Below, piece by piece: positions 1-64,000 of a DNA stretch of 64,000 nt. The notes beneath the pieces were generated by a model, which saw nothing but the letters and a program-made list of their open reading frames with translations, did no database searches and was not told the DNA's origin. Each line of letters begins with the position of its first letter. Within the stretch, counting starts at the first letter, position 1. The translations under genes were made by a program, and so were the position numbers. The DNA is from an uncultured Candidatus Saccharibacteria bacterium (GTDB lineage Bacteria > Patescibacteriota > Doudnabacteria > UBA920), in the NCBI GenBank assembly GCA_964532425.1, contig CAZHIA010000001.1, positions 44,889 through 108,888 of the forward strand, written 5' to 3'.

Positions 1-329
1 GCTTTCGCGCCTTCTTTGGCAGCGAATACGAAGTCAAAGACGGCGTGTTCACCGGCGAAGTCACGAACCTCGACACGTTCTATAAGAAAGCTTTCGTCCT
101 GCAGGAGTTCCTGCGAACCCATGGCGTGGATGCGGACCTGGAAGGCTCGACTGCCGTAGGGGACACGGAGAGCGACATCCCCATGCTCGAAGTGGTGGGA
201 CACCCCATAGCATTCAATCCCAATACCAAGCTCGCTGAGTATGCTCAGGAAAAAGGCTGGCGTGTTGTGGTTGAGCGCAAGGATGTCATTTACGAATTGG
301 ATACATTTACGATCCTGCCGCACAACTGA
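1..329 (+). CDS. HAD-superfamily hydrolase (SerB-like), C-terminal fragment; 5' end lies outside the window
   Basis: Frame is open from the window edge. Carries the HAD motif region ...GDTESDIPMLEVVGHPIAFNP. Confidence 0.6.
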   Translation, partial: FRAFFGSEYEVKDGVFTGEVTNLDTFYKKAFVLQEFLRTHGVDADLEGSTAVGDTESDIPMLEVVGHPIAFNPNTKLAEYAQEKGWRVVVERKDVIYELDTFTILPHN

Positions 330-345
330 ACCAGTATGCCACAGA

Positions 346-377
346 GCGCCTGGAATGCATTCCGGGCGCGTTTTTTT
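346..377 (+). terminator. rho-independent terminator
   Basis: GCGCCTGGAATG/CATTCCGGGCGC hairpin followed by TTTTTTT. Confidence 0.7.
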
Positions 378-548
378 ATGGTAACGATGAAAAACTTGCA
401 CCGTCACATACTCCAAACCTGAATTTGGAGGGTACTGGGACTGGCTTCTGGGACAACCGGGCACATCGGAGGAGTGTCCGGTCTTTTTTAATTCCTAGTG
501 GACAGTGATCAGTGACAAGTGGACAGCCTGGCGGGCTGCTGTCGCACG

Positions 549-618
549 CCCCTACGGGAAACAGAGTTGCAGTGTAGGGGCTGCCGACCCTGCCTACCGG
601 CAGGCAGGAGGCGCCCGC
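549..618. repeat. Compound hairpin repeat (family F). Other copies: 10072-10146, and variants at 45366-45418 and 56594-56630.
   Basis: About 90% identical to 10072-10146. GTAGGGG head and a 20-bp CCTGCCTGCCGGCAGGCAGG palindrome. Confidence 0.8.
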
Positions 619-671
619 ACATACATATCCTAATCTCAGAATTACAACAAACAATGTGATACAATTAACCT

Positions 672-2522
672 ATGAAAGAAAAATATCTGGTCCCGCTCCT
701 GGTGGCAGGCTGTCTCGTGGCCGCTGGACTGGCCTACGCGCTCGGAAACAAACTTATCTCGGAAATTATTTTGCAGATCGCCCTGGTGGCGGGCTTGCTG
801 CCTTTGCTGTGGAATACCGTAGTCCTTATTTTTAAAGGAAGGTTTGGTGTTGATGTGATTGCGATCACTGCTATCGCCTCATCGCTGGCTCTGCACCAAT
901 ACTGGGCTGGCGCGGTCATCATATTGATGATGAGCAGTGGCGAAGCGCTGGAGGCGTATGCCTTAAGCCGGGCTAGCAAGGAACTGACGCATTTGCTTTC
1001 AAAGGCGCCGACTATCGCTCATATTAAAACAGGCGAAGAACTTTCCGATGTGCCTGCGGCAGAAGTGCGGCCCGGTAATGTCATAGTAATCAAGCCGGGG
1101 GAGTCGTTGCCGGTTGATGGCGTGGTAATTGAAGGATCGGGTCTGGTGGATGAATCGGCCATGACCGGCGAGAGCGTGCCCGTGTCCAAACAAGTGCATA
1201 GTTATGTCAGCAGCGGCAGCGTCAACTTGGACGGAGTTCTGACGGTTAAGGCTTTAAAGCCTGCCAGTGAGAGCCAATACGAGCGGATCATTGCGCTGGT
1301 CAGGCAAGCTCAGGAAACCCGCGCTCCCATTGTGCGCCTGGCTGACCGCTACAGCATCTGGTTCACCTTCATTACATTTGCGATCGCCATTGCCGCATAT
1401 CTGGTATCGCACGACCCGGTTCGTTTCCTCTCGGTGCTCGTGGTGGCGACGCCGTGCCCGCTCATTTTGGCTACGCCCATAGCGGTCATGTCCGGCATTT
1501 CGTGGACGGCTAGTCGCGGCATTATCGTCAAAAGCGGCGGCAGCCTGGAGCGGCTCGGGGAGGCGCGCAGTTTTGTTTTCGATAAGACCGGGACCTTAAC
1601 GCTTGGCGTTCCCAAAGTGCTTGGCGCAGCCAGCAAGGAATTTGCTCCGGAAGAAATTATCTTTTTTGCCGCTTCGCTGGACCAGCTGTCCGCCCATATA
1701 TTCGCCCGCAGCCTGGTGAGTGCCGCGCGCAAGGAATTAAAGAAAGAATTGGCGTTTCCCGAGGAGTTCAAGGAACATATCGGCGACGGGGTGACGGGGC
1801 TCATTGACGGTTTGGAACATGCGTTCGGCAAGTTGAAATTTTTACAGACACTCGGATACCGCATCGATGAATTTTGGCACAGCCACTATCGCAAGGTACA
1901 GGATGACGGGCACGTGGCCGTGTATTTGGGACGGGAAGGCCGGGTAGTGGGCTGCGTGCTGTTTGCCGACGTGCCGCGGCCGGAAATAAAGAGCGTGTTT
2001 CATTCCATGCAGCACCAGGGCATTCGCCGGGTGGTCATGCTTACGGGTGACCGCCGGGCCGTGGCGGAAAAGATCGCGGCAGCGGTTGGTGTGCCGGAGT
2101 TCCGCGCGGAATGCCTGCCCGAGCAGAAGGTTGAGGAATTAAAAAAGATCCAGCAGGAATGCGGGCCGGTCGCCATGGTCGGCGACGGGGTTAACGACGC
2201 GCCAGCCCTAGCTGTGGCTGACATCGGCATTGCGCTCGGCGCCAGCGGGTCTACGGCGGCATCCGATGCGGGCGATATTGTCATTACGGTGAATAATATG
2301 GAGCGCGTGCCGGAAGCGCTCTACATTGCCCGGCGCGTCTTACACATTGCGCGGCAGGGTATCCTATTCGGTATTGGGGTTTCCATTCTGCTCATGTTGA
2401 TAGCCGCAGGCGGGTACATTCTGCCCGTGGCCGGCGCAATCATTCAGGAAGTTCTGGATGCGGTGGTAATCGTGAATGCGCTTCGGGTAAAATGGGGAAA
2501 GAGAGGGCATCGAAGGAATTGA
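672..2522 (+). CDS. P1B-type heavy-metal translocating P-type ATPase (no N-terminal metal-binding domain)
   Basis: TGES, CPC (ATPCPLILATP), DKTGTLT and GDGVNDAPAL motifs; N-terminal TM helices. Confidence 0.85.
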   Translation: MKEKYLVPLLVAGCLVAAGLAYALGNKLISEIILQIALVAGLLPLLWNTVVLIFKGRFGVDVIAITAIASSLALHQYWAGAVIILMMSSGEALEAYALSRASKELTHLLSKAPTIAHIKTGEELSDVPAAEVRPGNVIVIKPGESLPVDGVVIEGSGLVDESAMTGESVPVSKQVHSYVSSGSVNLDGVLTVKALKPASESQYERIIALVRQAQETRAPIVRLADRYSIWFTFITFAIAIAAYLVSHDPVRFLSVLVVATPCPLILATPIAVMSGISWTASRGIIVKSGGSLERLGEARSFVFDKTGTLTLGVPKVLGAASKEFAPEEIIFFAASLDQLSAHIFARSLVSAARKELKKELAFPEEFKEHIGDGVTGLIDGLEHAFGKLKFLQTLGYRIDEFWHSHYRKVQDDGHVAVYLGREGRVVGCVLFADVPRPEIKSVFHSMQHQGIRRVVMLTGDRRAVAEKIAAAVGVPEFRAECLPEQKVEELKKIQQECGPVAMVGDGVNDAPALAVADIGIALGASGSTAASDAGDIVITVNNMERVPEALYIARRVLHIARQGILFGIGVSILLMLIAAGGYILPVAGAIIQEVLDAVVIVNALRVKWGKRGHRRN

Positions 2523-2530
2523 CTAAACCC

Positions 2531-2612
2531 TGTTGAACATTTGACCTTTGACATGTAACATGTGACCTAACTGCAGTCGGTCAATGGTCAAAGGTTACAT
2601 GTCAAATGTTAT
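2531..2612. promoter_or_regulatory. ~80-bp palindromic element with TTGACC/GGTCAA half-sites ending in TGTCAAATGTT; a homologous element lies at 56327-56402
   Basis: AACATTTGACCTTTGAC...GTCAATGGTCA...ATGTCAAATGTT. The 11-mer TGTCAAATGTT recurs at 56391 and 59241. The element sits about 30 bp upstream of the ABC transporter start. Confidence 0.5.
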
Positions 2613-2640
2613 ATTTAGAATTTACTATTCATTTACCATT

Positions 2641-3390
2641 ATGGACACAAATGCAGTTGAGGTTAATAATCTTCAAAAGGCGTACCGGACGGTCCAGGCG
2701 GTAAAAGGTATTTCTTTTACGGTCGCACCTGGCGAGATCTTCGCCCTCATTGGACCGAATGGCGCGGGAAAATCCACCACGTTGCGCATACTTGCCACGC
2801 TGCTGCAACCGACCGGCGGCAGTGCAAGTGTATACGGTTTGGATGTAGTCAAAGACGGAGCGCGGGTACGCGAGAATATCAGCTATTTGCCGGAAGAGGC
2901 GGGTGCATACAAGAATCTGACCGGGCGCGGTTATTTGGAATTCATGGCAGGCTTGTTTGCCGACGATGCCGCCAAACAACGCGAATTCGTGAAATTTGCC
3001 GAAGACATTTCCGGACTTGGGCAGCGCTTGCAGGATAAGATTAATACCTACAGTAAAGGTATGACCAGGAAACTGCTGCTGGCGCGAACGGTCATGAGCC
3101 GGCCGCGGCTGGCCATCCTGGACGAACCGACCAGCGGGCTCGACATTATCAATGCCATGGAGATTCGGAAGAATATCCAGGCTTTGAGCCGTGAAGGCAT
3201 GGCTGTACTGCTCTCATCGCACAATATGCTCGAGATAGAGTTCCTGGCGCATCGGGTGGCGATAATTTACCAAGGCACTATCCATGAAACAGGGTCGCCG
3301 CAGGATCTGAAGAACAAGTATCATGCTTCTAATCTGGAAGAAGTATTTCTGGCGATCGTTCAAAGCCAGCAAGGAAAGGCGGCTGTATGA
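2641..3390 (+). CDS. ABC transporter ATP-binding protein
   Basis: Walker A GPNGAGKST, signature-like YSKGMTRK, Walker B LAILDEPTSGLD. Start taken at ATG 2641 rather than the track's 2584. Confidence 0.85.
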   Translation: MDTNAVEVNNLQKAYRTVQAVKGISFTVAPGEIFALIGPNGAGKSTTLRILATLLQPTGGSASVYGLDVVKDGARVRENISYLPEEAGAYKNLTGRGYLEFMAGLFADDAAKQREFVKFAEDISGLGQRLQDKINTYSKGMTRKLLLARTVMSRPRLAILDEPTSGLDIINAMEIRKNIQALSREGMAVLLSSHNMLEIEFLAHRVAIIYQGTIHETGSPQDLKNKYHASNLEEVFLAIVQSQQGKAAV

Positions 3391-4661
3391 AGAAATTTTT
3401 TGTACTCGTCAAAAAAGAAGTTAAAGAGTTGTTGACGCCGCAAATGCTTGTGCCGCTGCTGGTCGTCGTACTGGTATTCGTATTTATTGGTAAAGTGGTC
3501 GGAAAACAGACCCAGAAGAATACCGGCGCATCACCGGTAACCGTGGTAGATCTCGACAGGAGCGCCGCCTCAAACCAGTTAATCGCCTCAGCCAGGCAGA
3601 ACGGCCTTGAACCGATTATGCACGATACCGGCGATGCCGCAGAGCTCATGCGGTCAGACCGGACAAAGTCCGCCATCGTCATCCCCGCTGGTTTTGGCGG
3701 ACAGGTAGAGTCCGGCCAGTCTGCCGATGTGAGGGTCTATACGGTAATCTCCAATTTTTCCCTGCTCGGCAGCAAGCCGTCGCAGCAGGTTGTGGCTGCC
3801 TTAAATGCGGCTTCCCTCCAGATGTCAACGCAGTATGCCGGTCGTTTCCCAGGGGCGAATGCGGCGGTATTCCGGTCTCCGCTTAAGCCCGTTGACACGG
3901 TCATTGTCGGCAGCCGCCAGGCGCAGGTCAGTCCTTCGGCAATTGCCGGCCTTATGACCGGTCAAGCCACGTTGATACCCATCATTTTGTTCTTGGTTAT
4001 TACACTCTCTTCCCAGCTCATTGCCGTTTCTATGGCCACGGAAAAAGAGAATAAGACTTTAGAAACGTTGCTGTCTACCCCGGTTAGCCGGCGCGCATTA
4101 GTGGCTGCCAAGCTCATTGGTGCTGGCCTGGTTGCACTATTGACTTCGGTGGTCTATATGTTCGGCATGCGCTACTACTTGCAGGGCATGACCGGAGGCT
4201 CTATGACGACCGGCTCAGCCGATGCGGCAACGCATGCCGCTGCTGCTGCGCTCGGTCTGACTTTTAGCGCCCAGGATTATATATTGCTGGGACTCGTGCT
4301 CTTTTTGGCAATTTTGGTCGCTCTGTCGATCGCCATCATTTTGGGTTCATTCGCTGAGGATGCCAAGAGCGCCCAGGGAGTGGTGGCACCGTTGATGGTC
4401 CTGACGCTCGTTCCGTACTTCCTGACTTTGATGGTAGATATTTCTACGCTACCCGCCGGGTTGCGGGCTGTGGTTCTGGCTATCCCGTTCTCTCACGCTT
4501 TCCTTGCTGCGCCTAATTTAATGCTTCATCATTACGGCCAGCTGCTGTGGGGGATGGCGTATCTGGCTGTACTGTTCGTAGTCTTTGTCCTGCTTGCCAG
4601 CCGGTTGTTCGCTTCGGAAAAGATTTTGACCATGAAACTGTCGTTCAAAAAACGGTCATAA
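3387..4661 (+). CDS. ABC-2 family transporter permease
   Basis: Overlaps the upstream stop (ATGA). N-terminal TM, large extracytoplasmic loop, then a cluster of C-terminal TM helices. Confidence 0.7.
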   Translation: MKKFFVLVKKEVKELLTPQMLVPLLVVVLVFVFIGKVVGKQTQKNTGASPVTVVDLDRSAASNQLIASARQNGLEPIMHDTGDAAELMRSDRTKSAIVIPAGFGGQVESGQSADVRVYTVISNFSLLGSKPSQQVVAALNAASLQMSTQYAGRFPGANAAVFRSPLKPVDTVIVGSRQAQVSPSAIAGLMTGQATLIPIILFLVITLSSQLIAVSMATEKENKTLETLLSTPVSRRALVAAKLIGAGLVALLTSVVYMFGMRYYLQGMTGGSMTTGSADAATHAAAAALGLTFSAQDYILLGLVLFLAILVALSIAIILGSFAEDAKSAQGVVAPLMVLTLVPYFLTLMVDISTLPAGLRAVVLAIPFSHAFLAAPNLMLHHYGQLLWGMAYLAVLFVVFVLLASRLFASEKILTMKLSFKKRS

Positions 4662-4665
4662 AAAT

Positions 4666-4694
4666 AACCCCGCACCATTTGGTGCGGGGTTTTC
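4666..4694. terminator. bidirectional rho-independent terminator
   Basis: CCCCGCACC-attt-GGTGCGGGG flanked by A and T runs; lies between convergent genes. Confidence 0.7.
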
Positions 4695-4711
4695 ATACCA
4701 GGGGACTGACT

Positions 4712-5002
4712 TCAGGATCGGATGGTTTCCAGGCGGATGGCTTCCTCGTTGAGTTCCGTGATGTCCTCTTCGGACAGCGGTAGTGCTTTTGACGCGCGGT
4801 GGATGGCCACGATTTCGCAGATGCATCTTTCCGCACTCTCAGCGTCTGTTTCGATTATACCGCTGATGATCGCGCGGATGGATGACTCGTCCGTGCTCAG
4901 GACTAGGTAGTCCAGGAGCATGTCTTTGAAGAGATTGACTTCCCCGGGGGGAAGGTTGCGATACAGCGCGGTTTCGATTTTTTGCCTGAGATCCTTTGTC
5001 AT
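4712..5002 (-). CDS. hypothetical protein (96 aa)
   Basis: ORF with AGGAGG upstream on the minus strand; no recognisable domain. Confidence 0.45.
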   Translation of the reverse strand: MTKDLRQKIETALYRNLPPGEVNLFKDMLLDYLVLSTDESSIRAIISGIIETDAESAERCICEIVAIHRASKALPLSEEDITELNEEAIRLETIRS

Positions 5003-5611
5003 GAATTGAAAATGCCTCCTTCGGGTCGGTGTCGAAAGTGATAATACCGAAAAAACAGGAATAAGTCAATTCATATAGTAATCTCTAATATACGAATCAA
5101 GCACCAATCCGCCCTCTGGCGGAGGCGGACGAATGCAGCACACCGTCCTTTATTCCTTAGAACGGCCAATAGTTATTCGTATATTTGCGCTGTATTCGTT
5201 ATATTCGAGATTGCTAATAAAAATCCAGGACACCGCTGTGGTGTCCTGGATGGGAGTTCGTGCACGGCTATAGACAGCCGCGGAACGGGTCGAACCCGTA
5301 ACTGAAGAGTGGTGGGAATGGGGCGAATCGGTGGAACAGACGATCGAATTTAAGTTGAGTCCGGAAGGTCCGGTACTTGGTCTTAAACAGCCTGAAGGTC
5401 AGGCGCAGTCCACGTTGCTCGCCTTTCATACCGCGCTGGAACATGCGATCTCCTCCTACAGTTGGGATATATGGCAGTATATAACGGCTTTTTTCCAAAA
5501 GCAAGGGGTAATCAATAGAAAAATAAAAAGATAGAAAATAGAAAGATTGAGATTGCCATAATCTTTTGATCTTTTATTTTTCTATTTTTCTATTGTTTGC
5601 TATACTACAAA

Positions 5612-5733
5612 TACAACCTAAGCGTTATCGCGAGTCCGGCGAGAGCACTGGCTCTATGACCCGGCGGCAACCCTGAGTAGCCCGGCTATTCGATGGGTGC
5701 CCCATCCAGCCCATTAGTAATGGGAAAGATGAT
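5612..5733 (+). ncRNA. SAM-I (S-box) riboswitch
   Basis: TTATCgcGAG...GGCAACC...GGGTGCCCCATCCAGC...AAAGATGA matches the S-box consensus blocks. Lies directly upstream of metK. Confidence 0.75.
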
Positions 5734-5744
5734 TTGATTTTGCG

Positions 5745-5776
5745 CTCAAACCCTTTCCCGCGAAAGGTTTTTTGTT
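5745..5776 (+). terminator. riboswitch expression-platform terminator
   Basis: CCCTTTC-ccgc-GAAAGG followed by TTTTTTG, abutting the metK start. Confidence 0.6.
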
Positions 5777-5777
5777 T

Positions 5778-6812
5778 ATGTACCAGAGTAAGTTCTATAC
5801 GGCCGAGAATGTGGCCCTCGGGCATCCGGATAAGGTCTGTGATCAGATCTCGGACGCTATTTTAGATGAGATTCTCCGGCAGGATTCAAACGGCCGCGTG
5901 GCCATGGAAGCGTTCGGCAGCCACGGGCTTTTGGTTCTTGGTGGCGAGGTTACGGCTGAGGCTGAGGTTGATTATGAAGCTGTAGCCCGCCGGGTTTATA
6001 GCGATATCGGCTACCATGAGCCGCTGGAGGTGTTAGTTCATATTGCTTGCCAGTCGCCGGATATTGCCCGCGGCGTGGATACGGGCGGCGCTGGTGATCA
6101 GGGAATTATGTACGGCTATGCCACGGACGAGACGCCGGAATACTTGCCGACCGGCGTGGTGCTGGCCAGGCAACTGGCGCAAGGACTGGCGGAACTCGGC
6201 CGCAGCCAGCCGGGGATTGGGCCTGACGGTAAGACGCAAGTAACTATGGAGAACGGCATGGTGTGCCGCGTGCTGGTCAGTTGCCAGCACGGCGAAGGTA
6301 TGGAACTGTCCGAGCTGCGGCAGATGCTCGTCGAGCGAGTAATTGTTCCGGTCTGCGGCAGGTTGCAGGACGGGCAGATCCTGGTCAATCCGACGGGCCG
6401 GTTCGTGCAAGGAGGGTTTGCAGCGGATGCGGGCCTGACCGGCCGCAAAATTATGGTTGATACCTATGGCGGGCTGGCGCCCCATGGCGGCGGCGCATTC
6501 TCCGGCAAGGATCCTTCCAAGGTCGACCGCAGTGCCGCGTACCTGGCGCGCTTAGCCGCCAAACATATGGTATCTGCCGGGCTGGCGCACGAGTGCCTGG
6601 TGTCGGTGGCATATGCCATCGGCCAAGAGCAGCCGCTTATGGTTTCCGCGGTTTCGGAGAGCGGGCAGGATCTTTCGGCGGCAGTGAAGCGGCATTTCGA
6701 TTTCAGGCCGCTGGCAATTATTGAACGGTTAGGCTTGCGCCGGCCAATCTATCGACAAACTGCCTGCTTCGGCCATTTTGGCCGGCCGGGTTTGCCGTGG
6801 GAAGAGTTATAA
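5778..6812 (+). CDS. metK: S-adenosylmethionine synthetase
   Basis: GHPDKVCDQISDA and GGGAFSGKDPSKVDRSAAY motifs. Start taken at ATG 5778; the track calls TTG 5772. Confidence 0.9.
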   Translation: MYQSKFYTAENVALGHPDKVCDQISDAILDEILRQDSNGRVAMEAFGSHGLLVLGGEVTAEAEVDYEAVARRVYSDIGYHEPLEVLVHIACQSPDIARGVDTGGAGDQGIMYGYATDETPEYLPTGVVLARQLAQGLAELGRSQPGIGPDGKTQVTMENGMVCRVLVSCQHGEGMELSELRQMLVERVIVPVCGRLQDGQILVNPTGRFVQGGFAADAGLTGRKIMVDTYGGLAPHGGGAFSGKDPSKVDRSAAYLARLAAKHMVSAGLAHECLVSVAYAIGQEQPLMVSAVSESGQDLSAAVKRHFDFRPLAIIERLGLRRPIYRQTACFGHFGRPGLPWEEL

Positions 6813-6842
6813 AAAGAGCCCCGGGTTTACCGGAGCTAAAAG

Positions 6843-7364
6843 TCACAGCCGCGAAGAGTAGGGGCCGGGGTAGAGCTTGGCCCGAAACGTTCTCAGCAGT
6901 TCTATACGCGCGTCGAGCAGCGGCTTGGTGCCTTCAGTGGGATCAAGAAGCTTGGATGTCATGCGATCAATGAGCTGAAGCGCTTGCCGGTACTCGGGGC
7001 AGTTATGGCCAAGGAGTGCCTGCAGCATGAAGTATGAGCGGTCTTTGGCCCAGAGCATGCCCTGGCGCGCGCTTTCCAATTTGTCCCGGCTGTAGAAAAT
7101 AGTTTCCTGGTTGGTACTATCGGCCCAGGCAATCCCCGGTACGGATAGATTTACGGTGACCCGGAAGTTATCGTTCGGATGATGTGCAGGGTTAGTATGG
7201 ATGATACCGACGTGCAGTGAAATACTGAATTTGTAATCCTGGTGATTCACTCGGACCGTTTTTACATGCAAGAGTTCCGGATCCTGGCGGATGCATCCTT
7301 CCCGGACAGAGAATGTGCACGGGACTAGTTGGGCAGGGGCAGGCTGGACTGCGGCTGGCGTCAT
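6843..7364 (-). CDS. hypothetical protein
   Basis: 173-aa ORF convergent with metK; no recognisable domain. Confidence 0.45.
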   Translation of the reverse strand: MTPAAVQPAPAQLVPCTFSVREGCIRQDPELLHVKTVRVNHQDYKFSISLHVGIIHTNPAHHPNDNFRVTVNLSVPGIAWADSTNQETIFYSRDKLESARQGMLWAKDRSYFMLQALLGHNCPEYRQALQLIDRMTSKLLDPTEGTKPLLDARIELLRTFRAKLYPGPYSSRL

Positions 7365-7548
7365 GTTCCTCCTTGGTTTTTTGTCTCGAAAGCTTCTCTC
7401 TACCCGGTGTATGACGAAGCAATTTTGGCGCAGTTAACAGAAGAACTGGCACAAACGGAATACCGTGCTATACTGTAAACATGAATATTATCGCTTATAT
7501 ATGACATTTATAAAACCTTCTGCATCCGATTATGAAGGAGATGTAGGG

Positions 7549-8064
7549 ATGACAGAGACGGAATTTGAACGGCCCGGCACCGAGCTGCTGTATAACTCGA
7601 ACGAGACTTTAAAAACCCGTGAGTCCGGACCCATTCGTTTTTACTTTGTGTTTGATACGCCCGAGCAGAAGCAGGCTGCCCGCGAGTTCTTCAATAATTC
7701 TGACGTGTTCAATTACGCGCCGTTTGCCTATATCAAAAAAGACAGTCTGGCTATGGCCGACCCCATGCAGCCAGAACGCGGGCTTGTGATTGAGTGCTCG
7801 CAGGCGCCGGCCGGGAGGCAGGCACTGCAGGAGCAGTTCGAAAGTTTTTTGCGCGGCAAGGGATGGTCATTTGCAAGCCATCCCGTGCCGCTGGAGCGGC
7901 CGCCCTTGCAGCCTTTGAGTGAACCGATCATACCGGTGGTCGTGCCTGAGACAGAACTGACAGAATCAGCTGGCGTCACTCCGATTGATCAGCCCCGCAA
8001 GCGGCAACAGTCGGAAGAACCTGGCAAGCCAAAAACCCAACAACCCCCAGGAGTAGCCGCGTAA
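7549..8064 (+). CDS. hypothetical protein
   Basis: GAAGGAG RBS 8 nt upstream of ATG 7549; Pro-rich C-terminus. Confidence 0.5.
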   Translation: MTETEFERPGTELLYNSNETLKTRESGPIRFYFVFDTPEQKQAAREFFNNSDVFNYAPFAYIKKDSLAMADPMQPERGLVIECSQAPAGRQALQEQFESFLRGKGWSFASHPVPLERPPLQPLSEPIIPVVVPETELTESAGVTPIDQPRKRQQSEEPGKPKTQQPPGVAA

Positions 8065-8073
8065 CTGCAATTC

Positions 8074-8119
8074 AACCCTGGATTTGTCCTGCTGGACAAA
8101 TCCAGGGTTGTTTGGTATT
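8074..8119 (+). terminator. rho-independent terminator
   Basis: AACCCTGGATTTGTCC/GGACAAATCCAGGGTT perfect 16-bp stem followed by GTTTGGTATT. Confidence 0.6.
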
Positions 8120-8170
8120 CTGGGGTGACTTCGAGGCAGGCGTCAGTGTCTCAAGTGCTAAGGAGGCTGC

Positions 8171-8497
8171 ATGGAAAGAGAGTTAAAACCCGCGCATGAG
8201 GTGATCGTAGAGCTCATAGAGCAGCACTGCGCTAATATTCAGACGTTTGAAAGCGCTGCCGAAAAGCAGCGATCCGACCCTTTGCTTGACCATTTCCAGG
8301 ACATCACCCGGAATCAAAAGATCGGCGGTCTTGATGCCTTGCTGGAGGCGCTGACCAGAATGATCATCCCGCCGGACAAGCTGCCGGCAGTGGTGGAAGC
8401 ACTCAAGCGGCTGACCTACAGCCATTGCATCATCACCGATGCGATAGAAACGCTGGAACAGCGGCAGGCTGCATCGTCAGCGGTGGTGACGGCTTAG
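8171..8497 (+). CDS. hypothetical protein (108 aa)
   Basis: AGGAGG RBS upstream of ATG; no recognisable domain. Confidence 0.5.
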   Translation: MERELKPAHEVIVELIEQHCANIQTFESAAEKQRSDPLLDHFQDITRNQKIGGLDALLEALTRMIIPPDKLPAVVEALKRLTYSHCIITDAIETLEQRQAASSAVVTA

Positions 8498-9465
8498 ACT
8501 GTTACCGCACTCTCAACACAAGAGCTCTGATTGTAGTCCGCCGATTCATCGGCATTGATTCTACAGTAAACACAAGAGCCGCCCCGACTCGGAAGGTCGA
8601 GGGCGGCTTTTTTAGTTGGTTGTTTTTTGGCCTTGCGCGTCACGGCGACAACCTTTTTTGGCTGGTTCGGTTTTGGCTGGCCGATTGCATAAGCATAAGC
8701 CAGAACCACTTCGGGATAGCGGTGTGGGCTGCCGTAGTAGCGGGCCAGGGCTCCGCTTGGGTTCTGCTGCCACTTGAGCGTTTGTAAAAAGTTTGCGGCG
8801 CTAAGGTTTGCATCGTCAGCGGCGTAGAGGTTGGGGGCTCCGGAGCCTTTGGCCGAAACGCCGTAATGTTCGAGCGTGTAGGGGAGGAACTGGACCAGGC
8901 CGAGCGCACCTTCGCGCGAGCCGCGCAGGGAAAAGCAGTCAGTTTGGGCGTCCCGGCAATACGCTGCCAGGGCAGCAAAGTTCATGGCAGCCCACTTCCA
9001 TTGGCGATAGGTGCGGCTGACGGCGCGCTGGTAAAACAGCTTGTAAATTTCCCAGTCGCCGAAATTCTTGCCCAGGTCGGTTTCCACGCGCACTACGGCC
9101 GTGATTGATTCGGGCGGGACGCGGAAGCGCTGGAAGGCTGTGTCGAGAGTCTGGCGATTCTTTTCCAGATATTCCTTTCCGCGGGCTATGGATTCGGGGC
9201 ACTTAAGCCGGCGCAAGAATTCTGTCCAGGAGACGAACTCTTCCTTGGGTTTTACGAGCGGAAGCGTGAGTTCGGGACGGGCGAGTATGTCGCGCCGTTC
9301 GGTATCGCCGAATTTGCGCTTTTTAAGCTCTTGGTCCAGAAAAGCCAGACGCGGATTGGCCGTCGGAGCCTTCTGGACTGTCTTGTGTCCAACCCTCTTT
9401 TGCTTGGCTGTGCCCGATGGCGCAGCAGCCAGCATCAACGCAGTGGTGAACAAGGCTAAAAACAT
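8494..9465 (-). CDS. membrane-bound lytic murein transglycosylase (MltB-like)
   Basis: Signal peptide. LGLVQFLPYTLEHYG matches the MltB GxMQF(M/L)PxT motif. Lys-rich C-terminal tail. Confidence 0.7.
   Translation of the reverse strand: MFLALFTTALMLAAAPSGTAKQKRVGHKTVQKAPTANPRLAFLDQELKKRKFGDTERRDILARPELTLPLVKPKEEFVSWTEFLRRLKCPESIARGKEYLEKNRQTLDTAFQRFRVPPESITAVVRVETDLGKNFGDWEIYKLFYQRAVSRTYRQWKWAAMNFAALAAYCRDAQTDCFSLRGSREGALGLVQFLPYTLEHYGVSAKGSGAPNLYAADDANLSAANFLQTLKWQQNPSGALARYYGSPHRYPEVVLAYAYAIGQPKPNQPKKVVAVTRKAKKQPTKKAALDLPSRGGSCVYCRINADESADYNQSSCVESAVTV
8578..8614 (+). terminator. rho-independent terminator
   Basis: GCCGCCCCGAC...GTCGAGGGCGGC followed by TTTTTT; overlaps the 3' end of the convergent minus-strand gene. 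Confidence 0.65.
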
Positions 9466-9759
9466 AACCTGCCTCCTTGTATGAAGGCATTGTAGCAGAA
9501 AACGGCAATGGAGTGCAGGCCGCTGGCCTGCTGATAAATAAAAAGATTCAAAAATAGAAATATAAAAAATTATAAGAACTGTAGATTATGTAGGTAATAT
9601 CTACCCTACAATTTCTTGGATCTTTCTATTGGCAGGGCACGGCCCTGCACTACAAGAACAGGGGTGCATATGAATACCACTGTAGTACAGGCCCGTGGCC
9701 TGCTCCGTGTAGGGGCAGGCAGGAGGCGCCCTCTTCTTAAAGCACCAAAAACAAATCTC

Positions 9760-10052
9760 AAATTACAAATAATATCCAAATTTCAAATTCGAAATTCTGC
9801 AGATTGGATATTGAATATTGTCTCCCTCCAGGAGATCTACCGCAGGTACGAGGTATTAGGAAGTAGTCTCAAAACCTCCTTATGGCGTCATTCTGAGTCC
9901 TGAGTTCGACGAAGGACGAAGAATCTCATGATCGGTAAGAGATACTTCGGTCGTCTGACTCCCTCAGTATGACGCCGGAGAGGGAGTATCCTGGTTTTGA
10001 GACCGCTTCTAGAATAAATCTTAAAATTTGATGCTTGGGATTTGGAATTTGA
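9760..10052 (+). mobile_element. MITE-like element, copy 1 (~293 bp) with a long internal hairpin (GGCGTCATTCTGAGTCCTGAG...CTCAGTATGACGCC) and AT-rich CAAATTTCAAATTC-type termini
   Basis: About 95% identical to the reverse complement of 44737-45032; a partial core copy lies at 37694-37866. Confidence 0.8.
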
Positions 10053-10453
10053 ACGGCGGGCAGCTGCCGCTTGCCCCTACGGGGACCAGGTCTTTGCAGC
10101 GTAGGGGCCGCCGACCCTGCCTGCCGGCAGGCAGGAGGCGTCCTCTCGCACAAAGCCTAAATCCTAAATTTTAAATCCTTAATCCGTATTGATAGCCAGT
10201 CTCTTCAAAACCCGGTACAATGAGAGCAGGCTGTGACTTAATTTTTCTAGTTTCTATTTTTCTATTTATTATGTTGGCAATTATTTTCGGCCTTGTTGCT
10301 ATCGGAATATTCGTCCTGTTTCGGGAGGCGTTTTCGCATGCACCGACTTCGCCGCAGCGGCCAAAGCCGGCCGCTTCGGGTGATGCCCTCGTTCGCTTCG
10401 GCCTCGGGCAGCGCCGCAAGAGTCAGCGCCGATTGCATATAGAAAAGCCGGCC

Positions 10454-11755
10454 ATGGAGTTTAATCCCGAGAACAGCCGGGCTTTGGATTTGCTCGAGAA
10501 TTCCCGCCGCAATATTTTTCTGACCGGGCGGGCCGGGGCGGGTAAATCTACCTTGCTCATGTACTTTCGCGCTACTACCAAAAAGAACGTGGCTGTGGTC
10601 GCGCCGACCGGTGTGGCTGCCATTAACGTGCAGGGCCAGACCATTCATCGCTTCTTCCGCTTTAAGCCGGATATTACGCTCGACAAAGTGCCGAAGTATT
10701 TGGACCGCGACCGGGATCTCTATAAAGAATTAGACACACTGGTCATAGACGAGATCTCCATGGTGCGGGCTGATCTGCTCGATTGTGTGGATGCGTTCTT
10801 GCGTATGCACGGACCGGAACCGGGCAAGGTTTTCGGCGGCGTGCAAATGGTGTTCATGGGAGACTTATACCAATTGCCGCCCGTGGTCAAGGACGAGGAA
10901 GAGGAAATTTTCCAGACGCACTATCGCACGGAGTTTTTCTTTTCCGCCAAGTGCCTGCAGCAGACCACGCTCATTCCGCTGGAACTGACCCGCGTGTACC
11001 GCCAGAGCGATGAAGGCTTTAAGAAAATTTTAAACGACATCCGCGACGGTACAGTCAGTGACCAGGACTTGGCAGTTTTGAACTCCCGCGTTGACCGCGA
11101 TTTTTCGCCTGCACAGGAAGAGGGTATTGTCCGCGTATGGTTGGTACCGACGCGCGCCCAAGCCGCGGAAATTAATGGCTGGCACATGGAACATCTGCCT
11201 GGCGCCATGCGCATGTACCACGGTTCGGTAGAGGGTAGGTTTTCCGAGCGCGACATGCCAACACCGTTGGAATTGGAGTTGAAAGTCGGTACGCAGGTTA
11301 TGCTGCTCAATAACGACAGCAAGGGGCGCTGGGTTAACGGCGACGTGGCCCGGGTGGTAGATTTGCGCCAGGATTTTATCCGCGTCAAGTTCGACGACGG
11401 CACGTTCGATGATGTCGAACGCCATACCTGGGACGCGTTCCGTCATACGCTCGAAAAGGGGAGTAATAAGATTGTCGCGGTTTCCGACGGCAGTTTTACC
11501 CAGTTTCCGGTCAAGCCGGCTTGGGCGTTAACCATCCACAAGTCGCAAGGTAAGACGTATGATCATGTGGCCATCGATTTAAGCCGCGGTACTTTTGCGG
11601 CCGGCCAGGCTTATGTGGCCTTGTCGCGCTGCCGCACGCTTGAAGGTCTTATTTTAAAAACCCCGCTGCGCCGCCATCACGTTATGATAGACAAGGAAGC
11701 CGCGGAGTTCATGAAGGTGGTATCATTTTTAGCGGAGAAGGGACATATCCCCTAA
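10454..11755 (+). CDS. PIF1-family 5'-3' DNA helicase (paralog 1)
   Basis: Walker A GRAGAGKST and the C-terminal TIHKSQGKTYDHVAIDLSRGTFAAGQAYVALSRCRTLEGL motif. Start set at 10454 by alignment with paralog 2. The track's start at 10220 adds a doubtful TM segment that overlaps an AT-rich repeat. Confidence 0.8.
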   Translation: MEFNPENSRALDLLENSRRNIFLTGRAGAGKSTLLMYFRATTKKNVAVVAPTGVAAINVQGQTIHRFFRFKPDITLDKVPKYLDRDRDLYKELDTLVIDEISMVRADLLDCVDAFLRMHGPEPGKVFGGVQMVFMGDLYQLPPVVKDEEEEIFQTHYRTEFFFSAKCLQQTTLIPLELTRVYRQSDEGFKKILNDIRDGTVSDQDLAVLNSRVDRDFSPAQEEGIVRVWLVPTRAQAAEINGWHMEHLPGAMRMYHGSVEGRFSERDMPTPLELELKVGTQVMLLNNDSKGRWVNGDVARVVDLRQDFIRVKFDDGTFDDVERHTWDAFRHTLEKGSNKIVAVSDGSFTQFPVKPAWALTIHKSQGKTYDHVAIDLSRGTFAAGQAYVALSRCRTLEGLILKTPLRRHHVMIDKEAAEFMKVVSFLAEKGHIP

Positions 11756-11837
11756 ATCACCGCTGAAGGTGCGCTGATTACGACGCTGAAAGGTCGCTTA
11801 TGTAGGGGCGGCCATTGGCCGCCCTGTCCGTGATTCA

Positions 11838-11865
11838 GTAGGGGACGGTCGCGACCGTCCCGTAC
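11838..11865. repeat. REP-like palindrome (family E): GTAGGGGACGGTCGCGACCGTCCCGTAC. Related copies at 11797-11822, 11937-11965, 21590-21613, 22897-22924, 46565-46590, 50870-50899 and 51115-51144.
   Basis: Near-perfect palindrome with the GTAG head typical of RAYT-mobilised REPs; eight copies in the window. Confidence 0.8.
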
Positions 11866-11983
11866 GGGATTCAGATCATTTTATCCAAATAAGAGCGTAT
11901 CAGAGTTCATTTCACACTGAATGATTGCATATATAGAGGCGGCCAATGGCCGCCCTATCCGTGAACCAGGAACTATAATAACA

Positions 11984-12026
11984 AAAAAACGTCCCGGCTG
12001 CTTGCGCAGTCGGGACGTTGTTGTTT
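11984..12026. terminator. bidirectional terminator
   Basis: AAAAAAA-ACGTCCCGGCTG...CAGTCGGGACGT-TGTTGTTT. Confidence 0.7.
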
Positions 12027-12033
12027 GGCCTGC

Positions 12034-12951
12034 TCAGTCTTCCAGATCAAGCAGGGCTACAATGCGGTTGTCGAGGGACGGGTGCGTGGAAAGCAGGTCG
12101 TCCGGGTTCGGATCAGCGGTACAGAGGAAGCCGAACGCAGCGGCTGTGGCAGCTGAAGCTATGTGCGGTCGCCGGCAGACCTTTTTTAAGGCCGACACCA
12201 GAGGCCGCCCCGAACCCATGATGCGCGCGGAGGTTGCATCTGCCGCATATTCGCGCTGCCGCGAAACGAACATCTGCAACACCACGGCCAGGCCTCGTCC
12301 GACGAGGTAGAGGAGTACGCCTATCAACAAGGCGACAATCAGGGCCCATCCGCTGCCCTTGCGGTCGTCATCGTCGCTCGAACCTCCATACGGCGAGATG
12401 CGAAGCAGGAGCCAGCCGGTGAAGGCCATCATCATGACCGAGATGGTCAGCGCAGTGGAGACTAGGATGTCCTTGTTCACGATGTGGCCGGCTTCGTGCG
12501 CCATGACCGCGGAGAGCTCTTCATCGGTCAAGCCGCTAATGATTCCTTTGGTGGCGGCAACGGCCGAAAAGTAGGGGATGCCCCAACCAAAGGCCATGGC
12601 GTTCATGCCATCATCAGGAATGAGGTAGATGCGCGGGCAGGGCTTGGCCAGCATCGGAGTAGCGCGCAATACCGCATCCCAGAGCTTGGGATTTTCCTCC
12701 CGGACGTAAATCCGTTTGGCTCCCAACGAGATGACCACCAGCCATTCGTTGAATACGAGCATGAGTACGCCAATAATGCCGGCGCCCCACGCGCCATACC
12801 GGAAGTAATTCAGGTAGCCGTGGGCAAAGGTTGCCGTGAGCCAGTAGCACAGCCACCAGAACAGGCCTATGAGCCCGACAGCCAGAACGAACGAGAGCCA
12901 GCTGCGAACCCAGACAGCGAGTACGCGTTCCAAGCGCACCTTTGTACGCAT
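12034..12951 (-). CDS. M48-family zinc metalloprotease (HtpX-like)
   Basis: HEXXH motif (MAHEAGHIV) and TM helices. Start at 12951, preceded by AGGAGG; the track's longer N-terminus is rejected. Confidence 0.75.
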   Translation of the reverse strand: MRTKVRLERVLAVWVRSWLSFVLAVGLIGLFWWLCYWLTATFAHGYLNYFRYGAWGAGIIGVLMLVFNEWLVVISLGAKRIYVREENPKLWDAVLRATPMLAKPCPRIYLIPDDGMNAMAFGWGIPYFSAVAATKGIISGLTDEELSAVMAHEAGHIVNKDILVSTALTISVMMMAFTGWLLLRISPYGGSSDDDDRKGSGWALIVALLIGVLLYLVGRGLAVVLQMFVSRQREYAADATSARIMGSGRPLVSALKKVCRRPHIASAATAAAFGFLCTADPNPDDLLSTHPSLDNRIVALLDLED

Positions 12952-13022
12952 TGTGTATTTCCTCCTGAAGTTGAATAGGTACGATTCTTGCAAACTAGGT
13001 ATAGTACTAGATTTTGTCTTAT

Positions 13023-13051
13023 TTGTCAAGAGTATGAAAGAGGCATACAAT
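13023..13051 (+). promoter_or_regulatory. sigma70-like promoter upstream of radC
   Basis: TTGTCA, 17-nt spacer, TACAAT. Confidence 0.55.
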
Positions 13052-13072
13052 AGGGGCAAGAAAAGTTATATT

Positions 13073-13119
13073 TGTGTCATTCCGGAATCCGCCTCTTGCG
13101 GATATCCGGAATCTACACA
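13073..13119. repeat. hairpin repeat (family A): TGTGTCATTCCGGAATCC...GGATATCCGGAATCTACACA. Other copies at 16109-16156 and 24387-24455.
   Basis: Three copies sharing the GTCATTCCGGAATCC arms with variable loops. Confidence 0.75.
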
Positions 13120-13138
13120 TGCTTAGTCTCGAAACCAA

Positions 13139-13801
13139 ATGCCAATCAAAATGTTAGAGAGAATGTTACAACCACGCGAACGGCTCATGAAGTACGGTCC
13201 GGGGCGGCTTTCTGATGCCGAACTTCTCGCAATCATGCTCCGCACCGGGCCCAAAGGGTGCAATGTGGTTGAGCTTTCAAAGAAGCTGCTGAAAAAATAT
13301 CCGGACGCAAAACTGGCCCAAGCCAGCGTCCAGGAATTGTCCGAAGTACACGGCCTTGGCCCAGCCAAGGCCTGCGAGCTGTCTGCCTGTTTTGAACTGG
13401 GCAGGCGGATGCTCAAGGACAAGCAGTCCGTGCTCATTCTTTCCCCGCGCGAGGTGTGGGATCAGATGCAGGATATTCGCAACCACAAGAAGGAACACTT
13501 TGTCGTGTTCTTTTTGGACACCCAGAACCAGGTGGTCAAAAGGGAAGTGGTGAGCATCGGCACGCTGAATGCCAGCCTCATTCATCCGCGCGAGGTTTTC
13601 GAGCCAGCAGTGCGCTTTCTGGCCGCACATGTTATTGTCTCACACAATCATCCGTCAGGAAGTTTGGAGCCCTCGGACGAGGACCTGCGCATCACTAAGC
13701 GTCTTTGTGATGCGGGAAAGCTTTTGGGCATTGAACTGCTCGATCATGTCATTGTCACCGCATCCGGTTATGCAAGCTTCAAGGAGAAAAATCTGTTATG
13801 A
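13139..13801 (+). CDS. radC: RadC-like JAB-domain protein (UPF0758)
   Basis: N-terminal HhH region and JAMM motif region ...HVIVSHNHPSGSLEPSDED. Confidence 0.85.
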   Translation: MPIKMLERMLQPRERLMKYGPGRLSDAELLAIMLRTGPKGCNVVELSKKLLKKYPDAKLAQASVQELSEVHGLGPAKACELSACFELGRRMLKDKQSVLILSPREVWDQMQDIRNHKKEHFVVFFLDTQNQVVKREVVSIGTLNASLIHPREVFEPAVRFLAAHVIVSHNHPSGSLEPSDEDLRITKRLCDAGKLLGIELLDHVIVTASGYASFKEKNLL

Positions 13802-13812
13802 TGGTATAAGAG

Positions 13813-13843
13813 CCTATCCATCCTATCCATCTTATTCATCCTA
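13813..13843. repeat. period-9 tandem array (CCTATCCAT x3-4) directly after the radC stop and upstream of the PIF1-2 start
   Basis: cctatccat cctatccat cttattcat cc... Confidence 0.8.
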
Positions 13844-13865
13844 GAGGCCTTATTCCCTTTATTCC

Positions 13866-15968
13866 ATGTCCGAAGACAATTCTCCTCTTTACACGAAATC
13901 CTATTACGAAGAAGTCCGTAAAATCCACCCCCGCATGGGCAAGAAGTGGACTGCGGACGAAGACCAACAGCTTAAGAATGCCTACCTGCAATTCAAGGCG
14001 CAGCCGTCGGCGAATTTTGACGTGTTCCTGCAGGAACTGGTCGAGCAGTTCGGCAGGGCTTCGGGCGGCATTAAGGCAAGGTTAGCTAAATATTTTGAGG
14101 ACGTCCCGGGTTGGGACTATGGCCGCGATGCGTTCCGGCAGGAACAGCTCAATAAGGAGGCAGAGTCAGCCATTCCCAAAGACGACGAGGAGGTGCTGGT
14201 TCGGGCGTACCGCTTGTATGAAGAATCAAAAAATGAGACGTACATGGCCTTTTTACGGCGCATGTCGGAACGCCTTGGAAATATTGAGGGGAGGCTTATA
14301 ACGCACCGTTTATCGCAATTGGTCGGCGAGGTAAAAAAGTACAATAAGGAAGATGTAGGGGCGGCCAGTGGCCGCCCGCACCCAGGGAGTGATCGCGAAA
14401 AAAATACTCCCGACGTCTCAGATATCGACTTTTCTGGCAACCTTGAAGCAGGCGAGGCCTTGCGCCTTATGGAGCAGACCCGGGAAAATCTGTTTTTGAC
14501 CGGAGAGGCTGGAACCGGGAAATCGACCCTGCTGCAGTTCTTCCGCTATACCACCCAAAAGAACGTGGTGGTGCTCGCTCCGACCGGGGTGGCTGCTTTG
14601 AATGTGGAAGGCCAGACCATTCATTCGTTTTGCGGGTTCGGTCCGGATATTACGGTGCACAAGGTCAAGAAGCTAGGCCCATGGGCGCCCAAGCGCAAGC
14701 TGCTTAATAAGCTCGATGCGATTATTATAGACGAGATCTCCATGGTCCGCGCTGATCTGCTTGATTGCGTGGACAAGTTTTTGCGCATGAACGGGCCGAC
14801 TGGGACGCAAGCCTTTGGTGGCATTCAAATGATTTTCATCGGTGATCTTTATCAACTCCCGCCAGTATCCGCCGAAAGGCCTGTTGGCCAATCAGGCGGA
14901 CCCGCCACAATGTCCCGTTTTGGCGGGGCTTTGGGCGGGGAGAAGGGTTTTTATGGTGATCCTCTCCTGTCCCAATACGCCTCTCCTTATTTTTTTGATG
15001 CCCTTGCATATAAGCAGACGAAGTTCCACCACATCGCCCTCAAGCAAATGTACCGGCAGAAGGACCGGGTGTTCATCGACGTGCTGAATGCGGTGCGCAA
15101 CAATGCAGCCATGCAGGAACATTTGACCGTCTTAAACCAGCGCGCGCAGACTGCGGGTGCCAAGTTCACGTTCGAGAAATTTGCAATTTATTTAACTACT
15201 ACGAACCAACGCGCGCGGCAAGTGAATAATTTTTTCATTGAGCGCTTGAAGGGAGAGCTGAAGACTTTTCAGGGGCGCACTGCCGGAACCTTTGAGGACC
15301 GAGAGCTGCCCACAGACTTGAATTTGCAAATCAAGGTCGGCGCCCAAGTCATGATGCTCAACAACGACCGCAAGAAGCGCTGGGTCAATGGCACTATGGG
15401 GAAGATAGTTGCCATAGGTTTTGGTAATACCGATGTTGAGCAGGCCCGCGGCCTGCCCTCCCGGATGGAGAATGGTAGTGTGGTTTCTTCTCCCCAGGCG
15501 TGGGAAGATGCCCCGCAGGGGCAGAGAGGTCGAACCCTGGAAGCTGAAGATCAATCTCCCGAACTCACCTACGAACCCATCTCTCCATATGACTACCGCC
15601 CGCAATCTTCTGGCATGGTGGTAACCGTGGAATTGGAAACAGGGGAGACCGTAGACGTGACGCCGTTCACCTGGGAGATGCACAAGTTCGTGCTCGACAA
15701 GGAAACGGAGAAAATAGACATTCAGACCACGGGCACGTTCACGCAATACCCGTTCAAGTTGGCTTGGGCCGTGACCATACACAAGGCCCAGGGCAAGACG
15801 TTCGACAAGGTGTATGTGGATCTTTCCACCGGCACCTTCGCGCACGGCCAGCTCTACGTTGCCCTCTCGCGCTGCCGCACTCTGGAAGGTCTCTTCCTCC
15901 GCCGTCCCATCACCCCCGCCGACATCCTCCTCGACCAGCGCATTGTCCAATTTCTGAATTCGTTATAA
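13866..15968 (+). CDS. PIF1-family DNA helicase (paralog 2) with an ~200-aa N-terminal extension containing a Myb/SANT-like motif, plus two internal insertions
   Basis: Core ~65% identical to paralog 1 (GEAGTGKST ... TIHKAQGKTFDKVYVDLSTGTFAHGQLYVALSRCRTLEGL). N-terminus has GKKWTADEDQQLKNAYLQF...GGIKARL. Confidence 0.8.
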   Translation: MSEDNSPLYTKSYYEEVRKIHPRMGKKWTADEDQQLKNAYLQFKAQPSANFDVFLQELVEQFGRASGGIKARLAKYFEDVPGWDYGRDAFRQEQLNKEAESAIPKDDEEVLVRAYRLYEESKNETYMAFLRRMSERLGNIEGRLITHRLSQLVGEVKKYNKEDVGAASGRPHPGSDREKNTPDVSDIDFSGNLEAGEALRLMEQTRENLFLTGEAGTGKSTLLQFFRYTTQKNVVVLAPTGVAALNVEGQTIHSFCGFGPDITVHKVKKLGPWAPKRKLLNKLDAIIIDEISMVRADLLDCVDKFLRMNGPTGTQAFGGIQMIFIGDLYQLPPVSAERPVGQSGGPATMSRFGGALGGEKGFYGDPLLSQYASPYFFDALAYKQTKFHHIALKQMYRQKDRVFIDVLNAVRNNAAMQEHLTVLNQRAQTAGAKFTFEKFAIYLTTTNQRARQVNNFFIERLKGELKTFQGRTAGTFEDRELPTDLNLQIKVGAQVMMLNNDRKKRWVNGTMGKIVAIGFGNTDVEQARGLPSRMENGSVVSSPQAWEDAPQGQRGRTLEAEDQSPELTYEPISPYDYRPQSSGMVVTVELETGETVDVTPFTWEMHKFVLDKETEKIDIQTTGTFTQYPFKLAWAVTIHKAQGKTFDKVYVDLSTGTFAHGQLYVALSRCRTLEGLFLRRPITPADILLDQRIVQFLNSL

Positions 15969-15970
15969 AT

Positions 15971-16033
15971 CCTATCCATCCTATTCATCCTATCCATCTT
16001 ATCAATCCTATCCATCTTATAAATCCCATTTCA
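15971..16033. repeat. period-9 tandem array (7 units: CCTATCCAT, CCTATTCAT ...) directly after the PIF1-2 stop
   Basis: Seven consecutive 9-bp units; this array is the source of the spurious NPIHPIHPIH ORF. Confidence 0.85.
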
Positions 16034-16180
16034 CCCCTTCTTCCCCTTGGCTTCCATTAACCCCCCTTTACCCCCTTAAACCCCTTTTCACCCTTTCTTC
16101 CCTCACTCTGTGTCATTCCGGAATCCGAGTGCAGCCGAGGATGTCCGGAATCCAGTTTATTTCCCCATAAATTCTCTTAT

Positions 16181-16208
16181 TTGACAGGAATTTACCCGGT
16201 GCTATGAT
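16181..16208 (+). promoter_or_regulatory. near-consensus sigma70 promoter
   Basis: TTGACA, 16-nt spacer, TATGAT. Confidence 0.6.
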
Positions 16209-16214
16209 GGAAAA

Positions 16215-16302
16215 AACAACAAACATGCCAGTCGAGTCTCCCGTAAATAAAATAATAACTTAAACCAAAGCTCCAAGCCGCCGTTTTCGGCGGCTTTGTT
16301 TT
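16215..16302 (+). ncRNA. candidate small RNA (~85 nt) defined by a promoter and terminator
   Basis: Consensus promoter at 16181-16208. Terminator GCCGCCG-ttttc-GGCGGC followed by TTTGTTTT at 16277-16302. Contains only a 19-codon ORF with no RBS. Confidence 0.4.
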
Positions 16303-16489
16303 CCGGGCCTGCTCTCCTTCTACCGAAGGTCCAACGTAGCCTCGTGCGAAGTTGGAATAGGAGGAGTGCCCGCCGACTCGTCCGCCGTAGCTTTAGCGAA
16401 GGGGGAAGGCGGGGGAAGTGGTACGGGGTCTGTAGTGCCCCTCTCCCTTTCAAGGGAGAGGTAGGGTGAGGGTATTAATTAAAAATCCT

Positions 16490-16840
16490 ATGACAAAAAT
16501 TCAAAAAATCTGGCTCTCTATCTTCATTGCCATGTTTGCATTGCCTGAGATTTTATGGAGTCCAGTAATAAATCTGATTTACGAATTTTTACAAAATACT
16601 AATAAAGTTCAACCCTGGCGTGATAATTTTTTGATGAATAGCGATAACATTGCCTGGCTTAGTGTAATATACCTTATTCAATTGGTGGGATTGCTGGGGT
16701 GTTTGATGTTGATTATTTCACTTAAGCCAAAGAATATAGCTATGTGGTTAGTAAACTCGGTATTGATAATATGCAGTCTCACAGTTGCATTCTTGTTATT
16801 TGCCTCATTGACAATTGGGGGTCATGGAATTGGTTTCTAA
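16490..16840 (+). CDS. hypothetical small membrane protein (AT-rich gene)
   Basis: Three or four hydrophobic helices. Low GC compared with the flanks. ATG 16490; the track calls GTG 16466. Confidence 0.5.
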   Translation: MTKIQKIWLSIFIAMFALPEILWSPVINLIYEFLQNTNKVQPWRDNFLMNSDNIAWLSVIYLIQLVGLLGCLMLIISLKPKNIAMWLVNSVLIICSLTVAFLLFASLTIGGHGIGF

Positions 16841-16883
16841 CATACTCTAAAGATGCCCGTTAAATATAAGTATTCTAAATTTT

Positions 16884-19718
16884 ATGAGAGTTAGTAAACT
16901 TAATAGGTGTTTATTAGTGTTGGGCTGCTTAGCTCTACTAGGCGGTCAAGTAAGAATAGCGGCGAATGCTACTAGTGCTATTGTAGTCTGTGACCCAGGC
17001 TATAATGCTGGTAACTCTCCTATACAAGGTATTCCTACATATGATTACGGAACGGACGGAATGGTCCGTTTTCATTTTACCTTGGATGGTAATGGCTGGG
17101 CTCCCTCAAATAATTTTGTGGCCGTGTATGGAGAGAATTGTGAGTACCTTTATACAAAAGGTTATACGTACGCAAGTTCAGGTAGTATTCCGCAAGGTGT
17201 AATTCATCTTATGGTGAAAGCGCAAGAAGTAACACCAGGAGGCGGGTGGTATGTGTTCACAGCTTATGACGAGGACACAAACGAACCGGTAGGACTGGGA
17301 GGTATGCCGACCCAAGTAAACGAGCCGTTTGTTAGCTTTGCAATTTTACAGAACCCTAGCTACTACGTGTACAACGGAGCCAAAAGCCCTGCTGTGCCAG
17401 TGAGAGATCCGACACGAATGATTTCTAAGACCCCGGTATTGATTGTGCCAGGGGTGATGGGTACTGAATTAAAGATGGAGGGTGAGTTACTTTGGGTTGA
17501 TCTAGATAGAATGTTGGGTGATGTTGGTGACCAGTTTATGGATAAGTTGCAATTTAAGGAAGATCTTCAACCCGAAAATGAGAGTGTGTCACCAGATCAA
17601 GTAATTGCGCAAAAACCGTTATTTGATTACACGGGCTCTTTGGCTGATGAATTTAAAACCCAAGGGTATACCGAAAATCAGGATCTCTTTACTTTCCCAT
17701 ATGACTGGCGTTACGGGGTAACTGGAGTCGTAGATACTACAACAGGTAAAACAACGGTCGACTTACTGCAGCAAAGAATTGAGGAAATTAGTCAGCAAAC
17801 AGGAAGTTCTCAGGTGGATGTAATCGCACATAGCACTGGTGGCTTATTGGTGAAAAAGTATGTTATGGATCACCCGGATTCTCATCGGATTCGTAAGGCT
17901 GTATTTGTAGGTGTGCCAAACGTCGGCGCTCCCAAAGCCATAAAAACTCTTTTGATGGGGGATGGGTTTGGTATCCCTTGGCTTGCCGACGGAGAAATGC
18001 TAAAACTGTCTCAAAATCTTCCGGTTGTTTATGACCTCATGCCTAGTGCTCAATATTACTCTGTTCATACTAGCCCTATAAACATCCTTTCGGGTAAGGT
18101 TTTTGTTTCCGAGATGAAAAATCTTTCTTATGATGAATCCATTTCTTATTTGACAGAAAAAGGATTGAACATTTCTGCAATAACACAATCGCAGTCATTG
18201 CATTCAAGATCGTTCGATAGTTATGACATGAGGACGGCAGGTGTGGATGTATATAATATTGTCGGGTGTAAATCAGGGACTGTGACGCAAGTGTTGGACT
18301 ACGAACATCAAGACGGATCCCATATTAGATATGACGTGTATGAAGAAGGGACAGGTGATGGAACAGTACCGCTCGAGAGTTCAACTTATTTGCCAGTAAA
18401 CGATGACCATAAATTTTATGCGTTAAAGACAGAGCATGCGAAAATGTTGAGCCAGGATGGTGTTCGCCAGACAATTGTTAATGTTGTGTCCGGAGCCAAT
18501 CTTGCAGTCAGTGATAAAGCTGTTACCTCAGACATTGGAAAGTGTAAGTTGAAGGGGAAGGCTGTGGCTATATATAGTCCAGTTGATATTCAAATTTCCG
18601 ACCAATTTGGTAATAAACTAGGACTCGCGGAGGATGGGAGTATACAAAACACAATTCCCGGTGCGGATTTTGAAATCATGGGTGAACACAAGTATGCATT
18701 TTTGCCCGATGAGGATGGTGAAGTATATTCTTTAAATTTAAAAGGTACCGGGACCGGGCTCTTTACCGTGAAAGTTGATGATATTGATGGTTCGGTGATA
18801 GGCTCAAAAATCTTTGCGAGTCTCACCGTTACCCCTTCGCTAGTGGGTACCTTGTCTTTAACTGGGGACACTAAGATGGATTTGGACACGAATAATGATG
18901 GTTCAGTGGACCAGGAACTAACACCTTCAACACTTTCAAACCCCTCCCAATCCCAAGACTATCTTCCTCCCATCTCCACCTCCACCCTTTCTGGCATTAT
19001 GGGACAGGCGGGGTTTTATAGGAGCGAGGTGGTGGTGGCGCTGAATGCGACGGATACGGTGGTGTCGGGACTTGAGGATCAGACTTCCGGTGTTTTGGAC
19101 GTGCGCTATGCGCTGGACGACCATTCATCCAATCCATCCTATTCTTCCTATGCCAGCCCTATCACTGTTTCCACCGAAGGTCCTCACACCCTCTCGTTCT
19201 ATTCCGTGGACCGGGCGGGGAATAGGGAAGCGGTGCAGACGATTAATTTTACCATCGACAAAACCGCGCCAGAGGTTTCTTTGCAGTTTGACCAGAATGC
19301 AAAGGATCTGGTTTTCAGCGGCATCGACAATTCTCCGGTCTCGGTCAGCGACAAGGACGACATTATTACCGTAACCGATCAGGCCGGCAATGCCACAGTT
19401 ATGAAGCTCAAAGACAAGAACCGCAAGCGCTCGCTGAAGGCTGAAATTAAATCCATTAGCTACAACGGGCAGGTTGCGGATCTTTCTAAGAACAGCATGG
19501 CGTTCTCCTGGGCCTATGACAGAAAGGACAAAGACAAGCTTGTCTTGCTTTCGCAAATCGTGACTGCGAAAAAAGACTACCTCGTCTCAGCCATCTACAA
19601 TGGCAAGTCTACGGTGCTGCTTGGCCGTGACGCTTCGGGCAAAATAAAGAAAACTCTCCCCGGCCTGACTCTCCTCAAAATTGCCACCTCCACCGGCGAC
19701 TTGAATTGGAGTTATTAG
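16884..19718 (+). CDS. secreted LCAT/PGAP1-like alpha/beta hydrolase, fused through an S/T/P linker to a chitobiase-C-like Ig domain and a C-terminal region
   Basis: Signal peptide. PVLIVPGVMGTELK is LCAT-like. Nucleophile elbow VIAHSTGGL. A YYSVDRAGNRE-type beta-sandwich motif. The 5' 2 kb is AT-rich and the 3' 0.8 kb is GC-rich. Confidence 0.65.
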   Translation: MRVSKLNRCLLVLGCLALLGGQVRIAANATSAIVVCDPGYNAGNSPIQGIPTYDYGTDGMVRFHFTLDGNGWAPSNNFVAVYGENCEYLYTKGYTYASSGSIPQGVIHLMVKAQEVTPGGGWYVFTAYDEDTNEPVGLGGMPTQVNEPFVSFAILQNPSYYVYNGAKSPAVPVRDPTRMISKTPVLIVPGVMGTELKMEGELLWVDLDRMLGDVGDQFMDKLQFKEDLQPENESVSPDQVIAQKPLFDYTGSLADEFKTQGYTENQDLFTFPYDWRYGVTGVVDTTTGKTTVDLLQQRIEEISQQTGSSQVDVIAHSTGGLLVKKYVMDHPDSHRIRKAVFVGVPNVGAPKAIKTLLMGDGFGIPWLADGEMLKLSQNLPVVYDLMPSAQYYSVHTSPINILSGKVFVSEMKNLSYDESISYLTEKGLNISAITQSQSLHSRSFDSYDMRTAGVDVYNIVGCKSGTVTQVLDYEHQDGSHIRYDVYEEGTGDGTVPLESSTYLPVNDDHKFYALKTEHAKMLSQDGVRQTIVNVVSGANLAVSDKAVTSDIGKCKLKGKAVAIYSPVDIQISDQFGNKLGLAEDGSIQNTIPGADFEIMGEHKYAFLPDEDGEVYSLNLKGTGTGLFTVKVDDIDGSVIGSKIFASLTVTPSLVGTLSLTGDTKMDLDTNNDGSVDQELTPSTLSNPSQSQDYLPPISTSTLSGIMGQAGFYRSEVVVALNATDTVVSGLEDQTSGVLDVRYALDDHSSNPSYSSYASPITVSTEGPHTLSFYSVDRAGNREAVQTINFTIDKTAPEVSLQFDQNAKDLVFSGIDNSPVSVSDKDDIITVTDQAGNATVMKLKDKNRKRSLKAEIKSISYNGQVADLSKNSMAFSWAYDRKDKDKLVLLSQIVTAKKDYLVSAIYNGKSTVLLGRDASGKIKKTLPGLTLLKIATSTGDLNWSY

Positions 19719-19727
19719 TCTTATACG

Positions 19728-19772
19728 TCCTATTTGTCCTATTAGACCTATCTGCCCTATAGGTCCTATTCA
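19728..19772. repeat. period-9 tandem array (5 units, GTCCTATTn-like) directly after the hydrolase stop
   Basis: tcctatttg tcctattag acctatctg ccctatagg tcctattca. Confidence 0.75.
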
Positions 19773-19812
19773 AAATGCGCTATAATTAAAGCAAATTATA
19801 TTTAAACTTTTT

Positions 19813-20463
19813 ATGCAAGAAAAAGGATTCAGCGGGGCAGAGGCAAGCCTTGAGACCGAGTCTAAATTGTTTGGGGTTATAACGGAAGACCAAGCACGGG
19901 CTATTTGCGGCTCGCCGGAAAAGTTCGAGCAGGTAAAAGATGACTTTGTATCTCATGGCCAGCATGAATACTTGCTCAAAGGCGGTGGCAAGCTGGTCTT
20001 TCATCCCCGGGAGAACGAATGGACCATGAGTGGTTATGGAGACCGCAGTGATATTAAAGACGTCTTAGAAGCGGTGGAAGCGGGCTATACCGGTTTTATA
20101 GACGGCGAGCATGGGACTATGGAATATATAGACGGTGCGGACATTTCCAAAGCCCCTGATCGGGAAAAAATTTACAGCCTGGCTAGTCGCGTGGGGGTGG
20201 AGATCTCACTGTTCAACCGCGCCTTCCTGCAGGTCATAGAAGTTCGTCCGCATTTGAAGTTTAAAATTTATTCCAGCGGGTTTGGTGGGGAGCATAGCAT
20301 TTTGGAAGTTCAAAACGCGATCAAGGCAGGTAAGCCACTCCTGGCCGAAGATGCCGAAGAGCGGGTCAAGGACAGCATTGCCAGAATGGACAGTTTCCAA
20401 AGAATGTATGGCGAACCACTTTACGACCCCAACTCCATCGACAACCGTCCTAAGAAGAAATAA
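19813..20463 (+). CDS. hypothetical protein (216 aa)
   Basis: Clean ORF; no recognisable domain. Confidence 0.5.
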   Translation: MQEKGFSGAEASLETESKLFGVITEDQARAICGSPEKFEQVKDDFVSHGQHEYLLKGGGKLVFHPRENEWTMSGYGDRSDIKDVLEAVEAGYTGFIDGEHGTMEYIDGADISKAPDREKIYSLASRVGVEISLFNRAFLQVIEVRPHLKFKIYSSGFGGEHSILEVQNAIKAGKPLLAEDAEERVKDSIARMDSFQRMYGEPLYDPNSIDNRPKKK

Positions 20464-20654
20464 CCTCCCTGTTTTAAATGTAATGCAGGCTCTTGGCCTG
20501 CTTGCAGGTGCAGTACTCTCCTCCTGGGATAGGAGGAGTACCCGCCACAGGCGGGGGAGGTGGTATAGAGAAGTTGCGATGTAAATGTAGTGCAGTCCCT
20601 TGGCCTGCCTGCTTGTAGGGAACGGTTTGAAACCGTTCCCAACGGATCCAAGAT

Positions 20655-20885
20655 ATGTCCAAACATTCCAAAGAATCAGAACAATATCTGCGCGATATGC
20701 AGGACTGGCAGAACAAGCAATACCTCCCCGGGGCCTATACCGGCCACGAGATGCCTTTTGCAGTTAAACAATTGGGTAAGAAAAAATGGTTCCGCATTTG
20801 GACAGTTTTCTATCTTATTGTCTTTTTTGTCTTGGTCATTTTTGGTTTGGTGCAAATGGCAATTTATATTCTGCATTCGCGATAG
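20655..20885 (+). CDS. hypothetical small membrane protein (76 aa, one TM)
   Basis: ORF with a C-terminal hydrophobic helix; preferred over the overlapping 20590 ORF, which reads through repeat sequence. Confidence 0.4.
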   Translation: MSKHSKESEQYLRDMQDWQNKQYLPGAYTGHEMPFAVKQLGKKKWFRIWTVFYLIVFFVLVIFGLVQMAIYILHSR

Positions 20886-20958
20886 CTTTATGGCATTTTT
20901 GTCATCAATTTGGTATTTTTTCCTTAGCCCGCCTAACGGGGTTCGGGCAGCGAGGAAA

Positions 20959-21489
20959 ATGGTCAAGCGCATTCATAAGCGGTTGTTGCGGCTGATTTTT
21001 AATCCTACATATTGGGCAGCAGTGGATTACTTCCATATGGATGATGAAGAGGAAGAAAAGATTGTTAGCCTCTTGCGGTTTAATGCCCTTGCCATGACCC
21101 AACTTATGTTGGATTTTGCCGCAGATTCAGTGCATAACCCGGATCAGCGTGAGTTGTACCGCGAGACTAAGAACTGTTTGATTTCGGAATTCTTGGCAAC
21201 GCTTCAGCCGGACGATGACGAAGAGGGGGACGGAGATGCCGGATGGCGACAAATGGTAGCCATCCAGTACGAGCAATTGCGGCAGACGCATGATGCTTTA
21301 AAAGACCAACTGCCCGATCCTAAGCTTATCAACAACTGGGTTCTCGTTACCACGCTGAATACGTACATTAATATTCGGGAGAAAGAACCGGACTCTGAAG
21401 ATGACTTGTTCGAACTGCTTTATAATACCTTTGGAGAAATGTCCTCCGATGTCCTTGATCCTGTCATTAGCGAACTAAAACGGATTTGA
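20959..21489 (+). CDS. hypothetical acidic protein
   Basis: GAGGA immediately upstream of ATG 20959. The 5' part of the track's ORF 20590.. lies in a repeat, so it is trimmed. Confidence 0.45.
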   Translation: MVKRIHKRLLRLIFNPTYWAAVDYFHMDDEEEEKIVSLLRFNALAMTQLMLDFAADSVHNPDQRELYRETKNCLISEFLATLQPDDDEEGDGDAGWRQMVAIQYEQLRQTHDALKDQLPDPKLINNWVLVTTLNTYINIREKEPDSEDDLFELLYNTFGEMSSDVLDPVISELKRI

Positions 21490-21644
21490 GATTTGAGCTG
21501 TTTCCCTCTTCTCCTTCCAGGAGAAGATGTCCGCCTCCGGCGGACAGATGAGGTGATTATGTAGTGCAAGCCATTGACCTGCTGTTTCCTGTAGGGGCGG
21601 ATAGTATCCGCCGAAATCAAATAGTGTCATCCGGAATAAAAATA

Positions 21645-21674
21645 CCAGCACCAAAATTTGGTGCTGGCTTTTGT
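21645..21674. terminator. bidirectional terminator
   Basis: CCAGCACC-aaaattt-GGTGCTGG followed by CTTTTGT. Confidence 0.7.
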
Positions 21675-21699
21675 AATGGCACACGAGTGCCGTTTTGTG

Positions 21700-22779
21700 T
21701 CAGACTGTTGCACGTTTGAGAGTAGCAGGCAGTGGCTCCATTTCCATGACCGCTTTGCGGAGTGCTTCGGCTGCACGCTCGGGCGGCAGGGGGTTAATGT
21801 AGTACCCGGTGCTGAATTCGAATCCGGCAACCTTGGTGATGCGCGGAATAATGCGCAGGCGCCAGCGGAAGAATTCCTCGGGCTTGCAGTACACGTTGGG
21901 CGGGGCTTCCTCGAGGAACATATTAAACGGCGGCAAGTACTTGAGGACCTTGTCCAGGGCCTTGAACGACATACTCATCATGGTGGCCAGTTCCTGGAAC
22001 TGGGCGCGGTTGTCGGTCAGCCGGGCCGTACTCTTCAGGGGCAGGATGGTCATTTCGAACGGGACCTTGCTGGCATACGGGCAGTAGCAGAGGAAATTGC
22101 CGCTGTGGCGCACGACCAGTTTGTGCTGGTCGGCCTGGTTGATGGCGTCCTGGAAAATGTCGCGGTTGTGCTGCTGCTGGTATTCGCGGCAGCGGAACAG
22201 CCGGTGATTGATCTTCTCCGGAACATCCGGCAAGGCAATAATCTGCCAGTGCGGATGCTCCAGGCTGGCGCCGGCTTCGCTGCCGAAGTTCTTGAATAGC
22301 TGGACGTAGCGGATCCGCTCGTGGCTGTACAGCGCGGAGAAGCGGTCGTCGGCCACCTGCAGGACGTTGAGGAGTTTCCAGACCGGCATGGCCGAGATTT
22401 CCTCGTTGTGCACGGCGGTCTCAATAATGACTTCGTGCGCGCCGAACGCGTTGGTAATAACCGAACTGCCGGCATCCTGAATGACGAACGCGGACCGCTC
22501 TTCGGGCGTGGCGGCAGGGTACTTGTTGGGCACGACGCGGAGCGTCCACTTCTGGCCGGGTTCGCCGAGCCGGATAATTTCCGGCGGGGGAACCATGTCC
22601 TCGTTACCGGTACAGAACGGGCACTTGGGATCGTGGCACGGCTTTTCGAGCTTGGCTTCGACATCAACTTTCTTTGCAAAATCGTCGGGGCGCATGGCCC
22701 GGTCGGTTGCAACAATGACCGGAGTCTCGCTGATCAATGATCGCCTGATATCTGACATACAGGCCTCCTTTGCACCCAT
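21700..22779 (-). CDS. galT: galactose-1-phosphate uridylyltransferase (HIT superfamily)
   Basis: CPFCTGNE zinc motif and the SLEHPHWQI HPH active-site motif. Confidence 0.8.
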   Translation of the reverse strand: MGAKEACMSDIRRSLISETPVIVATDRAMRPDDFAKKVDVEAKLEKPCHDPKCPFCTGNEDMVPPPEIIRLGEPGQKWTLRVVPNKYPAATPEERSAFVIQDAGSSVITNAFGAHEVIIETAVHNEEISAMPVWKLLNVLQVADDRFSALYSHERIRYVQLFKNFGSEAGASLEHPHWQIIALPDVPEKINHRLFRCREYQQQHNRDIFQDAINQADQHKLVVRHSGNFLCYCPYASKVPFEMTILPLKSTARLTDNRAQFQELATMMSMSFKALDKVLKYLPPFNMFLEEAPPNVYCKPEEFFRWRLRIIPRITKVAGFEFSTGYYINPLPPERAAEALRKAVMEMEPLPATLKRATV

Positions 22780-22835
22780 TGTAGTCCAAAGCTAACTTAA
22801 TAGCAAAGGCTGGTGAAATAACCTTCTCCACATAG

Positions 22836-23200
22836 GTGTAGTGCAGGCCCTCTTGTCCGCCGAAGCCTTGGCGAAGGTGGATGACCTGCTCAGCCCCTGT
22901 AGGGGCGGATACCATCCGCCCGGGATTAAAGCAGACGAGGTAGAATGGTAAGTTTAAGCTGTCAGTAAATGTAGTGCAGGCCCTCGGCCTGCTGGGAGAT
23001 GGCGTTTCTCCCTCTCCTTATTCGCAGATCTGCCATAGTTTTAACGTAGGAGGACATAGGAGAGGATGAAGGTGAGGTTATTGACACAGAGAGTACTGAA
23101 GGTAGAGGTTGCAGTCACCCCCTCTCCTTGCATAGGAGAGGGTAGGGGTGAGGTTATTTGGTGTATGTAGTGCAGGCCCTTGGCCTGCAAGGTGCAGGAG
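22836..23200. repeat. cluster of hairpin repeats: family D (TGTAGTGCAGGCCCTTGGCCTGC; copies at 22838, 22968 and 23165), family E (22897) and CTCTCC/GGAGAG palindromes (23108-23160)
   Basis: Several dispersed families sit together here. D copies elsewhere: 9632, 9681, 20478, 20585, 21560, 46459 and 46517. Confidence 0.8.
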
Positions 23201-23272
23201 TTTAAATCCAATTCGCCATCATCTTCAAAACAAGTTACAATTAAGACAAGAAATTCTTAATTTGAAACACAT

Positions 23273-23536
23273 ATGGACCAAGTTTATAACAATTGCCAGA
23301 GCTGCGGCATGCCGCTCAAACGCGATCCTCAAAACGGGGGAACGAATGCGGATGGCAGCAAATCGACCATGTACTGCAGCTATTGTTATGTGAATGGCCA
23401 GTTTATGAATCCCACCATGACCGCCCAAGAGATGCAGGTCTTCTGCAAAGGCAAGTTAAAAGAAATGGGGTACCCTGGTTTTGTTGCCTCATTCCTCACT
23501 TGGAACATCCCCCGCCTCGCCCGGTGGAAGAAGTAA
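23273..23536 (+). CDS. zinc-ribbon domain protein (87 aa)
   Basis: CQSCGMPL...CSYCYVNG, i.e. two CxxC pairs. Confidence 0.55.
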   Translation: MDQVYNNCQSCGMPLKRDPQNGGTNADGSKSTMYCSYCYVNGQFMNPTMTAQEMQVFCKGKLKEMGYPGFVASFLTWNIPRLARWKK

Positions 23537-23798
23537 TCTGCATTTTCTCCTCTCCTTATGAGGAGAGGGATTAAGGGAGAGGTTGCAGTCACCCCCTCTC
23601 CTTGCATAGGAGAGGGTAGGGGTGAGGTTATAAACCCTCCTCTCTTTGCTCGAAGATCCAACGCAGCCTCGCGCGAAGTTGGATAAAGAGAGGGGTTAGG
23701 GGTTCCGTTGCATTTCCCCCTCTCTTTGTCTAAAGAGAGGGGTTAGGGGTGAGTTTAAAGCTAGGCACTATTTACTCGTTACTATTTACTCGTTCCCA

Positions 23799-24344
23799 AT
23801 GACCTGGAAAACCCACGCCGCCATCGGCGCCAATAGTATTTGGCTTGTTCCATTTTTCAGCACGGTCGACCAGACCATGCTTATGTATTTAATCGTGGCC
23901 GTAGTGGCCAGCCTTTTGCCAGACATCGACGCTGTCACCGCCAAAATCCATTACATTGGCGGGGGAGCGCTTGGTATTTTCCGCGGCATGTTCCGGGGCA
24001 AGCTCTTTCACCACCGTGGTATGATGCATTCCGTCTTCGTGGCACTGTTGTTCTCTATGATAATCTGGATCTTTTCGCGTCACACGTACCCAATGCTCGG
24101 CGCGGTCTTCTTTGTTGCCTACCTGAGCCACTCCGTCATTGACGGCTTTAACACTTCGGTGGGATTTCTCTACCCCTTCATCCCCAAACGCTTCGCCCTC
24201 GTCCCCAAACCCCTCCAATCTCACGTCGGCGGCCTCACCGACAACCTCTTCCTCTTCATCGGCCTCCTCGGCCTATTGCTATTCTTTATGACCTTCCGCG
24301 ATCAGCTTCTATTAAACAACCTCTCCACTCTCCCGAAATATTAG
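23799..24344 (+). CDS. YdjM-family membrane-bound metal-dependent hydrolase
   Basis: LLPDID, HHRGMMHS and HSVIDGFN motifs with TM helices. Confidence 0.6.
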   Translation: MTWKTHAAIGANSIWLVPFFSTVDQTMLMYLIVAVVASLLPDIDAVTAKIHYIGGGALGIFRGMFRGKLFHHRGMMHSVFVALLFSMIIWIFSRHTYPMLGAVFFVAYLSHSVIDGFNTSVGFLYPFIPKRFALVPKPLQSHVGGLTDNLFLFIGLLGLLLFFMTFRDQLLLNNLSTLPKY

Positions 24345-24561
24345 CTGTAGTATTTCCTCTCCTTGTCCAAGGAGAGGTGGAATGAGGTAATCCCCATTGT
24401 GTCATTCCGACCTACGACAGTGTCCGCCGTAGCTTTACGCGAAGGCTGGAGCCGGAATCCATGCCATACAGAACATCCTACCCGCCCATTTGGCGGGTTT
24501 TTTAAATGGGTGTAAAATACTTATAGAATGGCTGTTTTTGATAGCTTAATTACAGAAATGC

Positions 24562-27507
24562 ATGAGAATAACAGACTGCCACGCTAAATATTTTGCTTAC
24601 GAGTTGACTAAGCGGTGTTCGTCTGATAGTTTAGAAAAATTATCTTCTACTTTATCAAACGCGCAAGTCGATCTAAATCCGCACCAAATTGAAGCGGCTC
24701 TTTTTGCGTTCCGCTCACCATTATCAAGAGGTGCAATTTTAGCCGACGAAGTGGGCTTAGGCAAGACCATTGAAGCCGGTCTGGTGTTGTCCCAAAAATG
24801 GGCGGAGCGTAAACGTAATCTACTGCTAATAGTACCCTCAAGTTTGCGCAAACAGTGGAATGCGGAATTACAGGAGAAGTTTTTTTTGCCCTCGACAATT
24901 TTAGAAACCAAAACATTTAATCAGTATATCAAAGATGGAAACCTAAATCCGTTTATCCAAGAAGACAAAATAATAATTTGTTCTTATCACTTTGCTCGTT
25001 CCAAGGCGCCTTATATTAAACAGACTAAATGGGACCTGGTAGTAATTGATGAAGCTCATAGGCTACGCAATGTCTATAAGACCAGCAATAAAATCGCTAA
25101 AGAGATTAAAACTACACTGGCTGATTTTCCAAAAATCCTCTTAACGGCAACCCCACTACAAAATTCCCTTCTCGAACTTTATGGTCTTGTTAGTATTATC
25201 GATGACCATGTGTTTGGTGATTTGAAAAGCTTTAAAGCCAACTACGCAAGAGTTTCCCGGCAGCAAGATATCTACGAAAGCGAGGTCGGCTTAGTAGAAC
25301 CAAAGCAGGAGATGTTTTCAGACTTGCGGGACCGACTAAAAACTATCTGCATCAGAACGCTTAGGCGGCAGGTACTGGAATATATCAAATATACCAAGCG
25401 TATCCCTTTAACCCAGGACTACGTTCCGACTGAACAGGAAATTGAGTTATATAACGGCATGTCTGCGTATTTACAAAGACCCAGACTTTTTGCCCTACCT
25501 TCCAGCCAGCGCCAACTCATTACTCTTATTTTACGCAAATTACTTGCTTCTTCGTCTTTTGCCATTGCTAGCACACTCAATGGCCTGGTATATAAATTAT
25601 CTAAACTGATTGAAGAAGCCGAGAAGCAGAAGGCTTCAGCTCAAGATGCTGATATTGCTGGAATTGACCAAAACTTTGAAAACTTCGAAGATGTCTCTGA
25701 TGAGTGGATCGATGATGAAGAAGAGGAAGAAACCGGGGCTGATAAGAAGAGTGTTATTTATACCGAAGAAGAGATCGCTTTAATGAAGGAAGAAAAAGCT
25801 GAACTGGAAAAATATCGGGAATTGGCAAAAAAAATCTGGACCAATTCCAAAGGGGATGCTCTGCTGATTGCTCTGCAAAAAGGCTTCGAGATGACCGAAG
25901 ATCTTGGAGCCAAGAAGAAGGCCATCATTTTTACAGAATCGACAATAACCCAAAATTACCTGTTAAACTTGCTTTCTGAAAATGGTTACAAAGATAAAAT
26001 TGTACTCTTTAATGGCTCCAATAATGATGACAAGTCAAAGCAGGTTTATGCCGACTGGATCAAAGCCAATAAGGACACGGATAAAATAACCGGCTCTAAG
26101 ACGGCTGATATCCGCGCTGCGCTGGTAGAGTATTTCCGTGATGATGCGGAGATTATGATAGCAACTGAAGCTGCCGCTGAAGGTGTTAACCTACAATTCT
26201 GCTCCCTGCTTATAAATTATGATTTGCCATGGAATCCTCAAAGGATTGAACAGCGCATTGGTCGCTGTCATCGTTATGGACAAAAGCACGACGTGGTGGT
26301 TATTAACTTCGTAAACCGTAAAAATGCCGCTGATCAGAGAGTTTACGAACTATTGGACCAAAAGTTTAGCCTATTCAAAGGTGTGTTTGGTGCAAGCGAC
26401 GAAGTACTTGGCAGTATTGAATCCGGGGTAGATTTTGAAAAGAGAATCGCTGATATTTACCAGACTTGCCGCACTGAAGAAGAGATTAATACAGCATTCG
26501 ACAACCTGCAGAAGGATATGGATGAAAGCATCCAGGACAGCCTACGGGAAACCAGGCAAAAATTATTAGAAAACTTCGATACCGAAGTACACGAAAAGCT
26601 AAAAGTTAATCTAAAGGAAACTCAGGCCTGTCTTGATACCTTTGAACACTGGCTTTGGGACATTACCAGATATTATCTCAAGGAAAATGCGGATTTCTCC
26701 GAGCATGAGTACTCATTTACCTTAAAAAATAATCCTTTCCCCAAGGAGTCTATTGACGCTGGTCCTTACAGGATTGGTAAGAATATTGAAGATGCTCACA
26801 TATACCGTCCTGGTCACCCGTTGGCACAAAGGATATTAAACCAAGTTAAATTAAAACCTATCGAGGAAGCAGAGGTTATATTTGATTATTCCAACAATCC
26901 AACCATCGTTTCAGTATTGAAACCACTGGTAGGTAAAAGCGGAGTGATGAAAATTTCTAACTATACAGTCGAAGCTTTTGAGGCCGAGGATAATATTATT
27001 GCCTCTGCTATCGATGAATCTGGAGAAGCTATTAACCCCGAGGTTGTGAAAAAACTTTTTTCTTTGTCGGCAGAACATAAGAAGTCAGCATTAGTACCGC
27101 CGGATGTTAAAACTCACCTTGAAAAAATTGAGCAGGAAACGGTTGCTGTAACATCCACTAATATTGCCGAACGCAATAGCACTTTTTTTGACAATGAAGT
27201 CGATAAACTTGAAAAGTGGGCGGACGACGTTAAAAAATCTTTAGAACTGGATCTAAAAAAACTGGATATTGAGATTAAAGCGTCCAAAACAAACGCAAAA
27301 AAAATCGTAAACTTGGAAGATAAGCTAAAAACACAGCGAGAAATTAAAGAAATGGAGAAAAAAAGGAACGAAATGCGAAAAAAGCTTTATGATGCTCAGG
27401 ATGAAGTGGAAGAAAAAAAAGAAGAACTTATAAATAAAGTCGAGGCACAATTGCACCAGAGATCGCATTTAGAACCACTATTTACGATTTACTGGAGAGT
27501 GGTTTAA
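24562..27507 (+). CDS. SNF2-family helicase (SNF2_N plus HELICc) with a C-terminal coiled-coil extension; first gene of the low-GC island operon
   Basis: LADEVGLGKTIEAG (motif I), DEAHRLRN (motif II), and ...GVNLQFCSLLINYDLPWNPQRIEQRIGRCHRYGQKHDVVVINFV (motifs V and VI). The C-terminus has heptad-like KE-rich repeats. Confidence 0.85.
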   Translation: MRITDCHAKYFAYELTKRCSSDSLEKLSSTLSNAQVDLNPHQIEAALFAFRSPLSRGAILADEVGLGKTIEAGLVLSQKWAERKRNLLLIVPSSLRKQWNAELQEKFFLPSTILETKTFNQYIKDGNLNPFIQEDKIIICSYHFARSKAPYIKQTKWDLVVIDEAHRLRNVYKTSNKIAKEIKTTLADFPKILLTATPLQNSLLELYGLVSIIDDHVFGDLKSFKANYARVSRQQDIYESEVGLVEPKQEMFSDLRDRLKTICIRTLRRQVLEYIKYTKRIPLTQDYVPTEQEIELYNGMSAYLQRPRLFALPSSQRQLITLILRKLLASSSFAIASTLNGLVYKLSKLIEEAEKQKASAQDADIAGIDQNFENFEDVSDEWIDDEEEEETGADKKSVIYTEEEIALMKEEKAELEKYRELAKKIWTNSKGDALLIALQKGFEMTEDLGAKKKAIIFTESTITQNYLLNLLSENGYKDKIVLFNGSNNDDKSKQVYADWIKANKDTDKITGSKTADIRAALVEYFRDDAEIMIATEAAAEGVNLQFCSLLINYDLPWNPQRIEQRIGRCHRYGQKHDVVVINFVNRKNAADQRVYELLDQKFSLFKGVFGASDEVLGSIESGVDFEKRIADIYQTCRTEEEINTAFDNLQKDMDESIQDSLRETRQKLLENFDTEVHEKLKVNLKETQACLDTFEHWLWDITRYYLKENADFSEHEYSFTLKNNPFPKESIDAGPYRIGKNIEDAHIYRPGHPLAQRILNQVKLKPIEEAEVIFDYSNNPTIVSVLKPLVGKSGVMKISNYTVEAFEAEDNIIASAIDESGEAINPEVVKKLFSLSAEHKKSALVPPDVKTHLEKIEQETVAVTSTNIAERNSTFFDNEVDKLEKWADDVKKSLELDLKKLDIEIKASKTNAKKIVNLEDKLKTQREIKEMEKKRNEMRKKLYDAQDEVEEKKEELINKVEAQLHQRSHLEPLFTIYWRVV

Positions 27508-27516
27508 GCAAGGTTT

Positions 27517-28176
27517 ATGCACCCCCAATTATATTATCAACACCATTTTTATCCATTATGCTATGGTATTCTACAATCCCATGAGTCTTTTTACTTAACC
27601 TCTGAATTTTGGACCGCCATGGCAGTTGTGGTGGCATTGATTACACCTTGGATTGTAAATTGGCTGAGTAACAAACCTAAGTTGAGTAAAATAAAAGCGA
27701 TAGGAACGAGGGTAGTGGACCAGACAAATTATGATCATGATGAGACTCTAAGAGAAGCATATACTCTCCATGTTGGCAGGCTAGTGTTAAAAAATGAGGG
27801 GGAATACACAGCTAGATCAGTAGAAGCATACTTGGAAAGGATTGTATACGAAGGTGAAGAGAGGAAGGATTTTCTACCCATGCCTCTTTCTTGGACCCAT
27901 GGACAACTTAATAAAGATGGAATTACAGTAAGAGATATCTATCCTAATCAAGCAGTTTATTTGGATGTTTTCAACCATTTTTTTAATCCTTATATTGTTG
28001 GTGATAGGGAAACTAAATTTGCTGTTGGGACTGGCGAGAACTTCGAAAATCTATCTTATGTCAATACTGGAAAATCAGATGTATATATAAAGTTTTATCA
28101 AGAAAGTGGACAGGTTAATACAGTACATTTAATCAGTAATTGGGATAATGGGGTCCCTGAATTATCAATTGTATGA
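27517..28176 (+). CDS. hypothetical protein (219 aa, one N-terminal TM), sitting between the SNF2 gene and the methyltransferase
   Basis: Starts 10 bp after the SNF2 stop. Its stop overlaps the mod start by 4 bp. No recognisable domain. Confidence 0.5.
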
Positions 28177-29843
28177 ATGACCATAAACAAAAACTGGAAT
28201 TAACATGGATTGGTAAGAATGAAGAGCTTAGGCTCGAACCTCGAATTCTGATTGAGGATCCCGATAAATCTTATGGTGATGTGGAATCGGAGAATCTTCT
28301 CATTCATGGTGACAATCTTCTCGCTCTGAAAGCTCTTCAGCAAGACTTCGCAAGTCGTGTTAAGTGTGTGTATATTGATCCACCCTATAATACAGGTAAG
28401 GCTTTCGACAAATATGATGACGGTATCGAACATTCAATTTGGCTCAATTTAATGCGCCCACGGATTGAGTTGCTTCACAGCCTTTTGGCTACCGATGGGA
28501 TAGTTTGGATCTCTTTAGATGACGTAGAAGTACATTATATGAAAATATTGTGTGACGAAGTATTCGGAAGAAATAATTTTATAGCTTCGTTGCCAACTAT
28601 TATGAATCTCAAAGGTAATAATGATGAATTTGGCTTTGCTGGTACTCATGAATACACTTTGGTTTACGCAAAAGATATATCCACCGCAAAAATTGGAATG
28701 TATGAGATTGATGAAGAAGAGATGGAGGATTGGGAAAAGGATGATATTGGGTTTTTCAAAAGAGGTGCAAATTTAAAAGCGACTGGAACAAACGCTCCCA
28801 GAGAAAAAAGACCAAACTTATATTATCCTTTATATGTTAGCGAAGATAATACCGTATCTATTACAAGACAGTCTGCTTCAGATGTAGAAATATTGCCTAT
28901 TACTGATGGGAAAGAAATGTCTTGGAGATGGAGTAAAGATAAAGTAACCAATGAGCCTTACAATATTATCATAGTTAGGAATGGTGATAATGTCTCTGTT
29001 TATAAAAAACAAAGGCCAGAGATTGGTGAACTGCCAAGTAAAAAACCAAAAACGTTATTTTATAAACCAGAGTATAGTAGTGGTAATGGAACTTCCCAAT
29101 TAAAGAGGTTGTTTGGGGAGGTGGTTTCTGTTTTTCCTTATCCAAAACCAGAAGAATTGATAGCTGATTTTATAAAGTTAACTACTTCTCCAGGAGATAT
29201 TATCCTGGATTCATTTCTTGGTTCTGGTACTACAGCTGCGGTGGCGACAAAGTTAGGAAGAAAATGGATAGGTGTTGAGATGGGGGATCATTCCTATACT
29301 TTGTGTGTACCACGTTTGCGATTAGTAATAGATGGTAAAGATGATGGAGGTATATCAAAAAAAGTAAACTGGAAAGGTGGTGGGGGGTTTAAATTTTATA
29401 ATCTTGCTCCCAGCTTGTTACGGAAGGACGGCTTTGGAAATTTTGTAATTGATGAAAAATATAATGCAAACATGTTGGCTGCAGCTGTGTGCAAGCATGA
29501 AGGTTTTAAATACTTCCCTGACGAAACTTTGTATTGGAAACAGGGTAGATCCACGGAAGCTGACTATATTTTTGTAACCACAGGTTTTGTTACAGTTGAA
29601 CAGCTTGATAAAATCCACGCGGAGATGAAGGAAGGGGAGAGCTTGTTAATTTGCGCCAAAGCTTATGCTTCAGGGTGCGAAAATCATTGTGGAAATATCA
29701 CTGTCAAGAAAATCCCCCAAATGATTTTGGGGAAATGCGAATTTGGGAAAGATAATTATGATCTAAACATTATCAAAGCCACAGAGGCTGAAGCTGAAGA
29801 AGCCGAAATGGCGCAAGTAATCGAAATGTCAGATGAACAATAA
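28173..29843 (+). CDS. mod: DNA methyltransferase (N6-adenine/N4-cytosine family, type III Mod-like)
   Basis: Motif [12 protein letters not shown], and an FxGxG-like AdoMet-binding region [10 protein letters not shown]. Confidence 0.85.
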
Positions 29844-32520
29844 AGCACAAAATATCGAAAACAGGTTAAGCCTAAGAACTCCGCAGTCAGATAGCTTGCA
29901 GATCCTGGAACAACTAGCAGACGTGCTGGGGCTTAAAAAAGATGTTAATGTCGCTGCTGAACTTTCTAAGGTCCAGGCGCTTTATCCAACCTGTTCTGAC
30001 TTTGAGCGGGATTTTCCCTCTGTCTGCTTTTCGCTGGCTACCGGCGTGGGCAAAACCCGTCTAATGGGTGCTTTTATTTCTTATCTCTTTACGGCAAAGG
30101 GAATAAAGAACTTTTTTGTTCTAGCCCCAAATTTAACCATATATGAAAAATTAAAAGCTGAATTAAGCGAGCCTAATCATCCTAAGTACGTATTTAAGGG
30201 GATTAGCGAATTTGCAGTTGATAGACCCGTAGTTATAAGCGGAGACGATTATACCCAAGCCAGCTCAACGCTATTTAGTGATAAGGTCAGTATAAATATT
30301 TTTAATATTTCCAAAATAAATTCGGAAGTCCGGGGAGGAAAAGAGCCTAGAATTAAACGGCTATCTGAATATTTAGGTGAATCGTACTTTAACTATCTCG
30401 CGTCACTACCTGATTTAGTGTTACTGATGGACGAATCCCACCACTACAGGGCAGACGCCGGCTTACGGGCTATTAACGAGCTTAAGCCGATATTAGGTTT
30501 GGAGCTTACGGCTACGCCTATAGATGCCAATGGCAATAAATTTAAAAATGTAGTATTTGATTACCCTCTAGCCCTGGCTTTAAAAGACGGCTTCGTAAAA
30601 GAACCCGCAGTAGCCACGAGGAGGAATTTCAACCCTATTCAATACAGAAATGATCCAAAGGAGTTGGATTTGATTAAACTGGAAGATGGGATAAGGATTC
30701 ATGAGGATACCAAAGTTGCTCTTGATATATATTCCCGAGACTCAGGCCGTAAACTAGTAAAGCCATTCGTGTTAGTCGTGACTCAAAATACAGACCATGC
30801 CAAAGAAATACATGAACTTATAGAGTCAGACAAATTCTTTGAGGGACGATACAAGGGAAAGGTTATCGAAGTTCACTCCAGGCAAACAGGAGAAGAAAAG
30901 GAAGAGAATATCGAAAAACTTCTTGCCTTGGAAAAACCTGAAAATACAATCGAAATTGTCATTCACGTGAACATGCTCAAAGAAGGTTGGGATATTGCCA
31001 ACTTATACACCATCATTCCTTTGCGTGCTGCAAATTCGGTGATCTTAACTGAACAAACCATTGGTCGTGGGTTACGGTTGCCTTACGGCGAGCGTACTGG
31101 CGATGCAAAAGTAGATAAATTGACCATAATAGCGCACGATAAATTCCAAACTATTGTTGACGCAGCTAATGACCCCAACTCTATAATTCGGCTGGAGAAT
31201 ATTATCGAGATTGATCCGGAAATCCTATCTGGTACCCAAGAAGTGATAGTGTCCACTTCAAGTTTGGATTTTGCTTTAGAACAACAGCGAACGGAAATTG
31301 CCACGATAACGAACGCTGAAGAAAAAGAGAAAGCGGAATTAGGGCTTGAGACACAAAAAATTATTTCTGAAACCATTGCCCATATTGGCAGCGGTATCAA
31401 AAATATAAATGATCTAAAAACCGACGAAGTCCAAAAGATAGTCTATCAAAAAATGGCCGAAAGGATTGACTTAAATCCGCAAAAACTTTTGCCAAACTTC
31501 AAAGCCCAAATTATGGAACGGGCTAAGGAAGCTTATACTACGGTTGTCGATAAATTACTAGAAAAGACCATACCCATTCCTCGAATATTAATTCAGCGAA
31601 AAGATGAAATCAAAAGCGGGTTTCATGATTTTGACTTAGATATAAGCAGTCTCAACTACCAGCCTGTAACGGACGAGATAATCAGGCGCACTTTAAGAAC
31701 CAACACTAGCGAGATTTTACACACCGAAGGAACGGGTATAATTAAAGATCTACCAGAAAACATTTTGGTAAACGAGCTAATTAATTATCCTGAAGTGGAT
31801 TACGACCGGGAAGCAGCTCTCCTCTACAAGCTTGCTAAACAGGCCATAGCTAAACTGGGTGTAAACCGCTGCAAGGAAGATTTAGAAAATATTGTCTGGT
31901 ACTACAAACGAGAGATCGGAAAGTATATATATGCCCAACTGCAGCAACACTTCTATCTAGAAGAGAGCGGTTTTGAAGAACCAGTGGTATATCCCTATAC
32001 GAAGATTGAGCCACATAATTATTCGAAGTTCACTGCAGACAGCATTTTCAATTACAGCGAAACCATCAACCCAACGAGCGCAATACCAACCAAAATTTTT
32101 GGTGGGTTTAAGAAAGCCTGTCATAACTTATACAAATTTGACTCTAAAACAGAAAAGGATTTCGCGTCAATTTTAGAGAGTGACAGGAATGTATTAAAGT
32201 GGTTGCGTCAATCACCTAGTCAATTTAGGATATACTGGGCCAAAAATTCCAAACAGTATTATCCCGATTTTGTAGTAGAGACATCGGATTCGATTTACTT
32301 AGTCGAAACGAAAGCACAGGATCAAGTAGGCTCGCCGGATGTATTAGACAAAAAAGAATCAGCACTCAGATACTGTAAGTTTGCCAGTGATTATAATGCT
32401 AAAAATGGTGGGAAGCCGTGGAAATATGTTTTGATCCCTCATACAGAAGTTTCCTCGAATATGAGCTTTGACTACTTTGTTGATAGATTCCAACAAGAAC
32501 TAAATGTGATCCCTGCATAG
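29833..32520 (+). CDS. res: type III restriction enzyme Res-like subunit (superfamily 2 helicase plus C-terminal PD-(D/E)xK nuclease)
   Basis: [11 protein letters not shown] (motif I), LLMDESHHY (motif II), TATP (motif III), and a C-terminal YYPDFVVE...LVETK nuclease motif. Overlaps the mod stop. Confidence 0.8.
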
Positions 32521-32785
32521 AATAGATAACATACCAGGTACCTTTTTTATAATAATGTAAGGTTATGGCTAATTTCAATTTAACAGTAGGAGTGTTAAAG
32601 GAGGTGAAGGGCGTTGTTTAGATTTATCGAGAGAACAGCCGTACAATATTTTGTTGGGAACTACTAGAAGAGGGAAAGGGGTATTGTATAATCATTTATA
32701 TAGTCAGTTGGCCAGGCAAAACTCGCCGGAGGAGGTGGGTTTGTTTTTATAGAGGGTATAAAACTCAAAGTTATTTACCATCTGC

Positions 32786-32875
32786 CCTAATCCTACTGGA
32801 CCATTCGCTCGAAAGGTCCAGTGCCCTCGAGTGCTTATTCCCGCCAGAGGCGGGCAGGCGCACGAATAAGCACTC
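32786..32875. repeat. composite hairpin repeat (H: GGACCATTCGCTCGAAAGGTCC; G: GAGTGCTTATTCG..CGAATAAGCACTC). A direct-orientation copy lies at 35388-35457.
   Basis: The H+G composite is present twice in direct orientation, bracketing genes 33110-35221. Further G copies lie at 36231-36264 and 36562-36591. Confidence 0.8.
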
Positions 32876-32889
32876 CCAATAAGTAATGC

Positions 32890-32917
32890 AAAACTGCCAT
32901 TGACAGGCAGTTTTTTG
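32890..32917 (+). terminator. rho-independent terminator
   Basis: AAACTGCC-attgac-GGCAGTTT followed by TTTTGG. Confidence 0.65.
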
Positions 32918-33109
32918 GTGATTTATACTAATATGAAATCCTTAAGGAGGATCAGAGTCAGCTTATAGGTTTGGAGGCGGTTGCCACGATTGTTCGGCAA
33001 TTGATGCTTTCATGCTATTTGACTCTGGTTTAATCCTTCGGGATTGAATCTATACTTGCTTGCCCTGGTTAACACCGGGGTGTAGTAAGCGAAAGGAGAA
33101 ACAAATAAC

Positions 33110-33463
33110 ATGAATGCATCTACCCGAGTAATCCAGGGTGATGTGATCAATATGTATGTCTCGAATGAGCATACGTACGTCCAGATACGAAACAACGGAT
33201 TCGTGAAGACAGTGGTCATCACGGCTGTTGAATCGGTCGATCCGCGCCAAGAACCGCTGGAACTGTTTTGGCCTAAGGGGATGATTCGTGAATTGCACTA
33301 TCTCCAAAAGGCCGGGTACTTTACCTGGGGCGATGTGAGCAAGCAGTATCAGTCAGTGGTCGAAACCACTAAACACATTGGACCCGAGACCTGGAAAATT
33401 CTCCGACAGGGGTTGGAAAACCGGGGACTGAAGTACTTTAGCGATCAAATGAGCATGTTCTGA
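33110..33463 (+). CDS. hypothetical protein (117 aa)
   Basis: GAAAGGAGA RBS; terminator hairpin at 33479-33507 directly downstream. Confidence 0.55.
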   Translation: MNASTRVIQGDVINMYVSNEHTYVQIRNNGFVKTVVITAVESVDPRQEPLELFWPKGMIRELHYLQKAGYFTWGDVSKQYQSVVETTKHIGPETWKILRQGLENRGLKYFSDQMSMF

Positions 33464-33632
33464 CTCTGACATCATCTTGGTGCGCTGGCTCCCAGCGCAC
33501 CTTTTTTAGTTGGCTTACTTGTGCCATTCATGGTTATTTTATGGTATTATAGAGGCGTAATATAGCTTTATGAGTGAGCAATTTGCCCAATTTCTATACT
33601 GACTTTTAAATTAACGATTAAAACACTCTTAT

Positions 33633-34466
33633 ATGTCGAGCCAAGGTATCAAGATTTTTTTACCTGAAGGTGACCCGAACAGTTTACAAGTCATCACTGT
33701 TGAAAATTGGGCAGGCAAAGCCTTTGTTATTCCAAGAGCCAAATTAAAGGAAATGAACACCAGGGAAGAAAAAGACTGGCCGGGGGTGTATTTTCTTATA
33801 GGTGAGTTTACTGATTCGATATTACCAGAGGTATACATAGGCGAGTCGGAGCATTTTTGTGATCGTTTATATACTCATGATAGTGAAAAGCAGTTTTGGA
33901 ATCGCGCTGTTGTGTTTACTGGCTCTATTGATAAAGCTGATGTAAAGTTTCTAGAAGATAAAGCTATCAAAGTTGCTAAAAAGATAAACCGTTTTCATAT
34001 TCATAATGACCAGGGAACAACCCCAAATAAACTTTCTGAATTTAAGCAAGCAGCTATTGAGAATTATTTTGAATATATAAAGCTGGTTATGGCAGTACTT
34101 GGGTATACTCTTTTTCAGGAGGTGCCGAGTAATATTCGTCCCGAAGAAATGTATTTCTGCAAAGTTGATGAAGCGGTGGGTAAGGGAAAGTTGTTGGACT
34201 CTGGTGAGTTTATTGTATTCAAGGGTTCTACAGCTCGGGTCAAAGAAACACCTAATTATCAAGCACATAATTCTGGGATTCGGTCTCGATTGTTAGCTGA
34301 AGGTGTATTGTCTCAGATTGGGGATGGTCTGTATTATTTCCAGTCAGATTATATCTTTACCAGTCCGAGTGCAGCAGCAGACACTATAGCCGGTAGGTCA
34401 ATGAATGGTTGGAAGGAGTGGAAAGATTCTCAAGGGAAAACATTAGATGATAATAAGAGGCAATGA
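33633..34466 (+). CDS. GIY-YIG nuclease-domain protein with a C-terminal extension
   Basis: PGVYFLIGEF..(10)..VYIGESE...R...H...E...N matches the GIY-YIG core. Confidence 0.6.
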   Translation: MSSQGIKIFLPEGDPNSLQVITVENWAGKAFVIPRAKLKEMNTREEKDWPGVYFLIGEFTDSILPEVYIGESEHFCDRLYTHDSEKQFWNRAVVFTGSIDKADVKFLEDKAIKVAKKINRFHIHNDQGTTPNKLSEFKQAAIENYFEYIKLVMAVLGYTLFQEVPSNIRPEEMYFCKVDEAVGKGKLLDSGEFIVFKGSTARVKETPNYQAHNSGIRSRLLAEGVLSQIGDGLYYFQSDYIFTSPSAAADTIAGRSMNGWKEWKDSQGKTLDDNKRQ

Positions 34467-35221
34467 TCACTCTGGCAGAAATATTCTCTAACTTGATTAC
34501 TCCCGCAATCCTGCTGGCGGTTTTAGGGTATCTTATTAGATTATTCGGACGAATTATTACCGATGCTGAAGCGTTCGTTGATGACTACAAATGGCATGTT
34601 GAACTTTCCGGTTTAATGTTTGCTATAAATTATATAGCTTTCCCTGGGTTAGTTGCTGTTCTGTTATTATATTTTAATCCGATAAAGTTAATATTTAGTT
34701 TTTGGGTGGGATTGGTCATGCTTACGCTAGTGACCGGAATGTTATATGTAAACGGTTCAATGTCAGGAAAAACATTTTATAAGTTGCCAGAATTGAAGTC
34801 AGGAGCAGAAAGTAAAAATAATGATGATAGTTTTCAGCTATTTTTCGAAAAATTTTTGAGCTGGTTAAATAAACCATTTTCGAACTATGGACTATTTTTG
34901 ATCTCAATAGTTTTAATGTTGATTTTGTGTGCTCAGGCAGGATCTACTTCTACCATAAAGTTAGCTATTTTGATCCTCTACAATTTTATTGCCTATATTT
35001 TCATTTGCGTTTTGTACTCCTTGAATAAATCTAAACAATTGAGTCAAGCGAATATATATTTTATTTCCGGTGTAGAGCCTGTACGAGATTGTTTACTTTT
35101 AAAGATCAATAATGATAATTTGAGGGTTAGGGTTGGGGATCAGTTATTCATAATCAACAAGAATCAAGTATTAAAAGTGGAAATTTATAAGAAAATATCT
35201 ACGAAGGCCAAAAAGAACTAA
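34463..35221 (+). CDS. hypothetical multi-pass membrane protein, translationally coupled to the GIY-YIG gene
   Basis: ATGA overlap with the upstream gene. Five or six hydrophobic helices. AT-rich. Confidence 0.55.
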   Translation: MITLAEIFSNLITPAILLAVLGYLIRLFGRIITDAEAFVDDYKWHVELSGLMFAINYIAFPGLVAVLLLYFNPIKLIFSFWVGLVMLTLVTGMLYVNGSMSGKTFYKLPELKSGAESKNNDDSFQLFFEKFLSWLNKPFSNYGLFLISIVLMLILCAQAGSTSTIKLAILILYNFIAYIFICVLYSLNKSKQLSQANIYFISGVEPVRDCLLLKINNDNLRVRVGDQLFIINKNQVLKVEIYKKISTKAKKN

Positions 35222-35499
35222 AACAAATAATTGATATATATGCCGATCAACAAAGAATGGCACCTGAAGAACAGGATGCCGAAGAATGCGACACGGGAGC
35301 AACGTATAGCCTGGCATGAGGGGCATGCCAAGCATTGCTCGTGCCGGGATTCCAAGGCTCATCTTAAGAAACTAAAATCTTCCTAATCCGACCATGGGAC
35401 CATTCGCTCGAAAGGTCCGCTACCCTCAAATGCTTATTCGCACGAATAAGCACTCGGGGGTTTGCAGCAAAAGCAAAAAAACATTATTGGGGTGAATGT

Positions 35500-36204
35500 A
35501 TGAGCAAATCATCAAACACATCAAGCTGGTCCTTGAAGCTATTGGGGTTCATGCTGCGCCCGTTTGTGAAGCCTATCCGGTACGGCGCTTTGAAGTTGAT
35601 GAAAACTATGCACCAGCCTAATGACCGAAGGCCATCTATGGCGGCGGCTGAACATGTTTTGGAGGAGTATGTTTTTCCTTCCGTCTACCAGACATTTCAG
35701 GATGTACAACTCCGACAGCTAGCCCATTTCGAAAAATTACCGACATCGGAGCATGACCGGATCTTCAATGAATTGCTGGTGGCGGGAATCATCTCAGTTG
35801 AAAATTATTTAGACGCCCAGAAAGAACATGTCAGAGACGGGGACTTTCATTTTTGGCGTAATGTCCTGGAAGAATTGCCCAGACAATATACCAAAAAAAT
35901 GATCAGTCTCGGAGTGGATAGTGGCAATGCCAAATTAATGCGTCAGCTGGTGGAGATGCGATATACGGAATATGAAGAGTTGGCTGATGAAGTTTGGCAA
36001 GCCAGTAACGGTGCGAGTAAAGAGTTTCGTGACCTGGAGCCCGAACAAAAACGCCTCGCTTCCATGATTCAGGGTATAGCCATTGGTACCGCGAGTCATA
36101 TCTTCCGTGGAAAATTACAAGATGGCGATCCATTGACTCAGTACCTTGCCGCCTGGAACTTGCAGCTTCAGAGGAAGGTGGGAAAGTTCACGAGAAATCT
36201 TTGA
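35500..36204 (+). CDS. hypothetical protein (234 aa)
   Basis: Clean ORF; no recognisable domain. Confidence 0.45.
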   Translation: MSKSSNTSSWSLKLLGFMLRPFVKPIRYGALKLMKTMHQPNDRRPSMAAAEHVLEEYVFPSVYQTFQDVQLRQLAHFEKLPTSEHDRIFNELLVAGIISVENYLDAQKEHVRDGDFHFWRNVLEELPRQYTKKMISLGVDSGNAKLMRQLVEMRYTEYEELADEVWQASNGASKEFRDLEPEQKRLASMIQGIAIGTASHIFRGKLQDGDPLTQYLAAWNLQLQRKVGKFTRNL

Positions 36205-36300
36205 AGTTAGATCATTTGAATTACGATTCCCCGGAGTGCTTATTCGCACGAATAAGCACTCCGGGAAGAATACAACAAAAATATTAAGCGGAATAAAAGT

Positions 36301-36561
36301 ATGAAAGAGCTTGAACGACAGCTGAAAGCCCTGGCCAACCGGCGGCGGCTGGGGATAGTCAAGTTCTTGGGCAAGGCCAAGTCGGCTTCGGTAGGAGAGA
36401 TTGCGAAAGAGATTAAACTCTCTTTTAAATCCACTTCCCGTCATTTGGCGGTGCTCCGGTCGGCGGATATTGTCAGCCGCGACCAGGCGAGCCTGCAGGC
36501 TATTTATAGCCTGCACAATGCGCCGCATCCGATCTCGCGCTACATAATCTCGCAGTGTTGA
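36301..36561 (+). CDS. ArsR/SmtB-family transcriptional regulator
   Basis: wHTH region ...SASVGEIAKEIKLSFKSTSRHLAVLRSADIV...; flanked on both sides by 13-2-13 G palindromes. Confidence 0.75.
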   Translation: MKELERQLKALANRRRLGIVKFLGKAKSASVGEIAKEIKLSFKSTSRHLAVLRSADIVSRDQASLQAIYSLHNAPHPISRYIISQC

Positions 36562-36622
36562 CCAGTGCTTATTCGCACGAATAAGCACTGGGGCGGAGAG
36601 TGGGGTGGGGTGGGAGGGGAAT

Positions 36623-36657
36623 AAAAAAGACCCGGGGTGATCGGGTCTCAGAGTTTT
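36623..36657. terminator. bidirectional terminator
   Basis: AAAAAA-GACCCG-gggtga-TCGGGTC followed by ..TTTT. Confidence 0.65.
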
Positions 36658-36673
36658 GCTGGCAGGGTGCGGG

Positions 36674-36964
36674 CTATCGGGCGCCGCGCCGTATGAGTTC
36701 CATTTCCATGGCTTTGCCATGGGCTTCCCGCGCGTACTGCAGGGGAGTCTTGCCGTCTTTGTCCGGCTTGTTCACATCTACGCCTCGCGTGTTCATCACT
36801 GCTGTGAACAGGGTGAACTGGTTTCTCCGGATCGCCTCGATGAGCGGTGTCACGCCGTCGCGGCTGAGAGCATTGATGTCGTTGTTGCTGTAGTGTGCGA
36901 GCTGCAAAAACGTCATGACGTTTCCGTCCCTGATGGACTCCACGAGCATGGAAGAATCTGCCAT
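36674..36964 (-). CDS. ankyrin-repeat protein (96 aa)
   Basis: Two ANK repeats (DGVTPLIEAIRRNQ..., DKDGKTPLQYA); AGGAGG RBS. Confidence 0.7.
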   Translation of the reverse strand: MADSSMLVESIRDGNVMTFLQLAHYSNNDINALSRDGVTPLIEAIRRNQFTLFTAVMNTRGVDVNKPDKDGKTPLQYAREAHGKAMEMELIRRGAR

Positions 36965-37112
36965 TGCTAATTATTGCCTCCTGTAGAATGTAAGATATTC
37001 TATGGTGGCATTTTTTTTAAAAAAAGTCAAGGAATAATGCCGTCGAGAGAAAAAAATGGTATGATATAAGCGCAAAAGATTTGAGCTGTAACCGCATGAT
37101 TAACATATTTGT

Positions 37113-37682
37113 ATGCAGATAACTTCCGCAAAATTCGTGAAAGGGGTAGTGGGTCCGGACGGGGTCTTAGACGACGGAACGCCGCAGATTGCGGTCATTG
37201 GCCGCTCTAATGTGGGCAAGTCCAGTTTGATCAATTCCCTGACGCGGCAAAAAAGTCTGGCCCGGACCAGCTCGTTTCCCGGGCACACCCAGGAGATCAA
37301 CGTCTTTTCCATCAACAAATTATTTTACCTTATTGATCTGCCCGGTTACGGGTTTGCCAAGGCCTCGAAAGAAACCCAGGAGCGGCTGCAGCGGATCATC
37401 TATTGGTATTTGTTCGAATCGGGCTGCGAGCAGAAAAAAGTCGTATTGATCGTGGATGCTGTCGTCGGTCCGACAGTCAATGACGAGCAGATGCTGAACA
37501 GCCTGGAAGAGCACGGCAAGGATGTGGTCGTGGTGGCCAATAAGGTAGACAAGCTCAAAAGTTCCGAGTACAAAAAGAAACTGAAGGTCATTCAGGATAT
37601 GGCCGGCGCAATCCCGGTGGTGCCATACTCGTCGGAAAAGAAGATCGGCATTCAGGAATTGACGAACTTATTATTTGATTAG
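37113..37682 (+). CDS. engB: ribosome-biogenesis GTPase EngB (YsxC/YihA)
   Basis: G1 GRSNVGKSS, G3 DLPGYG, G4 NKVDK. Confidence 0.85.
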   Translation: MQITSAKFVKGVVGPDGVLDDGTPQIAVIGRSNVGKSSLINSLTRQKSLARTSSFPGHTQEINVFSINKLFYLIDLPGYGFAKASKETQERLQRIIYWYLFESGCEQKKVVLIVDAVVGPTVNDEQMLNSLEEHGKDVVVVANKVDKLKSSEYKKKLKVIQDMAGAIPVVPYSSEKKIGIQELTNLLFD

Positions 37683-37693
37683 GGAGTAGTTTT

Positions 37694-37866
37694 AAAATCT
37701 CCTTGTGGCGTCATTCTGAGTCCTGAGCCTGCCAACTCCTCGAGTCTGAGCGATCTCGGAATCGAAGACCAACAGGCAGGTTCGAAGAAGGACGAAGAAT
37801 CCCATTATCGGTAATAGATGCTTCGGTCATCTGATTCCCTCAGCATGACGCCGGAGAACAGATATT
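37694..37866 (+). mobile_element. partial (core hairpin) copy of the MITE-like element, carrying a 53-bp internal insertion
   Basis: GGCGTCATTCTGAGTCCTGAG...CTCAGCATGACGCC, homologous to the cores at 9885-9978 and 44800-44905. Confidence 0.7.
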
Positions 37867-37897
37867 TTTGTTACGAAACTATCTCTAGGCTTATTGT

Positions 37898-38317
37898 ATG
37901 GTATTTGAGTGTACGGAGGACGAACAATATTTTAAAAAGCTGCTCGGCGCGCGCGATTTGGAGCCTTACGCCGCCTTGTTCGATTTCCGTCCGGTTGCCG
38001 TTAAGCGCGCGGAGTTTAATAGGTTGCATATACAGCTGTATCAAAAGCTCGTCGAACGAGACGGGAGGCGGTGTGCCTGGCACCTGGTTGATGATTGCGA
38101 ACAGGACAATCACCTGGCTATAGACCATCTGGTACCGCTGTCCAGCAACAAGCTGAACAAAGACCTGAGGCGCATGCAACCTTCGCGCGGCAAAAAAGTG
38201 CCGACCCAAAGTTTGGGATCGAATAATCCGGCTAACTTGGTCCTGGCCTGCGCCAAATGCAATAACCATAAGAAACACCGGCTGCTGGATATTCGCCAGT
38301 TCATCCGGGGCCTGTAA
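37898..38317 (+). CDS. HNH endonuclease-domain protein
   Basis: CAWHLVDDC...DHLVPLSSN...LACAKCNNHKKHR. Confidence 0.7.
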   Translation: MVFECTEDEQYFKKLLGARDLEPYAALFDFRPVAVKRAEFNRLHIQLYQKLVERDGRRCAWHLVDDCEQDNHLAIDHLVPLSSNKLNKDLRRMQPSRGKKVPTQSLGSNNPANLVLACAKCNNHKKHRLLDIRQFIRGL

Positions 38318-38349
38318 ATCGTCATATATACATCAGTAATCCCAGACGT

Positions 38350-38829
38350 ATGGAAAAATTGAAATATAAACTTACCACGCCGCAGCTGATGTGGGCCATC
38401 GTGCTGGCCGGTGGCGTGGTGCTCGCCTTGGCAGTACCTAAAGGGAAATTGTTTGATAGCGGCTGGTGGGGTATTGCGGTGCTGGCGCTCGGCGTGATCA
38501 ACTGGATCGCAGTAGCCCGGGCCGCCGGCCACATTCACCGCCAGGCTTTGCGCAGCGTGCAGGGAATTGACCACATTGTTACCGAAGGCATGTATGGGGT
38601 TGTCCGGCATCCGATGTATGCGGCCGGCATGATGGCAGCCTGGTCCATCTTTATTTGGCAGCCGTACTACCGGGTACTGGCCGTGGTCATGTGGGCCACA
38701 GTGGTATTGTTGTTCTGGTCGAACCTCGAGGATCGCATGCTGGAGGAGAAGTTTATGGAAGAATACCGGGAATATAAAAAGCGCGTGCCGATGATTGTGC
38801 CGAGGATAGGGGGAATAGTAAACAGATAG
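38350..38829 (+). CDS. isoprenylcysteine carboxyl methyltransferase (ICMT/PEMT) family membrane methyltransferase
   Basis: VVRHPMYAAGMMAAWSIF motif with TM helices. Confidence 0.65.
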   Translation: MEKLKYKLTTPQLMWAIVLAGGVVLALAVPKGKLFDSGWWGIAVLALGVINWIAVARAAGHIHRQALRSVQGIDHIVTEGMYGVVRHPMYAAGMMAAWSIFIWQPYYRVLAVVMWATVVLLFWSNLEDRMLEEKFMEEYREYKKRVPMIVPRIGGIVNR

Positions 38830-38939
38830 AAAAATAAAAAGATAGAAAAATAGAAAGATGGAAATTAGAAAGATTTAAAATGATGGATTCCGGATGGCAC
38901 TTCGCTCCGCTTCGTTGCCTCCGGAACGACACAGAGAAC

Positions 38940-39209
38940 ATGAACAAGTACGAGCGCCAGCCGGAATACATTGTCGATTTGCACGGCTACACCACGCGGG
39001 AAGCCAAAGAGGTTTTGGATGACCTCATTGCAGGCCGGGAATACCGTCACGTCCGCATCATCACGGGCAAGGGACTGTTCCGCGGTACGGGCCCGGTGCT
39101 GCGATCGTATGTTGAAAATTATCTCCGTAATCACGACATCCGCTACGAGTACGCAAAGCTCTATAACGGCGGTGAAGGAGCACTGGAAGTGTATTTCGGA
39201 GGCAATTAA
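38940..39209 (+). CDS. Smr (small MutS-related) domain protein
   Basis: VDLHGYTTREAKEVL...VRIITGKG...GPVLRSYVENYL. Start trimmed to ATG 38940. Confidence 0.65.
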   Translation: MNKYERQPEYIVDLHGYTTREAKEVLDDLIAGREYRHVRIITGKGLFRGTGPVLRSYVENYLRNHDIRYEYAKLYNGGEGALEVYFGGN

Positions 39210-39298
39210 TCATTTCGGATTACGTATTGGAAACAGTCATCAAAGCAGCAATCAGGAATTGCTGTTCTTTTTTGGTGTATAATACAGTTACGAGAGCT

Positions 39299-39853
39299 AT
39301 GAAATATTTTATTCTCATTATCGTGATCGTGGTTGGGTTGGGTACAGCCGTCTCTGCACATGCTGCCTGGGTGCCCATTCAGCCGCGCGGGCCTGAGCCA
39401 AAACCAGTGGCGCAAAAACTGCTGGAAGCCGTGCTGGGAGTGCAGACGGAGGTACAGCCCGGTTCGGCAGAAGCGCCTGCGCAAGCGGCGCCGGACAAAC
39501 GTATTGTCGTTAGCCTTAAGGACCAGGACCTTAAATATTTCGAAGACAACAAACTCATCGGCGAATTTAAGATCTCGAGCGGCATTAAAGGCCGGTCCAC
39601 TCCCGCAGGGGAATTTGAGGTGCTGGCGAAGAAGCCGTTCGTGGACTATATCGGCCCGGATTACAACTACCCGCACACCAAGTGGAACCTGCAGTTCAAG
39701 AAAGGCCAACCCCTCGGGTATTACATCCACGGCGTATATTGGCACAAGAATTTCGGCCATCCCATGAGCCACGGCTGCATTAACGTTTCGTATGCCGACA
39801 TGGAACCGCTCTATAATTGGGCGGACGTGGGGACTAAGATCAGCATAGAATGA
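39299..39853 (+). CDS. L,D-transpeptidase (YkuD domain), secreted
   Basis: Signal peptide MKYFILIIVIVVGLGTAVSAHA. Catalytic HG...SHGCINV. Extended -10 TGGTGTATAAT at 39274. Confidence 0.75.
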   Translation: MKYFILIIVIVVGLGTAVSAHAAWVPIQPRGPEPKPVAQKLLEAVLGVQTEVQPGSAEAPAQAAPDKRIVVSLKDQDLKYFEDNKLIGEFKISSGIKGRSTPAGEFEVLAKKPFVDYIGPDYNYPHTKWNLQFKKGQPLGYYIHGVYWHKNFGHPMSHGCINVSYADMEPLYNWADVGTKISIE

Positions 39854-39994
39854 TTTGTAGCGAGTTGCGCGTCTGAATAGTAACAAAGTACTCTGAAAAG
39901 AGGTAATTAAATAATTTCAAATTTCCAGTATCCAATCAAATAATATATAACAAATATTAGAATTTAGAAATTTTGATCAAAAAATTTCAGTTAT

Positions 39995-40195
39995 ATGAAC
40001 GGACAAAATAGGGATGATATTTACGAGGGATTGGAGGTGGACATAGTGCTCAAAGAAGACCAGGGTACGGGACAGCTGACGCGCGGCATCGTACAGGATA
40101 TTTTAACTAATTCGCAGTTCCATCCCCGCGGCATCAAGGTGCGTCTGACTACGGGCCAAGTGGGCCGGGTCCAAAGCATTGTCGGGAAGCCATAG
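39995..40195 (+). CDS. YwbE-like (DUF2196) small protein
   Basis: GLEVDIVLKEDQGTGQLTRGIVQDILTNSQFHPRGIKVRLTTGQVGRV. Confidence 0.55.
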   Translation: MNGQNRDDIYEGLEVDIVLKEDQGTGQLTRGIVQDILTNSQFHPRGIKVRLTTGQVGRVQSIVGKP

Positions 40196-40258
40196 TTGAC
40201 AGAACCCAATAGCAGTGTATGATAGGGGTACTATTATCCGCTTACATAAAGGCAATTT

Positions 40259-40402
40259 ATGCCTGACGTGCAGGAAAAAGAAAAGCTGGAAGACGAAACG
40301 GATGCACTGGCAGACGACCTGCCGGATGACATCTTAAACGATGGAACCGGCGAGCCTGCTGCCCAGGACGACAAGAGCGACCTGGACGATTTCGACGTGT
40401 AG
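40259..40402 (+). CDS. candidate 47-aa highly acidic small protein (not in the ORF track)
   Basis: MPDVQEKEKLEDETDALADDLPDDILNDGTGEPAAQDDKSDLDDFDV, followed by the terminator at 40426-40460. Confidence 0.3.
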   Translation: MPDVQEKEKLEDETDALADDLPDDILNDGTGEPAAQDDKSDLDDFDV

Positions 40403-40425
40403 TTTTTGAGCGGCGCGTATACATA

Positions 40426-40460
40426 AACCCCGCAAGGTCTTTTTCCTTGCGGGTTTTTTG
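40426..40460. terminator. bidirectional terminator
   Basis: ACCCCGCAAGG-tcttttt-CCTTGCGGGTT followed by TTTTTG. Confidence 0.7.
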
Positions 40461-40463
40461 CGG

Positions 40464-40982
40464 CTAGTTCGGGCCATATGGGCTCTGGAGTCGGCGGCGT
40501 TTGGCAGCCGGTTTTGTTGTTCGGGGCGGGAAAAAAGGCGCGCCTTGGGACGAGGCAATCCAGTGGCGCATAGCCTGGCGAAAACGGCAGTCGCGGAATG
40601 TTCCTGCGAGCAGTTCGGGCTGGGCGCCGGCTAGGACTATGGGTGCCAGGGCCATCTGCGCCAGAAAAGCTTCTTTCCTGCCGGAAAACCTGCCGTCGGT
40701 GTTTCCCTGGTAGCGTTTGGCTGCGTTCCGGATTGGCAATAGGTCGTCTTCAGCCAGGATATCGCAGAACAGGCGCAGGGGAGTGAACGCCAATACCTGG
40801 CGGATTTGAAATATGCTACTGCGCCAGTGGGCGCTGCCAGCACTTTGGGCGGCGGCTTCCGCTGCTTTCTCCCGGATAAAATCATAGAGAATTGCAAGCG
40901 CCTGTTTGGCGGAATGGGAATCTTCACAGGGGCGCGCGATAAAATGGCGGCTTATCTGCAATAAAAATTCAGAGCTGTCCAT
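40464..40982 (-). CDS. hypothetical protein (172 aa)
   Basis: ORF with GGAGGA upstream on the minus strand; no recognisable domain. Confidence 0.45.
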   Translation of the reverse strand: MDSSEFLLQISRHFIARPCEDSHSAKQALAILYDFIREKAAEAAAQSAGSAHWRSSIFQIRQVLAFTPLRLFCDILAEDDLLPIRNAAKRYQGNTDGRFSGRKEAFLAQMALAPIVLAGAQPELLAGTFRDCRFRQAMRHWIASSQGAPFFPPRTTKPAAKRRRLQSPYGPN

Positions 40983-41069
40983 TGGTCCTCCGTCAATGCA
41001 ATGCGTCCCTTTCCGTGTCGAAAGGAAACAATTGTAAAGACGTCAGGATATCTGTAATCATACATCGGT

Positions 41070-41567
41070 ATGCATACAGACACATATTACGAAATCCTAA
41101 AAGTGCGGGGAGATGCCACGGATGAAGAAGTTTTTTTGAATTTCCTGCGCCTGGAGTATGAATGCCGCCAGCGTCAAGATGAGGCGAGCTTTTTAAAGTT
41201 GTGCGAAGCTTTTTATGTGCTGCGAGATCCGATTCTGCGCCAGGGGTATGACCGCTGGCTGGACAAAACATTCATCCAGCCGAAGCTGCGGGCCCGGAGC
41301 GCCCTGTTCATATTTTGGACTACGTTTTTTTCCATAGAAGTTCTGGTGCTGTGCCTGTCCCTGCGCGCCACTGCCCGGTTCTGGAGCGGACTGGTCCTAT
41401 TTTTAGCCAGCCTGTTCGCGGTGCAATGGGTGGTGCGTGATCCCAGTTTTCATGTCAAAATACAAAACATGGATTTTTCGGCAGACGGCCCACTCCAGTA
41501 TCGCGGGGACAATAATGCGATACTGGTGAACTTCAAACGGTTTTGGTGGAGAAAAATTTTGCGGTAA
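41070..41567 (+). CDS. J-domain-like membrane protein lacking the HPD motif
   Basis: TYYEILKV...FYVLRDPILRQGYD resembles a J domain with HPD absent; two C-terminal TM helices. Confidence 0.45.
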   Translation: MHTDTYYEILKVRGDATDEEVFLNFLRLEYECRQRQDEASFLKLCEAFYVLRDPILRQGYDRWLDKTFIQPKLRARSALFIFWTTFFSIEVLVLCLSLRATARFWSGLVLFLASLFAVQWVVRDPSFHVKIQNMDFSADGPLQYRGDNNAILVNFKRFWWRKILR

Positions 41568-41582
41568 AGAATTTGCTGCCAT

Positions 41583-41618
41583 AAAAAAACAGCAGACATC
41601 ACAGTCTGCTGTTTTATG
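41583..41618. terminator. bidirectional terminator
   Basis: AAAAAAA-ACAGCAGAC-atcac-GTCTGCTGT followed by TTTAT. Confidence 0.7.
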
Positions 41619-41633
41619 ATGGCAGTCCCGCGC

Positions 41634-42014
41634 TCAACGGCGCCGGGTGCAGTTGATGAAGCATATCAGCATGTGGTGCATGCCCATGCGGCCGTACTGG
41701 CTGGCCTGGACCAGCGGTGACAAGCCGCTTTTGTCCGGCGCGAGCGGATCGATAGCATCTTTGAGCATAAGCCGGGTAAAGGCGAAGTGATCGCCTTGTA
41801 CAATCGCCTCAGTAAGGGGAGTGGTGCCAAAGCTGCCCGGCCGGTTGATATCGATATCATCGCGCTCGAGCATGGCAGCGAGCCCTATTTTGTCCTTGTT
41901 GCGGATGAGTACGGTCAGGTCTGCGGTTTGTCCGGCAACTGCAGTCATGAATCCTCCTGGATACCGCATTGTAAAATAGGCCGGTGTAAAAGTAAAGCCT
42001 GCCTCCATGGACAA
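41634..42014 (-). CDS. ankyrin-repeat protein (paralog of 36674..36964)
   Basis: ANK repeats (FGTTPLTEAIVQGDH..., DKSGLSPLVQASQYGR). Confidence 0.65.
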   Translation of the reverse strand: MSMEAGFTFTPAYFTMRYPGGFMTAVAGQTADLTVLIRNKDKIGLAAMLERDDIDINRPGSFGTTPLTEAIVQGDHFAFTRLMLKDAIDPLAPDKSGLSPLVQASQYGRMGMHHMLICFINCTRRR

Positions 42015-42091
42015 GCCGGATTCGTAAACGGCAATTGACTTTTCTTCGGGTTTGGCCTACGCTCAGGGAGCTATACGGAGGAAATTTCCCA

Positions 42092-42346
42092 ATGACCTGG
42101 GTTTTAAGCCGCCTGTCCCTGCTCTGTTCTATTGTTGCCGCCAGTGTCGCGCGCAGCCTTCGCTACGAGCGTCCAGTGACCGTCTGCCGCCTGTGCCAGC
42201 GCCCCATTTACAAATCGGACCCGTTTGAGCGGCGCTTTGCATACATCTCGGATGCGCAAGATTTTGGCTTGCATCCCGATACCTATGGCAGCTGCCTCGT
42301 GCATGCATGTTGCCAGGGCATTCCTGTCATTGTGCCCGGTGAGTAA
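42092..42346 (+). CDS. hypothetical Cys-rich small protein
   Basis: GGAGGA RBS 8 nt before ATG 42092; CRLC...CLVHACC. Confidence 0.4.
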   Translation: MTWVLSRLSLLCSIVAASVARSLRYERPVTVCRLCQRPIYKSDPFERRFAYISDAQDFGLHPDTYGSCLVHACCQGIPVIVPGE

Positions 42347-42448
42347 CGCGTTTCTGTCCCGCCCTTTTTCTTATTAGGGCGGGACAATTTTCTTTTATGC
42401 CCAATTTTGATATAGTGTAAGAAAGCATTCTTCCCGAAATAAACATTC

Positions 42449-43168
42449 ATGGCACCTGTATACGGATCTGACAGTTCATACCTGTCCCGCAAAGAGCGTG
42501 ATTATTACTTGTGGTGGCTGGCGCTGCTTTTGGTTCCCATTGCCGGCGTGGCCGTTGCGGCGCGGTTCGGCTCACCGCTGGCACTTTTGGTAACGGCGGT
42601 GGCCGGCTTGGGATTTGTCTTTTTCATTTGCGAACCGGCAGTAAAGTGGATGCGCAAAAAGACCGGACAGGTCTACACCGGGCGCTGGGGCGAAATCAAC
42701 ATTAAAGAAGTACTCAAAGCATTGCCGTCCGACTATGCAGTGTTCGAAGGTGTGGTAACGGAAGCGGACAGGGGAGATATTGACTACGTCGTGATCGGCC
42801 CGACTGGGGTTTTTACAGTAGAGGTTAAAGCCCACAAGGGGGAAGTGGGGTATGATGGTTTTGGTATTACGCTGGATGGCCGTCCATTTCCTGACAAGAA
42901 TATCCTGCGCCAAATGCATGGCGAAACCCATGGGTTGAAGATTTTTTTGCAGGAGCGCGTGCATGCGGATTTTTACGTCCGTCCCATCCTCGTGTTTTCG
43001 AATGACCGGGCCCGGGTGTCCATTGGCGGCACTCCAGTCCAGAACGTCCATGTCGTCCATAAGAGCGGGCTGCTTGACCTCATTCAAGCGTTTCCCTATT
43101 GCCGTTTCCCCGTACCCCAACCGGTGGTAGAAAAAGCTCTGCGCCGCACGGTGAGTAGGAATAGCTAA
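42449..43168 (+). CDS. NERD (nuclease-related domain) protein with N-terminal TM helices
   Basis: GEINIKEVL...DYAVFEGVV...IDYVVIGPTGVFTVEVKAHKG. Confidence 0.7.
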   Translation: MAPVYGSDSSYLSRKERDYYLWWLALLLVPIAGVAVAARFGSPLALLVTAVAGLGFVFFICEPAVKWMRKKTGQVYTGRWGEINIKEVLKALPSDYAVFEGVVTEADRGDIDYVVIGPTGVFTVEVKAHKGEVGYDGFGITLDGRPFPDKNILRQMHGETHGLKIFLQERVHADFYVRPILVFSNDRARVSIGGTPVQNVHVVHKSGLLDLIQAFPYCRFPVPQPVVEKALRRTVSRNS

Positions 43169-43213
43169 ACATTAAAAACTCTCAAAACCCCAATAAAAAT
43201 GGGGTTTTTTCTA

Positions 43214-43242
43214 TTGACAAAATATTGTAATTATGCTATAAT
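43214..43242 (+). promoter_or_regulatory. consensus sigma70 promoter
   Basis: TTGACA, 17-nt spacer, TATAAT exactly. Confidence 0.7.
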
Positions 43243-43273
43243 ATTAGGTTATTATTTATCTTATCTTTAGCAT

Positions 43274-43894
43274 ATGTTTATATACACCTTGCTCGTCATT
43301 CTTCTGTTTGTGGTCATCGGACTCACTGCCTGGCAGCGGTCTGATTTCCAGTTTCCGGCAGATTCCGTCCGCCGCCGCAAGAAGGTTTCCAAGATTCCCG
43401 AACAGGACGTGTTCCCGCCGCACCTGGCCGGTGCTCTGCATAAAGCGGTTGAGGCAGGCGAGTCGCTGTTATCCAGGACCGAAGCGGAAATATATTCCGT
43501 TGTCCAGCGGGTAGTCGGGGACCTCTATTATGTATTCCCTCGCATGCAGTTGTCGCACTTGTTGGAAACCAAGGCACAGAAGAAACGGCTGACCGGTTGG
43601 CAGCGCTGGAAAATGTCTGGGCACACTGTTGATCTTGTCGTGTGCGAAAAAAATACCTGCAAGGCAGTTGTCGCCATCCAGATCATTAATACCGATCATT
43701 ACCGCCAAAGTGAAATGGAACATGACGCATTTGTGGTCCAGTCGCTCGATAATGCCGGCATCCGCACCGTGCGGCTGGCCTCCCACTGGGCAGGAGACAT
43801 TAACCGCCTCCGCGCAGTCGTCGGCGAAGCGCTCTGCGATCATAAGCTCGACCAGCTGAAATACCGCATAGTATTCCCGGCACTTGTTCAGTAG
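43274..43894 (+). CDS. membrane-anchored DUF2726-like (restriction-endonuclease fold) protein
   Basis: N-terminal TM; YVFPRMQL...VDLVVCEK...AVVAIQI resembles a PD-(D/E)xK arrangement. Confidence 0.45.
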   Translation: MFIYTLLVILLFVVIGLTAWQRSDFQFPADSVRRRKKVSKIPEQDVFPPHLAGALHKAVEAGESLLSRTEAEIYSVVQRVVGDLYYVFPRMQLSHLLETKAQKKRLTGWQRWKMSGHTVDLVVCEKNTCKAVVAIQIINTDHYRQSEMEHDAFVVQSLDNAGIRTVRLASHWAGDINRLRAVVGEALCDHKLDQLKYRIVFPALVQ

Positions 43895-44102
43895 CTGTAT
43901 ATTTCTCCACCCCCTCTTTCCTAGAAAGAGAGGGTGGTTTTTATTTGTCCCAGGACAAGGTGTCTGGCACTGTTCTGAAGAGTTCCTGCCACCTTCGGAT
44001 TCCAACAGGCATTCAAGCGCCGGTTCGCGCCTTTTTTCTGTCTGTCAGGAGATCTGGTCATATAGTATAATTAAGAAAAGCTTTCCGCGTCCGTTGCTTC
44101 AT

Positions 44103-44657
44103 ATGAGCAAAATATTAATATTTTTTGTGCTTGTTGCAAGTTTGGGGGCGTTTTCCTGTTCCAGGGAGACACCCGCTGAATCGCACCGCCAAGGAGAGAA
44201 AGGCCGACCTATGCTCGTTATTACCAGCCCGGAATTCGAACAAGAAGGCACCATCCCAGCCAAGTTCACCTGTAAGGGTCAAAACGCCAGCCCGCCCCTG
44301 ACAATCTCAGGTTTTCCGAATGATACCCAGAGCGTGGCATTAATATTAGATGATCCCGATGCACCAAAAGGGACGTTCACCCACTGGGTCGTTTGGAATA
44401 TTATGCCGAGTGTGCAAATTAAATTTCCCGAAGGACAGATGGCCGAGGGGGGAATTAGCGGAGTGAATTCTACGGGCGGCTCCGGGTATGTTGGCCCTTG
44501 TCCGCCGTCCGGCACTCACCGTTATTATTTCCGCGCGTACGCGCTGGACCAAAAACTGAACCTGCCGGAAGATGCCGATCATACCATGCTCGAGCAGGCC
44601 ATGGCAGGGCATGTGTTAAGCACTGGCGAACTGATGGGGAAGTTTTCGGCAGAGTAA
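44103..44657 (+). CDS. PEBP/YbhB-YbcL family lipoprotein
   Basis: Signal peptide with lipobox-like ...GAFSCS. DDPDAP...HW...GPCPP...HRYYF motifs. Confidence 0.75.
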   Translation: MSKILIFFVLVASLGAFSCSRETPAESHRQGEKGRPMLVITSPEFEQEGTIPAKFTCKGQNASPPLTISGFPNDTQSVALILDDPDAPKGTFTHWVVWNIMPSVQIKFPEGQMAEGGISGVNSTGGSGYVGPCPPSGTHRYYFRAYALDQKLNLPEDADHTMLEQAMAGHVLSTGELMGKFSAE

Positions 44658-44736
44658 CAACATGGAGAGTGATCACTCGTAATTGTTTTCTTGCGAATAG
44701 CATCTGTCTAGGGCAGATTGTGGTTGCCTGTTACTA

Positions 44737-45032
44737 AAATTCCAAATTTCAAGCATCAAATCACAAATAAACTCGAAGCGGTCTCAAAACCAGGACACTC
44801 CCTCTCCGGCGTCATACTGAGGGAGTCAGACGACTGAAGTATCTCTTACCGATCATGAGATTCTTCGTCCTTCGTCGAACTCAGGACTCAGAATGACGCC
44901 ACAAGGAGGTTTTGAGACTACTTCCTAATACCTCGTACCTGCGGTAGATCTCCTGGAGGGAGACAATATTCAATGTACAAATCCTTTTTGGACTATTGAA
45001 TTTGAAATTTGGATATTATTTGTGATTTGAGG
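44737..45032 (-). mobile_element. MITE-like element, copy 2 (inverted relative to copy 1)
   Basis: Reverse complement is ~95% identical to 9760-10052. Confidence 0.8.
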
Positions 45033-45311
45033 CTTGTTACTTCTATAAGCGGGCGGATCCAGCCTTCGCGTAAAGCTCCCTCCTTCGCTTAAGCTACGGA
45101 GGACAAGACGGCGGACTCAGTAAATCTCGTCCCTACACTGCATGGAACGCTTGACTGAAGTTAAAAACAGCCTTAGACTAAAGGAACTATGAATAAACTT
45201 CGCGCATCCAACATGCTGGCATCCAGCAATAAGTTCTATTTTGCGGCCTCTGGCAAGAGGCTGGTTTTTGGGTGCCGAAGGCTGCGCGTTCCATAATTCC
45301 TTCGACGTCTG

Positions 45312-45342
45312 TAACCGGCCTGTTGTCAGGCCGGTTTTTTTA
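45312..45342 (+). terminator. rho-independent terminator with no evident upstream gene
   Basis: AACCGGCCTG-ttgt-CAGGCCGGTT followed by TTTTTT. Confidence 0.6.
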
Positions 45343-45464
45343 GTGGAGGTTTAGGTGAATGTTACCATGTAGGGCCGGTCGCGCCTGCCTGCCGGTAGGC
45401 AGGACCGGCCCCTACACAGTTACCCATGGTACAAAACCACCGGACCTTTCTATAGGAGGACTCT

Positions 45465-46385
45465 ATGAACATCGAACGCGAATGGAATATTCCCGCGATC
45501 AACAACCGCCCCATCAGTATTTACGCACTACTCATGGACGGCGAGACCATGCTGCTCGGCTGCGGCCTTTGGGACCGCAAGACCCAGGAGCATTCAATGG
45601 AAATCAAGAATGCCACGCCGGGCATGGTCCTGCGCGTTGGCATGGATGGAAAAATCATCAGCCAGAGCCCGCAGCTCGACAATATAGTCTATCCGCTCAT
45701 TCGCAGCCCGTGGGGCGGTTTGTTTGCCGGCTGCCGGACCGGGGCAGGATATTTTGTCGACGTGGCCCTGCATGCAATTAAAGCCGGTGATTTCGGGGGA
45801 GGCATTTACGGTATTTCTTCCAGCAGGTCCATGAAGGGGATTCTGCTCGGATGCCGCAACGGCCAACTGGTGGCTATTGATGCGGCAGGAAGGCCGATGG
45901 TAGTCACCACAACCTCGGCGAATCGGCTGTGGAATTTGTGTCCCGATCCTTCCAGTGACCACATTGTCTGGGCGTCTTCGTACGAAGGGGTGTTGCGGAA
46001 GATTGACGCCTATCGCAGCCGCATTACTTATGAGCGGCCATTCGGTCCCGGGGCATTGACGCTCATCTGCCGCCTGCAGGGTGATATGCTGGCAGTCGGC
46101 TCGCTGAAGAAGAAAATCCATTTGCTCACGCGATTCGGGCAGCCACAGAAAGAAATTTCCGTGCTGGGCGGTATTTGTTTTATTGCAGACCTGCCCGAGC
46201 TGGAAAACTTCTATGCAACAGACCACGACGGCCGTATCTACCGGTTCGATTATGAAGGTACATTGCTCGACCGGTTCGACGGCGATGTCTCGCGCAATAA
46301 TCCTATTTGGATTGCCCAATCAAGCGGGCCGGGACGCTTGATTGCCGCCTGGGCCAACGGGATCGTGCGGGAACTTTCGCTGTGA
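45465..46385 (+). CDS. beta-propeller repeat protein (PQQ/WD40-like), hypothetical
   Basis: AGGAGG RBS; repetitive beta-strand-rich sequence with D/G-rich turns. Confidence 0.5.
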   Translation: MNIEREWNIPAINNRPISIYALLMDGETMLLGCGLWDRKTQEHSMEIKNATPGMVLRVGMDGKIISQSPQLDNIVYPLIRSPWGGLFAGCRTGAGYFVDVALHAIKAGDFGGGIYGISSSRSMKGILLGCRNGQLVAIDAAGRPMVVTTTSANRLWNLCPDPSSDHIVWASSYEGVLRKIDAYRSRITYERPFGPGALTLICRLQGDMLAVGSLKKKIHLLTRFGQPQKEISVLGGICFIADLPELENFYATDHDGRIYRFDYEGTLLDRFDGDVSRNNPIWIAQSSGPGRLIAAWANGIVRELSL

Positions 46386-46662
46386 ATGTGTTCGTGATGC
46401 TTTGACGGGTACTTGTCTCTAAGACGGTGCCCGTCATTTTTAATCCATTGGAGAGGATTGTAGTGCAGGGCCACGCTAAGCGTGGCAGGGCCTTGCTCTG
46501 CCCAACATTCAACTATGCGGCAGGCCGAGGGCCTGCGCTACATTATTGGCAATCAGCGGACAAGGAACGGTCGCGACCGTTCCCTACAGGCAGACCCCCG
46601 GGCTTGCGCCACAGCCTTACAATAGACATCAAGGCCAGCACTGTATCTTCGTCTTACACAAC

Positions 46663-47067
46663 ATGAACAAAAGCGTATCGCAGGGAATTAAAGTCGTCAC
46701 TGCACTGGCTGAAGATGTCTATCGAACGCTCGGCAGCGGTTTTTCCGAAGTGGTCTATGACAAAGCCATACAAGTCGGCTTGCGGTTGGCCGGCATCCGC
46801 TACGAAACACAGCGGGTAGTTGAGCTCACCTACAAAGGCCACTTTGTCGGTGAAGGGTACCCGGACTTGGTCGTGCACTTTGGCCGGCAGCGATTGGTAG
46901 TTGAGCTTAAAGCTATAGCAGGCGAGTTGGGTCCGCCGGAAGAACAGCAACTGAAAAATTATTTGCGGTATCTAAAAATCCCTCGCGGCCTCCTCATTAA
47001 CTTCCAATATCCGCCGTACCGGAAAGAAGCGAAGACGAAGCTGGAAGTGAGGGAAGTAAGGCTTTAA
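46663..47067 (+). CDS. GxxExxY protein (PD-(D/E)xK nuclease superfamily)
   Basis: LGSGFSEVVYDKAIQVGL...YKGHFVGEGYPDLVV...LVVELKA. Start trimmed to ATG 46663; the track's N-terminus runs through repeats. Confidence 0.75.
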   Translation: MNKSVSQGIKVVTALAEDVYRTLGSGFSEVVYDKAIQVGLRLAGIRYETQRVVELTYKGHFVGEGYPDLVVHFGRQRLVVELKAIAGELGPPEEQQLKNYLRYLKIPRGLLINFQYPPYRKEAKTKLEVREVRL

Positions 47068-47165
47068 GAATTTCAAACTTAAAATTTCAAATCAAATCCT
47101 AATGTCATAATATCAAATCTGACATTGAGTTATTGGACATTGATTTGGAATTTATCATTTGAAAT
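47068..47165. repeat. AT-rich palindromic element with GAATTTCAAA/TTTGAAATTC termini; related copies at 52907-53001 and 39890-39990
   Basis: Perfect 10-bp terminal inverted repeat; AATTTCAAAT-type motifs also terminate the MITE-like element. Confidence 0.65.
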
Positions 47166-47180
47166 TTGAAATTCATATTT

Positions 47181-47570
47181 ATGAAGTCTCGTCTTCTCAC
47201 CGCCATCCTTATCATTCAAGGTTTGTACTACGCCGTGTTTGGTGCATTGGCGATCTTTAACTTGCCGATTTTTTTCCGCATCGTGCGCGATGCTGCCGAT
47301 CCGTACAAAAGCCAGGTCAATGCCGTGCTGTTCTTGGCACTGGGGTTGTGGTACCTCTATGGGGCCTGGCGGCCTGATGCCCGCCGCCTGGCCGGCGCCT
47401 TGGCTGCCCTGGTGGCGCTGATGGTCGCTGCAGTGACTATCTTTTATGCGGTACAGCTGCCATGGACCTTCCGGCTCGATGCGGTAGAAGAGATTGCCGT
47501 CGCGGTGTTACTGATACTCAGTTTATATCAGAAAGAAAAGCCGTTGTTACCGGGCGGTAACAACGGCTGA
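47181..47570 (+). CDS. hypothetical membrane protein
   Basis: Four hydrophobic helices; ATG 47181 (the track calls TTG 47166). Confidence 0.5.
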   Translation: MKSRLLTAILIIQGLYYAVFGALAIFNLPIFFRIVRDAADPYKSQVNAVLFLALGLWYLYGAWRPDARRLAGALAALVALMVAAVTIFYAVQLPWTFRLDAVEEIAVAVLLILSLYQKEKPLLPGGNNG

Positions 47571-47588
47571 ATGTGCGATCTTTCGTTG

Positions 47589-48344
47589 TTATACTGCTTG
47601 AGACAGTGCTTCCTTGCCCTGGCTGGCAGCATCGTTCATCATCGACAAGCAGTCTTTTATGTCGGCCAAAGGGCCTGCCAACTCGGGTCGGTTCAGGCAA
47701 TCCTTTTCAGCTTGGACAACAGCTTTTTCCAGGTGTGCAATGCTGTTGGATAAATGGTCCCATGCCGTGCGTGCGCGGAAAGTCCCTTCGCTCACCTCTC
47801 CTTTTGGCGGGAGGGGCGTGCTTGGGGGCTGGGGGAGAGGGTGTGATTCGGAAGGGAGTACGGCAGGATGTCTGAGCGGCGGTTTGACCGGGCTTGCCGC
47901 GGCTGCGGCAGGCGGGATTGTCACCAGTGGGGCAGGCAGGCCTGCAGCAGGTGCAATTGGCGGACGAACGGCGGATGAGGTCCCATTGGTGTGAGGTGTT
48001 ACTGGGGTCGTTACGATTCGGTCGTTTATCACGACGAGCTGCTTGAGTACTTCGGACGCCTCAGGCTTGTTTTGCGCGTATCGGATCTTCGATCCCTGCT
48101 GACGCTGTTCCAGTAGTTCCGTCAGTTGGGATTCGACCTTGTCGAGGCGGCTTTCAACGATCAGGATGGCACCGATACTGTCCTGGTTTGGAATATGGCG
48201 GCTCGCAAGAATGCGGCGAACCTCGGCCAGGTCCCAAGCCGTCATGATGTGGCGGTGGTGGTGCTCGGCCAGCAGCGGTCCTGGACGGTCGGCGACCAGG
48301 ATGAGCTTTTTACTGCGTTCGACTTCCAGTTGTTCGGTTCCCAT
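47589..48344 (-). CDS. hypothetical protein with a Pro-rich central region
   Basis: AGGAGA RBS; PPIAPAAGLPAPLVTIPPAAAAASPVKPP linker. Confidence 0.5.
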   Translation of the reverse strand: MGTEQLEVERSKKLILVADRPGPLLAEHHHRHIMTAWDLAEVRRILASRHIPNQDSIGAILIVESRLDKVESQLTELLEQRQQGSKIRYAQNKPEASEVLKQLVVINDRIVTTPVTPHTNGTSSAVRPPIAPAAGLPAPLVTIPPAAAAASPVKPPLRHPAVLPSESHPLPQPPSTPLPPKGEVSEGTFRARTAWDHLSNSIAHLEKAVVQAEKDCLNRPELAGPLADIKDCLSMMNDAASQGKEALSQAV

Positions 48345-48539
48345 GGCTTATCTCCTTATAGAGGTGATGAACCGAGGAGAAGATCCCTTCCTGTCCGCCC
48401 CAAAGGGACGGGTACACGAAAGATCATTTCCGCCTCCTTTGGCTTATCTGTAAGCATCAAACCAGATAATTCGGGACTGGTCAAGCATAAAAAAGCACCC
48501 GGTGAGCTTCGCGGAGAAGCGGCGGGTGCAGGAAGGTCC

Positions 48540-49163
48540 TCATGCCAGTGATGTGTTGATAACATCGAATGAGAACCGTTCCGGAGGCAGTGACGATACC
48601 GGGTCGGGCGCCGTATGAGCCCATCGGTTGAACGCGGAAGCGGCTATTTCCCCATTGAGGTACTGGAGGAAGTCGCTCGTGAAGTAATGGATGGGCGGCA
48701 AATGACGGAACGACAGCCGGGCGCCCACTGCGCTGTGCAACGGTACATTGGTCTGGATCCCTTTGTCGATGAGTAGGTCGACAAAACTTTTGCGGCTGGC
48801 GTGCGGCCAGATGTCTGCACGCAGGAGGCTGCGTAGCGGCGCGCGCATTTCGAAGGTCTCTTCGCATTGGCGGATCCAATCCATGATCCCGTCGCCCCAT
48901 TGCCACAGGCACTTGAATTCCAGGTATCGGTCAACCTGGGCCAGGGCCAGGCCCATGCGTCGGCGCTCCAGCATCACATCCAACTCCGGGTCATCAACGG
49001 GTACAAGCGGTATCAATTCCTCCTGGTCGATGTTCTCTTTTGACATCTCGATGATCTTATCGCTTTTTGCTTTGGCAGACATTCGAACGAGCAACGGCGG
49101 CAATTCGTACGGATGGTCTGCGGGCGGCAGTTCTACATACCGTCTGTCTCCTACGATATCCAT
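48540..49163 (-). CDS. hypothetical protein (207 aa)
   Basis: ORF; a minus-strand terminator-like hairpin lies at 48487-48530 downstream. Confidence 0.45.
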   Translation of the reverse strand: MDIVGDRRYVELPPADHPYELPPLLVRMSAKAKSDKIIEMSKENIDQEELIPLVPVDDPELDVMLERRRMGLALAQVDRYLEFKCLWQWGDGIMDWIRQCEETFEMRAPLRSLLRADIWPHASRKSFVDLLIDKGIQTNVPLHSAVGARLSFRHLPPIHYFTSDFLQYLNGEIAASAFNRWAHTAPDPVSSLPPERFSFDVINTSLA

Positions 49164-49356
49164 TTCTGTGTACCTCTTTCAAACGGAGTAATACAACAAT
49201 AATAAACACTTTCGTGTGAAATTGGCAAGCCCCGCCCTTTGCCAGCAAAGGGCGGGGCAAGTCCAAGTATACTCTTGATGGCTCTCGTCAGGGAGCCAAG
49301 GGAAGATTTCCTTTCAGAAAATGTGAAGCTTTGGTATGATGAAAGAAAGGAGCTTT

Positions 49357-49818
49357 ATGGCACATAATCACGATTCAGGCTATTTGTTCGGGGAAATGGA
49401 CCCTTCAAGGCGCTTTTCGGCTAGTCCCAATAGCCCGGATGGGCCTTCCCGCCCATCCCGCCGCGAGAGCAGGATAAACGATGAGAATGAGGGCGATGTT
49501 TGGCATATTCGCGTGGATGAGGAGGCTGTTTCCAGACGGCAAAGAGTGAGAGTTAAAACAGAACGCGCAGATGCCGACCCGTTTGACCGGGTATGTGCGG
49601 AAGTGGAAGCGGAAATGAATCGCAAGCTCAAGGCTGCCGAGCGCAATGACATCCAGTTTGCCGTGCTGCAAGCAGAACGGATCGAAAAGAATCACGCTGA
49701 TGCCAAGATGGTGGATTTTTACAAACGGGATACGGAAAAATTTCTTCGGACCATTGCCGGCCATCGTCCAGGGGTCCAAAAGAAGATACGGGAGATTTTG
49801 GAACCGTATCTCAAATAA
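49357..49818 (+). CDS. hypothetical protein
   Basis: AAGGAG RBS before ATG 49357. Confidence 0.5.
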   Translation: MAHNHDSGYLFGEMDPSRRFSASPNSPDGPSRPSRRESRINDENEGDVWHIRVDEEAVSRRQRVRVKTERADADPFDRVCAEVEAEMNRKLKAAERNDIQFAVLQAERIEKNHADAKMVDFYKRDTEKFLRTIAGHRPGVQKKIREILEPYLK

Positions 49819-49829
49819 ATTTGAAATGC

Positions 49830-49971
49830 TGTCATTGCGAGCTTCGGGGCTTTGACCGAAGCGCGGCAATCTTTCCATTTAAAGAGATCCCTCGGATGCA
49901 CTCGGGATGACGCCAAAGGCATCAGATTGCTTCGTAAGCAAGCCCAAGCCCTTGCTTCCTCGCAATGACAT
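49830..49971. repeat. nested hairpin repeat (family B): GTCATTGCGAG ... GCAATCT..AGATTGC ... CTCGCAATGAC. Other copies at 53660-53756, 55538-55627 and 56469-56631.
   Basis: Four copies with conserved outer and inner stems and variable loops. Confidence 0.8.
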
Positions 49972-50021
49972 ACTAAGAAGCCTATTATTAGCATGGCCTG
50001 ATTTGCCGAAACGTCTTTTAT

Positions 50022-50555
50022 ATGAAAGTCAATCATACTGAAATCCAAATCATCCAAGACGACATTACCCGGCTTGCGGTCGACTGCATCGTCAATGCCG
50101 CGAACAAAAAATTGTCAGGCGGGGGAGGGGTGGACGGCGCCATCCACCGCGCGGCGGGGGATGAGCTGACCAAGGCCTGTTTGCGTTTGGGCGGGTGCAA
50201 TACCGGGGAGGCCAAGATTACGCTCGGCTACAATTTGCCGGCCAAGTTCGTTATCCATACGGTTGGGCCGGTCTATGGGGCTATGGACGGCATGGAAGCG
50301 TCCTATTTGGAAGACTGCTATAAAAATTCCCTGGCCTTGGCCGATGTGAAGCATATCAAGACCATTGCTTTTCCTTCTATTTCCACCGGCGCATACGGAT
50401 TTCCCATCGAGGAAGCGGCACCCATCGCACTCGAGAGTGTGCGGGAATATATAGAGGAGCATCCGGACACAGGACTTAAGCAAATTATCTTTGTCTGCTT
50501 TGACAGCACGGATGCGGGGGTATATAGAAGGACGGCGGGAGAAATGGGGATGTAG
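50022..50555 (+). CDS. macro-domain protein (ADP-ribose binding / O-acetyl-ADP-ribose deacetylase family)
   Basis: IQDDITRLAVDCIVNAANKKLSGGGGVDGAIHRAAG. Confidence 0.85.
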   Translation: MKVNHTEIQIIQDDITRLAVDCIVNAANKKLSGGGGVDGAIHRAAGDELTKACLRLGGCNTGEAKITLGYNLPAKFVIHTVGPVYGAMDGMEASYLEDCYKNSLALADVKHIKTIAFPSISTGAYGFPIEEAAPIALESVREYIEEHPDTGLKQIIFVCFDSTDAGVYRRTAGEMGM

Positions 50556-50584
50556 AGACAGGTCGTGACCTGTCCGTATAGGGG

Positions 50585-51118
50585 ATGAATATGTTTCAAA
50601 GAAAAGTCCATCGTTTGCAAGAATACGACTATTCCCAGCCAGGGTATTATTTTGTTACCCAGTGCGTACAAGATCGGAGATGTTGTTTGGGAGCGATGGC
50701 AGGAGGGGAGGTAATGTTGAATGAATACGGGAAGATCGTGCAGCGACAATGGCAATGGTTGGCCGAACATTTTCCAAATGTACAATTAGATGAATTTCAG
50801 ATCATGCCCAACCACGTGCATGGGATTGTGATCATAACCCCGGCGGGAAACGGCCAGGGTGGTGTGTTTGTAGGGGACGGTCGCGACCGTCCCGTACAGA
50901 AACCGCTTCCCGATTTAATCGGCGCATTTAAAACTACATCGTCAAAACTAATCCATCGTGCAGGTTTTACCGATTTCTCTTGGCACCGGTCCTTCTACGA
51001 CCACATCATCCGTAAAGACGAATCGTTAGACAAAATCAGGGAATACATTCGTACCAATCCCAAGCAGTGGGAATTGGATGAGGAGAATCCAAAAAAATTT
51101 AATAATGTTATTTCGTAG
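50585..51118 (+). CDS. REP-associated tyrosine transposase (RAYT; IS200/IS605 TnpA-like HuH Y1 transposase)
   Basis: HuH motif MPNHVHGIV. Catalytic-Tyr region SWHRSFYDHIIR. A 30-bp REP (GTAGGGGACGGTCGCGACCGTCCCGTACAG) lies in frame at 50870-50899 and another copy overlaps the stop codon (51115-51144). Confidence 0.8.
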   Translation: MNMFQRKVHRLQEYDYSQPGYYFVTQCVQDRRCCLGAMAGGEVMLNEYGKIVQRQWQWLAEHFPNVQLDEFQIMPNHVHGIVIITPAGNGQGGVFVGDGRDRPVQKPLPDLIGAFKTTSSKLIHRAGFTDFSWHRSFYDHIIRKDESLDKIREYIRTNPKQWELDEENPKKFNNVIS

Positions 51119-51160
51119 GGGCGGGTCGCGACCCGCCCGTACAGAAAAAGACGACAAAAT

Positions 51161-52906
51161 ATGAAACTAAAAATATTTATCTTGGCTACTGCTGCCATCT
51201 TCGTCCTCCCGTTTGCGGCCAAGGCGGAAAAGATCACGGACTTCCAGAGTGATATCTCCATCAAGGCAGATGCTTCCATCTCGGTCCGCGAAACCATCCA
51301 GTATGATTTCGAGGGTGCGAGCCGGCACGGCATTTTTCGCAACATCCCCGTATCCTACAAGGCCCGGGGCGGCAATTTTAACCTGCGCCTGGCCAACGTC
51401 CGTGTGACCGATGACGGCGGTGCATCGATACCTTTTACCAGCTCCAAGAGCGGAGCCAATATGCAGATCAAGATCGGCGATGCCAACACGCTGGTGAGTG
51501 GAGTAAAGACATACGTGATCTCGTATGATGTCAGCCGGGCTATTAATTTTTTTAAGGATCATGATGAGCTGTACTGGAATGCCACAGGCAACAACTGGAC
51601 CGTCCCAATAGAAAAATCACTGGCAACGGTCACGCTGCCGAAATCAACTGCTCGAAACGGCCTGCAATTCGACTGCTTTGCGGGGCCGTATGGTTCATCC
51701 GCCAAATGCCCGGTCATTATGGAGAGCGGCGCGTCTGAGGTTGATCGCGTGCTCTTTGGCCAGCCGGCGGAGCTTGCTTCGGGCGGCGGATTAACGGTTG
51801 TGGTCGGCTTCCCGAAAGGGCTGGTGAGCCAGCCGACGTTCTGGCAAAATCTTGTAGAAATCATTCGTGACAATGGGGTGCTGGCCGTGCCGCTACTGGT
51901 GTTGGTACTGATGTATTACCTGTGGCATACGCGCGGCCGGGACCCGAAAGGTTTCGAGACTATTGTACCGCAGTACGAAGCGCCGGAAGGGTTAACTCCG
52001 ACCGAGGTTGGGACTATTGTGGATGGGTCTGCAAGCAACCAGGATATAACGGCTGATATTATTTATCTGGCATCGCGCGGGTTCATCAAGATTACCCGGC
52101 TCGACAAGAAGATTTTGTTTTTCAACAATACCGATTACCAGCTCGACCTGGTCAAGAATCCTACCGGCCAGCTGGCTCCGTTCGAGGAGCGCATGCTCCT
52201 TGGCCTGTTCGGTATTATTGCGCCGATCGATGGCAAGGGGAGTATTCAAATTTCCGAATTGAAAGGAAAGTTCTATAAGGACCTGGCAGAAATTAAGAAC
52301 CAGGTGTACAAGTCCACGGTAGACAAAGGATATTTTGTGAGGAACCCGAAGAACGTACGCGCGGCGTACATGGCCGCAGCCTTCTTCGTCCTGGCGCTAG
52401 GGATATTTTTGGGGGCCAAGATGGGGTCGCTCTATGCGATCATAGCATTTGTGCTTTCGGCTATCATCATTTTCATTTTCAGTTTCGTGATGCCTGCCAG
52501 GACAGGCAAGGGTGCTCAGGCCCGGCAGTATATTTTAGGCCTCAAGCGCTATTTGTCTGTGGCCGAAGCTGACCGCTTGAAGTTCTTTAATGCGCCGGAC
52601 AAGACGCCGGAACGATTTGAAAAATTATTGCCCTATGCCATGGTTCTCGGCGTGGAAAATGAATGGGCCAAGCAATTTGAAGGCATGTATGTTCAGCCGC
52701 CTTCATGGTATTCAGACCCGAGCGGGCATGCATTCAATTCTGTCCTGTTGGCAAGCAGCTTGCATGGTTTTAGTAGTGCGGCCAATACCACCTTCGCGTC
52801 CCAGCCGTCCAGCCATGGCAGCGGAGCCTGGGGTGGGGGCAGCGGCTTAGGAGGAGGCGGTTTTTCTGGCGGCGGTTTTGGCGGGGGAGGAGGAGGGAGC
52901 TGGTAG
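51161..52906 (+). CDS. DUF2207 family membrane protein with a Gly-rich C-terminal tail
   Basis: Signal peptide, central TM helices, C-terminal GGGSGLGGGGFSGGGFGGGGGGSW. Confidence 0.7.
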   Translation: MKLKIFILATAAIFVLPFAAKAEKITDFQSDISIKADASISVRETIQYDFEGASRHGIFRNIPVSYKARGGNFNLRLANVRVTDDGGASIPFTSSKSGANMQIKIGDANTLVSGVKTYVISYDVSRAINFFKDHDELYWNATGNNWTVPIEKSLATVTLPKSTARNGLQFDCFAGPYGSSAKCPVIMESGASEVDRVLFGQPAELASGGGLTVVVGFPKGLVSQPTFWQNLVEIIRDNGVLAVPLLVLVLMYYLWHTRGRDPKGFETIVPQYEAPEGLTPTEVGTIVDGSASNQDITADIIYLASRGFIKITRLDKKILFFNNTDYQLDLVKNPTGQLAPFEERMLLGLFGIIAPIDGKGSIQISELKGKFYKDLAEIKNQVYKSTVDKGYFVRNPKNVRAAYMAAAFFVLALGIFLGAKMGSLYAIIAFVLSAIIIFIFSFVMPARTGKGAQARQYILGLKRYLSVAEADRLKFFNAPDKTPERFEKLLPYAMVLGVENEWAKQFEGMYVQPPSWYSDPSGHAFNSVLLASSLHGFSSAANTTFASQPSSHGSGAWGGGSGLGGGGFSGGGFGGGGGGSW

Positions 52907-53001
52907 GAATTTCAAATTTCAAATTACAAATTTCAAATTGATTTCAGTAAGAATTTGTTATTTGTAATTGATTTGAAATTTGACATTAGGAATTTGAAAT
53001 T

Positions 53002-53655
53002 ATGGATTATCGACTGTTCCGTTCCCGTCGCCGTACTGTCTCACTCTGTATCTCTGAAGGTCAATTGGTCGTCAGGGCGCCTCTGCGATTGCCGGCTCCT
53101 GAGATCGAACGATTTATAGCCCTAAAGCAAAAGTGGATACAGAAGCATCTCCAGCACTCAAAAGCCAAAGCCCCTGCCCATGCATATAACGCAGGTGAAT
53201 TATTTTGGTATCTCGGCAAGCAATACCCGCTCTTAATAACGGATCATTTCCGCAGTAGCGTGGAATTCGACGGCGCATCATTTCATCTTTCGCGGCACAA
53301 GGCCATGCACGGCAAGAGCGTGTTCGAAAAGTGGTACCGGCAGCAGGCAGAAAAGTTGCTGGCAGAACGCACCAGGTATTATGCGGGATTGATGGAGTTA
53401 TCATATAAACGCATTACCATCAAAGATGCAAATTCGCGCTGGGGCTCGTGTTCCAGTCTCGGCAACATCAACTATTCCCTGCGCCTGGTAATGGCCCCAC
53501 TTGAGGTGATTGATTACGTGGTAGTCCACGAACTCTCGCACCTCAAACATCAGAACCATTCATCACGTTTTTGGGAGTTAGTCGGCCGGTTTTGTCCCGC
53601 GTACCGAAGTTTCAGGATGTGGCTCAAAAAGAACGGGCAGAAATTAACATACTAA
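53002..53655 (+). CDS. YgjP-like (DUF45) metal-dependent hydrolase
   Basis: WGSCSSLGNINYSLRL...YVVVHELSHLKHQNHSSRFWELV. Confidence 0.8.
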   Translation: MDYRLFRSRRRTVSLCISEGQLVVRAPLRLPAPEIERFIALKQKWIQKHLQHSKAKAPAHAYNAGELFWYLGKQYPLLITDHFRSSVEFDGASFHLSRHKAMHGKSVFEKWYRQQAEKLLAERTRYYAGLMELSYKRITIKDANSRWGSCSSLGNINYSLRLVMAPLEVIDYVVVHELSHLKHQNHSSRFWELVGRFCPAYRSFRMWLKKNGQKLTY

Positions 53656-53785
53656 CAGGTGTCATTGCGAGCCCGAGTGCAGCCGAGGGCGTGGCAATCT
53701 TACAAGATGAGATTGCTTCGTCAGCAAGATAAGGCCCTTGCTTCCTCGCAATGACAGCGCCATAAATAATTTTGTCAATTGTACT

Positions 53786-54244
53786 ATGCTCGTTATTACT
53801 CCTCCTCATCAATATTTTAAAACTGGTCAATCATCGGTAATCTTTTTAGCCGGCAGCATAGAAATGGATAAGGCTGAACCGTGGCAGGATCGGGTCATTG
53901 ACCAGCTCAAAGAGCTGGATGTAACTGTTTTAAATCCCCGCCGAGAACACTGGGACACCAGCTTGCGCCAAGCGGTGGACGAGCCTAAATTCAGAGAACA
54001 GGTGGAATGGGAGCTTGAGGGGCTCGAACAGGCGGATGTTATTGCCATGTACCTGGACCCAGCAACCAAGTCGCCCATTTCTCTATTGGAGCTTGGTCTC
54101 CACGCCCGCAGCGGCAAACTCATTGTCTGCTGCCCGAACGGTTTCTGGCGGCAGGGGAATGTGGCAGTAACCTGCCAAAAGTACGGTGTGCCATATTTTA
54201 CCAACGAACAAGACTGGTTGGCAGAAATTCGGAAAAGATTATAA
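53786..54244 (+). CDS. nucleoside 2-deoxyribosyltransferase-like domain protein
   Basis: Rossmann-like VIFLAGSIEMD...VLNP...SLLELG...KLIVCCPNGF pattern; start trimmed to ATG 53786. Confidence 0.5.
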   Translation: MLVITPPHQYFKTGQSSVIFLAGSIEMDKAEPWQDRVIDQLKELDVTVLNPRREHWDTSLRQAVDEPKFREQVEWELEGLEQADVIAMYLDPATKSPISLLELGLHARSGKLIVCCPNGFWRQGNVAVTCQKYGVPYFTNEQDWLAEIRKRL

Positions 54245-54253
54245 AGATCACCA

Positions 54254-54316
54254 TACAAAGAGAGTCTTTTGCTCCGTTAATCGGCGGAATGCAAAAGACT
54301 CTCTTTGTATTTTAAT
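54254..54316 (+). terminator. rho-independent terminator with a long stem
   Basis: ATACAAAGAGAGTCTTTTGC...GCAAAAGACTCTCTTTGTAT (20-bp perfect stem) followed by TTTAAT. Confidence 0.65.
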
Positions 54317-54371
54317 GGTTGACCGTATTGCCTTTTTCCATTAAAATAGTGAGAATATATACGGAGGAATT

Positions 54372-54779
54372 ATGGCTGAACTGTTTGTGTTGGCATTGCT
54401 GGGCCATTTGGTTGGTGATTATTTGCTGCAAAGCAAACGCATGGCCTTGGGAAAATCCCAAGAGGGGATCGCGGGAATTGGATGGTGTGCTTTCCATGTT
54501 GCACTCTACACCGCAGCAGTTGCCGTATTCTGGCAGCGGTTCGATCTCGTGACGTTGCTGCTCATCTTCGTACCGCACTTTGTGATGGATCGGTATTCAC
54601 TGGGGAGTGCATGGCTGAAACTGATCCGCGGCCGGACGTTCGAGTCGGCCTACACCTCGACCGACAAATACCGCGAGTTCGACATTGCCTTTACCTGTCT
54701 GGTCTACGCGGTGGTTGACAATACCTTCCACTTGCTGTCGCTGTGGGCGGTAGCAAAATTCTGGTTACTCAGGAGCTGA
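54372..54779 (+). CDS. DUF3307 family membrane protein
   Basis: HLVGDYLLQ motif; GGAGGA RBS. Confidence 0.65.
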   Translation: MAELFVLALLGHLVGDYLLQSKRMALGKSQEGIAGIGWCAFHVALYTAAVAVFWQRFDLVTLLLIFVPHFVMDRYSLGSAWLKLIRGRTFESAYTSTDKYREFDIAFTCLVYAVVDNTFHLLSLWAVAKFWLLRS

Positions 54780-54780
54780 T

Positions 54781-55272
54781 ATGGCACGCACAATCGCTGT
54801 TTTTCCGGGCACATTTGACCCTCCGCATCTGGGACATCTCGACACGCTGAATCAGGCTGTTGCCACCTTCGACCAGGTCTATTGGGTGGTAGGCACTTCC
54901 GGTGCCAAGGTCCCTATGTTTCCTTTGCCGGCCCGTACGGCCATGATGCTTGCTATGGCCGAGAAGCATCCGGACGCTTCCAAAATCGTCGTGGCCGACT
55001 TCCCGGACCTGTTGGTTGACTATGCGGATTCGGTCGGGGCGACTCACATTGTGCGCAGCTTGCGCATGGGTACGGATTTCGAGTTTGAATATCCCATGAC
55101 CCTGACGAATCGCCATATGAAACCAGGGTTGATAACGGTCTACTTTCCGGCTTTCCAAGAGCACATGCACATCAGTTCCACCGCGGTGCGGGAATTGATT
55201 CGCCTCGGGAAAGACCCGGAATTCATGGTCGGACCGACTATTGCCCAGATGATCAGAGTGGCAGCGCGGTGA
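54781..55272 (+). CDS. coaD: phosphopantetheine adenylyltransferase
   Basis: PGTFDPPHLGHLD (H/TxGH), SLRMGTDFEFEYPMTLTNRHM, ISSTAVRELIRLGKD; 163 aa. Confidence 0.75.
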   Translation: MARTIAVFPGTFDPPHLGHLDTLNQAVATFDQVYWVVGTSGAKVPMFPLPARTAMMLAMAEKHPDASKIVVADFPDLLVDYADSVGATHIVRSLRMGTDFEFEYPMTLTNRHMKPGLITVYFPAFQEHMHISSTAVRELIRLGKDPEFMVGPTIAQMIRVAAR

Positions 55273-55281
55273 ACAACGCCT

Positions 55282-55311
55282 GGCGTTCCCTTCGGGGAAC
55301 GCTTTTATTTT
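55282..55311 (+). terminator. rho-independent terminator
   Basis: GCGTTCCC-ttcg-GGGAACGC followed by TTTTATTTT. Confidence 0.7.
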
Positions 55312-55642
55312 ATAATATCCTTGATGGAAATCTTCCTGAGGTATGCGCTCAGCGTTATATCCGCGTAGAAATCCGCGATAGATCAGCGGTTAGATCTATC
55401 GGTATTTTGGTCGCTTGCGAAATTAAAGTGGGTTGTGGATAATAAGTATTCTTGCGAGTTTTCGGGCACTTGACAGGTTTTTGAAAGCGGTTTAATATGT
55501 GTATGTAATACACTAATTGGACGTCAGACAGCGTAGGTTGTCATTGCGAGTGAAGCCGAAGCAATCTTCTGATGGGGGAAAGATTGCTTCGGCTAAAAGA
55601 TAAAGCCCTTTTAGGCTCGCAATGACAAGGAGAAGAGAAGAC

Positions 55643-56317
55643 ATGAAGACTATTACCCAAAAATATGAGTTTGCCGTAATAGCTACCGATGTGGTCATTT
55701 TTACGGTCAAAGACGGCCAGCTCCAGGTTCTGCTCATCAAAATGAAAAAGGCTCCGTTTACGGGCAAGTGGGCGGTACCGGGTGGGTTGGTTCGGGGTAA
55801 TGAATCGGTGGAAGCTGCGGCTCTGCGGCAGCTGCTCAGTAAGACCGGGGTAGGCGACGTGTATTTGGAGCAGCTCTATACTTTTGGCGACGTTGGACGG
55901 GATCCGTTTGGGCGGGTGGTCTCCGTAGCTTATTTTGCCTTAATTCCGAATGCGGGCATGAAAATTTTTACCACAGACGAATACGAGGATATTGCCTGGT
56001 TCCCGGTCAACAAGCTGCCGGTCTTGGCTTACGATCATGACAAAGTCATCAAGACCGCTGTCTCGCGCCTGCGCAGCAAGCTGGAATATACTAACGTAGT
56101 CTATAGCCTCTTGCCGGCAAATTTCACTCTGAGCGAACTGCAGGAAGCATATGAAGTCATTTTGGGCCGGAAGCTGGATAAGCGCAATTTTCGCAAGAAG
56201 ATCTTGTCTTTAGGGCTCATTAAAAAGACTGGCAAGAAGCGCCTCGGGGGAGTGGGCCAGCCAGCAGAGTTGTTCTGCTTTGCCAAACGCAAGCCGCAGA
56301 ACGTGGAGATGTTGTAA
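55643..56317 (+). CDS. NrtR-like regulator (Nudix-like domain with a degenerate Nudix box, plus C-terminal winged helix)
   Basis: GGLVRGNESVEAAALRQLLSKTG (REx2EE degenerate); C-terminus ...FTLSELQEAYEVILGRKLDKRNFRKKIL; AAGGAGA RBS. Confidence 0.55.
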   Translation: MKTITQKYEFAVIATDVVIFTVKDGQLQVLLIKMKKAPFTGKWAVPGGLVRGNESVEAAALRQLLSKTGVGDVYLEQLYTFGDVGRDPFGRVVSVAYFALIPNAGMKIFTTDEYEDIAWFPVNKLPVLAYDHDKVIKTAVSRLRSKLEYTNVVYSLLPANFTLSELQEAYEVILGRKLDKRNFRKKILSLGLIKKTGKKRLGGVGQPAELFCFAKRKPQNVEML

Positions 56318-56326
56318 AGCTTGAAA

Positions 56327-56402
56327 AAACATTTAACCTTTAACAATTGACCTTTGACCGGTTCGATTAAGTTAAATGTCAATGGTCATATGTCAAATGT
56401 TG
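56327..56402. promoter_or_regulatory. second copy of the TTGACC/GGTCAA palindromic element ending in TGTCAAATGTT
   Basis: AACATTTAACCTTTAACAATTGACCTTTGACC...AAATGTCAATGGTCATATGTCAAATGTT; homologous to 2531-2612. Confidence 0.5.
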
Positions 56403-56771
56403 GCCCCCTATATTTTTTTCTTCTTAATTAGTGTAAAAAATACACCATATGTAAACTATCCATTGGGTATGTCATTGCGAGGAGTACAATCGATCGAAGA
56501 TCCGCCATATCCGTCTTGGCGGAGGAGGCGGACAAAGCAATCTTTATTTTTTACTCTTTGTTCATGGGTAGGAAAGATTGCCACGCTCGGATGCACCTGC
56601 CTACCGGCAGGTAGGCTCGCTCGCAATGACAGATAAGTCGCAGGTTTTGCCAGGGAGCCTTTGGGCCACTGCTTGATGTCGCGTTGGGCAGCGGTATCCA
56701 TGGGCTCCCCGGCAAGCCCTGCCTCAAAAGCAGAGCCTGAAGCAGTACCTTGTTTGGCATAAGGAGGAACT

Positions 56772-57659
56772 ATGTTAGGTTTAGGATACTACCGTCCCCA
56801 TTCGACGACGGATTTCGTCGCCAAGTTTGTGGAAGGGAAGCTGCGCAGCCAAGGCCAGGGTAAGCCGTTCTTTTACGGCCCCCGCACTTCCATTGCCCGC
56901 GTGCCCACCACCGAACAGGCCATTACGTTCCTGTTCCGTGAAGCGACGAGCGACAGCCAGCAGCTGGTTGTCCAGGGTACGTGCTACGTGAAGTTCGATC
57001 CCGCCCGGCTCATCCAGCGGTACGATTTCACCATCAACCCGGTGCGCGACGCGTACGTGGATGCCGATGTACTGGAACGGATCAAGAACGAGATTCGGTC
57101 CCAGCTGCAGCAGTATGTTCGCGAACAGGTTCAGGACAAGGAGTTGGAAGAGCATATGGCCAATACCGCCGTGCTTGACCAGTCCATCAGCTCCTCGGCA
57201 ACAGCCGGCAAAGAAAAGTTTGCCGCGCTCGGCGCGCTCGACCTTCGGCTGTTCGTCAGCGGTATCGAGCCGGGTAACAAAGACCTGCAAAAGGCTTTGG
57301 AAGCCAAAAAGCGCGAAGATCTGCTGTCGCAGGCTGACCGCGCCCAGGCCGATCGCCACAAGGCTGCCGCTGAGAACCAGCGGGAGCTGCGCGAGTACGA
57401 ATCGGAGACCGAGCTGATCATGGAGAAAAAGCGCGAAGAGCTGATCGCCGTGCAGAACGGCAACTTGGTCAAGGAAGCTGAAGCGCAGGCCGAAGCATCG
57501 TCCAAAAAACTGGGACCCTACGTGAACCTCGAGCCTTCGCTCGTATTTGCCCTGGCGCTCCAGGAACTCGCCCGCGAAGGCCATGTCGGCCAGCTCAACA
57601 TCAGTCCCGATCTGCTGACCGCGCTGCAGCACGCCACTAATGGCAGTGTGCGGTCATAA
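56772..57659 (+). CDS. SPFH/band-7 (flotillin-like) domain protein, putative, with a coiled-coil C-terminus
   Basis: AGGAGG RBS; beta/alpha N-terminal domain followed by an EA/Q-rich coiled coil (QADRAQADRHKAAAENQRELREYESE...). Confidence 0.45.
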   Translation: MLGLGYYRPHSTTDFVAKFVEGKLRSQGQGKPFFYGPRTSIARVPTTEQAITFLFREATSDSQQLVVQGTCYVKFDPARLIQRYDFTINPVRDAYVDADVLERIKNEIRSQLQQYVREQVQDKELEEHMANTAVLDQSISSSATAGKEKFAALGALDLRLFVSGIEPGNKDLQKALEAKKREDLLSQADRAQADRHKAAAENQRELREYESETELIMEKKREELIAVQNGNLVKEAEAQAEASSKKLGPYVNLEPSLVFALALQELAREGHVGQLNISPDLLTALQHATNGSVRS

Positions 57660-57671
57660 GGAGCAATCCAT

Positions 57672-58592
57672 ATGTTCGAACGTATCGTTGTCGTGACGAA
57701 GAAGACGCCGCTCGAGGAACTCCTCGAGCGGCACTACAGCAGGGAACAGGCTGCGTTCTTTCTGAAAAGCCGCGGCAACGACATTGCGGCATATGAGGCA
57801 GTGCATGCCCGGTACCAATCATCACTCCAGTACCTGCTCTCCGCGCTACCTGAAACCGTTCCAAACCACCGCATCGAACGCGGTTCAGTCGCCAGTTTTT
57901 TATTCCGGGCGACAGATCTCATTATCGCGATCGGACCGGACGGGCTGGTGGCTAATGTCGCCAAGTATGCGGCTGGTCAGCCTATTCTTGCGGTGAATCC
58001 CGACCCGGCCAACATTGACGGCGTCCTGGTAAGGTTCCAAGTTCAGGAGGTTATCCGGATATTGCCCGAAATTTTGCGCGAGAAATATTCCGTCGATGAA
58101 TTGACGCTCGCGGAAGCGACTACCAATGACGGCCAGCGCCTGCTGGCCGTCAATGACTTCCTGGTGGGCCGCCGTGACCAGATCTCGGCCCGTTACACTA
58201 TTGAATTCGCCGGTTGCCGCGAGCGGCAGTCCAGCAGTGGCATTTTGGTCTCGACCGGGGTTGGTTCCAGCGGTTGGCTGTCCTCCGTGGCCGGCCAGAT
58301 AGAACGGCTTTCCGGTTGCCGGCCTGTCATAGCAGGGGAGAATATCCCGTTTTCTTGGCAGGCTAAACATCTGGTATTCGTGGTCCGCGAACCATTCGCC
58401 TCACGCTCCACCGGGACCGGGATTGTCTGTGAGAAGATTACCGGGTCCCTACCGCTGACCGTCTATTCCGAAATGCCGGAAGGTGGCGTCGTCTTTTCCG
58501 ACGGCGTTCCGGAAGATGCGTTGGAATTCAACTCGGGAAGTGTCCTAACTATTAGCCTTGCATCCCAGCGAGCTCGGCTCATTGCCATATAA
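57672..58592 (+). CDS. ATP-NAD kinase family (NAD kinase-like) protein, divergent
   Basis: DLIIAIGPDGLVANV (GGDG-like), NDFLV (NE/D motif), GILVSTGVGSSGWLSSVAG (DGxxxSTxxGSTAYS-like). Confidence 0.5.
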   Translation: MFERIVVVTKKTPLEELLERHYSREQAAFFLKSRGNDIAAYEAVHARYQSSLQYLLSALPETVPNHRIERGSVASFLFRATDLIIAIGPDGLVANVAKYAAGQPILAVNPDPANIDGVLVRFQVQEVIRILPEILREKYSVDELTLAEATTNDGQRLLAVNDFLVGRRDQISARYTIEFAGCRERQSSSGILVSTGVGSSGWLSSVAGQIERLSGCRPVIAGENIPFSWQAKHLVFVVREPFASRSTGTGIVCEKITGSLPLTVYSEMPEGGVVFSDGVPEDALEFNSGSVLTISLASQRARLIAI

Positions 58593-58698
58593 TCAAATAC
58601 TGCGGCAGTATTACATACTGCCGCAGTTCCGCTTTAAATCCTGTTGTAAAGAAAAGAACGCCGAGAATTATTCCCGGCGCTCGAGCTGCACTCTGCTT

Positions 58699-59178
58699 TT
58701 ATTCGATCCAGACGATGATCCCTTCCTTGGGATCCATCTCGTAATCCGACGGTTCCCGTCCCATAACGTTCCGAAACAACTCAAGGAATAACGGTTTGAA
58801 CGCCGTGCTCAGTGTTGGCCTTGATTCCCGCATGAAGCTTTCGCTGTTTCTGAATCTGCCCCACAGTCTAATAGCGCTCAGGATATCGAACTCCTTTCCT
58901 TTGAAAAAGCTTTTGTCATCGGGGAAAATTGGCCCGAGGAATTTGTGGTGGACGCGGCATGCCAGACCTTTCCAGATGTCAAATTTACCTTCGTTTATGA
59001 CGAGAATGCAATCTTCGCCTTCACACTTGCACTTTTTCAAATCGGAATTTCCGTGACTGAGAGGGACTTCTTCGGCGGTCTCGTAGAGGGTGGCGAGCAT
59101 TAATTCGCTCGTCCCGTAGTACCGGCCGTAGAGTCGGAAACCGTCTTTGAAGACAACCTCGGTTGGATAGTGTGCCAT
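58699..59178 (-). CDS. hypothetical protein
   Basis: AGGAGG RBS on the minus strand before ATG 59178; divergent from the phosphatase-kinase operon. Confidence 0.5.
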   Translation of the reverse strand: MAHYPTEVVFKDGFRLYGRYYGTSELMLATLYETAEEVPLSHGNSDLKKCKCEGEDCILVINEGKFDIWKGLACRVHHKFLGPIFPDDKSFFKGKEFDILSAIRLWGRFRNSESFMRESRPTLSTAFKPLFLELFRNVMGREPSDYEMDPKEGIIVWIE

Positions 59179-59277
59179 ATTTTCCTCCTGAAATCGTAAT
59201 GAAAATGTTGACCACATACTATACATTAATATGTTAATTTTGTCAAATGTTTCAACGTTTTTATAATAATTAATCTC

Positions 59278-59306
59278 TTGACAATAAGTGGTTTGTTATG
59301 TATACT
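59278..59306 (+). promoter_or_regulatory. consensus-like sigma70 promoter with a ~170-nt structured leader
   Basis: TTGACA, 17-nt spacer, TATACT. The leader contains the GCAAGAG...CTCTTGC hairpin. A second TTGTCA-16-TATAAT promoter at 59240-59267 overlaps a TGTCAAATGTT copy. Confidence 0.6.
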
Positions 59307-59473
59307 CCTAGGTCAACAAAAATTGAGAAAAGCAAGAGGCCAGGGACTTGGAGTCACAACGCGACCACTCTAAGTCTCTTGCCTTATGCCCAAAAAGCTT
59401 TAAGACAAGAACGAACCTTAAAAATTTGCTCTCACTCGATTTACGCAGTTAGTTTAGAATCAGGAGGTAACGG

Positions 59474-60358
59474 ATGCCCCAGCAATACCAGGAGTTTGAA
59501 ATAGCCGGTGGCAGCATTGTGGGAACGGACCATGTCGGACCGCCCCAGCTGCTGCTCGGTAAGAATAACCAGGATGCGTACGCCATCGTAGACCAGCCGA
59601 CCTATAAGATCGGTATCGTGTGCGACGGCTGCGGATCTGGATCCCATAGCGAAGCTGGCTCCCAGTTAGGCGCCATCCAAATTGCGACCGCTCTCGACAA
59701 TTGCCTGGTCCGGCAAGGCTTCGGTTCCCTAAGCTTTGAACAAGCTGAAGGTTCCGTCGCCATGATGCTGGAACGGGTGCGTCAGGACGTTCTCGCACAT
59801 TTGCGCATACAAGCGCTGACCATGGGGAGCAGCCTGTCTAAGACTGTGAACGAATATTTTCTGTTCACGGCCGTAGGCGCGGTTTTGACCCAAGGTTGGA
59901 CGGCGATTTTCACTCACGGCGACGGAGTGTTCCGCCTCAACGGAGAGGAAGTGTTCATTCCTCCCGAGGAGGGGAACCAGCCGCTGTACATGGCCTACGC
60001 CCTCACCGGATCTTCATTGACGGATACCAGGCCGGAACTGCTTCAGTTCCGCATTCACCGTTTGATCAAGACCTGGAACGTCAACGACATTGTCATCGGT
60101 TCCGACGGTGCGGCAGACTTCGCCTCGATCGCCAACAAAATCGTTCCCGGCAAACAGGAGCCGGCAGGAGACCTGTCCCAGTTTTTAGCGGACAAGTACT
60201 TTGCCATTCCTGATGCCATCCGCAGAAGACTCGCCATGATCAATACCCGCAGAACTCGCATGAATAGCGAGCGAAACGGACTATCGATCGAGAATGGCCT
60301 TCTGCCGGACGATACGACTGTTGTCGCTATCCGGCGCAAGCCGGCCCAGGAGGGCTGA
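59474..60358 (+). CDS. PP2C-family (PPM) Ser/Thr protein phosphatase
   Basis: NQDAYAI...IGIVCDGCGSGSHSEAGS metal-binding motifs; AGGAGG RBS. Confidence 0.7.
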   Translation: MPQQYQEFEIAGGSIVGTDHVGPPQLLLGKNNQDAYAIVDQPTYKIGIVCDGCGSGSHSEAGSQLGAIQIATALDNCLVRQGFGSLSFEQAEGSVAMMLERVRQDVLAHLRIQALTMGSSLSKTVNEYFLFTAVGAVLTQGWTAIFTHGDGVFRLNGEEVFIPPEEGNQPLYMAYALTGSSLTDTRPELLQFRIHRLIKTWNVNDIVIGSDGAADFASIANKIVPGKQEPAGDLSQFLADKYFAIPDAIRRRLAMINTRRTRMNSERNGLSIENGLLPDDTTVVAIRRKPAQEG

Positions 60359-60359
60359 G

Positions 60360-62231
60360 ATGTACGTCTATATCAACGGCAAGCGCCTCAATCTCGATCC
60401 GACGAAGTCGATCGGCAAAGGCGGCGAAGCTGACGTGTATGACATCGGCTCCGGGCTGGCAGGCAAGATCTTCAAGACTCCGGACCATCCGGATTTTGAG
60501 AACCAGCCGGTCGAACAGCATGCCGCAAAGATGCGCCTGGAAGAACATCAGCGAAAACTGCCGGCTTTCCCCAAAGGACTGCCGGAAACCGTGATCACGC
60601 CGCAGGACCTGCTCAAAAACCAGGCCGGCGACCGCATTCATGGTTACACCATGAAGTTCATTCGGGGCGCTGAACTCTTGCTCCGTTATTCGCAGCAGGA
60701 TTTCCGCCAGGCCGGCGTTTCGAGCAATGAGGTAGTAGAAGTCTTTCGAAATCTGCACACAACCGTCGACGGCATTCATAAAGCCAAGGCGGTGATCGGC
60801 GATTTCAACGACCTTAACTGCCTGGTGCTCAACAAGCAGGTTTACATTATCGATGCCGACAGTTTTGCGTTCGAGCAGTTCCCGTGCCGGGTGTTTACCC
60901 AGCGCTTTGTCGACCCGACCCTTTGCGATCCGAACGCGAACGCTCCGCTGCTGATGCAGCCGCACAACGACAATTCCGATTGGTACGCTTTTAGCGTAAT
61001 GCTCATGCAGTCGCTTCTGTTTGTCGATCCGTATGGCGGTATGTACCGTCCGAAGGATCCATCCAAACGAATTCCGCATGACAAGCGGCCGCTGCTGCGC
61101 GTAACCGTATTCGATCCGGAAGTGAGGTATCCGAAGCCGGCCATCCCGTATGGCAGGCTGCCGGACGACCTTCTTCAGTACTATCATAAGCTGCTCAAGG
61201 AAGATGCGCGCGGAACTTTTCCGTTCAAGCTGCTCCAGCAGCTCCGGTGGACCGTCTGTACCCAGTGCGGCACCGAGCATGCGCGAGGCGCTTGTCCGGA
61301 GTGCAAGTTCGCGGCCCCCGGGGCGGTGAAAGAGGTGACTCAGGTGCACGGCCAGGTTATTATCAGCAGAATTTTTACCACGCCGGGCACTATTCTGTAC
61401 TCTACCGTGCAGAAAGGGAAGCTTTTGTGGTTATACCATGAGAGCGACCAGTTCAAGCGGGAAGGTAATGTTGCCGTGCTGCCCGGGGAACTGGACCGCA
61501 ACCTGCGGTTTAGGATCCAGGGGCAGTCGACATTGCTCGGCAAAGGCAACACGATGGTCACTCTGACCCCGGACAAGCCTCCTTCACGGACCATGATCGA
61601 AAGCGTGGGAACGCTCCCGGTCTTTGACGCCAATAGCCAATTCAGTTATTGGATAGAGAACGGCCGGCTCATGCGGAGCGGTGAGTATGCTTCCGAGTAT
61701 CTCGGCGATGTTCTTTCCGGCCAGACCCTGTTCTGGGCCGGGGAGCGTGTCGGTTTCGGTTTTTACCGCGCCGGCAACCTCTGCGTGTTCTTTGTGTTCG
61801 ACGCCAAGAATCCGGGCATTAATGACCGGGTCAAGCTGCCGGTCCCGAAAGGCCAGCTGGTCGATGCGTATTGTCTGTTCTCAAGCGGGAGAATTTGGTT
61901 TTTCCTCTCTACGCGCGAAGCCGGCAAAACCATTAACCAGTGCATGGTCCTGAAGGAGAACGGCGAGCTGGAGGCGAGCGCCTCTCAGGAAGAAGGCTCA
62001 AATGGCTGGTTGTCTACATTGCGCGGCAAGTGTGCAACCGGCAATCTGCTATTTGCCCCCACGGACGAAGGAATCGTGCGCGTGGAACCGAAAGGCGGCA
62101 GCCTGGAAGTTACGAGCCGGTTCCCTGATACGGAACCGTTTGTGAATTCCGGCAGCCAGATGCATGTTGGCGCTGATGGATTGTATATCGTCGGCTCCAA
62201 AGAGATCGTTCGCCTGCAACTCAAGAAGTAG
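60360..62231 (+). CDS. Ser/Thr protein kinase-like protein with a zinc ribbon and a large C-terminal beta-rich domain
   Basis: Gly-rich loop IGKGGEADVYDI, Lys AGKIFK, catalytic-loop-like IGDFNDLNCLV, DFG-like IIDADSFAF. CxxC...CPEC. Start 2 bp after the phosphatase stop. Confidence 0.65.
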   Translation: MYVYINGKRLNLDPTKSIGKGGEADVYDIGSGLAGKIFKTPDHPDFENQPVEQHAAKMRLEEHQRKLPAFPKGLPETVITPQDLLKNQAGDRIHGYTMKFIRGAELLLRYSQQDFRQAGVSSNEVVEVFRNLHTTVDGIHKAKAVIGDFNDLNCLVLNKQVYIIDADSFAFEQFPCRVFTQRFVDPTLCDPNANAPLLMQPHNDNSDWYAFSVMLMQSLLFVDPYGGMYRPKDPSKRIPHDKRPLLRVTVFDPEVRYPKPAIPYGRLPDDLLQYYHKLLKEDARGTFPFKLLQQLRWTVCTQCGTEHARGACPECKFAAPGAVKEVTQVHGQVIISRIFTTPGTILYSTVQKGKLLWLYHESDQFKREGNVAVLPGELDRNLRFRIQGQSTLLGKGNTMVTLTPDKPPSRTMIESVGTLPVFDANSQFSYWIENGRLMRSGEYASEYLGDVLSGQTLFWAGERVGFGFYRAGNLCVFFVFDAKNPGINDRVKLPVPKGQLVDAYCLFSSGRIWFFLSTREAGKTINQCMVLKENGELEASASQEEGSNGWLSTLRGKCATGNLLFAPTDEGIVRVEPKGGSLEVTSRFPDTEPFVNSGSQMHVGADGLYIVGSKEIVRLQLKK

Positions 62232-62335
62232 CGGGTTGCGGCAGAATTCCTTCTGTACTATTTTAGCGGCCTTGGCAACAGCCGGGTCGTAAGCAATTGC
62301 GTAAATCCATTCAAACAAAAAAAAGGAGAGAAGTT

Positions 62336-63400
62336 ATGACGACTTCCACGAAGTCTAATGTTATTGCGATCAATGAGTTTCCGCCGCATTACAACCCGGC
62401 GAACTCCCGCAAAGCCGACTACCAGGCGAACCCGACTCAACTGCAGAAGGCGGCTGAGGACTGGAAGAAGCGGTTCGGCCTGAAGCCGGTGGCCAGCGAC
62501 CAGAACCAGATCGTCGTGCTCGATATCGATGACCAGGGTGATTTCGACTTTCCGTCGGGCTCCTTGTTCGTCGCCGGGCGCAGCGGTACTGGTGCAATGG
62601 ATGCCATGCGTCGCCGCGTCGAATTCGGCTATCGCTACATGGCAAACATCTCGGAATGGATCGACACGATGGACAGCCATCTGCCATACCAGGTGTTCTA
62701 CGGCAGTGCCCATATGACGCGCGACGGCGAGCTGGTTCAGCCCAATACCATGATCTCGGCTGACGAATACAAGGGTGGCGTGTACCGGCCCAATCCGGCC
62801 ATGGCTGCCCAGATCGGTGCAGACACGAATTGGCTCCACCGTCAGTGGATCCATTACTGCGAGCGGCTCGAAGAAAGCGGCAAGTATAAGCTCTTCATTT
62901 GGCCGTACCACTGCATGATCGGTTCACCCGGCCATCGCCTGGCAGGCCTGACCGAAGAGTTCCGCCTGTTCCATTCGTTCGCCCGCGGCGCTGCCAATAA
63001 TCCCGAGATCAAGGGCGGCAACCCGCTAACCGAACATTACAGCATTTTCGCTCCCGAAGTGACCACGACGTGGGACGGCAAAACCATCCCCGGCGCGCAA
63101 AAGAACACCCGGCTCATTAACCGGCTGCTCCGCGCGCACCGTGTGTTCATCATCGGCGAGGCGGCGAGCCACTGCGTGCGCACGAGCATCGCCGACCTGC
63201 TGACCGAGATCAAAGCGGTCGATATCAAGCTGGCCCAGAAAGTGGTCATCTTGCGCGACTGCACTGCTGCAGTGGTTATCCCGAACGTGGTTGACTTCAC
63301 TGACGAGGCCGAGAAGGCGCTGCAGGAGTTCCAGGATGCCGGCATGAACGTGGTCAGCTCCACGGACTATGGCCGCATTGAGGAATTGATGGCGGCGTAA
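62336..63400 (+). CDS. isochorismatase-family (cysteine hydrolase / nicotinamidase-like) protein, extended
   Basis: VVLDIDDQGDF..PSGSLFVAG ... DSH ... VFIIGEAASHCVRTS (D-K-C triad context); AAGGAGAG RBS. Confidence 0.55.
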   Translation: MTTSTKSNVIAINEFPPHYNPANSRKADYQANPTQLQKAAEDWKKRFGLKPVASDQNQIVVLDIDDQGDFDFPSGSLFVAGRSGTGAMDAMRRRVEFGYRYMANISEWIDTMDSHLPYQVFYGSAHMTRDGELVQPNTMISADEYKGGVYRPNPAMAAQIGADTNWLHRQWIHYCERLEESGKYKLFIWPYHCMIGSPGHRLAGLTEEFRLFHSFARGAANNPEIKGGNPLTEHYSIFAPEVTTTWDGKTIPGAQKNTRLINRLLRAHRVFIIGEAASHCVRTSIADLLTEIKAVDIKLAQKVVILRDCTAAVVIPNVVDFTDEAEKALQEFQDAGMNVVSSTDYGRIEELMAA

Positions 63401-63455
63401 CAGCCGATCAAGATTTCAGAACCGACCGAAAACCAGACCGTACAGGAGATTGAAA

Positions 63456-64000
63456 ATGAACTACTCAACCCCAGACGTTTCGTCGTTGTTCCAGACTGCC
63501 CACGAAGAGGGCGATATTTCCGCAGCTTCCCTAAACGTGCTGAACATCGCTGACGTCGGCGCCGCCATTCAAGGCGCGCTCGGCGTGAACGTGAGCGTGG
63601 TTCAAGCGGGAGAGACCATGCTGGTGACCGTTGTTCCTGACGATTCCGGTTCCATCCGATTCGTCAGCGGCAATGCACAGGCTGTTCGCGAAGGCCACAA
63701 CGGCGTCATTGCCGCGCTGAAAGGCTCAAAGCAGACTTCCAACATCCTGGCCCAGTGCCGGTATCTGAACGGGACCGTGCTGTACCCGTTCGTGCCGTTG
63801 GACCAGGCAGTGCTGATGACTGCCCAGAACTACAATCCCAACCTCGGGACCCCGCTCTACGACCAGGCGGTGCTCGTGCTCGGCACGGTTATCGCCAAGT
63901 GCCAGGAGTTTATCGACAACGGCCAAGTCCCGCGCAGCGCCACGCTGTTTGTCACCGACGGCAAGGACGAGCATTCGCCCGTTTACGCCGGCGGTAAAGG
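63456..64000 (+). CDS. hypothetical protein, 3' partial (runs off the window); not in the ORF track
   Basis: AGGAGA RBS before ATG 63456; I translated it by hand to the window end and saw no stop, but this was not machine-checked. Confidence 0.4.
   Translation, partial: MNYSTPDVSSLFQTAHEEGDISAASLNVLNIADVGAAIQGALGVNVSVVQAGETMLVTVVPDDSGSIRFVSGNAQAVREGHNGVIAALKGSKQTSNILAQCRYLNGTVLYPFVPLDQAVLMTAQNYNPNLGTPLYDQAVLVLGTVIAKCQEFIDNGQVPRSATLFVTDGKDEHSPVYAGGK

What the first reader, a model, noticed from the sequence alone, without database searches (positions are those of the whole stretch)
22780..23798. Dense mosaic of modular hairpin-repeat families in intergenic DNA
At least eight repeat families populate almost every intergenic region above 100 bp:
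- A: GTCATTCCGGAATCC
- B: GTCATTGCGAG with a GCAATCT/AGATTGC inner stem
- C: the MITE core
- D: TGTAGTGCAGGCCCTTGGCCTGC
- E: the REP
- F: the CCTGCCTGCCGGCAGGCAGG compound
- G and H
- CTCTCC/GGAGAG palindromes

Families share modules. For example CGAGTGCAGCCGAGG forms the loop of both A2 (16109-16156) and B2 (53660-53756), and CCGTAGCTTTACGCGAAGGCTGGA occurs at 24432 and, inverted, at 45060. The heads also fall into two groups, GTCATT and GTAG.

The 22.8-23.8 kb stretch around a small zinc-ribbon gene is a hotspot with more than ten copies. This points to very active, recombining hairpin elements, possibly mobilised by more than one HuH enzyme.
Basis: seen in the sequence. Interest (0 to 1): 0.6.

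Follow-up and report, generated by a model that had tools for sequence, protein, structure and literature searches.

The report
Dense mosaic of REP-type hairpin repeats
The spaces between genes in this uncultured bacterium are packed with small hairpin-forming DNA repeats, and nearly all of them belong to repeat classes already described in other bacteria, so the finding is real and striking but mostly explained.

Summary
The window carries about 28 GTAG-headed palindromes, about 12 GTCATT-headed elements, 11 CTCTCC/GGAGAG elements and 7 copies of a small nested hairpin. They are concentrated in non-coding DNA and far exceed chance. The 22.8-23.8 kb stretch holds 11 host units plus 2 nested hairpins.

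Almost every family maps to a published class:
- D, E and F are GTAG-tagged REPs.
- A, B and C are CGTC/TGTC-tagged REPs with unusually long, structured loops.
- The CTCTCC/GGAGAG elements are the G/C-rich intrastrand triplex motif (TM/BoxC).

The window encodes one REP-associated tyrosine transposase (50585-51118). It has REPs on both sides and one in frame, which is the hallmark of TnpA_REP subclass 2.4. Each GTAG family here matches the REP carried by a different homologue of this enzyme elsewhere.

No enzyme for the GTCATT families was found, in line with the literature. "Almost every intergenic region" is overstated: 19 of 32 carry a catalogued element. Evidence for recent activity is limited to a few near-identical copies.

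The possibly new parts are a nested hairpin with an invariant loop (GTAGCTTTAGCGAA) and the strict placement of passengers in loops. Overall this is a new member of known kinds, in a lineage with no close relatives.

The parts
526..616 (.). F compound: tail-to-tail pair of GTAG REPs (left arm 526-555 on minus, right arm 574-616 on plus). The right arm carries the inner palindrome CCTGCCTACCGGCAGGCAGG (589-608).
9510..9531 (+). D-type GTAG REP with a degenerate tag (GGAG)
9632..9653 (-). D-type GTAG REP with a compensatory stem change (GGGC/GCCC)
9682..9731 (+). D REP (9682-9703) followed directly by a truncated F-type REP (9709-9731)
9745..10055 (+). C1: element of about 300 bp. Its core, 9866-10008, is a head-to-head dimer of CGTC-tagged hairpins (GCGTCATTCTGAG...AGAATCTC / ...CTCAGTATGACGCC) with outer inverted repeats GGTCTCAAAACC.
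   Evidence: (z -5.7)
10055..10143 (.). Second F compound (left arm 10055-10080 on minus, right arm 10101-10143 on plus; inner palindrome 10116-10135)
11802..11824 (+). E1 GTAG REP GTAGGGGCGGCCATTGGCCGCCC, identical to the in-frame REP of RAYT homologue P0007
11838..11865 (+). E2 GTAG REP, 28/28 identical to the copy inside the RAYT gene
11933..11955 (+). E1 REP with a degenerate tag (ATAG)
13075..13115 (+). A1: TGTC tag, ATTCCGGA stem, inner hairpin, TCCGGAAT, tail CTA
14355..14377 (+). E1 REP lying in frame (VGAASGRP) in a PIF1-like helicase ORF
16111..16154 (+). A2: TGTC-tagged hairpin with loop CGAGTGCAGCCGAGG and tail CCA
   Evidence: z -3.2
16300..16423 (+). Compound P element carrying two nested M hairpins (16330-16356 and 16381-16412)
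16440..16473 (+). P: triplex motif CCTCTCCCT / AGGGAGAGG / GGTGAGGGT, 9/9 triads
20480..20501 (+). D REP (tag GTAA)
20518..20564 (+). P triplex motif with an 18-nt hairpin (CCCGCC ACA GGCGGG) in the linker, 8/8 triads
20587..20640 (+). D REP (20587-20608) followed by E4 REP GTAGGGAACGGTTTGAAACCGTTCCC (20615-20640)
21507..21554 (+). P triplex motif with the hairpin GTCCGCC TCC GGCGGAC in the linker, 9/9 triads
21561..21637 (+). D REP (21561-21582), E3 REP (21591-21612) and an A fragment (21625-21637), all upstream of terminator 21645-21667
22838..22889 (+). Hotspot: D REP whose loop carries an M hairpin (22856-22881)
22899..22921 (+). Hotspot: E3 REP GTAGGGGCGGATACCATCCGCCC
   Evidence: z -3.4
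22971..22992 (+). Hotspot: D REP
   Evidence: z -3.7
23011..23078 (+). Hotspot: P triplex motif with a 39-nt loop, 8/8 triads
23089..23154 (+). Hotspot: half P (23089-23110) plus a full P (23120-23154, 9/9 triads). This is the upstream copy of the 69-bp direct repeat.
   Evidence: z -4.5
23167..23188 (+). Hotspot: D REP matching the consensus exactly
23549..23628 (+). Hotspot: P (23549-23583) plus P (23594-23628). This is the downstream copy of the 69-bp direct repeat.
23639..23705 (+). Hotspot: P with an M hairpin (23657-23683) in its loop and a degenerate third strand
   Evidence: (z -3.5)
23717..23756 (+). Hotspot: P triplex motif CCCCTCTCTTT / AAAGAGAGGGG / GGGGTGAGTTT, 11/11 triads
24356..24389 (+). 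P element, 7/8 triads
24400..24461 (+). A element with an M hairpin (24423-24450) in its loop, lying between the stop codon and terminator 24480-24498
37690..37895 (+). C2: diverged copy of the C core with a 53-nt hairpin inserted in the loop of its left arm
38884..38931 (-). A-type TGTC-tagged hairpin on the minus strand
44725..45055 (-). C3: about 95% identical to C1 over about 300 bp, in inverted orientation
45058..45103 (-). Two adjacent M-type hairpins (45058-45080 and 45077-45103)
45369..45415 (.). Double-foot GTAG...CTAC REP with the F palindrome (45384-45403) in its loop
   Evidence: z -4.1
46460..46541 (.). Head-to-head pair of D REPs (46460-46501 on plus, 46520-46541 on minus)
46564..46587 (-). 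E2 REP upstream of a PD-(D/E)XK_3 gene
49830..49970 (.). B1: head-to-head dimer TGTCATTGCGAG...GCAATCT / AGATTGC...CTCGCAATGACA
50552..50578 (+). E2-type REP directly upstream of the RAYT gene. It marks the left limit of homology with the Logan contig.
50585..51118 (+). RAYT / TnpA_REP gene (HuH motif HVH; YDH tyrosine motif) with an in-frame E2 REP at 50870-50897
51115..51142 (+). E2-type REP overlapping the RAYT stop codon
53660..53756 (.). B2 head-to-head dimer whose left loop contains CGAGTGCAGCCGAGG
   Evidence: z -4.2
55539..55627 (.). B3 head-to-head dimer
56470..56631 (.). B4 head-to-head dimer with an extra hairpin in the left arm and the F palindrome (56596-56615) in the right arm

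Best explanation
The non-coding DNA of this genome is colonised by several classes of small, non-autonomous, hairpin-forming repeats. These classes are already known from other bacteria.

1. D, E1-E4 and F are GTAG-tagged REPs, single or in inverted pairs. They are the substrates of REP-associated tyrosine (HuH/Y1) transposases. One such enzyme, of the subclass 2.4 type, is encoded at 50585-51118 with E2 REPs upstream, in frame and downstream. By analogy with E. coli TnpA_REP and IS200/IS605, the enzyme would bind the folded single-stranded hairpin, read the 5' GTAG, and cut and rejoin single-stranded DNA exposed at the replication fork.
2. A, B and C are CGTC/TGTC-tagged REPs: the tag, a stem beginning with AT, and head-to-head dimers. 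Here their loops are enlarged into second-tier hairpins. What mobilises them is unknown.
3. [quoted passage not shown] They consist of a pyrimidine arm, a purine arm and a G/T/A third strand that mirrors the purine arm.
4. M is a small hairpin with an invariant loop that rides inside the loops of the other elements.

Clusters such as 22.8-23.8 kb would arise in three ways: repeated insertion next to or into the loops of earlier hairpins, local duplication, and recombination between copies.

Shown: the families, their structures, their class assignments and the REP-RAYT associations.
Inferred: the transposition chemistry, loop-targeted insertion, and which enzyme moves which family.
For: Families exceed chance and are concentrated in non-coding DNA.

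GTAG class:
- GTAG is the most enriched 4-mer at stem feet.
- Stems are 7-9 bp with loops of 3-4 nt.
- DNA folding z-scores are -3.4 to -4.1.

RAYT:
- Pfam Y1_Tnp, E = 3e-6.
- NCBIfam REP_Tyr_transpos matched in two stretches.
- A profile of 24 homologues hits PDB 4ER8, E. coli TnpAREP, at E = 5e-4.
[quoted passage not shown] This is the feature Quentin et al. 2018 give as unique to subclass 2.4 (PMC6006769).
- The in-frame REP is identical to the intergenic copy at 11838.

Each GTAG family is carried by some RAYT homologue elsewhere:
- E2 in L318-L321.
- E1 in L475, identical sequence.
- E3 in L474.
- D in L395 (upstream, in frame and downstream of the gene) and in L411 (upstream).

The unit REP-RAYT-REP recurs about 95% identical in a different gene context, and homology starts at the upstream REP.

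CGTC class: tag, AT-first stem, CCA tail and head-to-head dimers match PMC3733652 (window).

Triplex class:
- 8 perfect Y-R-T motifs against 0 in 20 controls.
- The third strand covaries with the purine arm across six different stem sequences.
- Near-identity to E. coli TMECO sequences listed in PMC4666352.

M: four stem pairs covary around a fixed loop in 32 unrelated contigs.

Nesting has precedent: GTAG REPs inside small palindromes and loops up to 27 bp.
Against: - No transposition event is observed directly.
- No close relative exists for empty-site comparison.
- The RAYT scores below the NCBIfam cut-off (45 against 80 bits).
- The link to 4ER8 is weak at the sequence level, and a single-sequence search found nothing.
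- In the other RAYT loci examined, the in-frame palindrome had no extra copies within 10 kb. Carrying the palindrome therefore does not by itself imply REP proliferation.
- The D copies are diverged, at a mean of 84% identity.
- A, B and C fail the published loop length of 4-5 nt.
- Compound elements do not fold better than shuffles (z -0.2 to -0.9).
- Part of the hotspot is a local duplication, not independent insertions.
- The strand bias cannot be assigned to replication rather than transcription.
Confidence: 0.72

Rival explanations
1. The hairpins are mainly host-selected structural elements in transcripts, acting as 3'-UTR stabilisers, processing sites or insulators. They would be kept by selection and spread by recombination, not by a transposase.
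For: - Several clusters lie between a stop codon and a canonical terminator and lack T-runs of their own: 11802-11955 before 11988-12019, 21507-21637 before 21645-21667, and 24356-24461 before 24480-24498.
- Almost all single units are co-oriented with the predominantly plus-strand genes.
- REPs are reported to sit downstream of ORFs and to work as RNA elements (PMC3733652).
Against: - The largest cluster (22838-23188) lies between divergent genes and upstream of the only promoter-like site for the Zn-ribbon gene, so it may not be transcribed with either gene.
- The same short sequences occur in unrelated genomes and phages.
- The GTAG families track RAYT genes.
- TM motifs showed no promoter or terminator activity in E. 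coli (PMC4666352).
- This reading does not exclude a mobile origin.
Confidence: 0.2
2. The 22.8-23.8 kb hotspot is mostly the product of local tandem duplication, slippage and gene conversion at structure-prone DNA, not of many independent insertions.
For: - 69-bp direct repeats at 93% identity, with a 48-nt identical core, bracket the Zn-ribbon gene.
- The P units are arranged head to tail in one orientation.
- Triplex motifs are associated with local instability, small deletions and rearrangements in E. coli (PMC4666352).
Against: - The hotspot also holds four GTAG REPs of two families and two M passengers, and these are not part of the duplication.
- The six full P units have four different stem sequences, so they are not recent copies of one another.
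Confidence: 0.35
3. A second, dedicated HuH/Y1 transposase mobilises the GTCATT-headed (CGTC/TGTC) families.
For: - By analogy with GTAG REPs, the tag and loop are conserved while the stem covaries (ATTCCGGA / ATTGC / ATTCT). This is the pattern expected for a protein-recognised hairpin.
- The rest of the 334,850-bp source contig and genome could not be inspected.
Against: - Only one Y1 gene is in the window by six-frame profile search.
- No other transposase family appears in any ORF.
- No recurrent nuclease or transposase lies within 1.5 kb of B elements in 115 loci.
- RAYT homologues are absent from those loci.
- Di Nocera et al. found no transposase linked to CGTC repeats.
Confidence: 0.1
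4. The pattern is chance similarity among unrelated single-copy palindromes, or an assembly artefact.
For: - Some two-copy 'families' are short.
- A has only two exact copies, and its pattern with 3 mismatches is not significant.
Against: - Shuffle controls give 0 expected for D, F and the triplex motifs.
- The same families occur in independent public contigs.
Confidence: 0.01

Closest known systems
GTAG-tagged REPs / REPINs with their RAYT (TnpA_REP), specifically subclass 2.4 of Quentin et al. 2018 (PMC6006769); also Di Nocera et al. 2013 (PMC3733652)
   Same: - An unpaired 5' GTAG at the foot of a G/C-rich stem, with GGG as the first pairs.
- Stems of 7-9 bp and short loops.
- Singles and inverted pairs.
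- Intergenic and occasionally in-frame intragenic copies.
[quoted passage not shown]
- A double-foot form is present (45369-45415).
   Different: - The host is a deep-branching, apparently Patescibacteria-like lineage, whereas subclass 2.4 was described mainly in Cyanobacteria and Bacteroidetes.
- At least five GTAG families coexist in 64 kb with only one RAYT visible.
- The RAYT unit appears in more than one copy and context.
- The E2 3' foot reads GTAC, not CTAC.
CGTC-tagged REPs (Di Nocera et al. 2013), including Neisseria dRS3 and Rickettsia RPE-4/6
   Same: - Tag CGTC or TGTC.
- Stem starting with AT (ATTCCGGA, ATTGC, ATTCT).
- CCA tail in A.
- Head-to-head dimers with tags outside in B and C.
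- No transposase nearby.
   Different: - Loops are 9-45 nt and themselves structured, against the published 4-5 nt.
- In B and C the basal stem is only 5 bp before an internal loop.
- C is embedded in an element of about 300 bp with extra outer inverted repeats.
G/C-rich intrastrand triplex motif (TM, TMECO; BoxC/PIT) of Holder et al. 2015 (PMC4666352)
   Same: - The same three-block layout and nearly the same sequence. Window 16440: CCTCTCCCTTTCAAGGGAGAGGTAGGGTGAGGGT. E. coli: CCCTCTCCCTTGAGGGAGAGGGTTAGGGTGAGGGT.
- G*G, A*A and T*A triads, and short turns.
   Different: - Four copies carry inserts of 18-39 nt in the loop or the linker. These exceed the 1-6 nt of the published search, yet three of the four keep perfect triads (23639-23705 has a degenerate third strand).
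- The copies form head-to-tail arrays in one orientation, not inverted pairs.
Mosaic intergenic repeat clusters: E. coli BIMEs and the Neisseria intergenic mosaics mentioned in PMC3733652
   Same: Several short repeat families are interleaved in the same intergenic regions, with variable composition from site to site.
   Different: - Different families are involved.
- Here elements are also nested inside one another's loops, not only placed side by side.
MITEs
   Same: C has terminal inverted repeats, is 145-300 bp long, non-coding, and present in three copies, two of them about 95% identical.
   Different: - No target-site duplication could be defined.
- Its core is a CGTC-REP dimer, not a deletion derivative of a recognisable insertion sequence.

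Membership tests
GTAG-tagged REP | Unpaired GT[AG]G tetranucleotide at the 5' foot of the stem-loop | tested here: met
   GTAG is the most enriched 4-mer 5' of perfect stems of 8 bp or more: 10 against 0.54 expected. About 28 units are listed. A few have degenerate tags (GGAG, GTAA, ATAG).
GTAG-tagged REP | Stem 5-13 bp, loop 2-20 nt | tested here: met
   D and E1-E4 have stems of 7-9 bp and loops of 3-4 nt. F, the D-plus-M compound and the double-foot form have loops of 22-30 nt because a second hairpin sits inside them.
GTAG-tagged REP | Multi-copy, mostly intergenic, often in inverted dimers | tested here: met
   Tail-to-tail pairs at 526-616, 9632-9703 and 10055-10143; a head-to-head pair at 46460-46541.
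GTAG-tagged REP | Association with a RAYT gene flanked by the same REP (REPtron) | tested here: met
   E2 in the window. D, E1 and E3 in other genomes only.
GTAG-tagged REP | Cleavage or mobilisation by the RAYT | not testable with these tools
   Needs biochemistry or population data.
RAYT / TnpA_REP subclass 2.4 | HuH motif and catalytic tyrosine in a Y1 fold | tested here: met
   HVH at residues 77-79 and SFYDH at 136-140, conserved in 24 homologues. Pfam Y1_Tnp. The profile hits 4ER8 at E = 5e-4. No structure was predicted.
RAYT / TnpA_REP subclass 2.4 | [quoted passage not shown] | tested here: met
   50870-50897 encodes VGDGRDRPV. The same position holds a palindrome in homologues.
RAYT / TnpA_REP subclass 2.4 | Score above the curated NCBIfam REP_Tyr_transpos cut-off | tested here: not met
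   45.2 bits against a cut-off of 80, with the match split in two by the insert.
RAYT / TnpA_REP subclass 2.4 | Placement in the subclass by phylogeny or MCL clustering with the published set | not tested
The assignment rests on the diagnostic in-frame REP and the REP type.
CGTC-tagged REP | Terminal CGTC (or TGTC/CCTC) tag | tested here: met
   A and B carry TGTC; C carries CGTC.
CGTC-tagged REP | Stem of 8-9 bp beginning with A-T pairs | tested here: inconclusive
   A has the 8-bp stem ATTCCGGA/TCCGGAAT. B and C have only 5 bp (ATTGC, ATTCT) before an internal loop.
CGTC-tagged REP | Loop of 4-5 nt | tested here: not met
   Loops are 18-44 nt in A and 9-30 nt in B and C, and contain a second hairpin.
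CGTC-tagged REP | 3-nt tail, mostly CCA; head-to-head dimers predominant | tested here: met
   The CCA tail is present in 3 of 4 full A copies. B1-B4, C1 and C3 are dimers with the tags outside.
Intrastrand triplex motif (TM) | Three consecutive blocks (pyrimidine, purine, third strand) able to form G*G-C, A*A-T and T*A-T triads over 6-15 positions with at most 1 mismatch | tested here: met
   8 motifs have 8-11 perfect triads and 1 has 7/8. All are on the plus strand. 0 were found in 20 Markov controls.
Intrastrand triplex motif (TM) | Connecting loops of 1-6 nt | tested here: inconclusive
   Met by 16440, 23120, 23594, 23717 and 24356. 23549 has a 7-nt linker. 20518, 21507, 23011 and 23639 have inserts of 18-39 nt.
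Intrastrand triplex motif (TM) | Actual triplex formation | not testable with these tools
   The folding tool models duplex pairing only. In E. coli the triplex formed in vitro as a single strand and was not detected in vivo.
MITE (element C) | Terminal inverted repeats, target-site duplication, and a related autonomous element | tested here: inconclusive
   Inverted repeats and three copies were found. No target-site duplication could be defined, and no parent element is in the window.

The most novel reading that the evidence does not exclude
The M hairpin may be a previously undescribed, very widely spread element. It has a 6-bp covarying stem around the invariant loop GTAGCTTTAGCGAA, preceded by GCTTG. 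It occurs in bacteria, phage-like contigs and giant-virus MAG contigs.

In this genome it occurs mainly as a passenger in the single-stranded loops of other repeats: D, the triplex motifs and A. Together with the F palindrome and the C2 insert, this would mean that hairpin loops are the preferred landing sites of single-strand-specific mobile hairpins. The mosaic would then grow by hairpin-in-hairpin insertion, possibly driven by a still autonomous REP-RAYT-REP unit.
Probability: 0.2. Interest if true: 0.6.

Novelty: new member of a known kind. Interest (0 to 1): 0.4.

Why it matters
- Three repeat systems usually studied separately and in Proteobacteria or Cyanobacteria coexist at very high density in a deep-branching uncultured lineage of a group expected to have compact genomes. 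The three are GTAG REPs with their tyrosine transposase, CGTC REPs with no known enzyme, and triplex motifs.
- Each GTAG family matches the in-frame REP of a different RAYT lineage. This gives a simple sequence rule for pairing REP families with their enzymes in metagenomes.
- The three-way covariation in the triplex motifs is maintained even when 18-39 nt are inserted in the turns. This is independent comparative support that the three-block arrangement itself is under constraint.
- For annotation, several ORF starts in this window run into repeats and are probably miscalled.

Tried and rejected
- Source genome: exact-protein look-ups failed. The protein database shows only that the source is an NCBI contig of 334,850 bp.
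- Genome-collection scan: spent on MetK. It returned only relatives at 63% identity or less, without these repeats, so no genome-wide copy counts were possible.
- Strain comparison for insertion polymorphism: impossible, because the best non-self homologue of the neighbouring GalT-like gene is 44% identical. The 120 metagenome contigs carrying D show no synteny with the window.
- Rfam: nothing but a SAM riboswitch at gathering thresholds. Only two sub-threshold sRNA matches at 16151-16303, between A2 and the first compound P element, in a relaxed search of 16000-24600.
- Literature string searches for GTCATTGCGAG and for the M loop found nothing relevant.
- PDB search with the single RAYT sequence found nothing. 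A profile was needed.
- Enzyme linked to GTCATT elements: clustering ORFs within 1.5 kb of 115 B-bearing loci gave only phage structural proteins. A RAYT profile search of all fetched loci hit only 2 D loci.
- Coding/non-coding test on fetched loci using stop-free frames was too blunt to be useful, with a background of 0.9.
- Reading the CTCTCC/GGAGAG units as simple palindromes or as terminators was rejected. They have a conserved, covarying third block and no T-run.
- Arguing for an RNA role from G-T against A-C mismatches in D stems was abandoned, because the few mismatches are mixed.
Full report
**1. What the window is**

The window is 64 kb at about 54% G+C, with a low-G+C island at 24.5-36 kb. 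Most genes are on the plus strand, and GC skew is positive almost throughout.

The best relatives of MetK are Candidatus Parcubacteria MAGs at 63% identity. Homologues of the transposase are mostly from Patescibacteria. Other genes have no close relative at all: the best non-self GalT-like protein is 44% identical among 5.8 billion proteins. Protein look-ups show the window comes from an NCBI contig of 334,850 bp that I could not retrieve.

**2. Checking the observation**

Every named motif is present and above chance:
- D: 9 sites against 0 expected.
- GTCATTGCGAG: 8 sites, as four inverted pairs, against 1.2 expected.
- The F palindrome: 4 sites against 0 expected.
- The shared loop CGAGTGCAGCCGAGG is in A2 and B2, plus two variants.
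- CCGTAGCTTTACGCGAAGGCTGGA is at 24427 and, inverted with 3 mismatches, at 45058.
- The exact A string occurs only twice. Three further variants exist.

Unbiased measures agree:
- 12-mers present three or more times cover 8.4% of non-coding DNA, 0.4% of coding DNA and 0.02% of shuffled sequence.
- There are 116 perfect hairpins of 8 bp or more, against 40-61 in Markov controls. 72 of them lie in the roughly 15% of non-coding DNA.
- GTAG is the most enriched tetranucleotide at the 5' foot of stems, 10 against 0.54 expected.

A hand-curated, script-verified catalogue lists about 28 GTAG units, 5 A, 4 B dimers, 3 C, 11 CTCTCC/GGAGAG units and 4 copies of a palindrome private to the low-G+C island. 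The 7 M hairpins were located separately.

Nineteen of 32 intergenic regions longer than 100 bp carry at least one catalogued element, so 'almost every' is too strong.

The hotspot holds 3 D, 1 E3, 6.5 CTCTCC/GGAGAG units and 2 nested M hairpins. The 11 host units cover 421 of 776 non-coding bases. A 69-bp direct repeat at 93% identity (23089-23157 and 23563-23631) brackets the Zn_ribbon_2 gene, so part of the count is a local duplication.

**3. The GTAG families and their enzyme**

D, E1-E4 and F have an unpaired GTAG, then a stem of 7-9 bp starting with G-C pairs, and a loop of 3-4 nt. They fold significantly better than shuffles as single-stranded DNA, with z from -3.4 to -4.1. This is the definition of GTAG-tagged REPs (PMC3733652).

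The ORF at 50585-51118 is a Y1/HuH protein:
- Pfam Y1_Tnp.
- NCBIfam REP_Tyr_transpos, below cut-off because the match is split in two.
- A profile of 24 homologues finds E. coli TnpAREP 4ER8 as the only meaningful PDB hit, at E = 5e-4.

The gene is preceded by an E2-type REP (50552-50578) and ends in another (51115-51142). It contains a third in frame (50870-50897, peptide VGDGRDRPV) between the HuH and tyrosine motifs. That in-frame copy is identical to the intergenic copy at 11838-11865.

Quentin et al. 2018 describe this as the unique mark of TnpA_REP subclass 2.4: REPs flanking the gene and inserted in frame between HuH and Y, a G-C-rich stem foot, and double-foot REPs (PMC6006769). The feature is therefore known.

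**4. One REP family per RAYT lineage**

Homologues carry a palindrome at the same protein position. At the DNA level:
- P0019 and P0087 carry the 28-bp perfect palindrome GTAGGGACAGGTCGCGACCTGTCCCTAC, which is E2 type.
- P0007 carries GTAGGGGCGGCCATTGGCCGCCC, identical to window E1, both in frame and flanking the gene.
- P0078 carries TGTAGGGGCGGATATTATCCGCCCCTACA, which is E3 type.
- In metagenome contig L395, a RAYT of the same family has D-type REPs upstream, in frame (inverted) and downstream. In L411, a D REP sits just upstream of the gene.

Each GTAG family of the window is therefore the cognate REP of some RAYT lineage. This makes several RAYTs in this genome plausible.

The database records a 94% paralogue on the same contig. 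That paralogue has the E2 peptide, so it does not explain D, E1 or E3. Only one RAYT lies in the window.

The unit from upstream REP through gene to downstream REP recurs about 95% identical on a Logan contig, next to a different gene. Homology begins at the upstream REP. This is the best sign that the unit itself has moved.

**5. The GTCATT families**

A, B and C share three features:
- the tag TGTC or CGTC;
- a stem that starts with AT and covaries between families (ATTCCGGA/TCCGGAAT, ATTGC/GCAAT, ATTCT/AGAAT);
- a tail of CCA or CT(C/T).

B and C are dimers with the tags outside.

This matches the CGTC-tagged REP superfamily, whose tag is often TGTC, whose stems begin with A-T, whose tails are CCA and whose dimers are head-to-head. 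No transposase is associated with that superfamily.

The misfit is the loop. It is 9-45 nt and folded here, against 4-5 nt in the published families.

The B pattern is widespread. It hit at least 120 IMG/VR stretches, many with several copies, typically [CT]GTCATTGCGAG(GAGCGNAGCGACG or CGAAGCG)AAGCAATCTC. The 'shared module' between A2 and B2 is therefore the conserved loop of one superfamily, not an exchange between unrelated families.

I found no candidate enzyme:
- No other transposase-like ORF in the window.
- No RAYT in the B loci.
- No recurrent nuclease within 1.5 kb of B sites, only phage structural genes.

**6. The CTCTCC/GGAGAG elements**

These are not plain palindromes. Each has a pyrimidine arm, a purine arm and a third block that mirrors the purine arm, with G opposite G and A or T opposite A.

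A generic search finds 8 motifs with 8-11 perfect triads, all on the plus strand. It finds none in 20 Markov controls.

The third block covaries with the stem:
- AGGGAGAGG with GGTGAGGGT
- AGGAGAGGG with GGGTGAGGT
- AAAGAGAGGGG with GGGGTGAGTTT
- AGGAGAAGA with AGATGAGGT
- AGGAGGAG with GAGGTGGT

This is the G/C-rich intrastrand triplex motif (TM/TMECO, BoxC) of Holder et al. 2015. That motif is found in more than 260 genomes, forms a triplex in vitro as a single strand, and is linked to local instability (PMC4666352). Window copy 16440 is almost identical to an E. coli copy. The motif with its tail hit at least 120 IMG/VR stretches, against about 0.003 expected by my own estimate.

The new detail here is that three copies keep perfect triads although 18-39 nt, usually a small hairpin, sit in the loop or the linker.

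**7. Nesting and the M hairpin**

Passengers always lie in loops or linkers:
- M lies in D (22856), in triplex motifs (16330, 16381, 23657) and in A (24423).
- The F palindrome lies in REPs (589, 10116, 45384) and in B4 (56596).
- A 53-nt hairpin lies in the left loop of C2.

M has a covarying outer stem (CCTCC/GGAGG, TCCAAC/GTTGGA, CCGCC/GGTGG) and a conserved interior GTAGC-N4-GCGAAG.

Its core CCGTAGCTTTAGCGAAGG occurs in 32 IMG/VR stretches, against about 2 expected by my own estimate. These include giant-virus MAG contigs. The four flanking pairs are 84-91% paired, against 45-73% when partners are shuffled, with several pair types. I found no paper and no Rfam family for it.

Precedents for nesting exist: GTAG REPs inside small palindromes, and loops up to 27 bp with inner pairing. 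The principle is therefore not new.

Whether passengers insert preferentially into loops, or only loop insertions survive, is open. Compound elements do not fold better than shuffles (z -0.2 to -0.9).

**8. Activity, orientation and function**

Recent events are few:
- E2 at 11838 equals the copy at 50870.
- P at 23120 equals P at 23594.
- E1 at 11802 and 14355 differ at one base.
- C1 and C3 are about 95% identical over 300 bp in inverted orientation.
- The RAYT unit occurs in two contexts.

The nine D copies average 84% identity. One has a compensatory double change.

The D pattern is absent from IMG/VR. It is present in at least 120 metagenome stretches of 39-72% G+C with no synteny to the window.

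Nearly all single GTAG REPs and all triplex motifs are on the plus, G-rich strand. This fits insertion into one template strand, as for IS200/IS605 relatives. About 80% of genes are on that strand too, so the two explanations cannot be separated.

Several clusters lie between a stop codon and a canonical terminator and have no T-run of their own. They are probably transcribed. The largest cluster lies between divergent genes and upstream of the only promoter-like site.

**9. Verdict**

- These are REP-type elements, and a HuH enzyme is involved for the GTAG families.
- More than one RAYT is plausible for those families.
- Nothing supports a HuH enzyme for the GTCATT families.
- 'Very active' is not shown.

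Nearly all components belong to described classes, including the in-frame REP in the transposase gene. What may be new is the host lineage, the density and degree of nesting, the REP-to-RAYT matching rule, and the M hairpin.

Noticed in passing
window 5622-5735: SAM-I riboswitch (Rfam RF00162, 55.5 bits) directly upstream of the metK gene at 5772-6812.
   Followed up: no
window 24562-36600: Low-G+C island (38-43%) encoding an SNF2-type helicase, an N6/N4 DNA methylase, a ResIII helicase and a DUF4357/RAMA protein. It looks like an acquired restriction or defence island. It has its own palindrome family, TGCTTATTCGCACGAATAAGCA, at 32829, 35431, 36230 and 36562. Two of these copies bracket a small ArsR-type HTH gene (36301-36561).
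   Followed up: partly
window 13866-15968 and 10220-11755: Two PIF1-like helicase paralogues sit in REP-rich surroundings. The longer one carries an E1 REP in frame (14355-14377, VGAASGRP) in its N-terminal extension. It also has a 34-residue insertion relative to its paralogue at residues 336-369.
   Followed up: partly
window 23089-23157 and 23563-23631: 69-bp direct repeats at 93% identity, with a 48-nt identical core, bracket the Zn_ribbon_2 gene (23273-23536). The gene could be lost or could have been captured by recombination between them.
   Followed up: partly
window 13813-13852, 15962-16037, 19720-19750; 9752-9795, 44745-44768, 47069-47173, 52907-53001; 5515-5595, 38826-38882; 23767-23794: Short-period A/T-rich repeats in intergenic DNA: nonamer TCCTATCCA arrays after three genes, heptamer-like CAAATTT arrays, ATAGAAAAATAAAAAG blocks and a 14-mer doublet. 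They are reminiscent of cyanobacterial short tandem repeats (from my own knowledge).
   Followed up: no
window 55622, 53738, 37818, 38880, 16466, 46546, 20590: Mechanical ORF starts run into repeat elements. Examples: the ATG at 55622 lies in the right arm of B3, the ORF at 37818 overlaps C2, and the ORF at 38880 overlaps a minus-strand A copy. These starts, and perhaps the whole 37818 ORF, are probably wrong.
   Followed up: partly
L476 (Logan SRR11567528_1684035) 700-1291: A copy of the REP-RAYT-REP unit, about 95% identical, lies next to a Peptidase_S51 gene instead of the Macro-domain gene. Similarity to the window starts at the upstream REP.
   Followed up: yes
L395 1-150 (minus strand) and L411 330-420: Metagenome contigs found through the D REP also carry a triplex motif with a GTCCGCC...GGCGGAC hairpin in its linker, and a B-type dimer. 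The same combination of families therefore recurs in other organisms.
   Followed up: partly
L329, L336, L338, L347, L351: The M core occurs with A/T-rich covarying stems (ATATT...AATAT) in contigs labelled as giant-virus MAGs.
   Followed up: no
window 21700-22779 and whole window: The organism has no close relative in a 5.8-billion-protein collection. The next best hit to the GalT-like protein is 44% identical.
   Followed up: partly
L201-L315: B-type GTCATTGCGAG elements in IMG/VR sit largely in a group of related phage-like contigs, next to capsid-like and other structural genes. This suggests phages as carriers of this repeat class.
   Followed up: partly

Follow-up and report, generated by a model that had tools for sequence, protein, structure and literature searches.

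Type III restriction-modification (R-M) is textbook two-subunit biology. The Mod dimer places m6A on one strand of an asymmetric site (hemimethylation), and the Mod2-Res complex, which uses ATP as a switch, slides on DNA and cleaves DNA with unmethylated, inversely oriented sites. Classical type III systems (EcoP1I, EcoP15I, and StyLTI) comprise two genes by definition. Class 1 DISARM consists of DrmD, DrmMI, DrmA, DrmB, and DrmC, and is weakened by the joint deletion of drmD and drmMI (bioRxiv 10.1101/2021.12.28.474362). ARMADA, BREX type 3, and Hma/BR share a RapA/BrxHII-like SNF2 protein, an N6 methyltransferase, and a changeable effector (PMC12458937; PMC12839542). Deletion of armA abolishes ARMADA II defence (PMC13463889), and other defence genes insert into hma operons (PMC11232893). 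Variable extra genes are also co-expressed inside R-M loci, such as prrC in EcoprrI and Abi/HEPN genes (Makarova, 2013, PMC3632139; PMC3710099).

Here we describe an operon in which a DrmD-like SNF2 gene and a gene for a 219-aa protein precede type III mod and res genes. It is located in a stretch of 64,000 nucleotides, below termed the window. We consider it likely that the operon represents a mobile three-gene defence module (SNF2, Mod, and Res) with a slot holding, in this case, a rare membrane-anchored beta-sandwich protein as cargo.

The low-GC island and its operon

The four genes are located in an island of low GC content (Table 1), with a GC content of 0.393 for the operon itself (24562-32520). 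The initial annotation had the sequence turn AT-rich at about 24.5 kb, which was confirmed, while the right end was found at about 36.2 kb, slightly past the 35.4 kb given earlier. Horizontal acquisition had been suggested, and judged by its composition relative to the rest of the window the island does look acquired. A tRNA gene, an integrase gene, and flanking direct repeats were sought at the island ends and none was found. Comparison of the island with 5,426 E. coli genomes by megablast gave no match. Assignment of the genome to CPR/Patescibacteria is based on MetK (5772-6812), whose best matches, at 62-67% identity, bear the names Ryan-, Jorgensen-, Lloyd-, and Liptonbacteria. Promoter-like sites were no more numerous here than expected from shuffled sequence, and the promoter matches upstream of the SNF2 gene are therefore weak evidence. 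The hairpin 3' of res is the probable end of the operon.

Table 1. Positions of features in and around the operon.
Feature	Position	Strand	Basis or remark
Terminator-like hairpin	24480..24498	+	Closes upstream region; left island edge
Two overlapping weak sigma-70-like promoter matches	24490..24529	+	About 35 nt 5' of SNF2 start; consensus matches only
Low-GC island	24505..36210	.	GC 0.398 vs 0.522 elsewhere in window; CPR/Patescibacteria genome
DrmD/RapA-like SNF2 ATPase, 981 aa	24562..27507	+	Domains, models, motifs
Putative cargo gene, 219-aa membrane-anchored beta-sandwich protein, rare unannotated family	27517..28176	+	Homologues, AlphaFold, contexts
Type III Mod, beta-class N6-adenine methyltransferase, 556 aa	28173..29843	+	PADLOC, PF01555, motifs, structure matches
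Type III Res, 895 aa, SF2 helicase and C-terminal PD...ExK nuclease	29833..32520	+	PADLOC, ResIII, motifs
Terminator-like hairpin	32719..32742	+	3' of res

The four co-oriented ORFs were found exactly at the positions called initially and are tightly coupled. The gap between the SNF2 gene and the 219-aa gene is 9 nt when read from the sequence and not 10 as first given, while the overlaps of 4 and 11 nt were as described: the 219-aa gene overlaps mod in an ATGA, and mod lies directly 5' of res and overlaps it by 11 nt in one operon.

The SNF2 protein contains SNF2-rel_dom (1e-34) and Helicase_C (1e-19) domains in Pfam, with motifs I (GLGKT), II (DEAH), III (TATPLQN), and VI (QRIGRCHRYGQ) intact. 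Its best matches were DrmD models (PADLOC DrmD PDLC02619, 1e-208), and relative to these the HmaA and BrxHII models in PADLOC matched weakly. Against NCBIfam DISARM_DrmD_b it scored 692 bits, which is under the cut-off of 950. The C-terminus contains an alpha+beta domain and a helical hairpin, with long helices predicted at 847-914 and 918-964 in an AlphaFold model whose overall confidence is low (pLDDT 52). This is consistent with the coiled-coil tail noted earlier, although the model is too poor for a fold search. Within the module SNF2 is conserved best, at 72-79% identity, while Mod reaches about 50% and Res 36-72%; the SNF2 family comprises at least 8,000 clusters. A natural single-gene form, in which SNF2 is joined to a nuclease, was seen in Thioclava.

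In Mod, motif IV (DPPYNTG, residue 69) precedes motif I (FLGSGTT, residue 348), as in the beta class, and the protein was identified as N6_N4_Mtase (PF01555, 9e-44). It matched PADLOC MTase_III PDLC03636 over its full length (3.7e-167), and each of its top 25 PADLOC matches was to a methyltransferase model of type III or type II. Among solved structures it matched the Mod chains of EcoP15I (4zcf, 2.6e-30), H. pylori Mod (6k0w), and Mbo45V (7dsu), with E values of 1e-30 to 1e-32. Res matched PADLOC REase_III PDLC03648 (2.5e-189) and the Pfam domains ResIII (1e-21) and Helicase_C, and no direct sequence match was found between Res and solved structures. The PADLOC type III matches span nearly the full length of both Mod and Res. 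The C-terminal PD...ExK motif of Res reads YYPDFVVE...LVETKA, with weak matches to RE_endonuc and TnsA-like models; together with TGVGKT, DESH, TATP, and GRGLR it was kept across seven loci. The catalytic motifs are intact in all three enzymes, and Pfam and motif searches agreed with the domains assigned in the initial annotation, i.e., SNF2 with Helicase_C, a DPPYNTG methyltransferase, and a ResIII helicase with a C-terminal PD...ExK nuclease.

Linkage of SNF2 to type III mod and res

We inspected 18 loci representing at least 10 lineages, Klebsiella and Salmonella plasmids included. Rather than a two-gene composition of Mod and Res only, we found SNF2 co-oriented with a type III Mod in all 18 loci, with Res visible in 17. 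The identical four-gene order was found in a Lentisphaerae MAG at 48-73% identity. Close SNF2 homologues (75-79% identity) from Patescibacteria, Omnitrophota, Brocadiia, and a deltaproteobacterial MAG were each followed by an N6_N4_Mtase gene and then by a ResIII/TnsA-like gene. Twelve plasmid loci (Cupriavidus, Rhizobium, Salmonella, Klebsiella, Planctomycetes, Deinococcus, Hymenobacter, Conchiformibius, Aeromonas with two systems, Blastomonas, and Sphingopyxis) all carried SNF2 with Mod, with Res visible in every locus save one. SNF2 was found to partner three pairs of PADLOC type III models (03636/03648, 03634/03647, and 03646/03654).

The reverse test gave the same result. SNF2 was present in 22 of 22 plasmid records in which a Res of this lineage is near full length, and a record with a partial Deinococcus Res match likewise carries SNF2. 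Neighbourhoods were checked in five of these records; in most records the SNF2 and Res matches were on the same strand, 1.7-8 kb apart. With a type III Mod beside SNF2 in every locus inspected, and SNF2 in every record with such a Res, SNF2-Mod-Res is a conserved three-gene module.

The genes might instead have met by chance in a defence island, as a two-gene type III R-M system, a stand-alone DrmD-like helicase, and an unrelated small gene. Defence genes do cluster, DrmD-like helicases join many different systems, a form fused to a nuclease exists in Thioclava, and unrelated genes part SNF2 from Mod in 11 of the 18 loci, with IS elements in two. However, co-occurrence was found in both directions, across phyla and with three type III lineages. 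The strand was conserved throughout and the gene order nearly always, and in loci without cargo the gaps were only 8-55 nt. Independent clustering would not hold the pairing together while the genes between and around it change, and we regard a chance assembly as unlikely. The initial annotation had proposed an SNF2-assisted type III-like variant, and since the island looks acquired and SNF2 is linked to Mod and Res, this is the right reading.

In the literature searched, which included a type III review from 2013, no description of the SNF2-type III arrangement was found. A Cronobacter paper names both genes, but only in a list of the cargo that an integrative element carries.

The slot between SNF2 and mod

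The slot between SNF2 and mod has a variable content. Cargo was absent in 5 of the 18 loci, whereas elsewhere the slot was found to hold AbiD, AbiU/AIPR, SIR2, AAA+DUF4276, DUF262, Bro-N, or SLFN/AlbA+DUF2130+SMC, with matches of 7e-67 for AbiD, 7e-34 for AbiU, and 8e-120 for SIR2.

In the window the slot holds the 219-aa gene. A confident AlphaFold model of its product (pLDDT 85) has one TM helix at residues 29-51, as noted initially, followed by an all-beta domain in which no toxin or enzyme fold was found. The protein had no Pfam, NCBIfam, or PHROGs match, and its sole PADLOC match, JetB with E = 0.005, was dismissed. The NCBI gene call starts at an internal Met and gives 185 aa; however, conservation among homologues starts upstream of this Met, so that the reading of 219 aa remains valid and with it the tight coupling. 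A conserved R/K-rich stretch follows directly after the TM helix, so that the positive-inside rule would place the beta-sandwich in the cytoplasm. A profile search among 1.84 billion representatives gave 235 relatives only, and the seven longest among those listed had no informative Pfam domain. Residues H128, D150, and E196/S197 of the protein are invariant, and the family is found mainly in CPR bacteria.

The initial annotation took both SNF2 and the 219-aa protein as obligatory, i.e., an indivisible four-component system with Mod and Res. Translational coupling of the four genes and the conserved order in the Lentisphaerae MAG agree with this. The 219-aa gene was, however, found in two of the 18 SNF2-Mod-Res loci and is absent from 16, and its family comprises 52 clusters compared to the thousands of SNF2. 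Its homologues also occur where there is no SNF2: in type I R-M operons, where they separate hsdM from hsdS, next to a type II HpaII/Vsr/Mrr cluster, and alone among housekeeping genes. Genomic contexts have thus largely refuted a four-component system, which we hold to be very unlikely, and in the light of the same contexts the 219-aa protein is no obligatory partner of SNF2-Mod-Res. It had been foreseen that both genes might prove unlinked from mod and res in other genomes; this was the case for the 219-aa gene, whereas SNF2 stays linked.

The 219-aa protein would rather be independent, hitch-hiking cargo, as suggested by its position, which is that of AbiD, AbiU/AIPR, and SIR2 in sister loci. 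By this analogy it is probably a second-line abortive-infection or exclusion factor at the inner membrane face. Alternatively, it could be a general R-M accessory, for instance in membrane tethering or regulation at DNA entry. In 6 of 7 R-M contexts its gene precedes, in most cases immediately, the gene for the DNA-recognition subunit, which is hsdS in L002, L013, and L018 and mod in the window, L009, and L029, and in several contexts it overlaps the neighbouring start or stop codon. A cytoplasmic beta-sandwich and the lack of a toxin or enzyme fold in the model would also suit an accessory. Against this, most R-M systems in the same lineages are without the gene, relatives stand alone among housekeeping genes, and the slot elsewhere holds bona fide Abi and SIR2 effectors. 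An accessory role is thus rather unlikely, and we retain the cargo reading.

Proposed function and comparison with described systems

From established type III biology, the Mod dimer of this locus would hemimethylate an asymmetric site with m6A, and Mod2-Res would slide with ATP as a switch and cut DNA bearing unmethylated, inversely oriented sites. With lower confidence, SNF2 may be a functional third component, a double-stranded-DNA translocase that aids the restriction complex in reaching invading DNA or in acting on it. It might, for instance, clear bound proteins or roadblocks, or license the restriction of DNA that has newly entered. We infer this translocase role by analogy with DrmD, ArmA, BrxHII, and ietH, and the loss or weakening of defence in drmD, armA, and ietH mutants sets a precedent for a DrmD-like ATPase being required. 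Going further, and only tentatively since we hold this somewhat short of probable, SNF2-Mod-Res could be a distinct, widespread, and unnamed class of ATP-dependent restriction, with a type III enzyme that includes a highly conserved DrmD-like translocase as an integral third subunit, a slot that captures second-line effectors, and the 219-aa protein as a new membrane-anchored effector family centred on CPR bacteria.

If type III lineages need or benefit from a dedicated SNF2 translocase, a mechanistic layer would be added to well-studied enzymes, and type III R-M would join DISARM, ARMADA, BREX-3, and Hma/BR in a group composed of SNF2, a methyltransferase, and a swappable effector. The module is found on conjugative plasmids of Klebsiella, Salmonella, Citrobacter, and Raoultella, where it could influence phage therapy and plasmid traffic. 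Present annotation splits it into "RM type III" and an orphan "SNF2-related protein". The internal slot is a ready place to seek new defence genes, with the 219-aa family as one candidate. An operon of 8 kb would cost the host a good deal if its genome is small, as CPR genomes typically are.

With classical type III systems the locus shares a beta-class m6A Mod with homology to EcoP15I Mod, a Res that joins an SF2 helicase to a C-terminal PD-(D/E)xK nuclease, and the order of mod and res. The locus differs in that an SNF2 protein of about 980 aa is encoded in every examined locus of these lineages and in that the operon tolerates cargo genes between its parts.

The resemblance to class 1 DISARM proposed initially holds for SNF2, which is nearest to the DrmD models and whose gene adjoins an adenine methyltransferase gene as in that system, but not for the rest of the locus. 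In place of a PglX-like DrmMI (pfam13659) there is a full-length type III Mod, and the effector is Res. In agreement with the initial annotation, which had listed no DrmB or DrmC equivalents, a scan of ORFs between 13.8 and 37.7 kb detected neither DrmA nor DrmB (DUF1998) nor DrmC (PLD). Among the genes annotated or called in the other 17 loci there was likewise none, save a divergent 189-aa PLDc_2 gene in L047. That the operon is class 1 DISARM in a degraded or minimal form, with drmABC lost, is extremely unlikely, given also that SNF2 falls below the DrmD_b cut-off and that an intact Res supplies the nuclease.

Three other systems were considered and rejected. The island contains no YprA-family DExH helicase with DUF1998 (ArmC), as ARMADA is defined (PMC12458937), and its ORFs contain no BrxC or PglZ domains, as for BREX type 3, and no DUF499 AAA+ ATPase, as for Hma/BR (PMC12839542). 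Since the genes that define DISARM, ARMADA, BREX, and Hma/BR are absent, the locus is none of these systems, and its effector partner is Res, unlike in the latter three.

The slot genes (219-aa, AbiD, AbiU, and SIR2) sit inside an R-M operon like prrC in EcoprrI and the Abi/HEPN genes. Unlike these, the 219-aa family is without a nuclease or HEPN fold, unannotated, membrane-anchored, and known mainly from CPR bacteria. A precedent for the SNF2 gene is ietHAS (Liu-DS4), where a DrmD-like SNF2 protein is an essential add-on to the otherwise self-sufficient ietAS and where protection is lost once the Walker A or DEAH motif of ietH is mutated (PMC13069673). The partner is a protease/ATPase pair in ietHAS, whereas in the present locus it is an R-M system.

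Gene layout of the operon and the low-GC island

The four ORFs were called at the positions claimed for them in the initial annotation. In the sequence itself, 9 nt separate the first two ORFs, the second and third overlap in an ATGA start/stop, and the third and fourth overlap by 11 nt. The GC content was found to be 39.3% for the operon and 39.8% for 24505-36210, compared to 52.2% for the remaining window.

Features of the window
Feature	Position	Strand	Remark
SAM riboswitch RF00162	5622-5735		55.5 bits; directly upstream of metK
metK	5772-6812
PIF1-like helicase gene	10220-11755
PIF1-like helicase gene	13866-15968
LCAT/lipase-like protein, 944 aa	16884-19718		second low-GC patch (0.42-0.45)
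Terminator-like hairpin	24480-24498		left edge of island
SNF2 ORF, 981 aa	24562-27507	+	ORF call
219-aa ORF	27517-28176	+	ORF call
Mod ORF, 556 aa	28173-29843	+	ORF call
Res ORF, 895 aa	29833-32520	+	ORF call
Terminator-like hairpin	32719-32742		3' of res
Palindromic element, core AGTGCTTATTCGCACGAATAAGCACT	32798-32876, 35397-35459, 36224-36265, 36553-36594		four copies
277-aa protein	33633-34466		second candidate defence module
252-aa ORF	34463-35221		second candidate defence module

The island holds a second candidate defence module. Its 277-aa protein matched the PADLOC candidate PDC-S14 (1.4e-87) and phrog_12629 and has a DUF4357 C-terminus (1.3e-22). The gene overlaps by 4 nt the 252-aa ORF, which has several hydrophobic stretches and 33% GC and gave no family match. 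The palindromic element occurs at gene boundaries only, all four copies being in the island's right half; the rest of the 64 kb contains none (chance expectation 0.01 matches). A second hairpin, GGACCATTCGCTCGAAAGGTCC, stands ahead of each of the first two copies, and these pairs flank a 2.6-kb segment holding PDC-S14. Possible readings of the element are a REP-like sequence and a cassette boundary. Elsewhere in the window, the LCAT/lipase-like gene is closely preceded by the two PIF1-like helicase genes. MetK shares 62-67% identity with its nearest relatives; among the matches listed, all those with a name belong to Parcubacteria-type CPR lineages apart from one labelled Nanoarchaeota, which places the host in Patescibacteria/CPR.

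Linkage of the SNF2 gene to Mod and Res

The SNF2 gene, encoding a DrmD/RapA-like ATPase, is strongly linked to the genes for the type III methyltransferase Mod and the helicase-nuclease Res, as initially claimed. A Lentisphaerae MAG carries the four genes in an order identical to the window. Downstream of each of four close SNF2 homologues (75-79% identity), which come from Patescibacteria, Omnitrophota, Brocadiia and a deltaproteobacterial MAG, lies an N6_N4_Mtase gene with a ResIII/TnsA-like gene after it. Among plasmids, tblastn with SNF2 gave 50 records, and 12 loci were inspected (Cupriavidus, Rhizobium, Salmonella, Klebsiella, Planctomycetes, Deinococcus, Hymenobacter, Conchiformibius, Blastomonas, Sphingopyxis and Aeromonas, the last counted twice for two separate systems on one plasmid). 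SNF2 was co-oriented with a site-specific methyltransferase in all 12, and a DEAD/DEAH 'Res' helicase was visible in 11, the Hymenobacter stretch stopping within the methyltransferase gene. Altogether, SNF2 occurred with Mod in 18 of 18 loci and with a visible Res in 17, in a sample skewed to plasmids and best matches.

The reverse test gave the same picture. Each of the 22 plasmid records in which a Res of the window lineage is nearly full-length also matched SNF2, in most of them on the same strand and 1.7-8 kb apart (neighbourhoods checked in five), and the Deinococcus record, with a Res match of 70% coverage, was likewise among the SNF2 matches. The only plasmid Res matches lacking SNF2 were distant and half-length (Gordonia, Arthrobacter, Citricoccus). 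According to PADLOC, three type III lineages pair with SNF2: 03636/03648 in the window, 03634/03647 in Cupriavidus, and the 'long' 03646/03654 in Klebsiella and Conchiformibius.

SNF2 was the most conserved component, at 72-79% identity; Res reaches 36-72% and Mod, with its swapped target-recognition region, about 50%. The SNF2 family is very large, a cut-off of E <= 1e-100 giving at least 8,000 clusters.

A single 1,233-aa ORF on a Thioclava plasmid (NZ_CP149930.1, 19135-22836) combines the SNF2 core (query residues 1-837) with the C-terminal nuclease region of Res (residues 562-878), and there is no methyltransferase. It could be a deletion product; read as a natural fusion, it is a weak hint of the Rosetta-stone type that SNF2 and Res are functionally connected.

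Other observations concern the surroundings of these loci. Aeromonas media pE31A (NZ_CP067418.1; L050, L043) carries two different SNF2-type III systems, one preceded by a WYL-domain regulator. The two systems share an AAA + DUF4276 gene pair, which separates SNF2 from Mod in one of them and Mod from Res in the other. A small helix-turn-helix gene, probably a controller-type regulator, runs up to or into the start of SNF2 in six of the first 10 plasmid loci (L035-L039, L043); neither the window nor the loci of uncultivated lineages have one. On the Brocadiia contig (L047, 7233-7802), a divergent 189-aa PLDc_2 gene just upstream of SNF2 is the sole PLD-type (DrmC-like) neighbour among the inspected loci.

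The 219-aa protein and the variable cargo

The proposal that the 219-aa protein is a partner of SNF2 was not borne out, since its gene was present in only two of the 18 loci and its family also occurs in type I and II R-M and housekeeping settings. In other loci the SNF2-Mod interval holds Bro-N; SLFN/AlbA, DUF2130 and SMC_N; IS256 and AbiD (7e-67); SIR2 (8e-120) and an AAA-like protein; AIPR/AbiU (7e-34), HTH and VapC; a 1,210-aa AAA ATPase; AAA and DUF4276; or unknown genes. DUF262 or AAA + DUF4276 can also separate Mod from Res, and five of the 18 loci are cargo-free.

The family has few members, with 52 clusters among 5.8 billion at 90% identity, and a profile search across 1.84 billion representatives giving 235; no fused informative domain was found in the longer relatives scanned. 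Three type I loci (L002, L013, L018) have a member between hsdM and hsdS. Other members adjoin HpaII, Vsr and Mrr genes (L006), precede a Mod-like methylase (L029), or stand beside a serine recombinase (L005), and further ones are found among housekeeping genes, e.g., trigger factor/SmpB, TopA/DprA and MnmA. Roughly seven of 16 distinct contexts are R-M operons, of three types and well above chance, and the family is therefore a hitch-hiker of R-M loci rather than an SNF2 partner. The gene is usually located just upstream of that for the DNA-recognition subunit, as would suit a general accessory of R-M complexes, which we consider improbable. Most likely, the protein is an independent second-line factor at the membrane.

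Proposed mechanism and comparison with known systems

Components, motifs, gene coupling and conserved linkage are direct observations; the action of Mod and Res is proposed from established type III biology. According to the EcoP15I literature (e.g., PMC4490356), Mod2 hemimethylates an asymmetric site, and Mod2-Res uses ATP as a switch for one-dimensional diffusion and cleaves DNA with inversely oriented unmethylated sites. At the window locus, Mod2 would likewise hemimethylate an asymmetric site, and Mod2-Res would cleave DNA with such unmethylated site pairs after ATP-switched diffusion. SNF2 would contribute as a third functional component that translocates along double-stranded DNA and assists or licenses restriction. 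We infer this from the two-way linkage, the conservation above Mod and Res, and precedents of related ATPases needed in defence, i.e., ietH (PMC13069673), ArmA (PMC13463889) and DrmD jointly with DrmMI, the double deletion of which weakens class 1 DISARM (bioRxiv 10.1101/2021.12.28.474362). SNF2-Mod-Res probably constitutes one functional module with swappable cargo. That SNF2 specifically clears roadblocks or aids access is a tentative suggestion by analogy.

In the part of the literature covered, including the 2013 type III review, no description of an SNF2-type III linkage was found, and an earlier mention is possible; one Cronobacter paper names both genes side by side without comment. The locus is not DISARM, as DrmA, DrmB and DrmC were not found among the ORFs scanned between 13.8 and 37.7 kb, the methyltransferase is of the wrong class and SNF2, which matches the PADLOC DrmD model at 1e-208, scores below the NCBIfam equivalog cut-off (692 bits against 950). 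ARMADA requires a YprA/DUF1998 helicase, and BREX-3 and DUF499 BR/Hma require BrxC or DUF499 (BREX also PglZ), none of which was found in the island. At the sequence level, the locus agrees with type III R-M in everything except the two-gene composition.

What the first reader, a model, noticed from the sequence alone, without database searches (positions are those of the whole stretch)
32786..35457. GIY-YIG nuclease plus multi-pass membrane protein module bracketed by ~70-bp direct repeats
A composite hairpin element occurs twice in direct orientation, at 32786-32875 and 35388-35457. It is made of GGACCATTCGCTCGAAAGGTCC plus GAGTGCTTATTCG..CGAATAAGCACTC.

The two copies flank a 2.5-kb AT-rich segment containing:
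- a small protein (33110-33463)
- a GIY-YIG nuclease-domain protein (33633-34466)
- a translationally coupled membrane protein of five or six TM helices (34463-35221)

A nuclease with a membrane effector, sitting right beside a restriction-modification-like operon, looks like an abortive-infection or defence cassette. The flanking direct repeats suggest insertion or excision by recombination.
Basis: partly seen in the sequence, partly recalled or inferred. Interest (0 to 1): 0.7.

Follow-up and report, generated by a model that had tools for sequence, protein, structure and literature searches.

The report
Defence genes beside repeated ArsR-box palindromes
The repeats and genes are real, but the repeats look like copies of a palindromic box linked to a nearby ArsR-type regulator rather than recombination scars, and the nuclease and membrane protein are two separately known types of defence-island passenger, not a conserved two-gene system.

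Summary
**Observation.** Confirmed. A ~75-90 bp composite element occurs twice in direct orientation, at 32786-32876 and 35382-35456. It brackets p117, a GIY-YIG nuclease, a 4-nt-overlapping 5-TM protein and a small ORF (p51).

**Nuclease.** It has intact GIY-YIG motifs, a confident GIY-YIG fold and a C-terminal DUF4357/RAMA-like domain. It is a full-length member of PADLOC candidate family PDC-S14.

**Membrane protein.** It is not an orphan. It belongs to an unannotated family of about 100 cluster representatives, which usually lie at the end of type I R-M or other defence or mobile operons. The two families are not conserved partners: 0 of 7 nuclease contexts, and 1 convergent case among the membrane-protein loci.

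**Repeats.**
- Their main hairpin is one of four local copies of an 11-2-11 palindrome with core ATTCG-NN-CGAAT.
- In diverse CPR genomes this palindrome brackets every ArsR-family homologue examined (14 of 14 gene ends). It also precedes the conserved p234 gene.
- The first hairpin is a variant of the same box.
- The low-GC foreign DNA (about 33.5-35.23 kb) does not coincide with the repeat boundaries.
- No recombinase lies between the repeats, and no empty site could be found.

**Verdict.** This is an ordinary defence island placed next to a regulator's box-decorated locus. The insertion or excision reading is not supported.

The parts
24562..27507 (+). DrmD-like SNF2 helicase, first gene of low-GC block A
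   Evidence: PADLOC DrmD E 1e-207. NCBIfam DISARM_DrmD_b scores 692 bits, below the 950 cut-off. GC3 0.39.
27517..28176 (+). 219-aa protein of unknown function inside the R-M operon
   Evidence: No Pfam, NCBIfam or PHROG match. GC3 0.29.
28173..29843 (+). Type III R-M methyltransferase (Mod, N6/N4 class)
   Evidence: Pfam N6_N4_Mtase E 9e-44. PADLOC MTase_III E 4e-167.
29833..32520 (+). Type III restriction subunit (Res)
   Evidence: Pfam ResIII and Helicase_C. PADLOC REase_III E 2.5e-189.
32786..32876 (+). Composite box element, copy 1. Contains hairpin 1 (32798-32819, variant box ATTCGCTCGAAA) and the palindrome (arms 32829-32840 / 32863-32875), which is split by a 19-nt GC hairpin at 32841-32859
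   Evidence: Low-GC block A ends exactly at its left edge.
32889..32929 (+). Terminator-like hairpin with a T-run, overlapped by a promoter-like TTGACA-18-TATACT
   Evidence: Sequence. Promoter scan gives 11 of 12 matches.
33110..33463 (+). p117, a small protein of unknown function with host-like composition
   Evidence: ORF with an AGGAG ribosome-binding site. GC3 0.60. No family, PDB or phage match. Followed by an intrinsic terminator at 33479-33501.
33633..34466 (+). GIY-YIG nuclease with a C-terminal DUF4357/RAMA-like DNA-reader domain (PADLOC PDC-S14 family)
34463..35221 (+). Membrane protein with five TM helices and a C-terminal Sm/Hfq-like beta-barrel. Member of an unannotated family associated with R-M systems and mobile elements
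35231..35386 (+). p51, a small ORF (ATG at 35240) with host-like GC3. Its stop codon lies in the first bases of composite copy 2
   Evidence: No family match.
35382..35456 (+). Composite box element, copy 2. Contains hairpin 1 (35397-35418) and the palindrome (35428-35455). It ends 44 nt upstream of the p234 start codon
35500..36204 (+). p234, a conserved CPR protein of unknown function. Paired with an ArsR-family homologue in three of the four distinct loci examined
36230..36265 (.). Palindrome 3, with perfect 17-nt arms. It ends about 36 nt upstream of the ArsR start
36301..36561 (+). ArsR/SmtB-family winged-helix regulator without the canonical metal-binding motifs
   Evidence: NCBIfam HTH_metalloreg E 6e-17, above cut-off. 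PDB profile hits HlyU, CzrA, PagR, NolR and SmtB. Absence of metal-binding motifs is by inspection of the sequence.
36563..36590 (.). Palindrome 4, starting 2 nt after the ArsR stop codon

Best explanation
The region is the tail of a horizontally acquired defence island, lying next to a resident locus (p234 and an ArsR-type regulator) that is decorated with the regulator's palindromic boxes. The 'direct repeats' are two copies of a tandem-box element of that family. They are not recombination sites of the cassette.

**Shown.**
- The box is an 11-2-11 palindrome, GTGCTTATTCG-NN-CGAATAAGCAC, with core ATTCG-N2-CGAAT.
- It occurs four times in the window, only between 32.8 and 36.6 kb, and brackets the ArsR gene.
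- The same arrangement, one box before the start codon and one at the stop codon, holds for all 7 ArsR homologues examined in other CPR genomes.
- Hairpin 1 is a one-mismatch variant of the box.

**Inferred.**
- The boxes are operators of the ArsR-like dimer, with the 12-2-12 geometry typical of ArsR/SmtB operators.
- Copy 2 is the control region of p234.
- Copy 1 is an older duplicate, now disrupted, in front of p117.
- Two low-GC blocks were inserted around it: SNF2 plus type III R-M at about 24.5-32.8 kb, and GIY-YIG plus TM at about 33.5-35.2 kb.

**The GIY-YIG/DUF4357 protein.** Motifs and fold are shown. Function is inferred from the family's domain partners. It most likely acts as a stand-alone, type IV-like restriction nuclease. 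Its RAMA-like C-terminal domain would read the modification state of DNA, probably N6-methyladenine, and direct GIY-YIG cleavage.

**The membrane protein.** It belongs to a family that rides at the 3' end of type I R-M and other defence or conjugative operons. Its cytoplasmic Sm-like barrel suggests a ring-shaped membrane oligomer. I take it to be an independent accessory, such as an exclusion or abortive factor, that was co-acquired and co-transcribed with the nuclease. I do not take it to be the nuclease's obligatory effector.
For: **Repeats.**
- Exact duplication of hairpin 1, with 0 expected by chance.
- The palindrome has 4 local copies. Exact 12-nt cores of the palindrome copies lie only at 35.4-36.6 kb, plus one exact match inside the TM gene at 34543.
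- The 22-nt core was found in 10 loci of Doudnabacteria, Harrisonbacteria and Saccharibacteria MAGs.
- ArsR homologues of 59-70% identity lie next to it.
- 14 of 14 ArsR gene ends carry an exact ATTCG-NN-CGAAT box.
- Three of the four distinct p234-homologue loci carry an ArsR homologue next to the gene (L017, L018/L019; L020 has none detectable). L017 and L018/L019 also have a box 30-56 nt upstream of the p234 homologue.
- The recognition helix differs between the two box classes: SFKSTSRHLAVL versus SFKATSKHLGIL.
- The ArsR profile hits CzrA, SmtB, HlyU and NolR.

**Composition.**
- GC3 is 0.34-0.35 for GIY and TM and 0.29-0.39 for the R-M block. It is 0.60 for p117 and p51, 0.52 for p234 and 0.67 for ArsR.
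- The 200-nt GC profile agrees.
- No recombinase domain lies between the repeats.

**Nuclease.**
- Y53, Y68-I69-G70, R78, H82 and E108 are conserved.
- AF2 mean pLDDT is 90.
- PDC-S14 E 1e-87. DUF4357 E 1e-22.
- RAMA and DUF4357 are described as fused to URI/GIY-YIG, GmrSD and McrB in R-M contexts (PMC4738411, PMC4619093, PMC11090510).

**Membrane family.**
- 102 representatives.
- Contexts are given.
- No TM-family hit in 9 nuclease-homologue loci.
Against: - No binding data exist, so the operator role is inferred.
- Outside the invariant core the arms still tend to stay complementary with different bases: pair 9-36 is GC in 5 copies and CG in 4, and the covariation score is 0.164 against 0.118±0.02, reached by 7 of 500 shuffles. 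A protein operator does not require this. It hints at selection for a hairpin in RNA or DNA.
- One box (36563) faces a convergent gene and so cannot be a promoter operator there.
- 7 of the 10 genome loci holding the core have no ArsR gene within the 4.3-8 kb of sequence held for each.
- The two composite copies share leader and spacer sequence beyond the boxes and have sharp ends. This shows a true duplication whose mechanism is unknown.
- GIY and TM share composition and a 4-nt overlap, so a functional partnership cannot be excluded.
- The rest of the source genome could not be scanned.
Confidence: 0.6

Rival explanations
1. One reading: the composite repeats are attL/attR-like scars of a cassette (p117-GIY-TM-p51) that integrated or can excise by recombination between them.
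For: - Two direct copies with sharp ends and shared non-box sequence (CCTAATCC leader and spacer), 2.6 kb apart.
- Hairpin 1 is unique to these two sites within 64 kb.
- The enclosed nuclease and TM genes are compositionally foreign.
- Any pair of direct repeats can mediate deletion by homologous recombination.
Against: - No integrase, recombinase or transposase domain lies in or beside the segment.
- The foreign low-GC block runs about 33.5-35.23 kb. It is separated from both repeats by host-like genes p117 and p51.
- The copies are only 88% identical, with indels and a 19-nt insertion, so any duplication is old.
- The main repeat component is a multi-copy box family tied to ArsR/p234 in other phyla.
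- Copy 2 occupies the position of the box that precedes p234 homologues in genomes lacking the cassette.
- No empty site was found, but no close relative exists to test it: hairpin 1 is absent from the genome, metagenome and viral collections.
Confidence: 0.1
2. The palindromes are structural nucleic-acid hairpins rather than protein operators. They would be REP/BIME-like or transcript-end stabilising or terminating elements that spread through CPR genomes. Their proximity to ArsR genes would be secondary.
For: - Very stable predicted hairpins, with z-scores of -4 to -9.
- Arms stay complementary beyond the invariant core, with compensatory changes.
- All four window copies lie just downstream of a + strand gene.
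- 7 of 10 genome hits have no ArsR gene within the 4.3-8 kb of sequence held for each.
- The genome carries several other hairpin repeat families.
- A second mini-hairpin is nested in the loop of copy 1.
Against: - There is no T-run after the palindromes, whereas this genome's genuine terminators have one.
- A 22-nt core identical across different CPR phyla is not expected of a mere terminator.
- Strict association with both ends of 7 of 7 ArsR genes.
- In the window the copies cluster in 3.8 kb, apart from one exact core match inside the TM gene.
- The class II versions in L017, L018 and L020 are consistently asymmetric, so they are poor hairpins, yet they are conserved in sequence and position.
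- No Rfam family matches.
Confidence: 0.25
3. The GIY-YIG/DUF4357 nuclease and the membrane protein form a genuine two-component abortive-infection system: a sensor nuclease plus a membrane-disrupting effector.
For: - ATGA start/stop overlap with a good ribosome-binding site.
- Near-identical GC3 of 0.34 and 0.35, suggesting joint acquisition.
- Both families are enriched next to R-M and defence genes.
- One other locus (L037) has both families within about 0.5 kb.
- The TM model is a confident helical membrane bundle with an oligomerisation-prone Sm-like domain.
Against: - 0 of 7 distinct nuclease-homologue contexts, including the closest at 45-53% identity, contain the TM family.
- Of 32 TM-family loci, only L037 has a strong DUF4357 nuclease match, and there the genes are convergent. 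L045 and L039 give only marginal matches.
- TM homologues follow many different upstream genes equally tightly: HsdS, YgjP-like, Schlafen, an S51 peptidase and a TraG-like protein.
- PADLOC lists the nuclease family as a single-gene candidate.
Confidence: 0.2

Closest known systems
PADLOC candidate PDC-S14: GIY-YIG (URI) nuclease fused to DUF4357/RAMA, as described in comparative genomics of R-M systems (Iyer et al. 2016, PMC4738411)
   Same: - Full-length HMM match, E 1e-87.
- Same length of about 280 aa.
- Same N-terminal GIY-YIG and C-terminal DUF4357 architecture.
- Same habit of lying beside R-M systems.
   Different: No family member examined here has a demonstrated activity. In this window the gene is translationally coupled to a membrane protein, which none of 7 homologue contexts shows.
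ArsR/SmtB repressors with 12-2-12 inverted-repeat operators (for example SmtB, CzrA; own knowledge of the family)
   Same: - An 86-aa winged-helix protein above the NCBIfam ArsR cut-off.
- An 11-2-11 palindrome 10-50 nt upstream of its own gene.
   Different: - No metal-binding motifs are visible.
- A second box sits at the stop codon of the gene in all 7 cases.
- Outer arms show hairpin-like compensatory variation.
- Binding has not been tested.
REP/BIME-type intergenic palindromes
   Same: Short, stable intergenic palindromes, sometimes in mosaic (two-hairpin) units, with nested insertions.
   Different: - Apart from one match inside the TM gene, the copies cluster in 3.8 kb of the window around one regulator gene.
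- The core sequence is conserved across phyla.
- No RAYT gene was seen.
- The window's GTAG-type hairpins are a separate set of families.
Genomic-island att sites / integron attC sites
   Same: Direct repeats with hairpin potential that flank genes next to a defence island.
   Different: - No integrase is present.
- Repeat boundaries do not match the compositional boundaries.
- The 28-nt boxes lack the attC R'/R'' cores and are shorter than attC sites, judged by eye and from memory.
PD-T4-3 and other GIY-YIG type IV restriction or defence nucleases (PDB 9u75)
   Different: Only the catalytic domain is similar. The reader domain here is RAMA-like, and its specificity is unknown.

Membership tests
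GIY-YIG nuclease superfamily | GIY and YIG motifs 10-15 residues apart | tested here: met
   G51-V52-Y53 and Y68-I69-G70. Y53 and Y68 are invariant, and I69 and G70 at least 90% conserved, in 22 homologues.
GIY-YIG nuclease superfamily | Catalytic Arg after YIG and a downstream metal-binding Glu | tested here: met
   R78 and E108 are invariant and H82 is at least 90% conserved. The SLX1 alignment places these motifs correctly, though only at E 0.33.
GIY-YIG nuclease superfamily | GIY-YIG alpha/beta fold | tested here: met
GIY-YIG nuclease superfamily | Nuclease activity | not testable with these tools
   Requires biochemistry.
PADLOC PDC-S14 (GIY-YIG + DUF4357) | Full-length match to the family models, with a C-terminal DUF4357 above the Pfam cut-off | tested here: met
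   PDLC04925 E 1.4e-87 over residues 1-275. PF14267 scores 79.9 bits against a cut-off of 38.4.
PADLOC PDC-S14 (GIY-YIG + DUF4357) | Anti-phage function | not testable with these tools
   A candidate family only. The three papers found that mention it were not read in detail, and I am not aware of an experimental test.
Integrated element bounded by att repeats | Recombinase or integrase encoded in or beside the element | tested here: not met
   No such domain in p117, GIY, TM, p51 or p234.
Integrated element bounded by att repeats | Repeats coincide with the boundaries of foreign DNA | tested here: not met
   The low-GC block runs about 33.5-35.23 kb. Host-like p117 and p51 lie between it and the repeats.
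Integrated element bounded by att repeats | Empty site with a single repeat copy in relatives | tested here: inconclusive
   Hairpin 1 is absent from the genome, metagenome and viral collections. The closest p234 homologues are only about 55% identical.
ArsR/SmtB operator | Inverted repeat with about 12-2-12 geometry | tested here: met
   GTGCTTATTCG-NN-CGAATAAGCAC; 17 of 22 arm positions are invariant and two more at least 90% conserved in 16 copies.
ArsR/SmtB operator | Located in the control region of the regulator's own gene or regulon | tested here: met
   A box lies 10-50 nt upstream of 7 of 7 ArsR genes, and also at all 7 stop codons. A box lies upstream of p234 and of its homologues in L017 and L018/L019.
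ArsR/SmtB operator | Specific binding by the regulator | not testable with these tools
   Requires EMSA, footprinting or DAP-seq.
REP/BIME-like dispersed palindromes | Dispersed genome-wide in many intergenic regions | tested here: inconclusive
   In the window the copies cluster in 3.8 kb of 64 kb, apart from one exact core match inside the TM gene. Other genomes have 1-2 per 8-kb locus, often without ArsR nearby. The rest of the source genome was not available.
Two-gene nuclease + membrane-effector abortive-infection system | Conserved co-occurrence of the two families | tested here: not met
   0 of 9 nuclease-homologue loci (7 contexts) have the TM family. Of 32 TM loci, only one has a strong DUF4357 nuclease match, and it is convergent.

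The most novel reading that the evidence does not exclude
The ATTCG-N2-CGAAT palindromes, the small ArsR-like winged-helix protein they bracket on both sides, and the p234 protein may form a conserved, so far undescribed regulatory or semi-autonomous module of CPR/Patescibacteria. The boxes would also mark the sites next to which R-M and defence genes accumulate, as seen in the window, L017 and L020. In addition, the 5-TM plus Sm-like-barrel family may be a new membrane component that plugs into type I R-M and other defence operons.
Probability: 0.3. Interest if true: 0.55.

Novelty: new member of a known kind. Interest (0 to 1): 0.35.

Why it matters
As submitted, the finding reduces to a defence island with a known candidate nuclease family. 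That is useful for annotation but not surprising.

Two by-products are more useful.

1. **A palindromic box tied to an ArsR-like regulator.** The box is conserved across phyla, brackets the regulator gene and precedes p234 in CPR bacteria. Almost nothing is known about transcriptional regulation in this group. The result gives a directly testable regulator-operator pair.

2. **An unannotated membrane-protein family.** It has about 100 cluster representatives, five TM helices and an Sm-like barrel. It recurrently ends type I R-M, Schlafen/AbiE, NACHT and conjugative operons. It is a reasonable candidate for a new defence or exclusion component.

Tried and rejected
- **Exact search for hairpin 1.** Searched in 185,579 species-representative genomes, JGI metagenomes and IMG/VR. 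Nothing was found, so no empty-site test was possible.
- **Palindrome in viral contigs.** None found.
- **Word-indexed homology search of the TM protein.** It returned only the protein itself and wrongly suggested an orphan. Full HMMER found 102 relatives.
- **The search for related loci with broad TM alignments.** It failed for lack of conserved stretches. A 6-sequence alignment worked.
- **TM family in other collections.** Not found in viral contigs, plasmids or phages. p117 was not found in phages or the PDB, and p234 was not found in the PDB.
- **Rfam.** No family at the repeats; only chance-level hits with E about 0.5.
- **tRNA target for integration.** None in the window.
- **attC/integron reading.** Considered and dropped on length and missing core sites, by eye only. 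No integrase was seen among the ORFs examined.
- **Inverted repeat 33521-33535 / 35249-35263 around the low-GC block.** It matches 13 of 15 positions and lies partly inside p51. Judged likely to be chance.
Full report
**1. Observation**

- GGACCATTCGCTCGAAAGGTCC occurs exactly twice in the window, at 32798-32819 and 35397-35418. None was expected in shuffles.
- With its flanks it forms a discrete composite element. The element starts at CCTAATCC (32786 / 35382) and ends at ..AAGCACTC (32875 / 35455).
- One 43-nt stretch is 88% identical. A local alignment of the wider regions finds no homology beyond these ends.
- The second hairpin, GAGTGCTTATTCG-CA-CGAATAAGCACTC, is not private to the two copies. 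Two more perfect copies lie at 36234-36261 and 36563-36590.
- In copy 1 the palindrome is split exactly at its dyad by a 19-nt GC-rich mini-hairpin (32841-32859). In copy 2 the left arm carries two mismatches.

The three ORFs exist as stated. The nuclease and membrane genes overlap by ATGA. A fourth small ORF, p51 (35231/35240-35386), was overlooked. An independent Logan contig from SRR11567520 is identical to the window over 30423-35453 and ends inside the palindrome of copy 2. The arrangement is therefore not peculiar to one assembly.

**2. The surrounding island**

Base composition shows a low-GC stretch from about 24.5 to 35.2 kb in a window of about 50% GC. Gene by gene it is a mosaic.
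- Block A has GC3 of 0.29-0.39. It holds a DrmD-like SNF2 helicase (24562-27507), a 219-aa protein, type III Mod (28173-29843) and Res (29833-32520). It includes the spacer up to 32785, so it ends exactly at the left edge of composite copy 1.
- Next come composite copy 1 (GC 0.59) and p117 (GC3 0.60), which are host-like.
- Block B has GC3 of 0.34-0.35. It holds the GIY-YIG gene and the membrane gene and spans about 33.5-35.23 kb.
- Then follow p51 (GC3 0.60), composite copy 2, p234 (0.52) and ArsR (0.67).

The identities of the R-M genes rest on Pfam and PADLOC. The helicase scores below the NCBIfam DISARM cut-off. The repeats therefore enclose host-like genes as well as the foreign pair. The compositional junctions of block B lie inside the bracket, not at the repeats.

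**3. The nuclease**

Sequence and structure:
- Pfam finds a C-terminal DUF4357 at E 1e-22, a weak RAMA match, and DUF2045 over residues 36-124.
- PADLOC matches candidate family PDC-S14 over the full length at E 1e-87. PHROGs has a family of unknown function.
- 109 homologues of about 280 aa were found, several annotated 'GIY-YIG nuclease family protein'.
- In an alignment of 22 of them, Y53 (GVY), Y68, R78 and E108 are invariant. I69, G70 and H82 are at least 90% conserved. This is the canonical GIY-YIG constellation, by my own knowledge of I-TevI and UvrC.
- A PDB profile search gives only a weak SLX1 match, but with the motifs aligned.
- The AF2 model is confident, with mean pLDDT 90.

The refutation condition 'lacks catalytic residues' is therefore not met.

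Literature:
- RAMA was defined as a domain fused to N6A-methylases and to nuclease domains, including URI (the GIY-YIG superfamily) and T5orf172, in R-M systems (PMC4738411).
- DUF4357 is recorded in GmrSD proteins and as an McrB-fused domain (PMC4619093 and PMC11090510).

Inference: this is a stand-alone, probably modification-sensing (type IV-like) restriction nuclease.

Seven distinct genomic contexts of homologues were inspected. The upstream or nearby genes were:
- a Hypoth_Ymh protein;
- a prophage-like region with a ParB-methylase;
- a type I/IIG R-M plus a 217-aa protein;
- a MazG-like protein;
- a tRNA_anti-like protein, near a type ISP enzyme;
- HsdR.

Three contexts have an adjacent R-M system. 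None has a membrane partner of the family found here.

**4. The membrane protein**

The word-indexed search found only the protein itself. A full HMMER scan of 1.84 billion representatives found 102 relatives, 71 of them at E ≤ 1e-10. Most are about 230-260 aa and align over nearly their full length.

Conserved features:
- an RFFGKxIxDQKPFxDDRxWxIELSG motif after TM1;
- a C-terminal LLKxNxDNIRxR...ILNK segment.

Contexts were examined for 32 loci:
- at the end of, or beside, type I R-M operons (L021, L035, L043/44, L047, L049), often after a YgjP-like gene;
- between a Schlafen/AlbA_2 gene and an AbiEii gene (L040);
- before a NACHT protein (L045);
- after Replic_Relax and a TraG-like coupling protein (L029-32, L041).

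A DUF4357 nuclease with a strong match lies nearby only in L037, on the opposite strand. L045 and L039 give only marginal matches. The family was not found in plasmid, phage or viral collections.

The protein is real and conserved, and it is a passenger of defence islands and mobile elements. It is not a fixed partner of the nuclease. The shared composition and the ATGA overlap suggest the two genes arrived and are expressed together here. That is the only evidence for a functional pair.

**5. What the repeats are**

Distribution of the palindrome:
- The 22-nt core TGCTTATTCGCACGAATAAGCA was found in 10 loci of Doudnabacteria, Harrisonbacteria, Saccharibacteria and one unclassified MAG.
- In three of these it lies immediately upstream of an ArsR homologue of 61-70% identity.

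Link to p234 and ArsR:
- Of the four distinct p234-homologue loci retrieved, three have an ArsR-family homologue next to the gene (L017, L018/L019). L020 has none detectable.
- All of those loci contain multiple ATTCG-NN-CGAAT palindromes.
- For all seven ArsR homologues (window, L004, L007, L010, L017 twice, L018), an exact box lies 10-50 nt before the start codon and another at or overlapping the stop codon. That is 14 of 14 gene ends.
- A 10-base motif is expected about once per megabase, so this is far beyond chance.

Distribution in the window:
- Exact cores of the palindrome copies occur only at 35.4-36.6 kb. One further exact match lies inside the TM gene at 34543.
- The two hairpin-1 copies are one-mismatch variants, ATTCGCTCGAAA.
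- Hairpin 1's ACCATTCG half-site also matches the boxes that flank the p234-adjacent ArsR paralogue in L017.

Two box classes exist:
- class I is GTGCTTATTCG-NN-CGAATAAGCAC;
- class II is GTTCTCTAATTCG-CG-CGAATAGGCGAAC.

They go with different recognition-helix sequences, SFKSTSRHLAVL versus SFKATSKHLGIL. This agrees with regulator-operator co-variation, although it is confounded by phylogeny.

The regulator is a bona fide ArsR/SmtB-family protein. The 11-2-11 geometry resembles the 12-2-12 operators of that family (own knowledge).

I therefore read the composite as a tandem pair of ArsR boxes. Copy 2 is the control region of p234 and ends 44 nt before its ATG. Copy 1 is an older duplicate in front of p117, with a promoter-like TTGACA-18-TATACT at 32900-32929. 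Its main box is now disrupted by an insertion.

**6. Caveats on the operator reading**

- The palindromes are also very stable hairpins.
- Outside the invariant core, the arms tend to stay complementary with different bases. Pair 9-36 is GC in 5 copies and CG in 4. The covariation score exceeds all but 7 of 500 shuffles. This is not needed for a protein site and suggests some selection for hairpin or cruciform formation.
- One window copy (36563) faces a convergent ankyrin gene.
- Seven of the ten genome loci holding the core have no ArsR gene within the 4.3-8 kb of sequence held for each.
- On the other hand, the palindromes lack the T-run that genuine terminators in this window have.
- The class II boxes are consistently asymmetric.
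- No Rfam family matches.

I put the operator reading at about 0.6 and a purely structural hairpin reading at about 0.25.

**7. The insertion/excision hypothesis**

Against it:
- No recombinase is present.
- The repeat boundaries do not match the foreign-DNA boundaries.
- Host-like genes lie inside the bracket.
- The copies have diverged.
- The repeat units belong to a family with another, better-supported role.

For it:
- The duplication is real and sharp-edged, and it includes non-box sequence. Its origin is unexplained.
- The R-M block abuts copy 1 exactly.
- R-M genes also lie upstream of p234 homologues in L017 and L020, with boxes between them. The box-rich region may therefore be a preferred landing zone.

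The decisive empty-site test could not be run, because no close relative was found. I give this reading about 0.1.

**8. Verdict**

- The 'defence' flavour is supported at the family level.
- The 'two-gene Abi cassette' and 'recombination bracket' readings are not supported.
- The nuclease is a new member of a known candidate family.
- The more interesting material is incidental: the ArsR-box system of CPR bacteria and the R-M-associated membrane family.

Noticed in passing
window 36230-36590; L004, L007, L010, L017, L018: Every ArsR-family homologue examined (7 of 7, from several CPR lineages) is bracketed by an ATTCG-NN-CGAAT palindrome before its start codon and another at its stop codon. 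In class I genes the last codons (..Q-C-stop) are encoded by the palindrome arm itself.
   Followed up: yes
window 34463-35221; L021-L052: The membrane protein defines an unannotated family of about 100 cluster representatives, with five TM helices and an Sm/Hfq-like barrel. It recurrently ends type I R-M operons or sits beside Schlafen/AbiEii, NACHT and TraG-like/Replic_Relax genes.
   Followed up: partly
window 24562-32520: A single low-GC operon combines a DrmD-like SNF2 helicase (below the DISARM equivalog cut-off), an unknown 219-aa protein and a type III Mod/Res pair. No DrmA or DrmB was seen, so it is not a canonical DISARM system.
   Followed up: partly
window 32841-32859: A 19-nt GC-rich mini-hairpin (CCGCCAGAGGCGGGCAGGC) is inserted exactly at the dyad of the copy-1 palindrome. 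It resembles the window's GC-rich hairpin repeats.
   Followed up: partly
window 16884-19718; L004, L007, L010: Homologues of the secreted LCAT/lipase-like 944-aa protein lie directly upstream of palindrome-ArsR-palindrome in three other CPR genomes. Here the gene is 16.5 kb from ArsR. This suggests the intervening 19.8-36.2 kb is lineage-specific.
   Followed up: partly
L017 1-3332; L020 1-4694: R-M genes also lie upstream of p234 homologues in other CPR genomes, with ATTCG-NN-CGAAT boxes in between. L017 has MvaI/BcnI, a LexA-methylase fusion and IS1595. L020 has a type I system with Fic, followed by HicA.
   Followed up: partly
window 9855-10012 and 37678-37888: A repeat of about 160-210 nt (78% identity) has complementary termini GGCGTCATTCTGAG...CTCAGnATGACGCC. 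The second copy carries a 53-nt insertion. Both copies are intergenic, one before a PIF1-like helicase gene and one before an HNH gene. It may be a MITE-like element or a structured RNA. Rfam has no match.
   Followed up: no
window 9508-23203 and 46557-51147: Several families of GC-rich hairpins are preceded by GTAG (for example ATGTAGGGGCGGCCATTGGCCGCCC and GTAGGGGACGGTCGCGACCGTCCCGTAC). They are REP-like and distinct from the ArsR-box family.
   Followed up: no
window 5622-5735: A SAM riboswitch (RF00162, 55.5 bits) lies upstream of the gene at 5772-6812.
   Followed up: no
window 13813-13852, 15962-16037, 19120-19159: Short tandem arrays of a 9-nt unit (CCTATCCAT-like) lie at gene ends around the PIF1-like helicase and lipase-like genes. 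A-rich 8-nt arrays lie at 5494-5595 and 38805-38881.
   Followed up: no
window 10220-11755 and 13866-15968: Two paralogous PIF1-like helicase genes share 70-85% identical DNA segments.
   Followed up: no
window 23089-23157 and 23563-23631: A 69-nt direct repeat, 93% identical, contains its own hairpin (CCCCTCTCCTTGCATAGGAGAGGG). It lies just upstream of the island's left flank.
   Followed up: no
window 34543-34554: An exact ATTCGGACGAAT core lies inside the membrane-protein gene, with partly palindromic flanks. It is probably chance, but it is the only exact core match outside the intergenic boxes.
   Followed up: no
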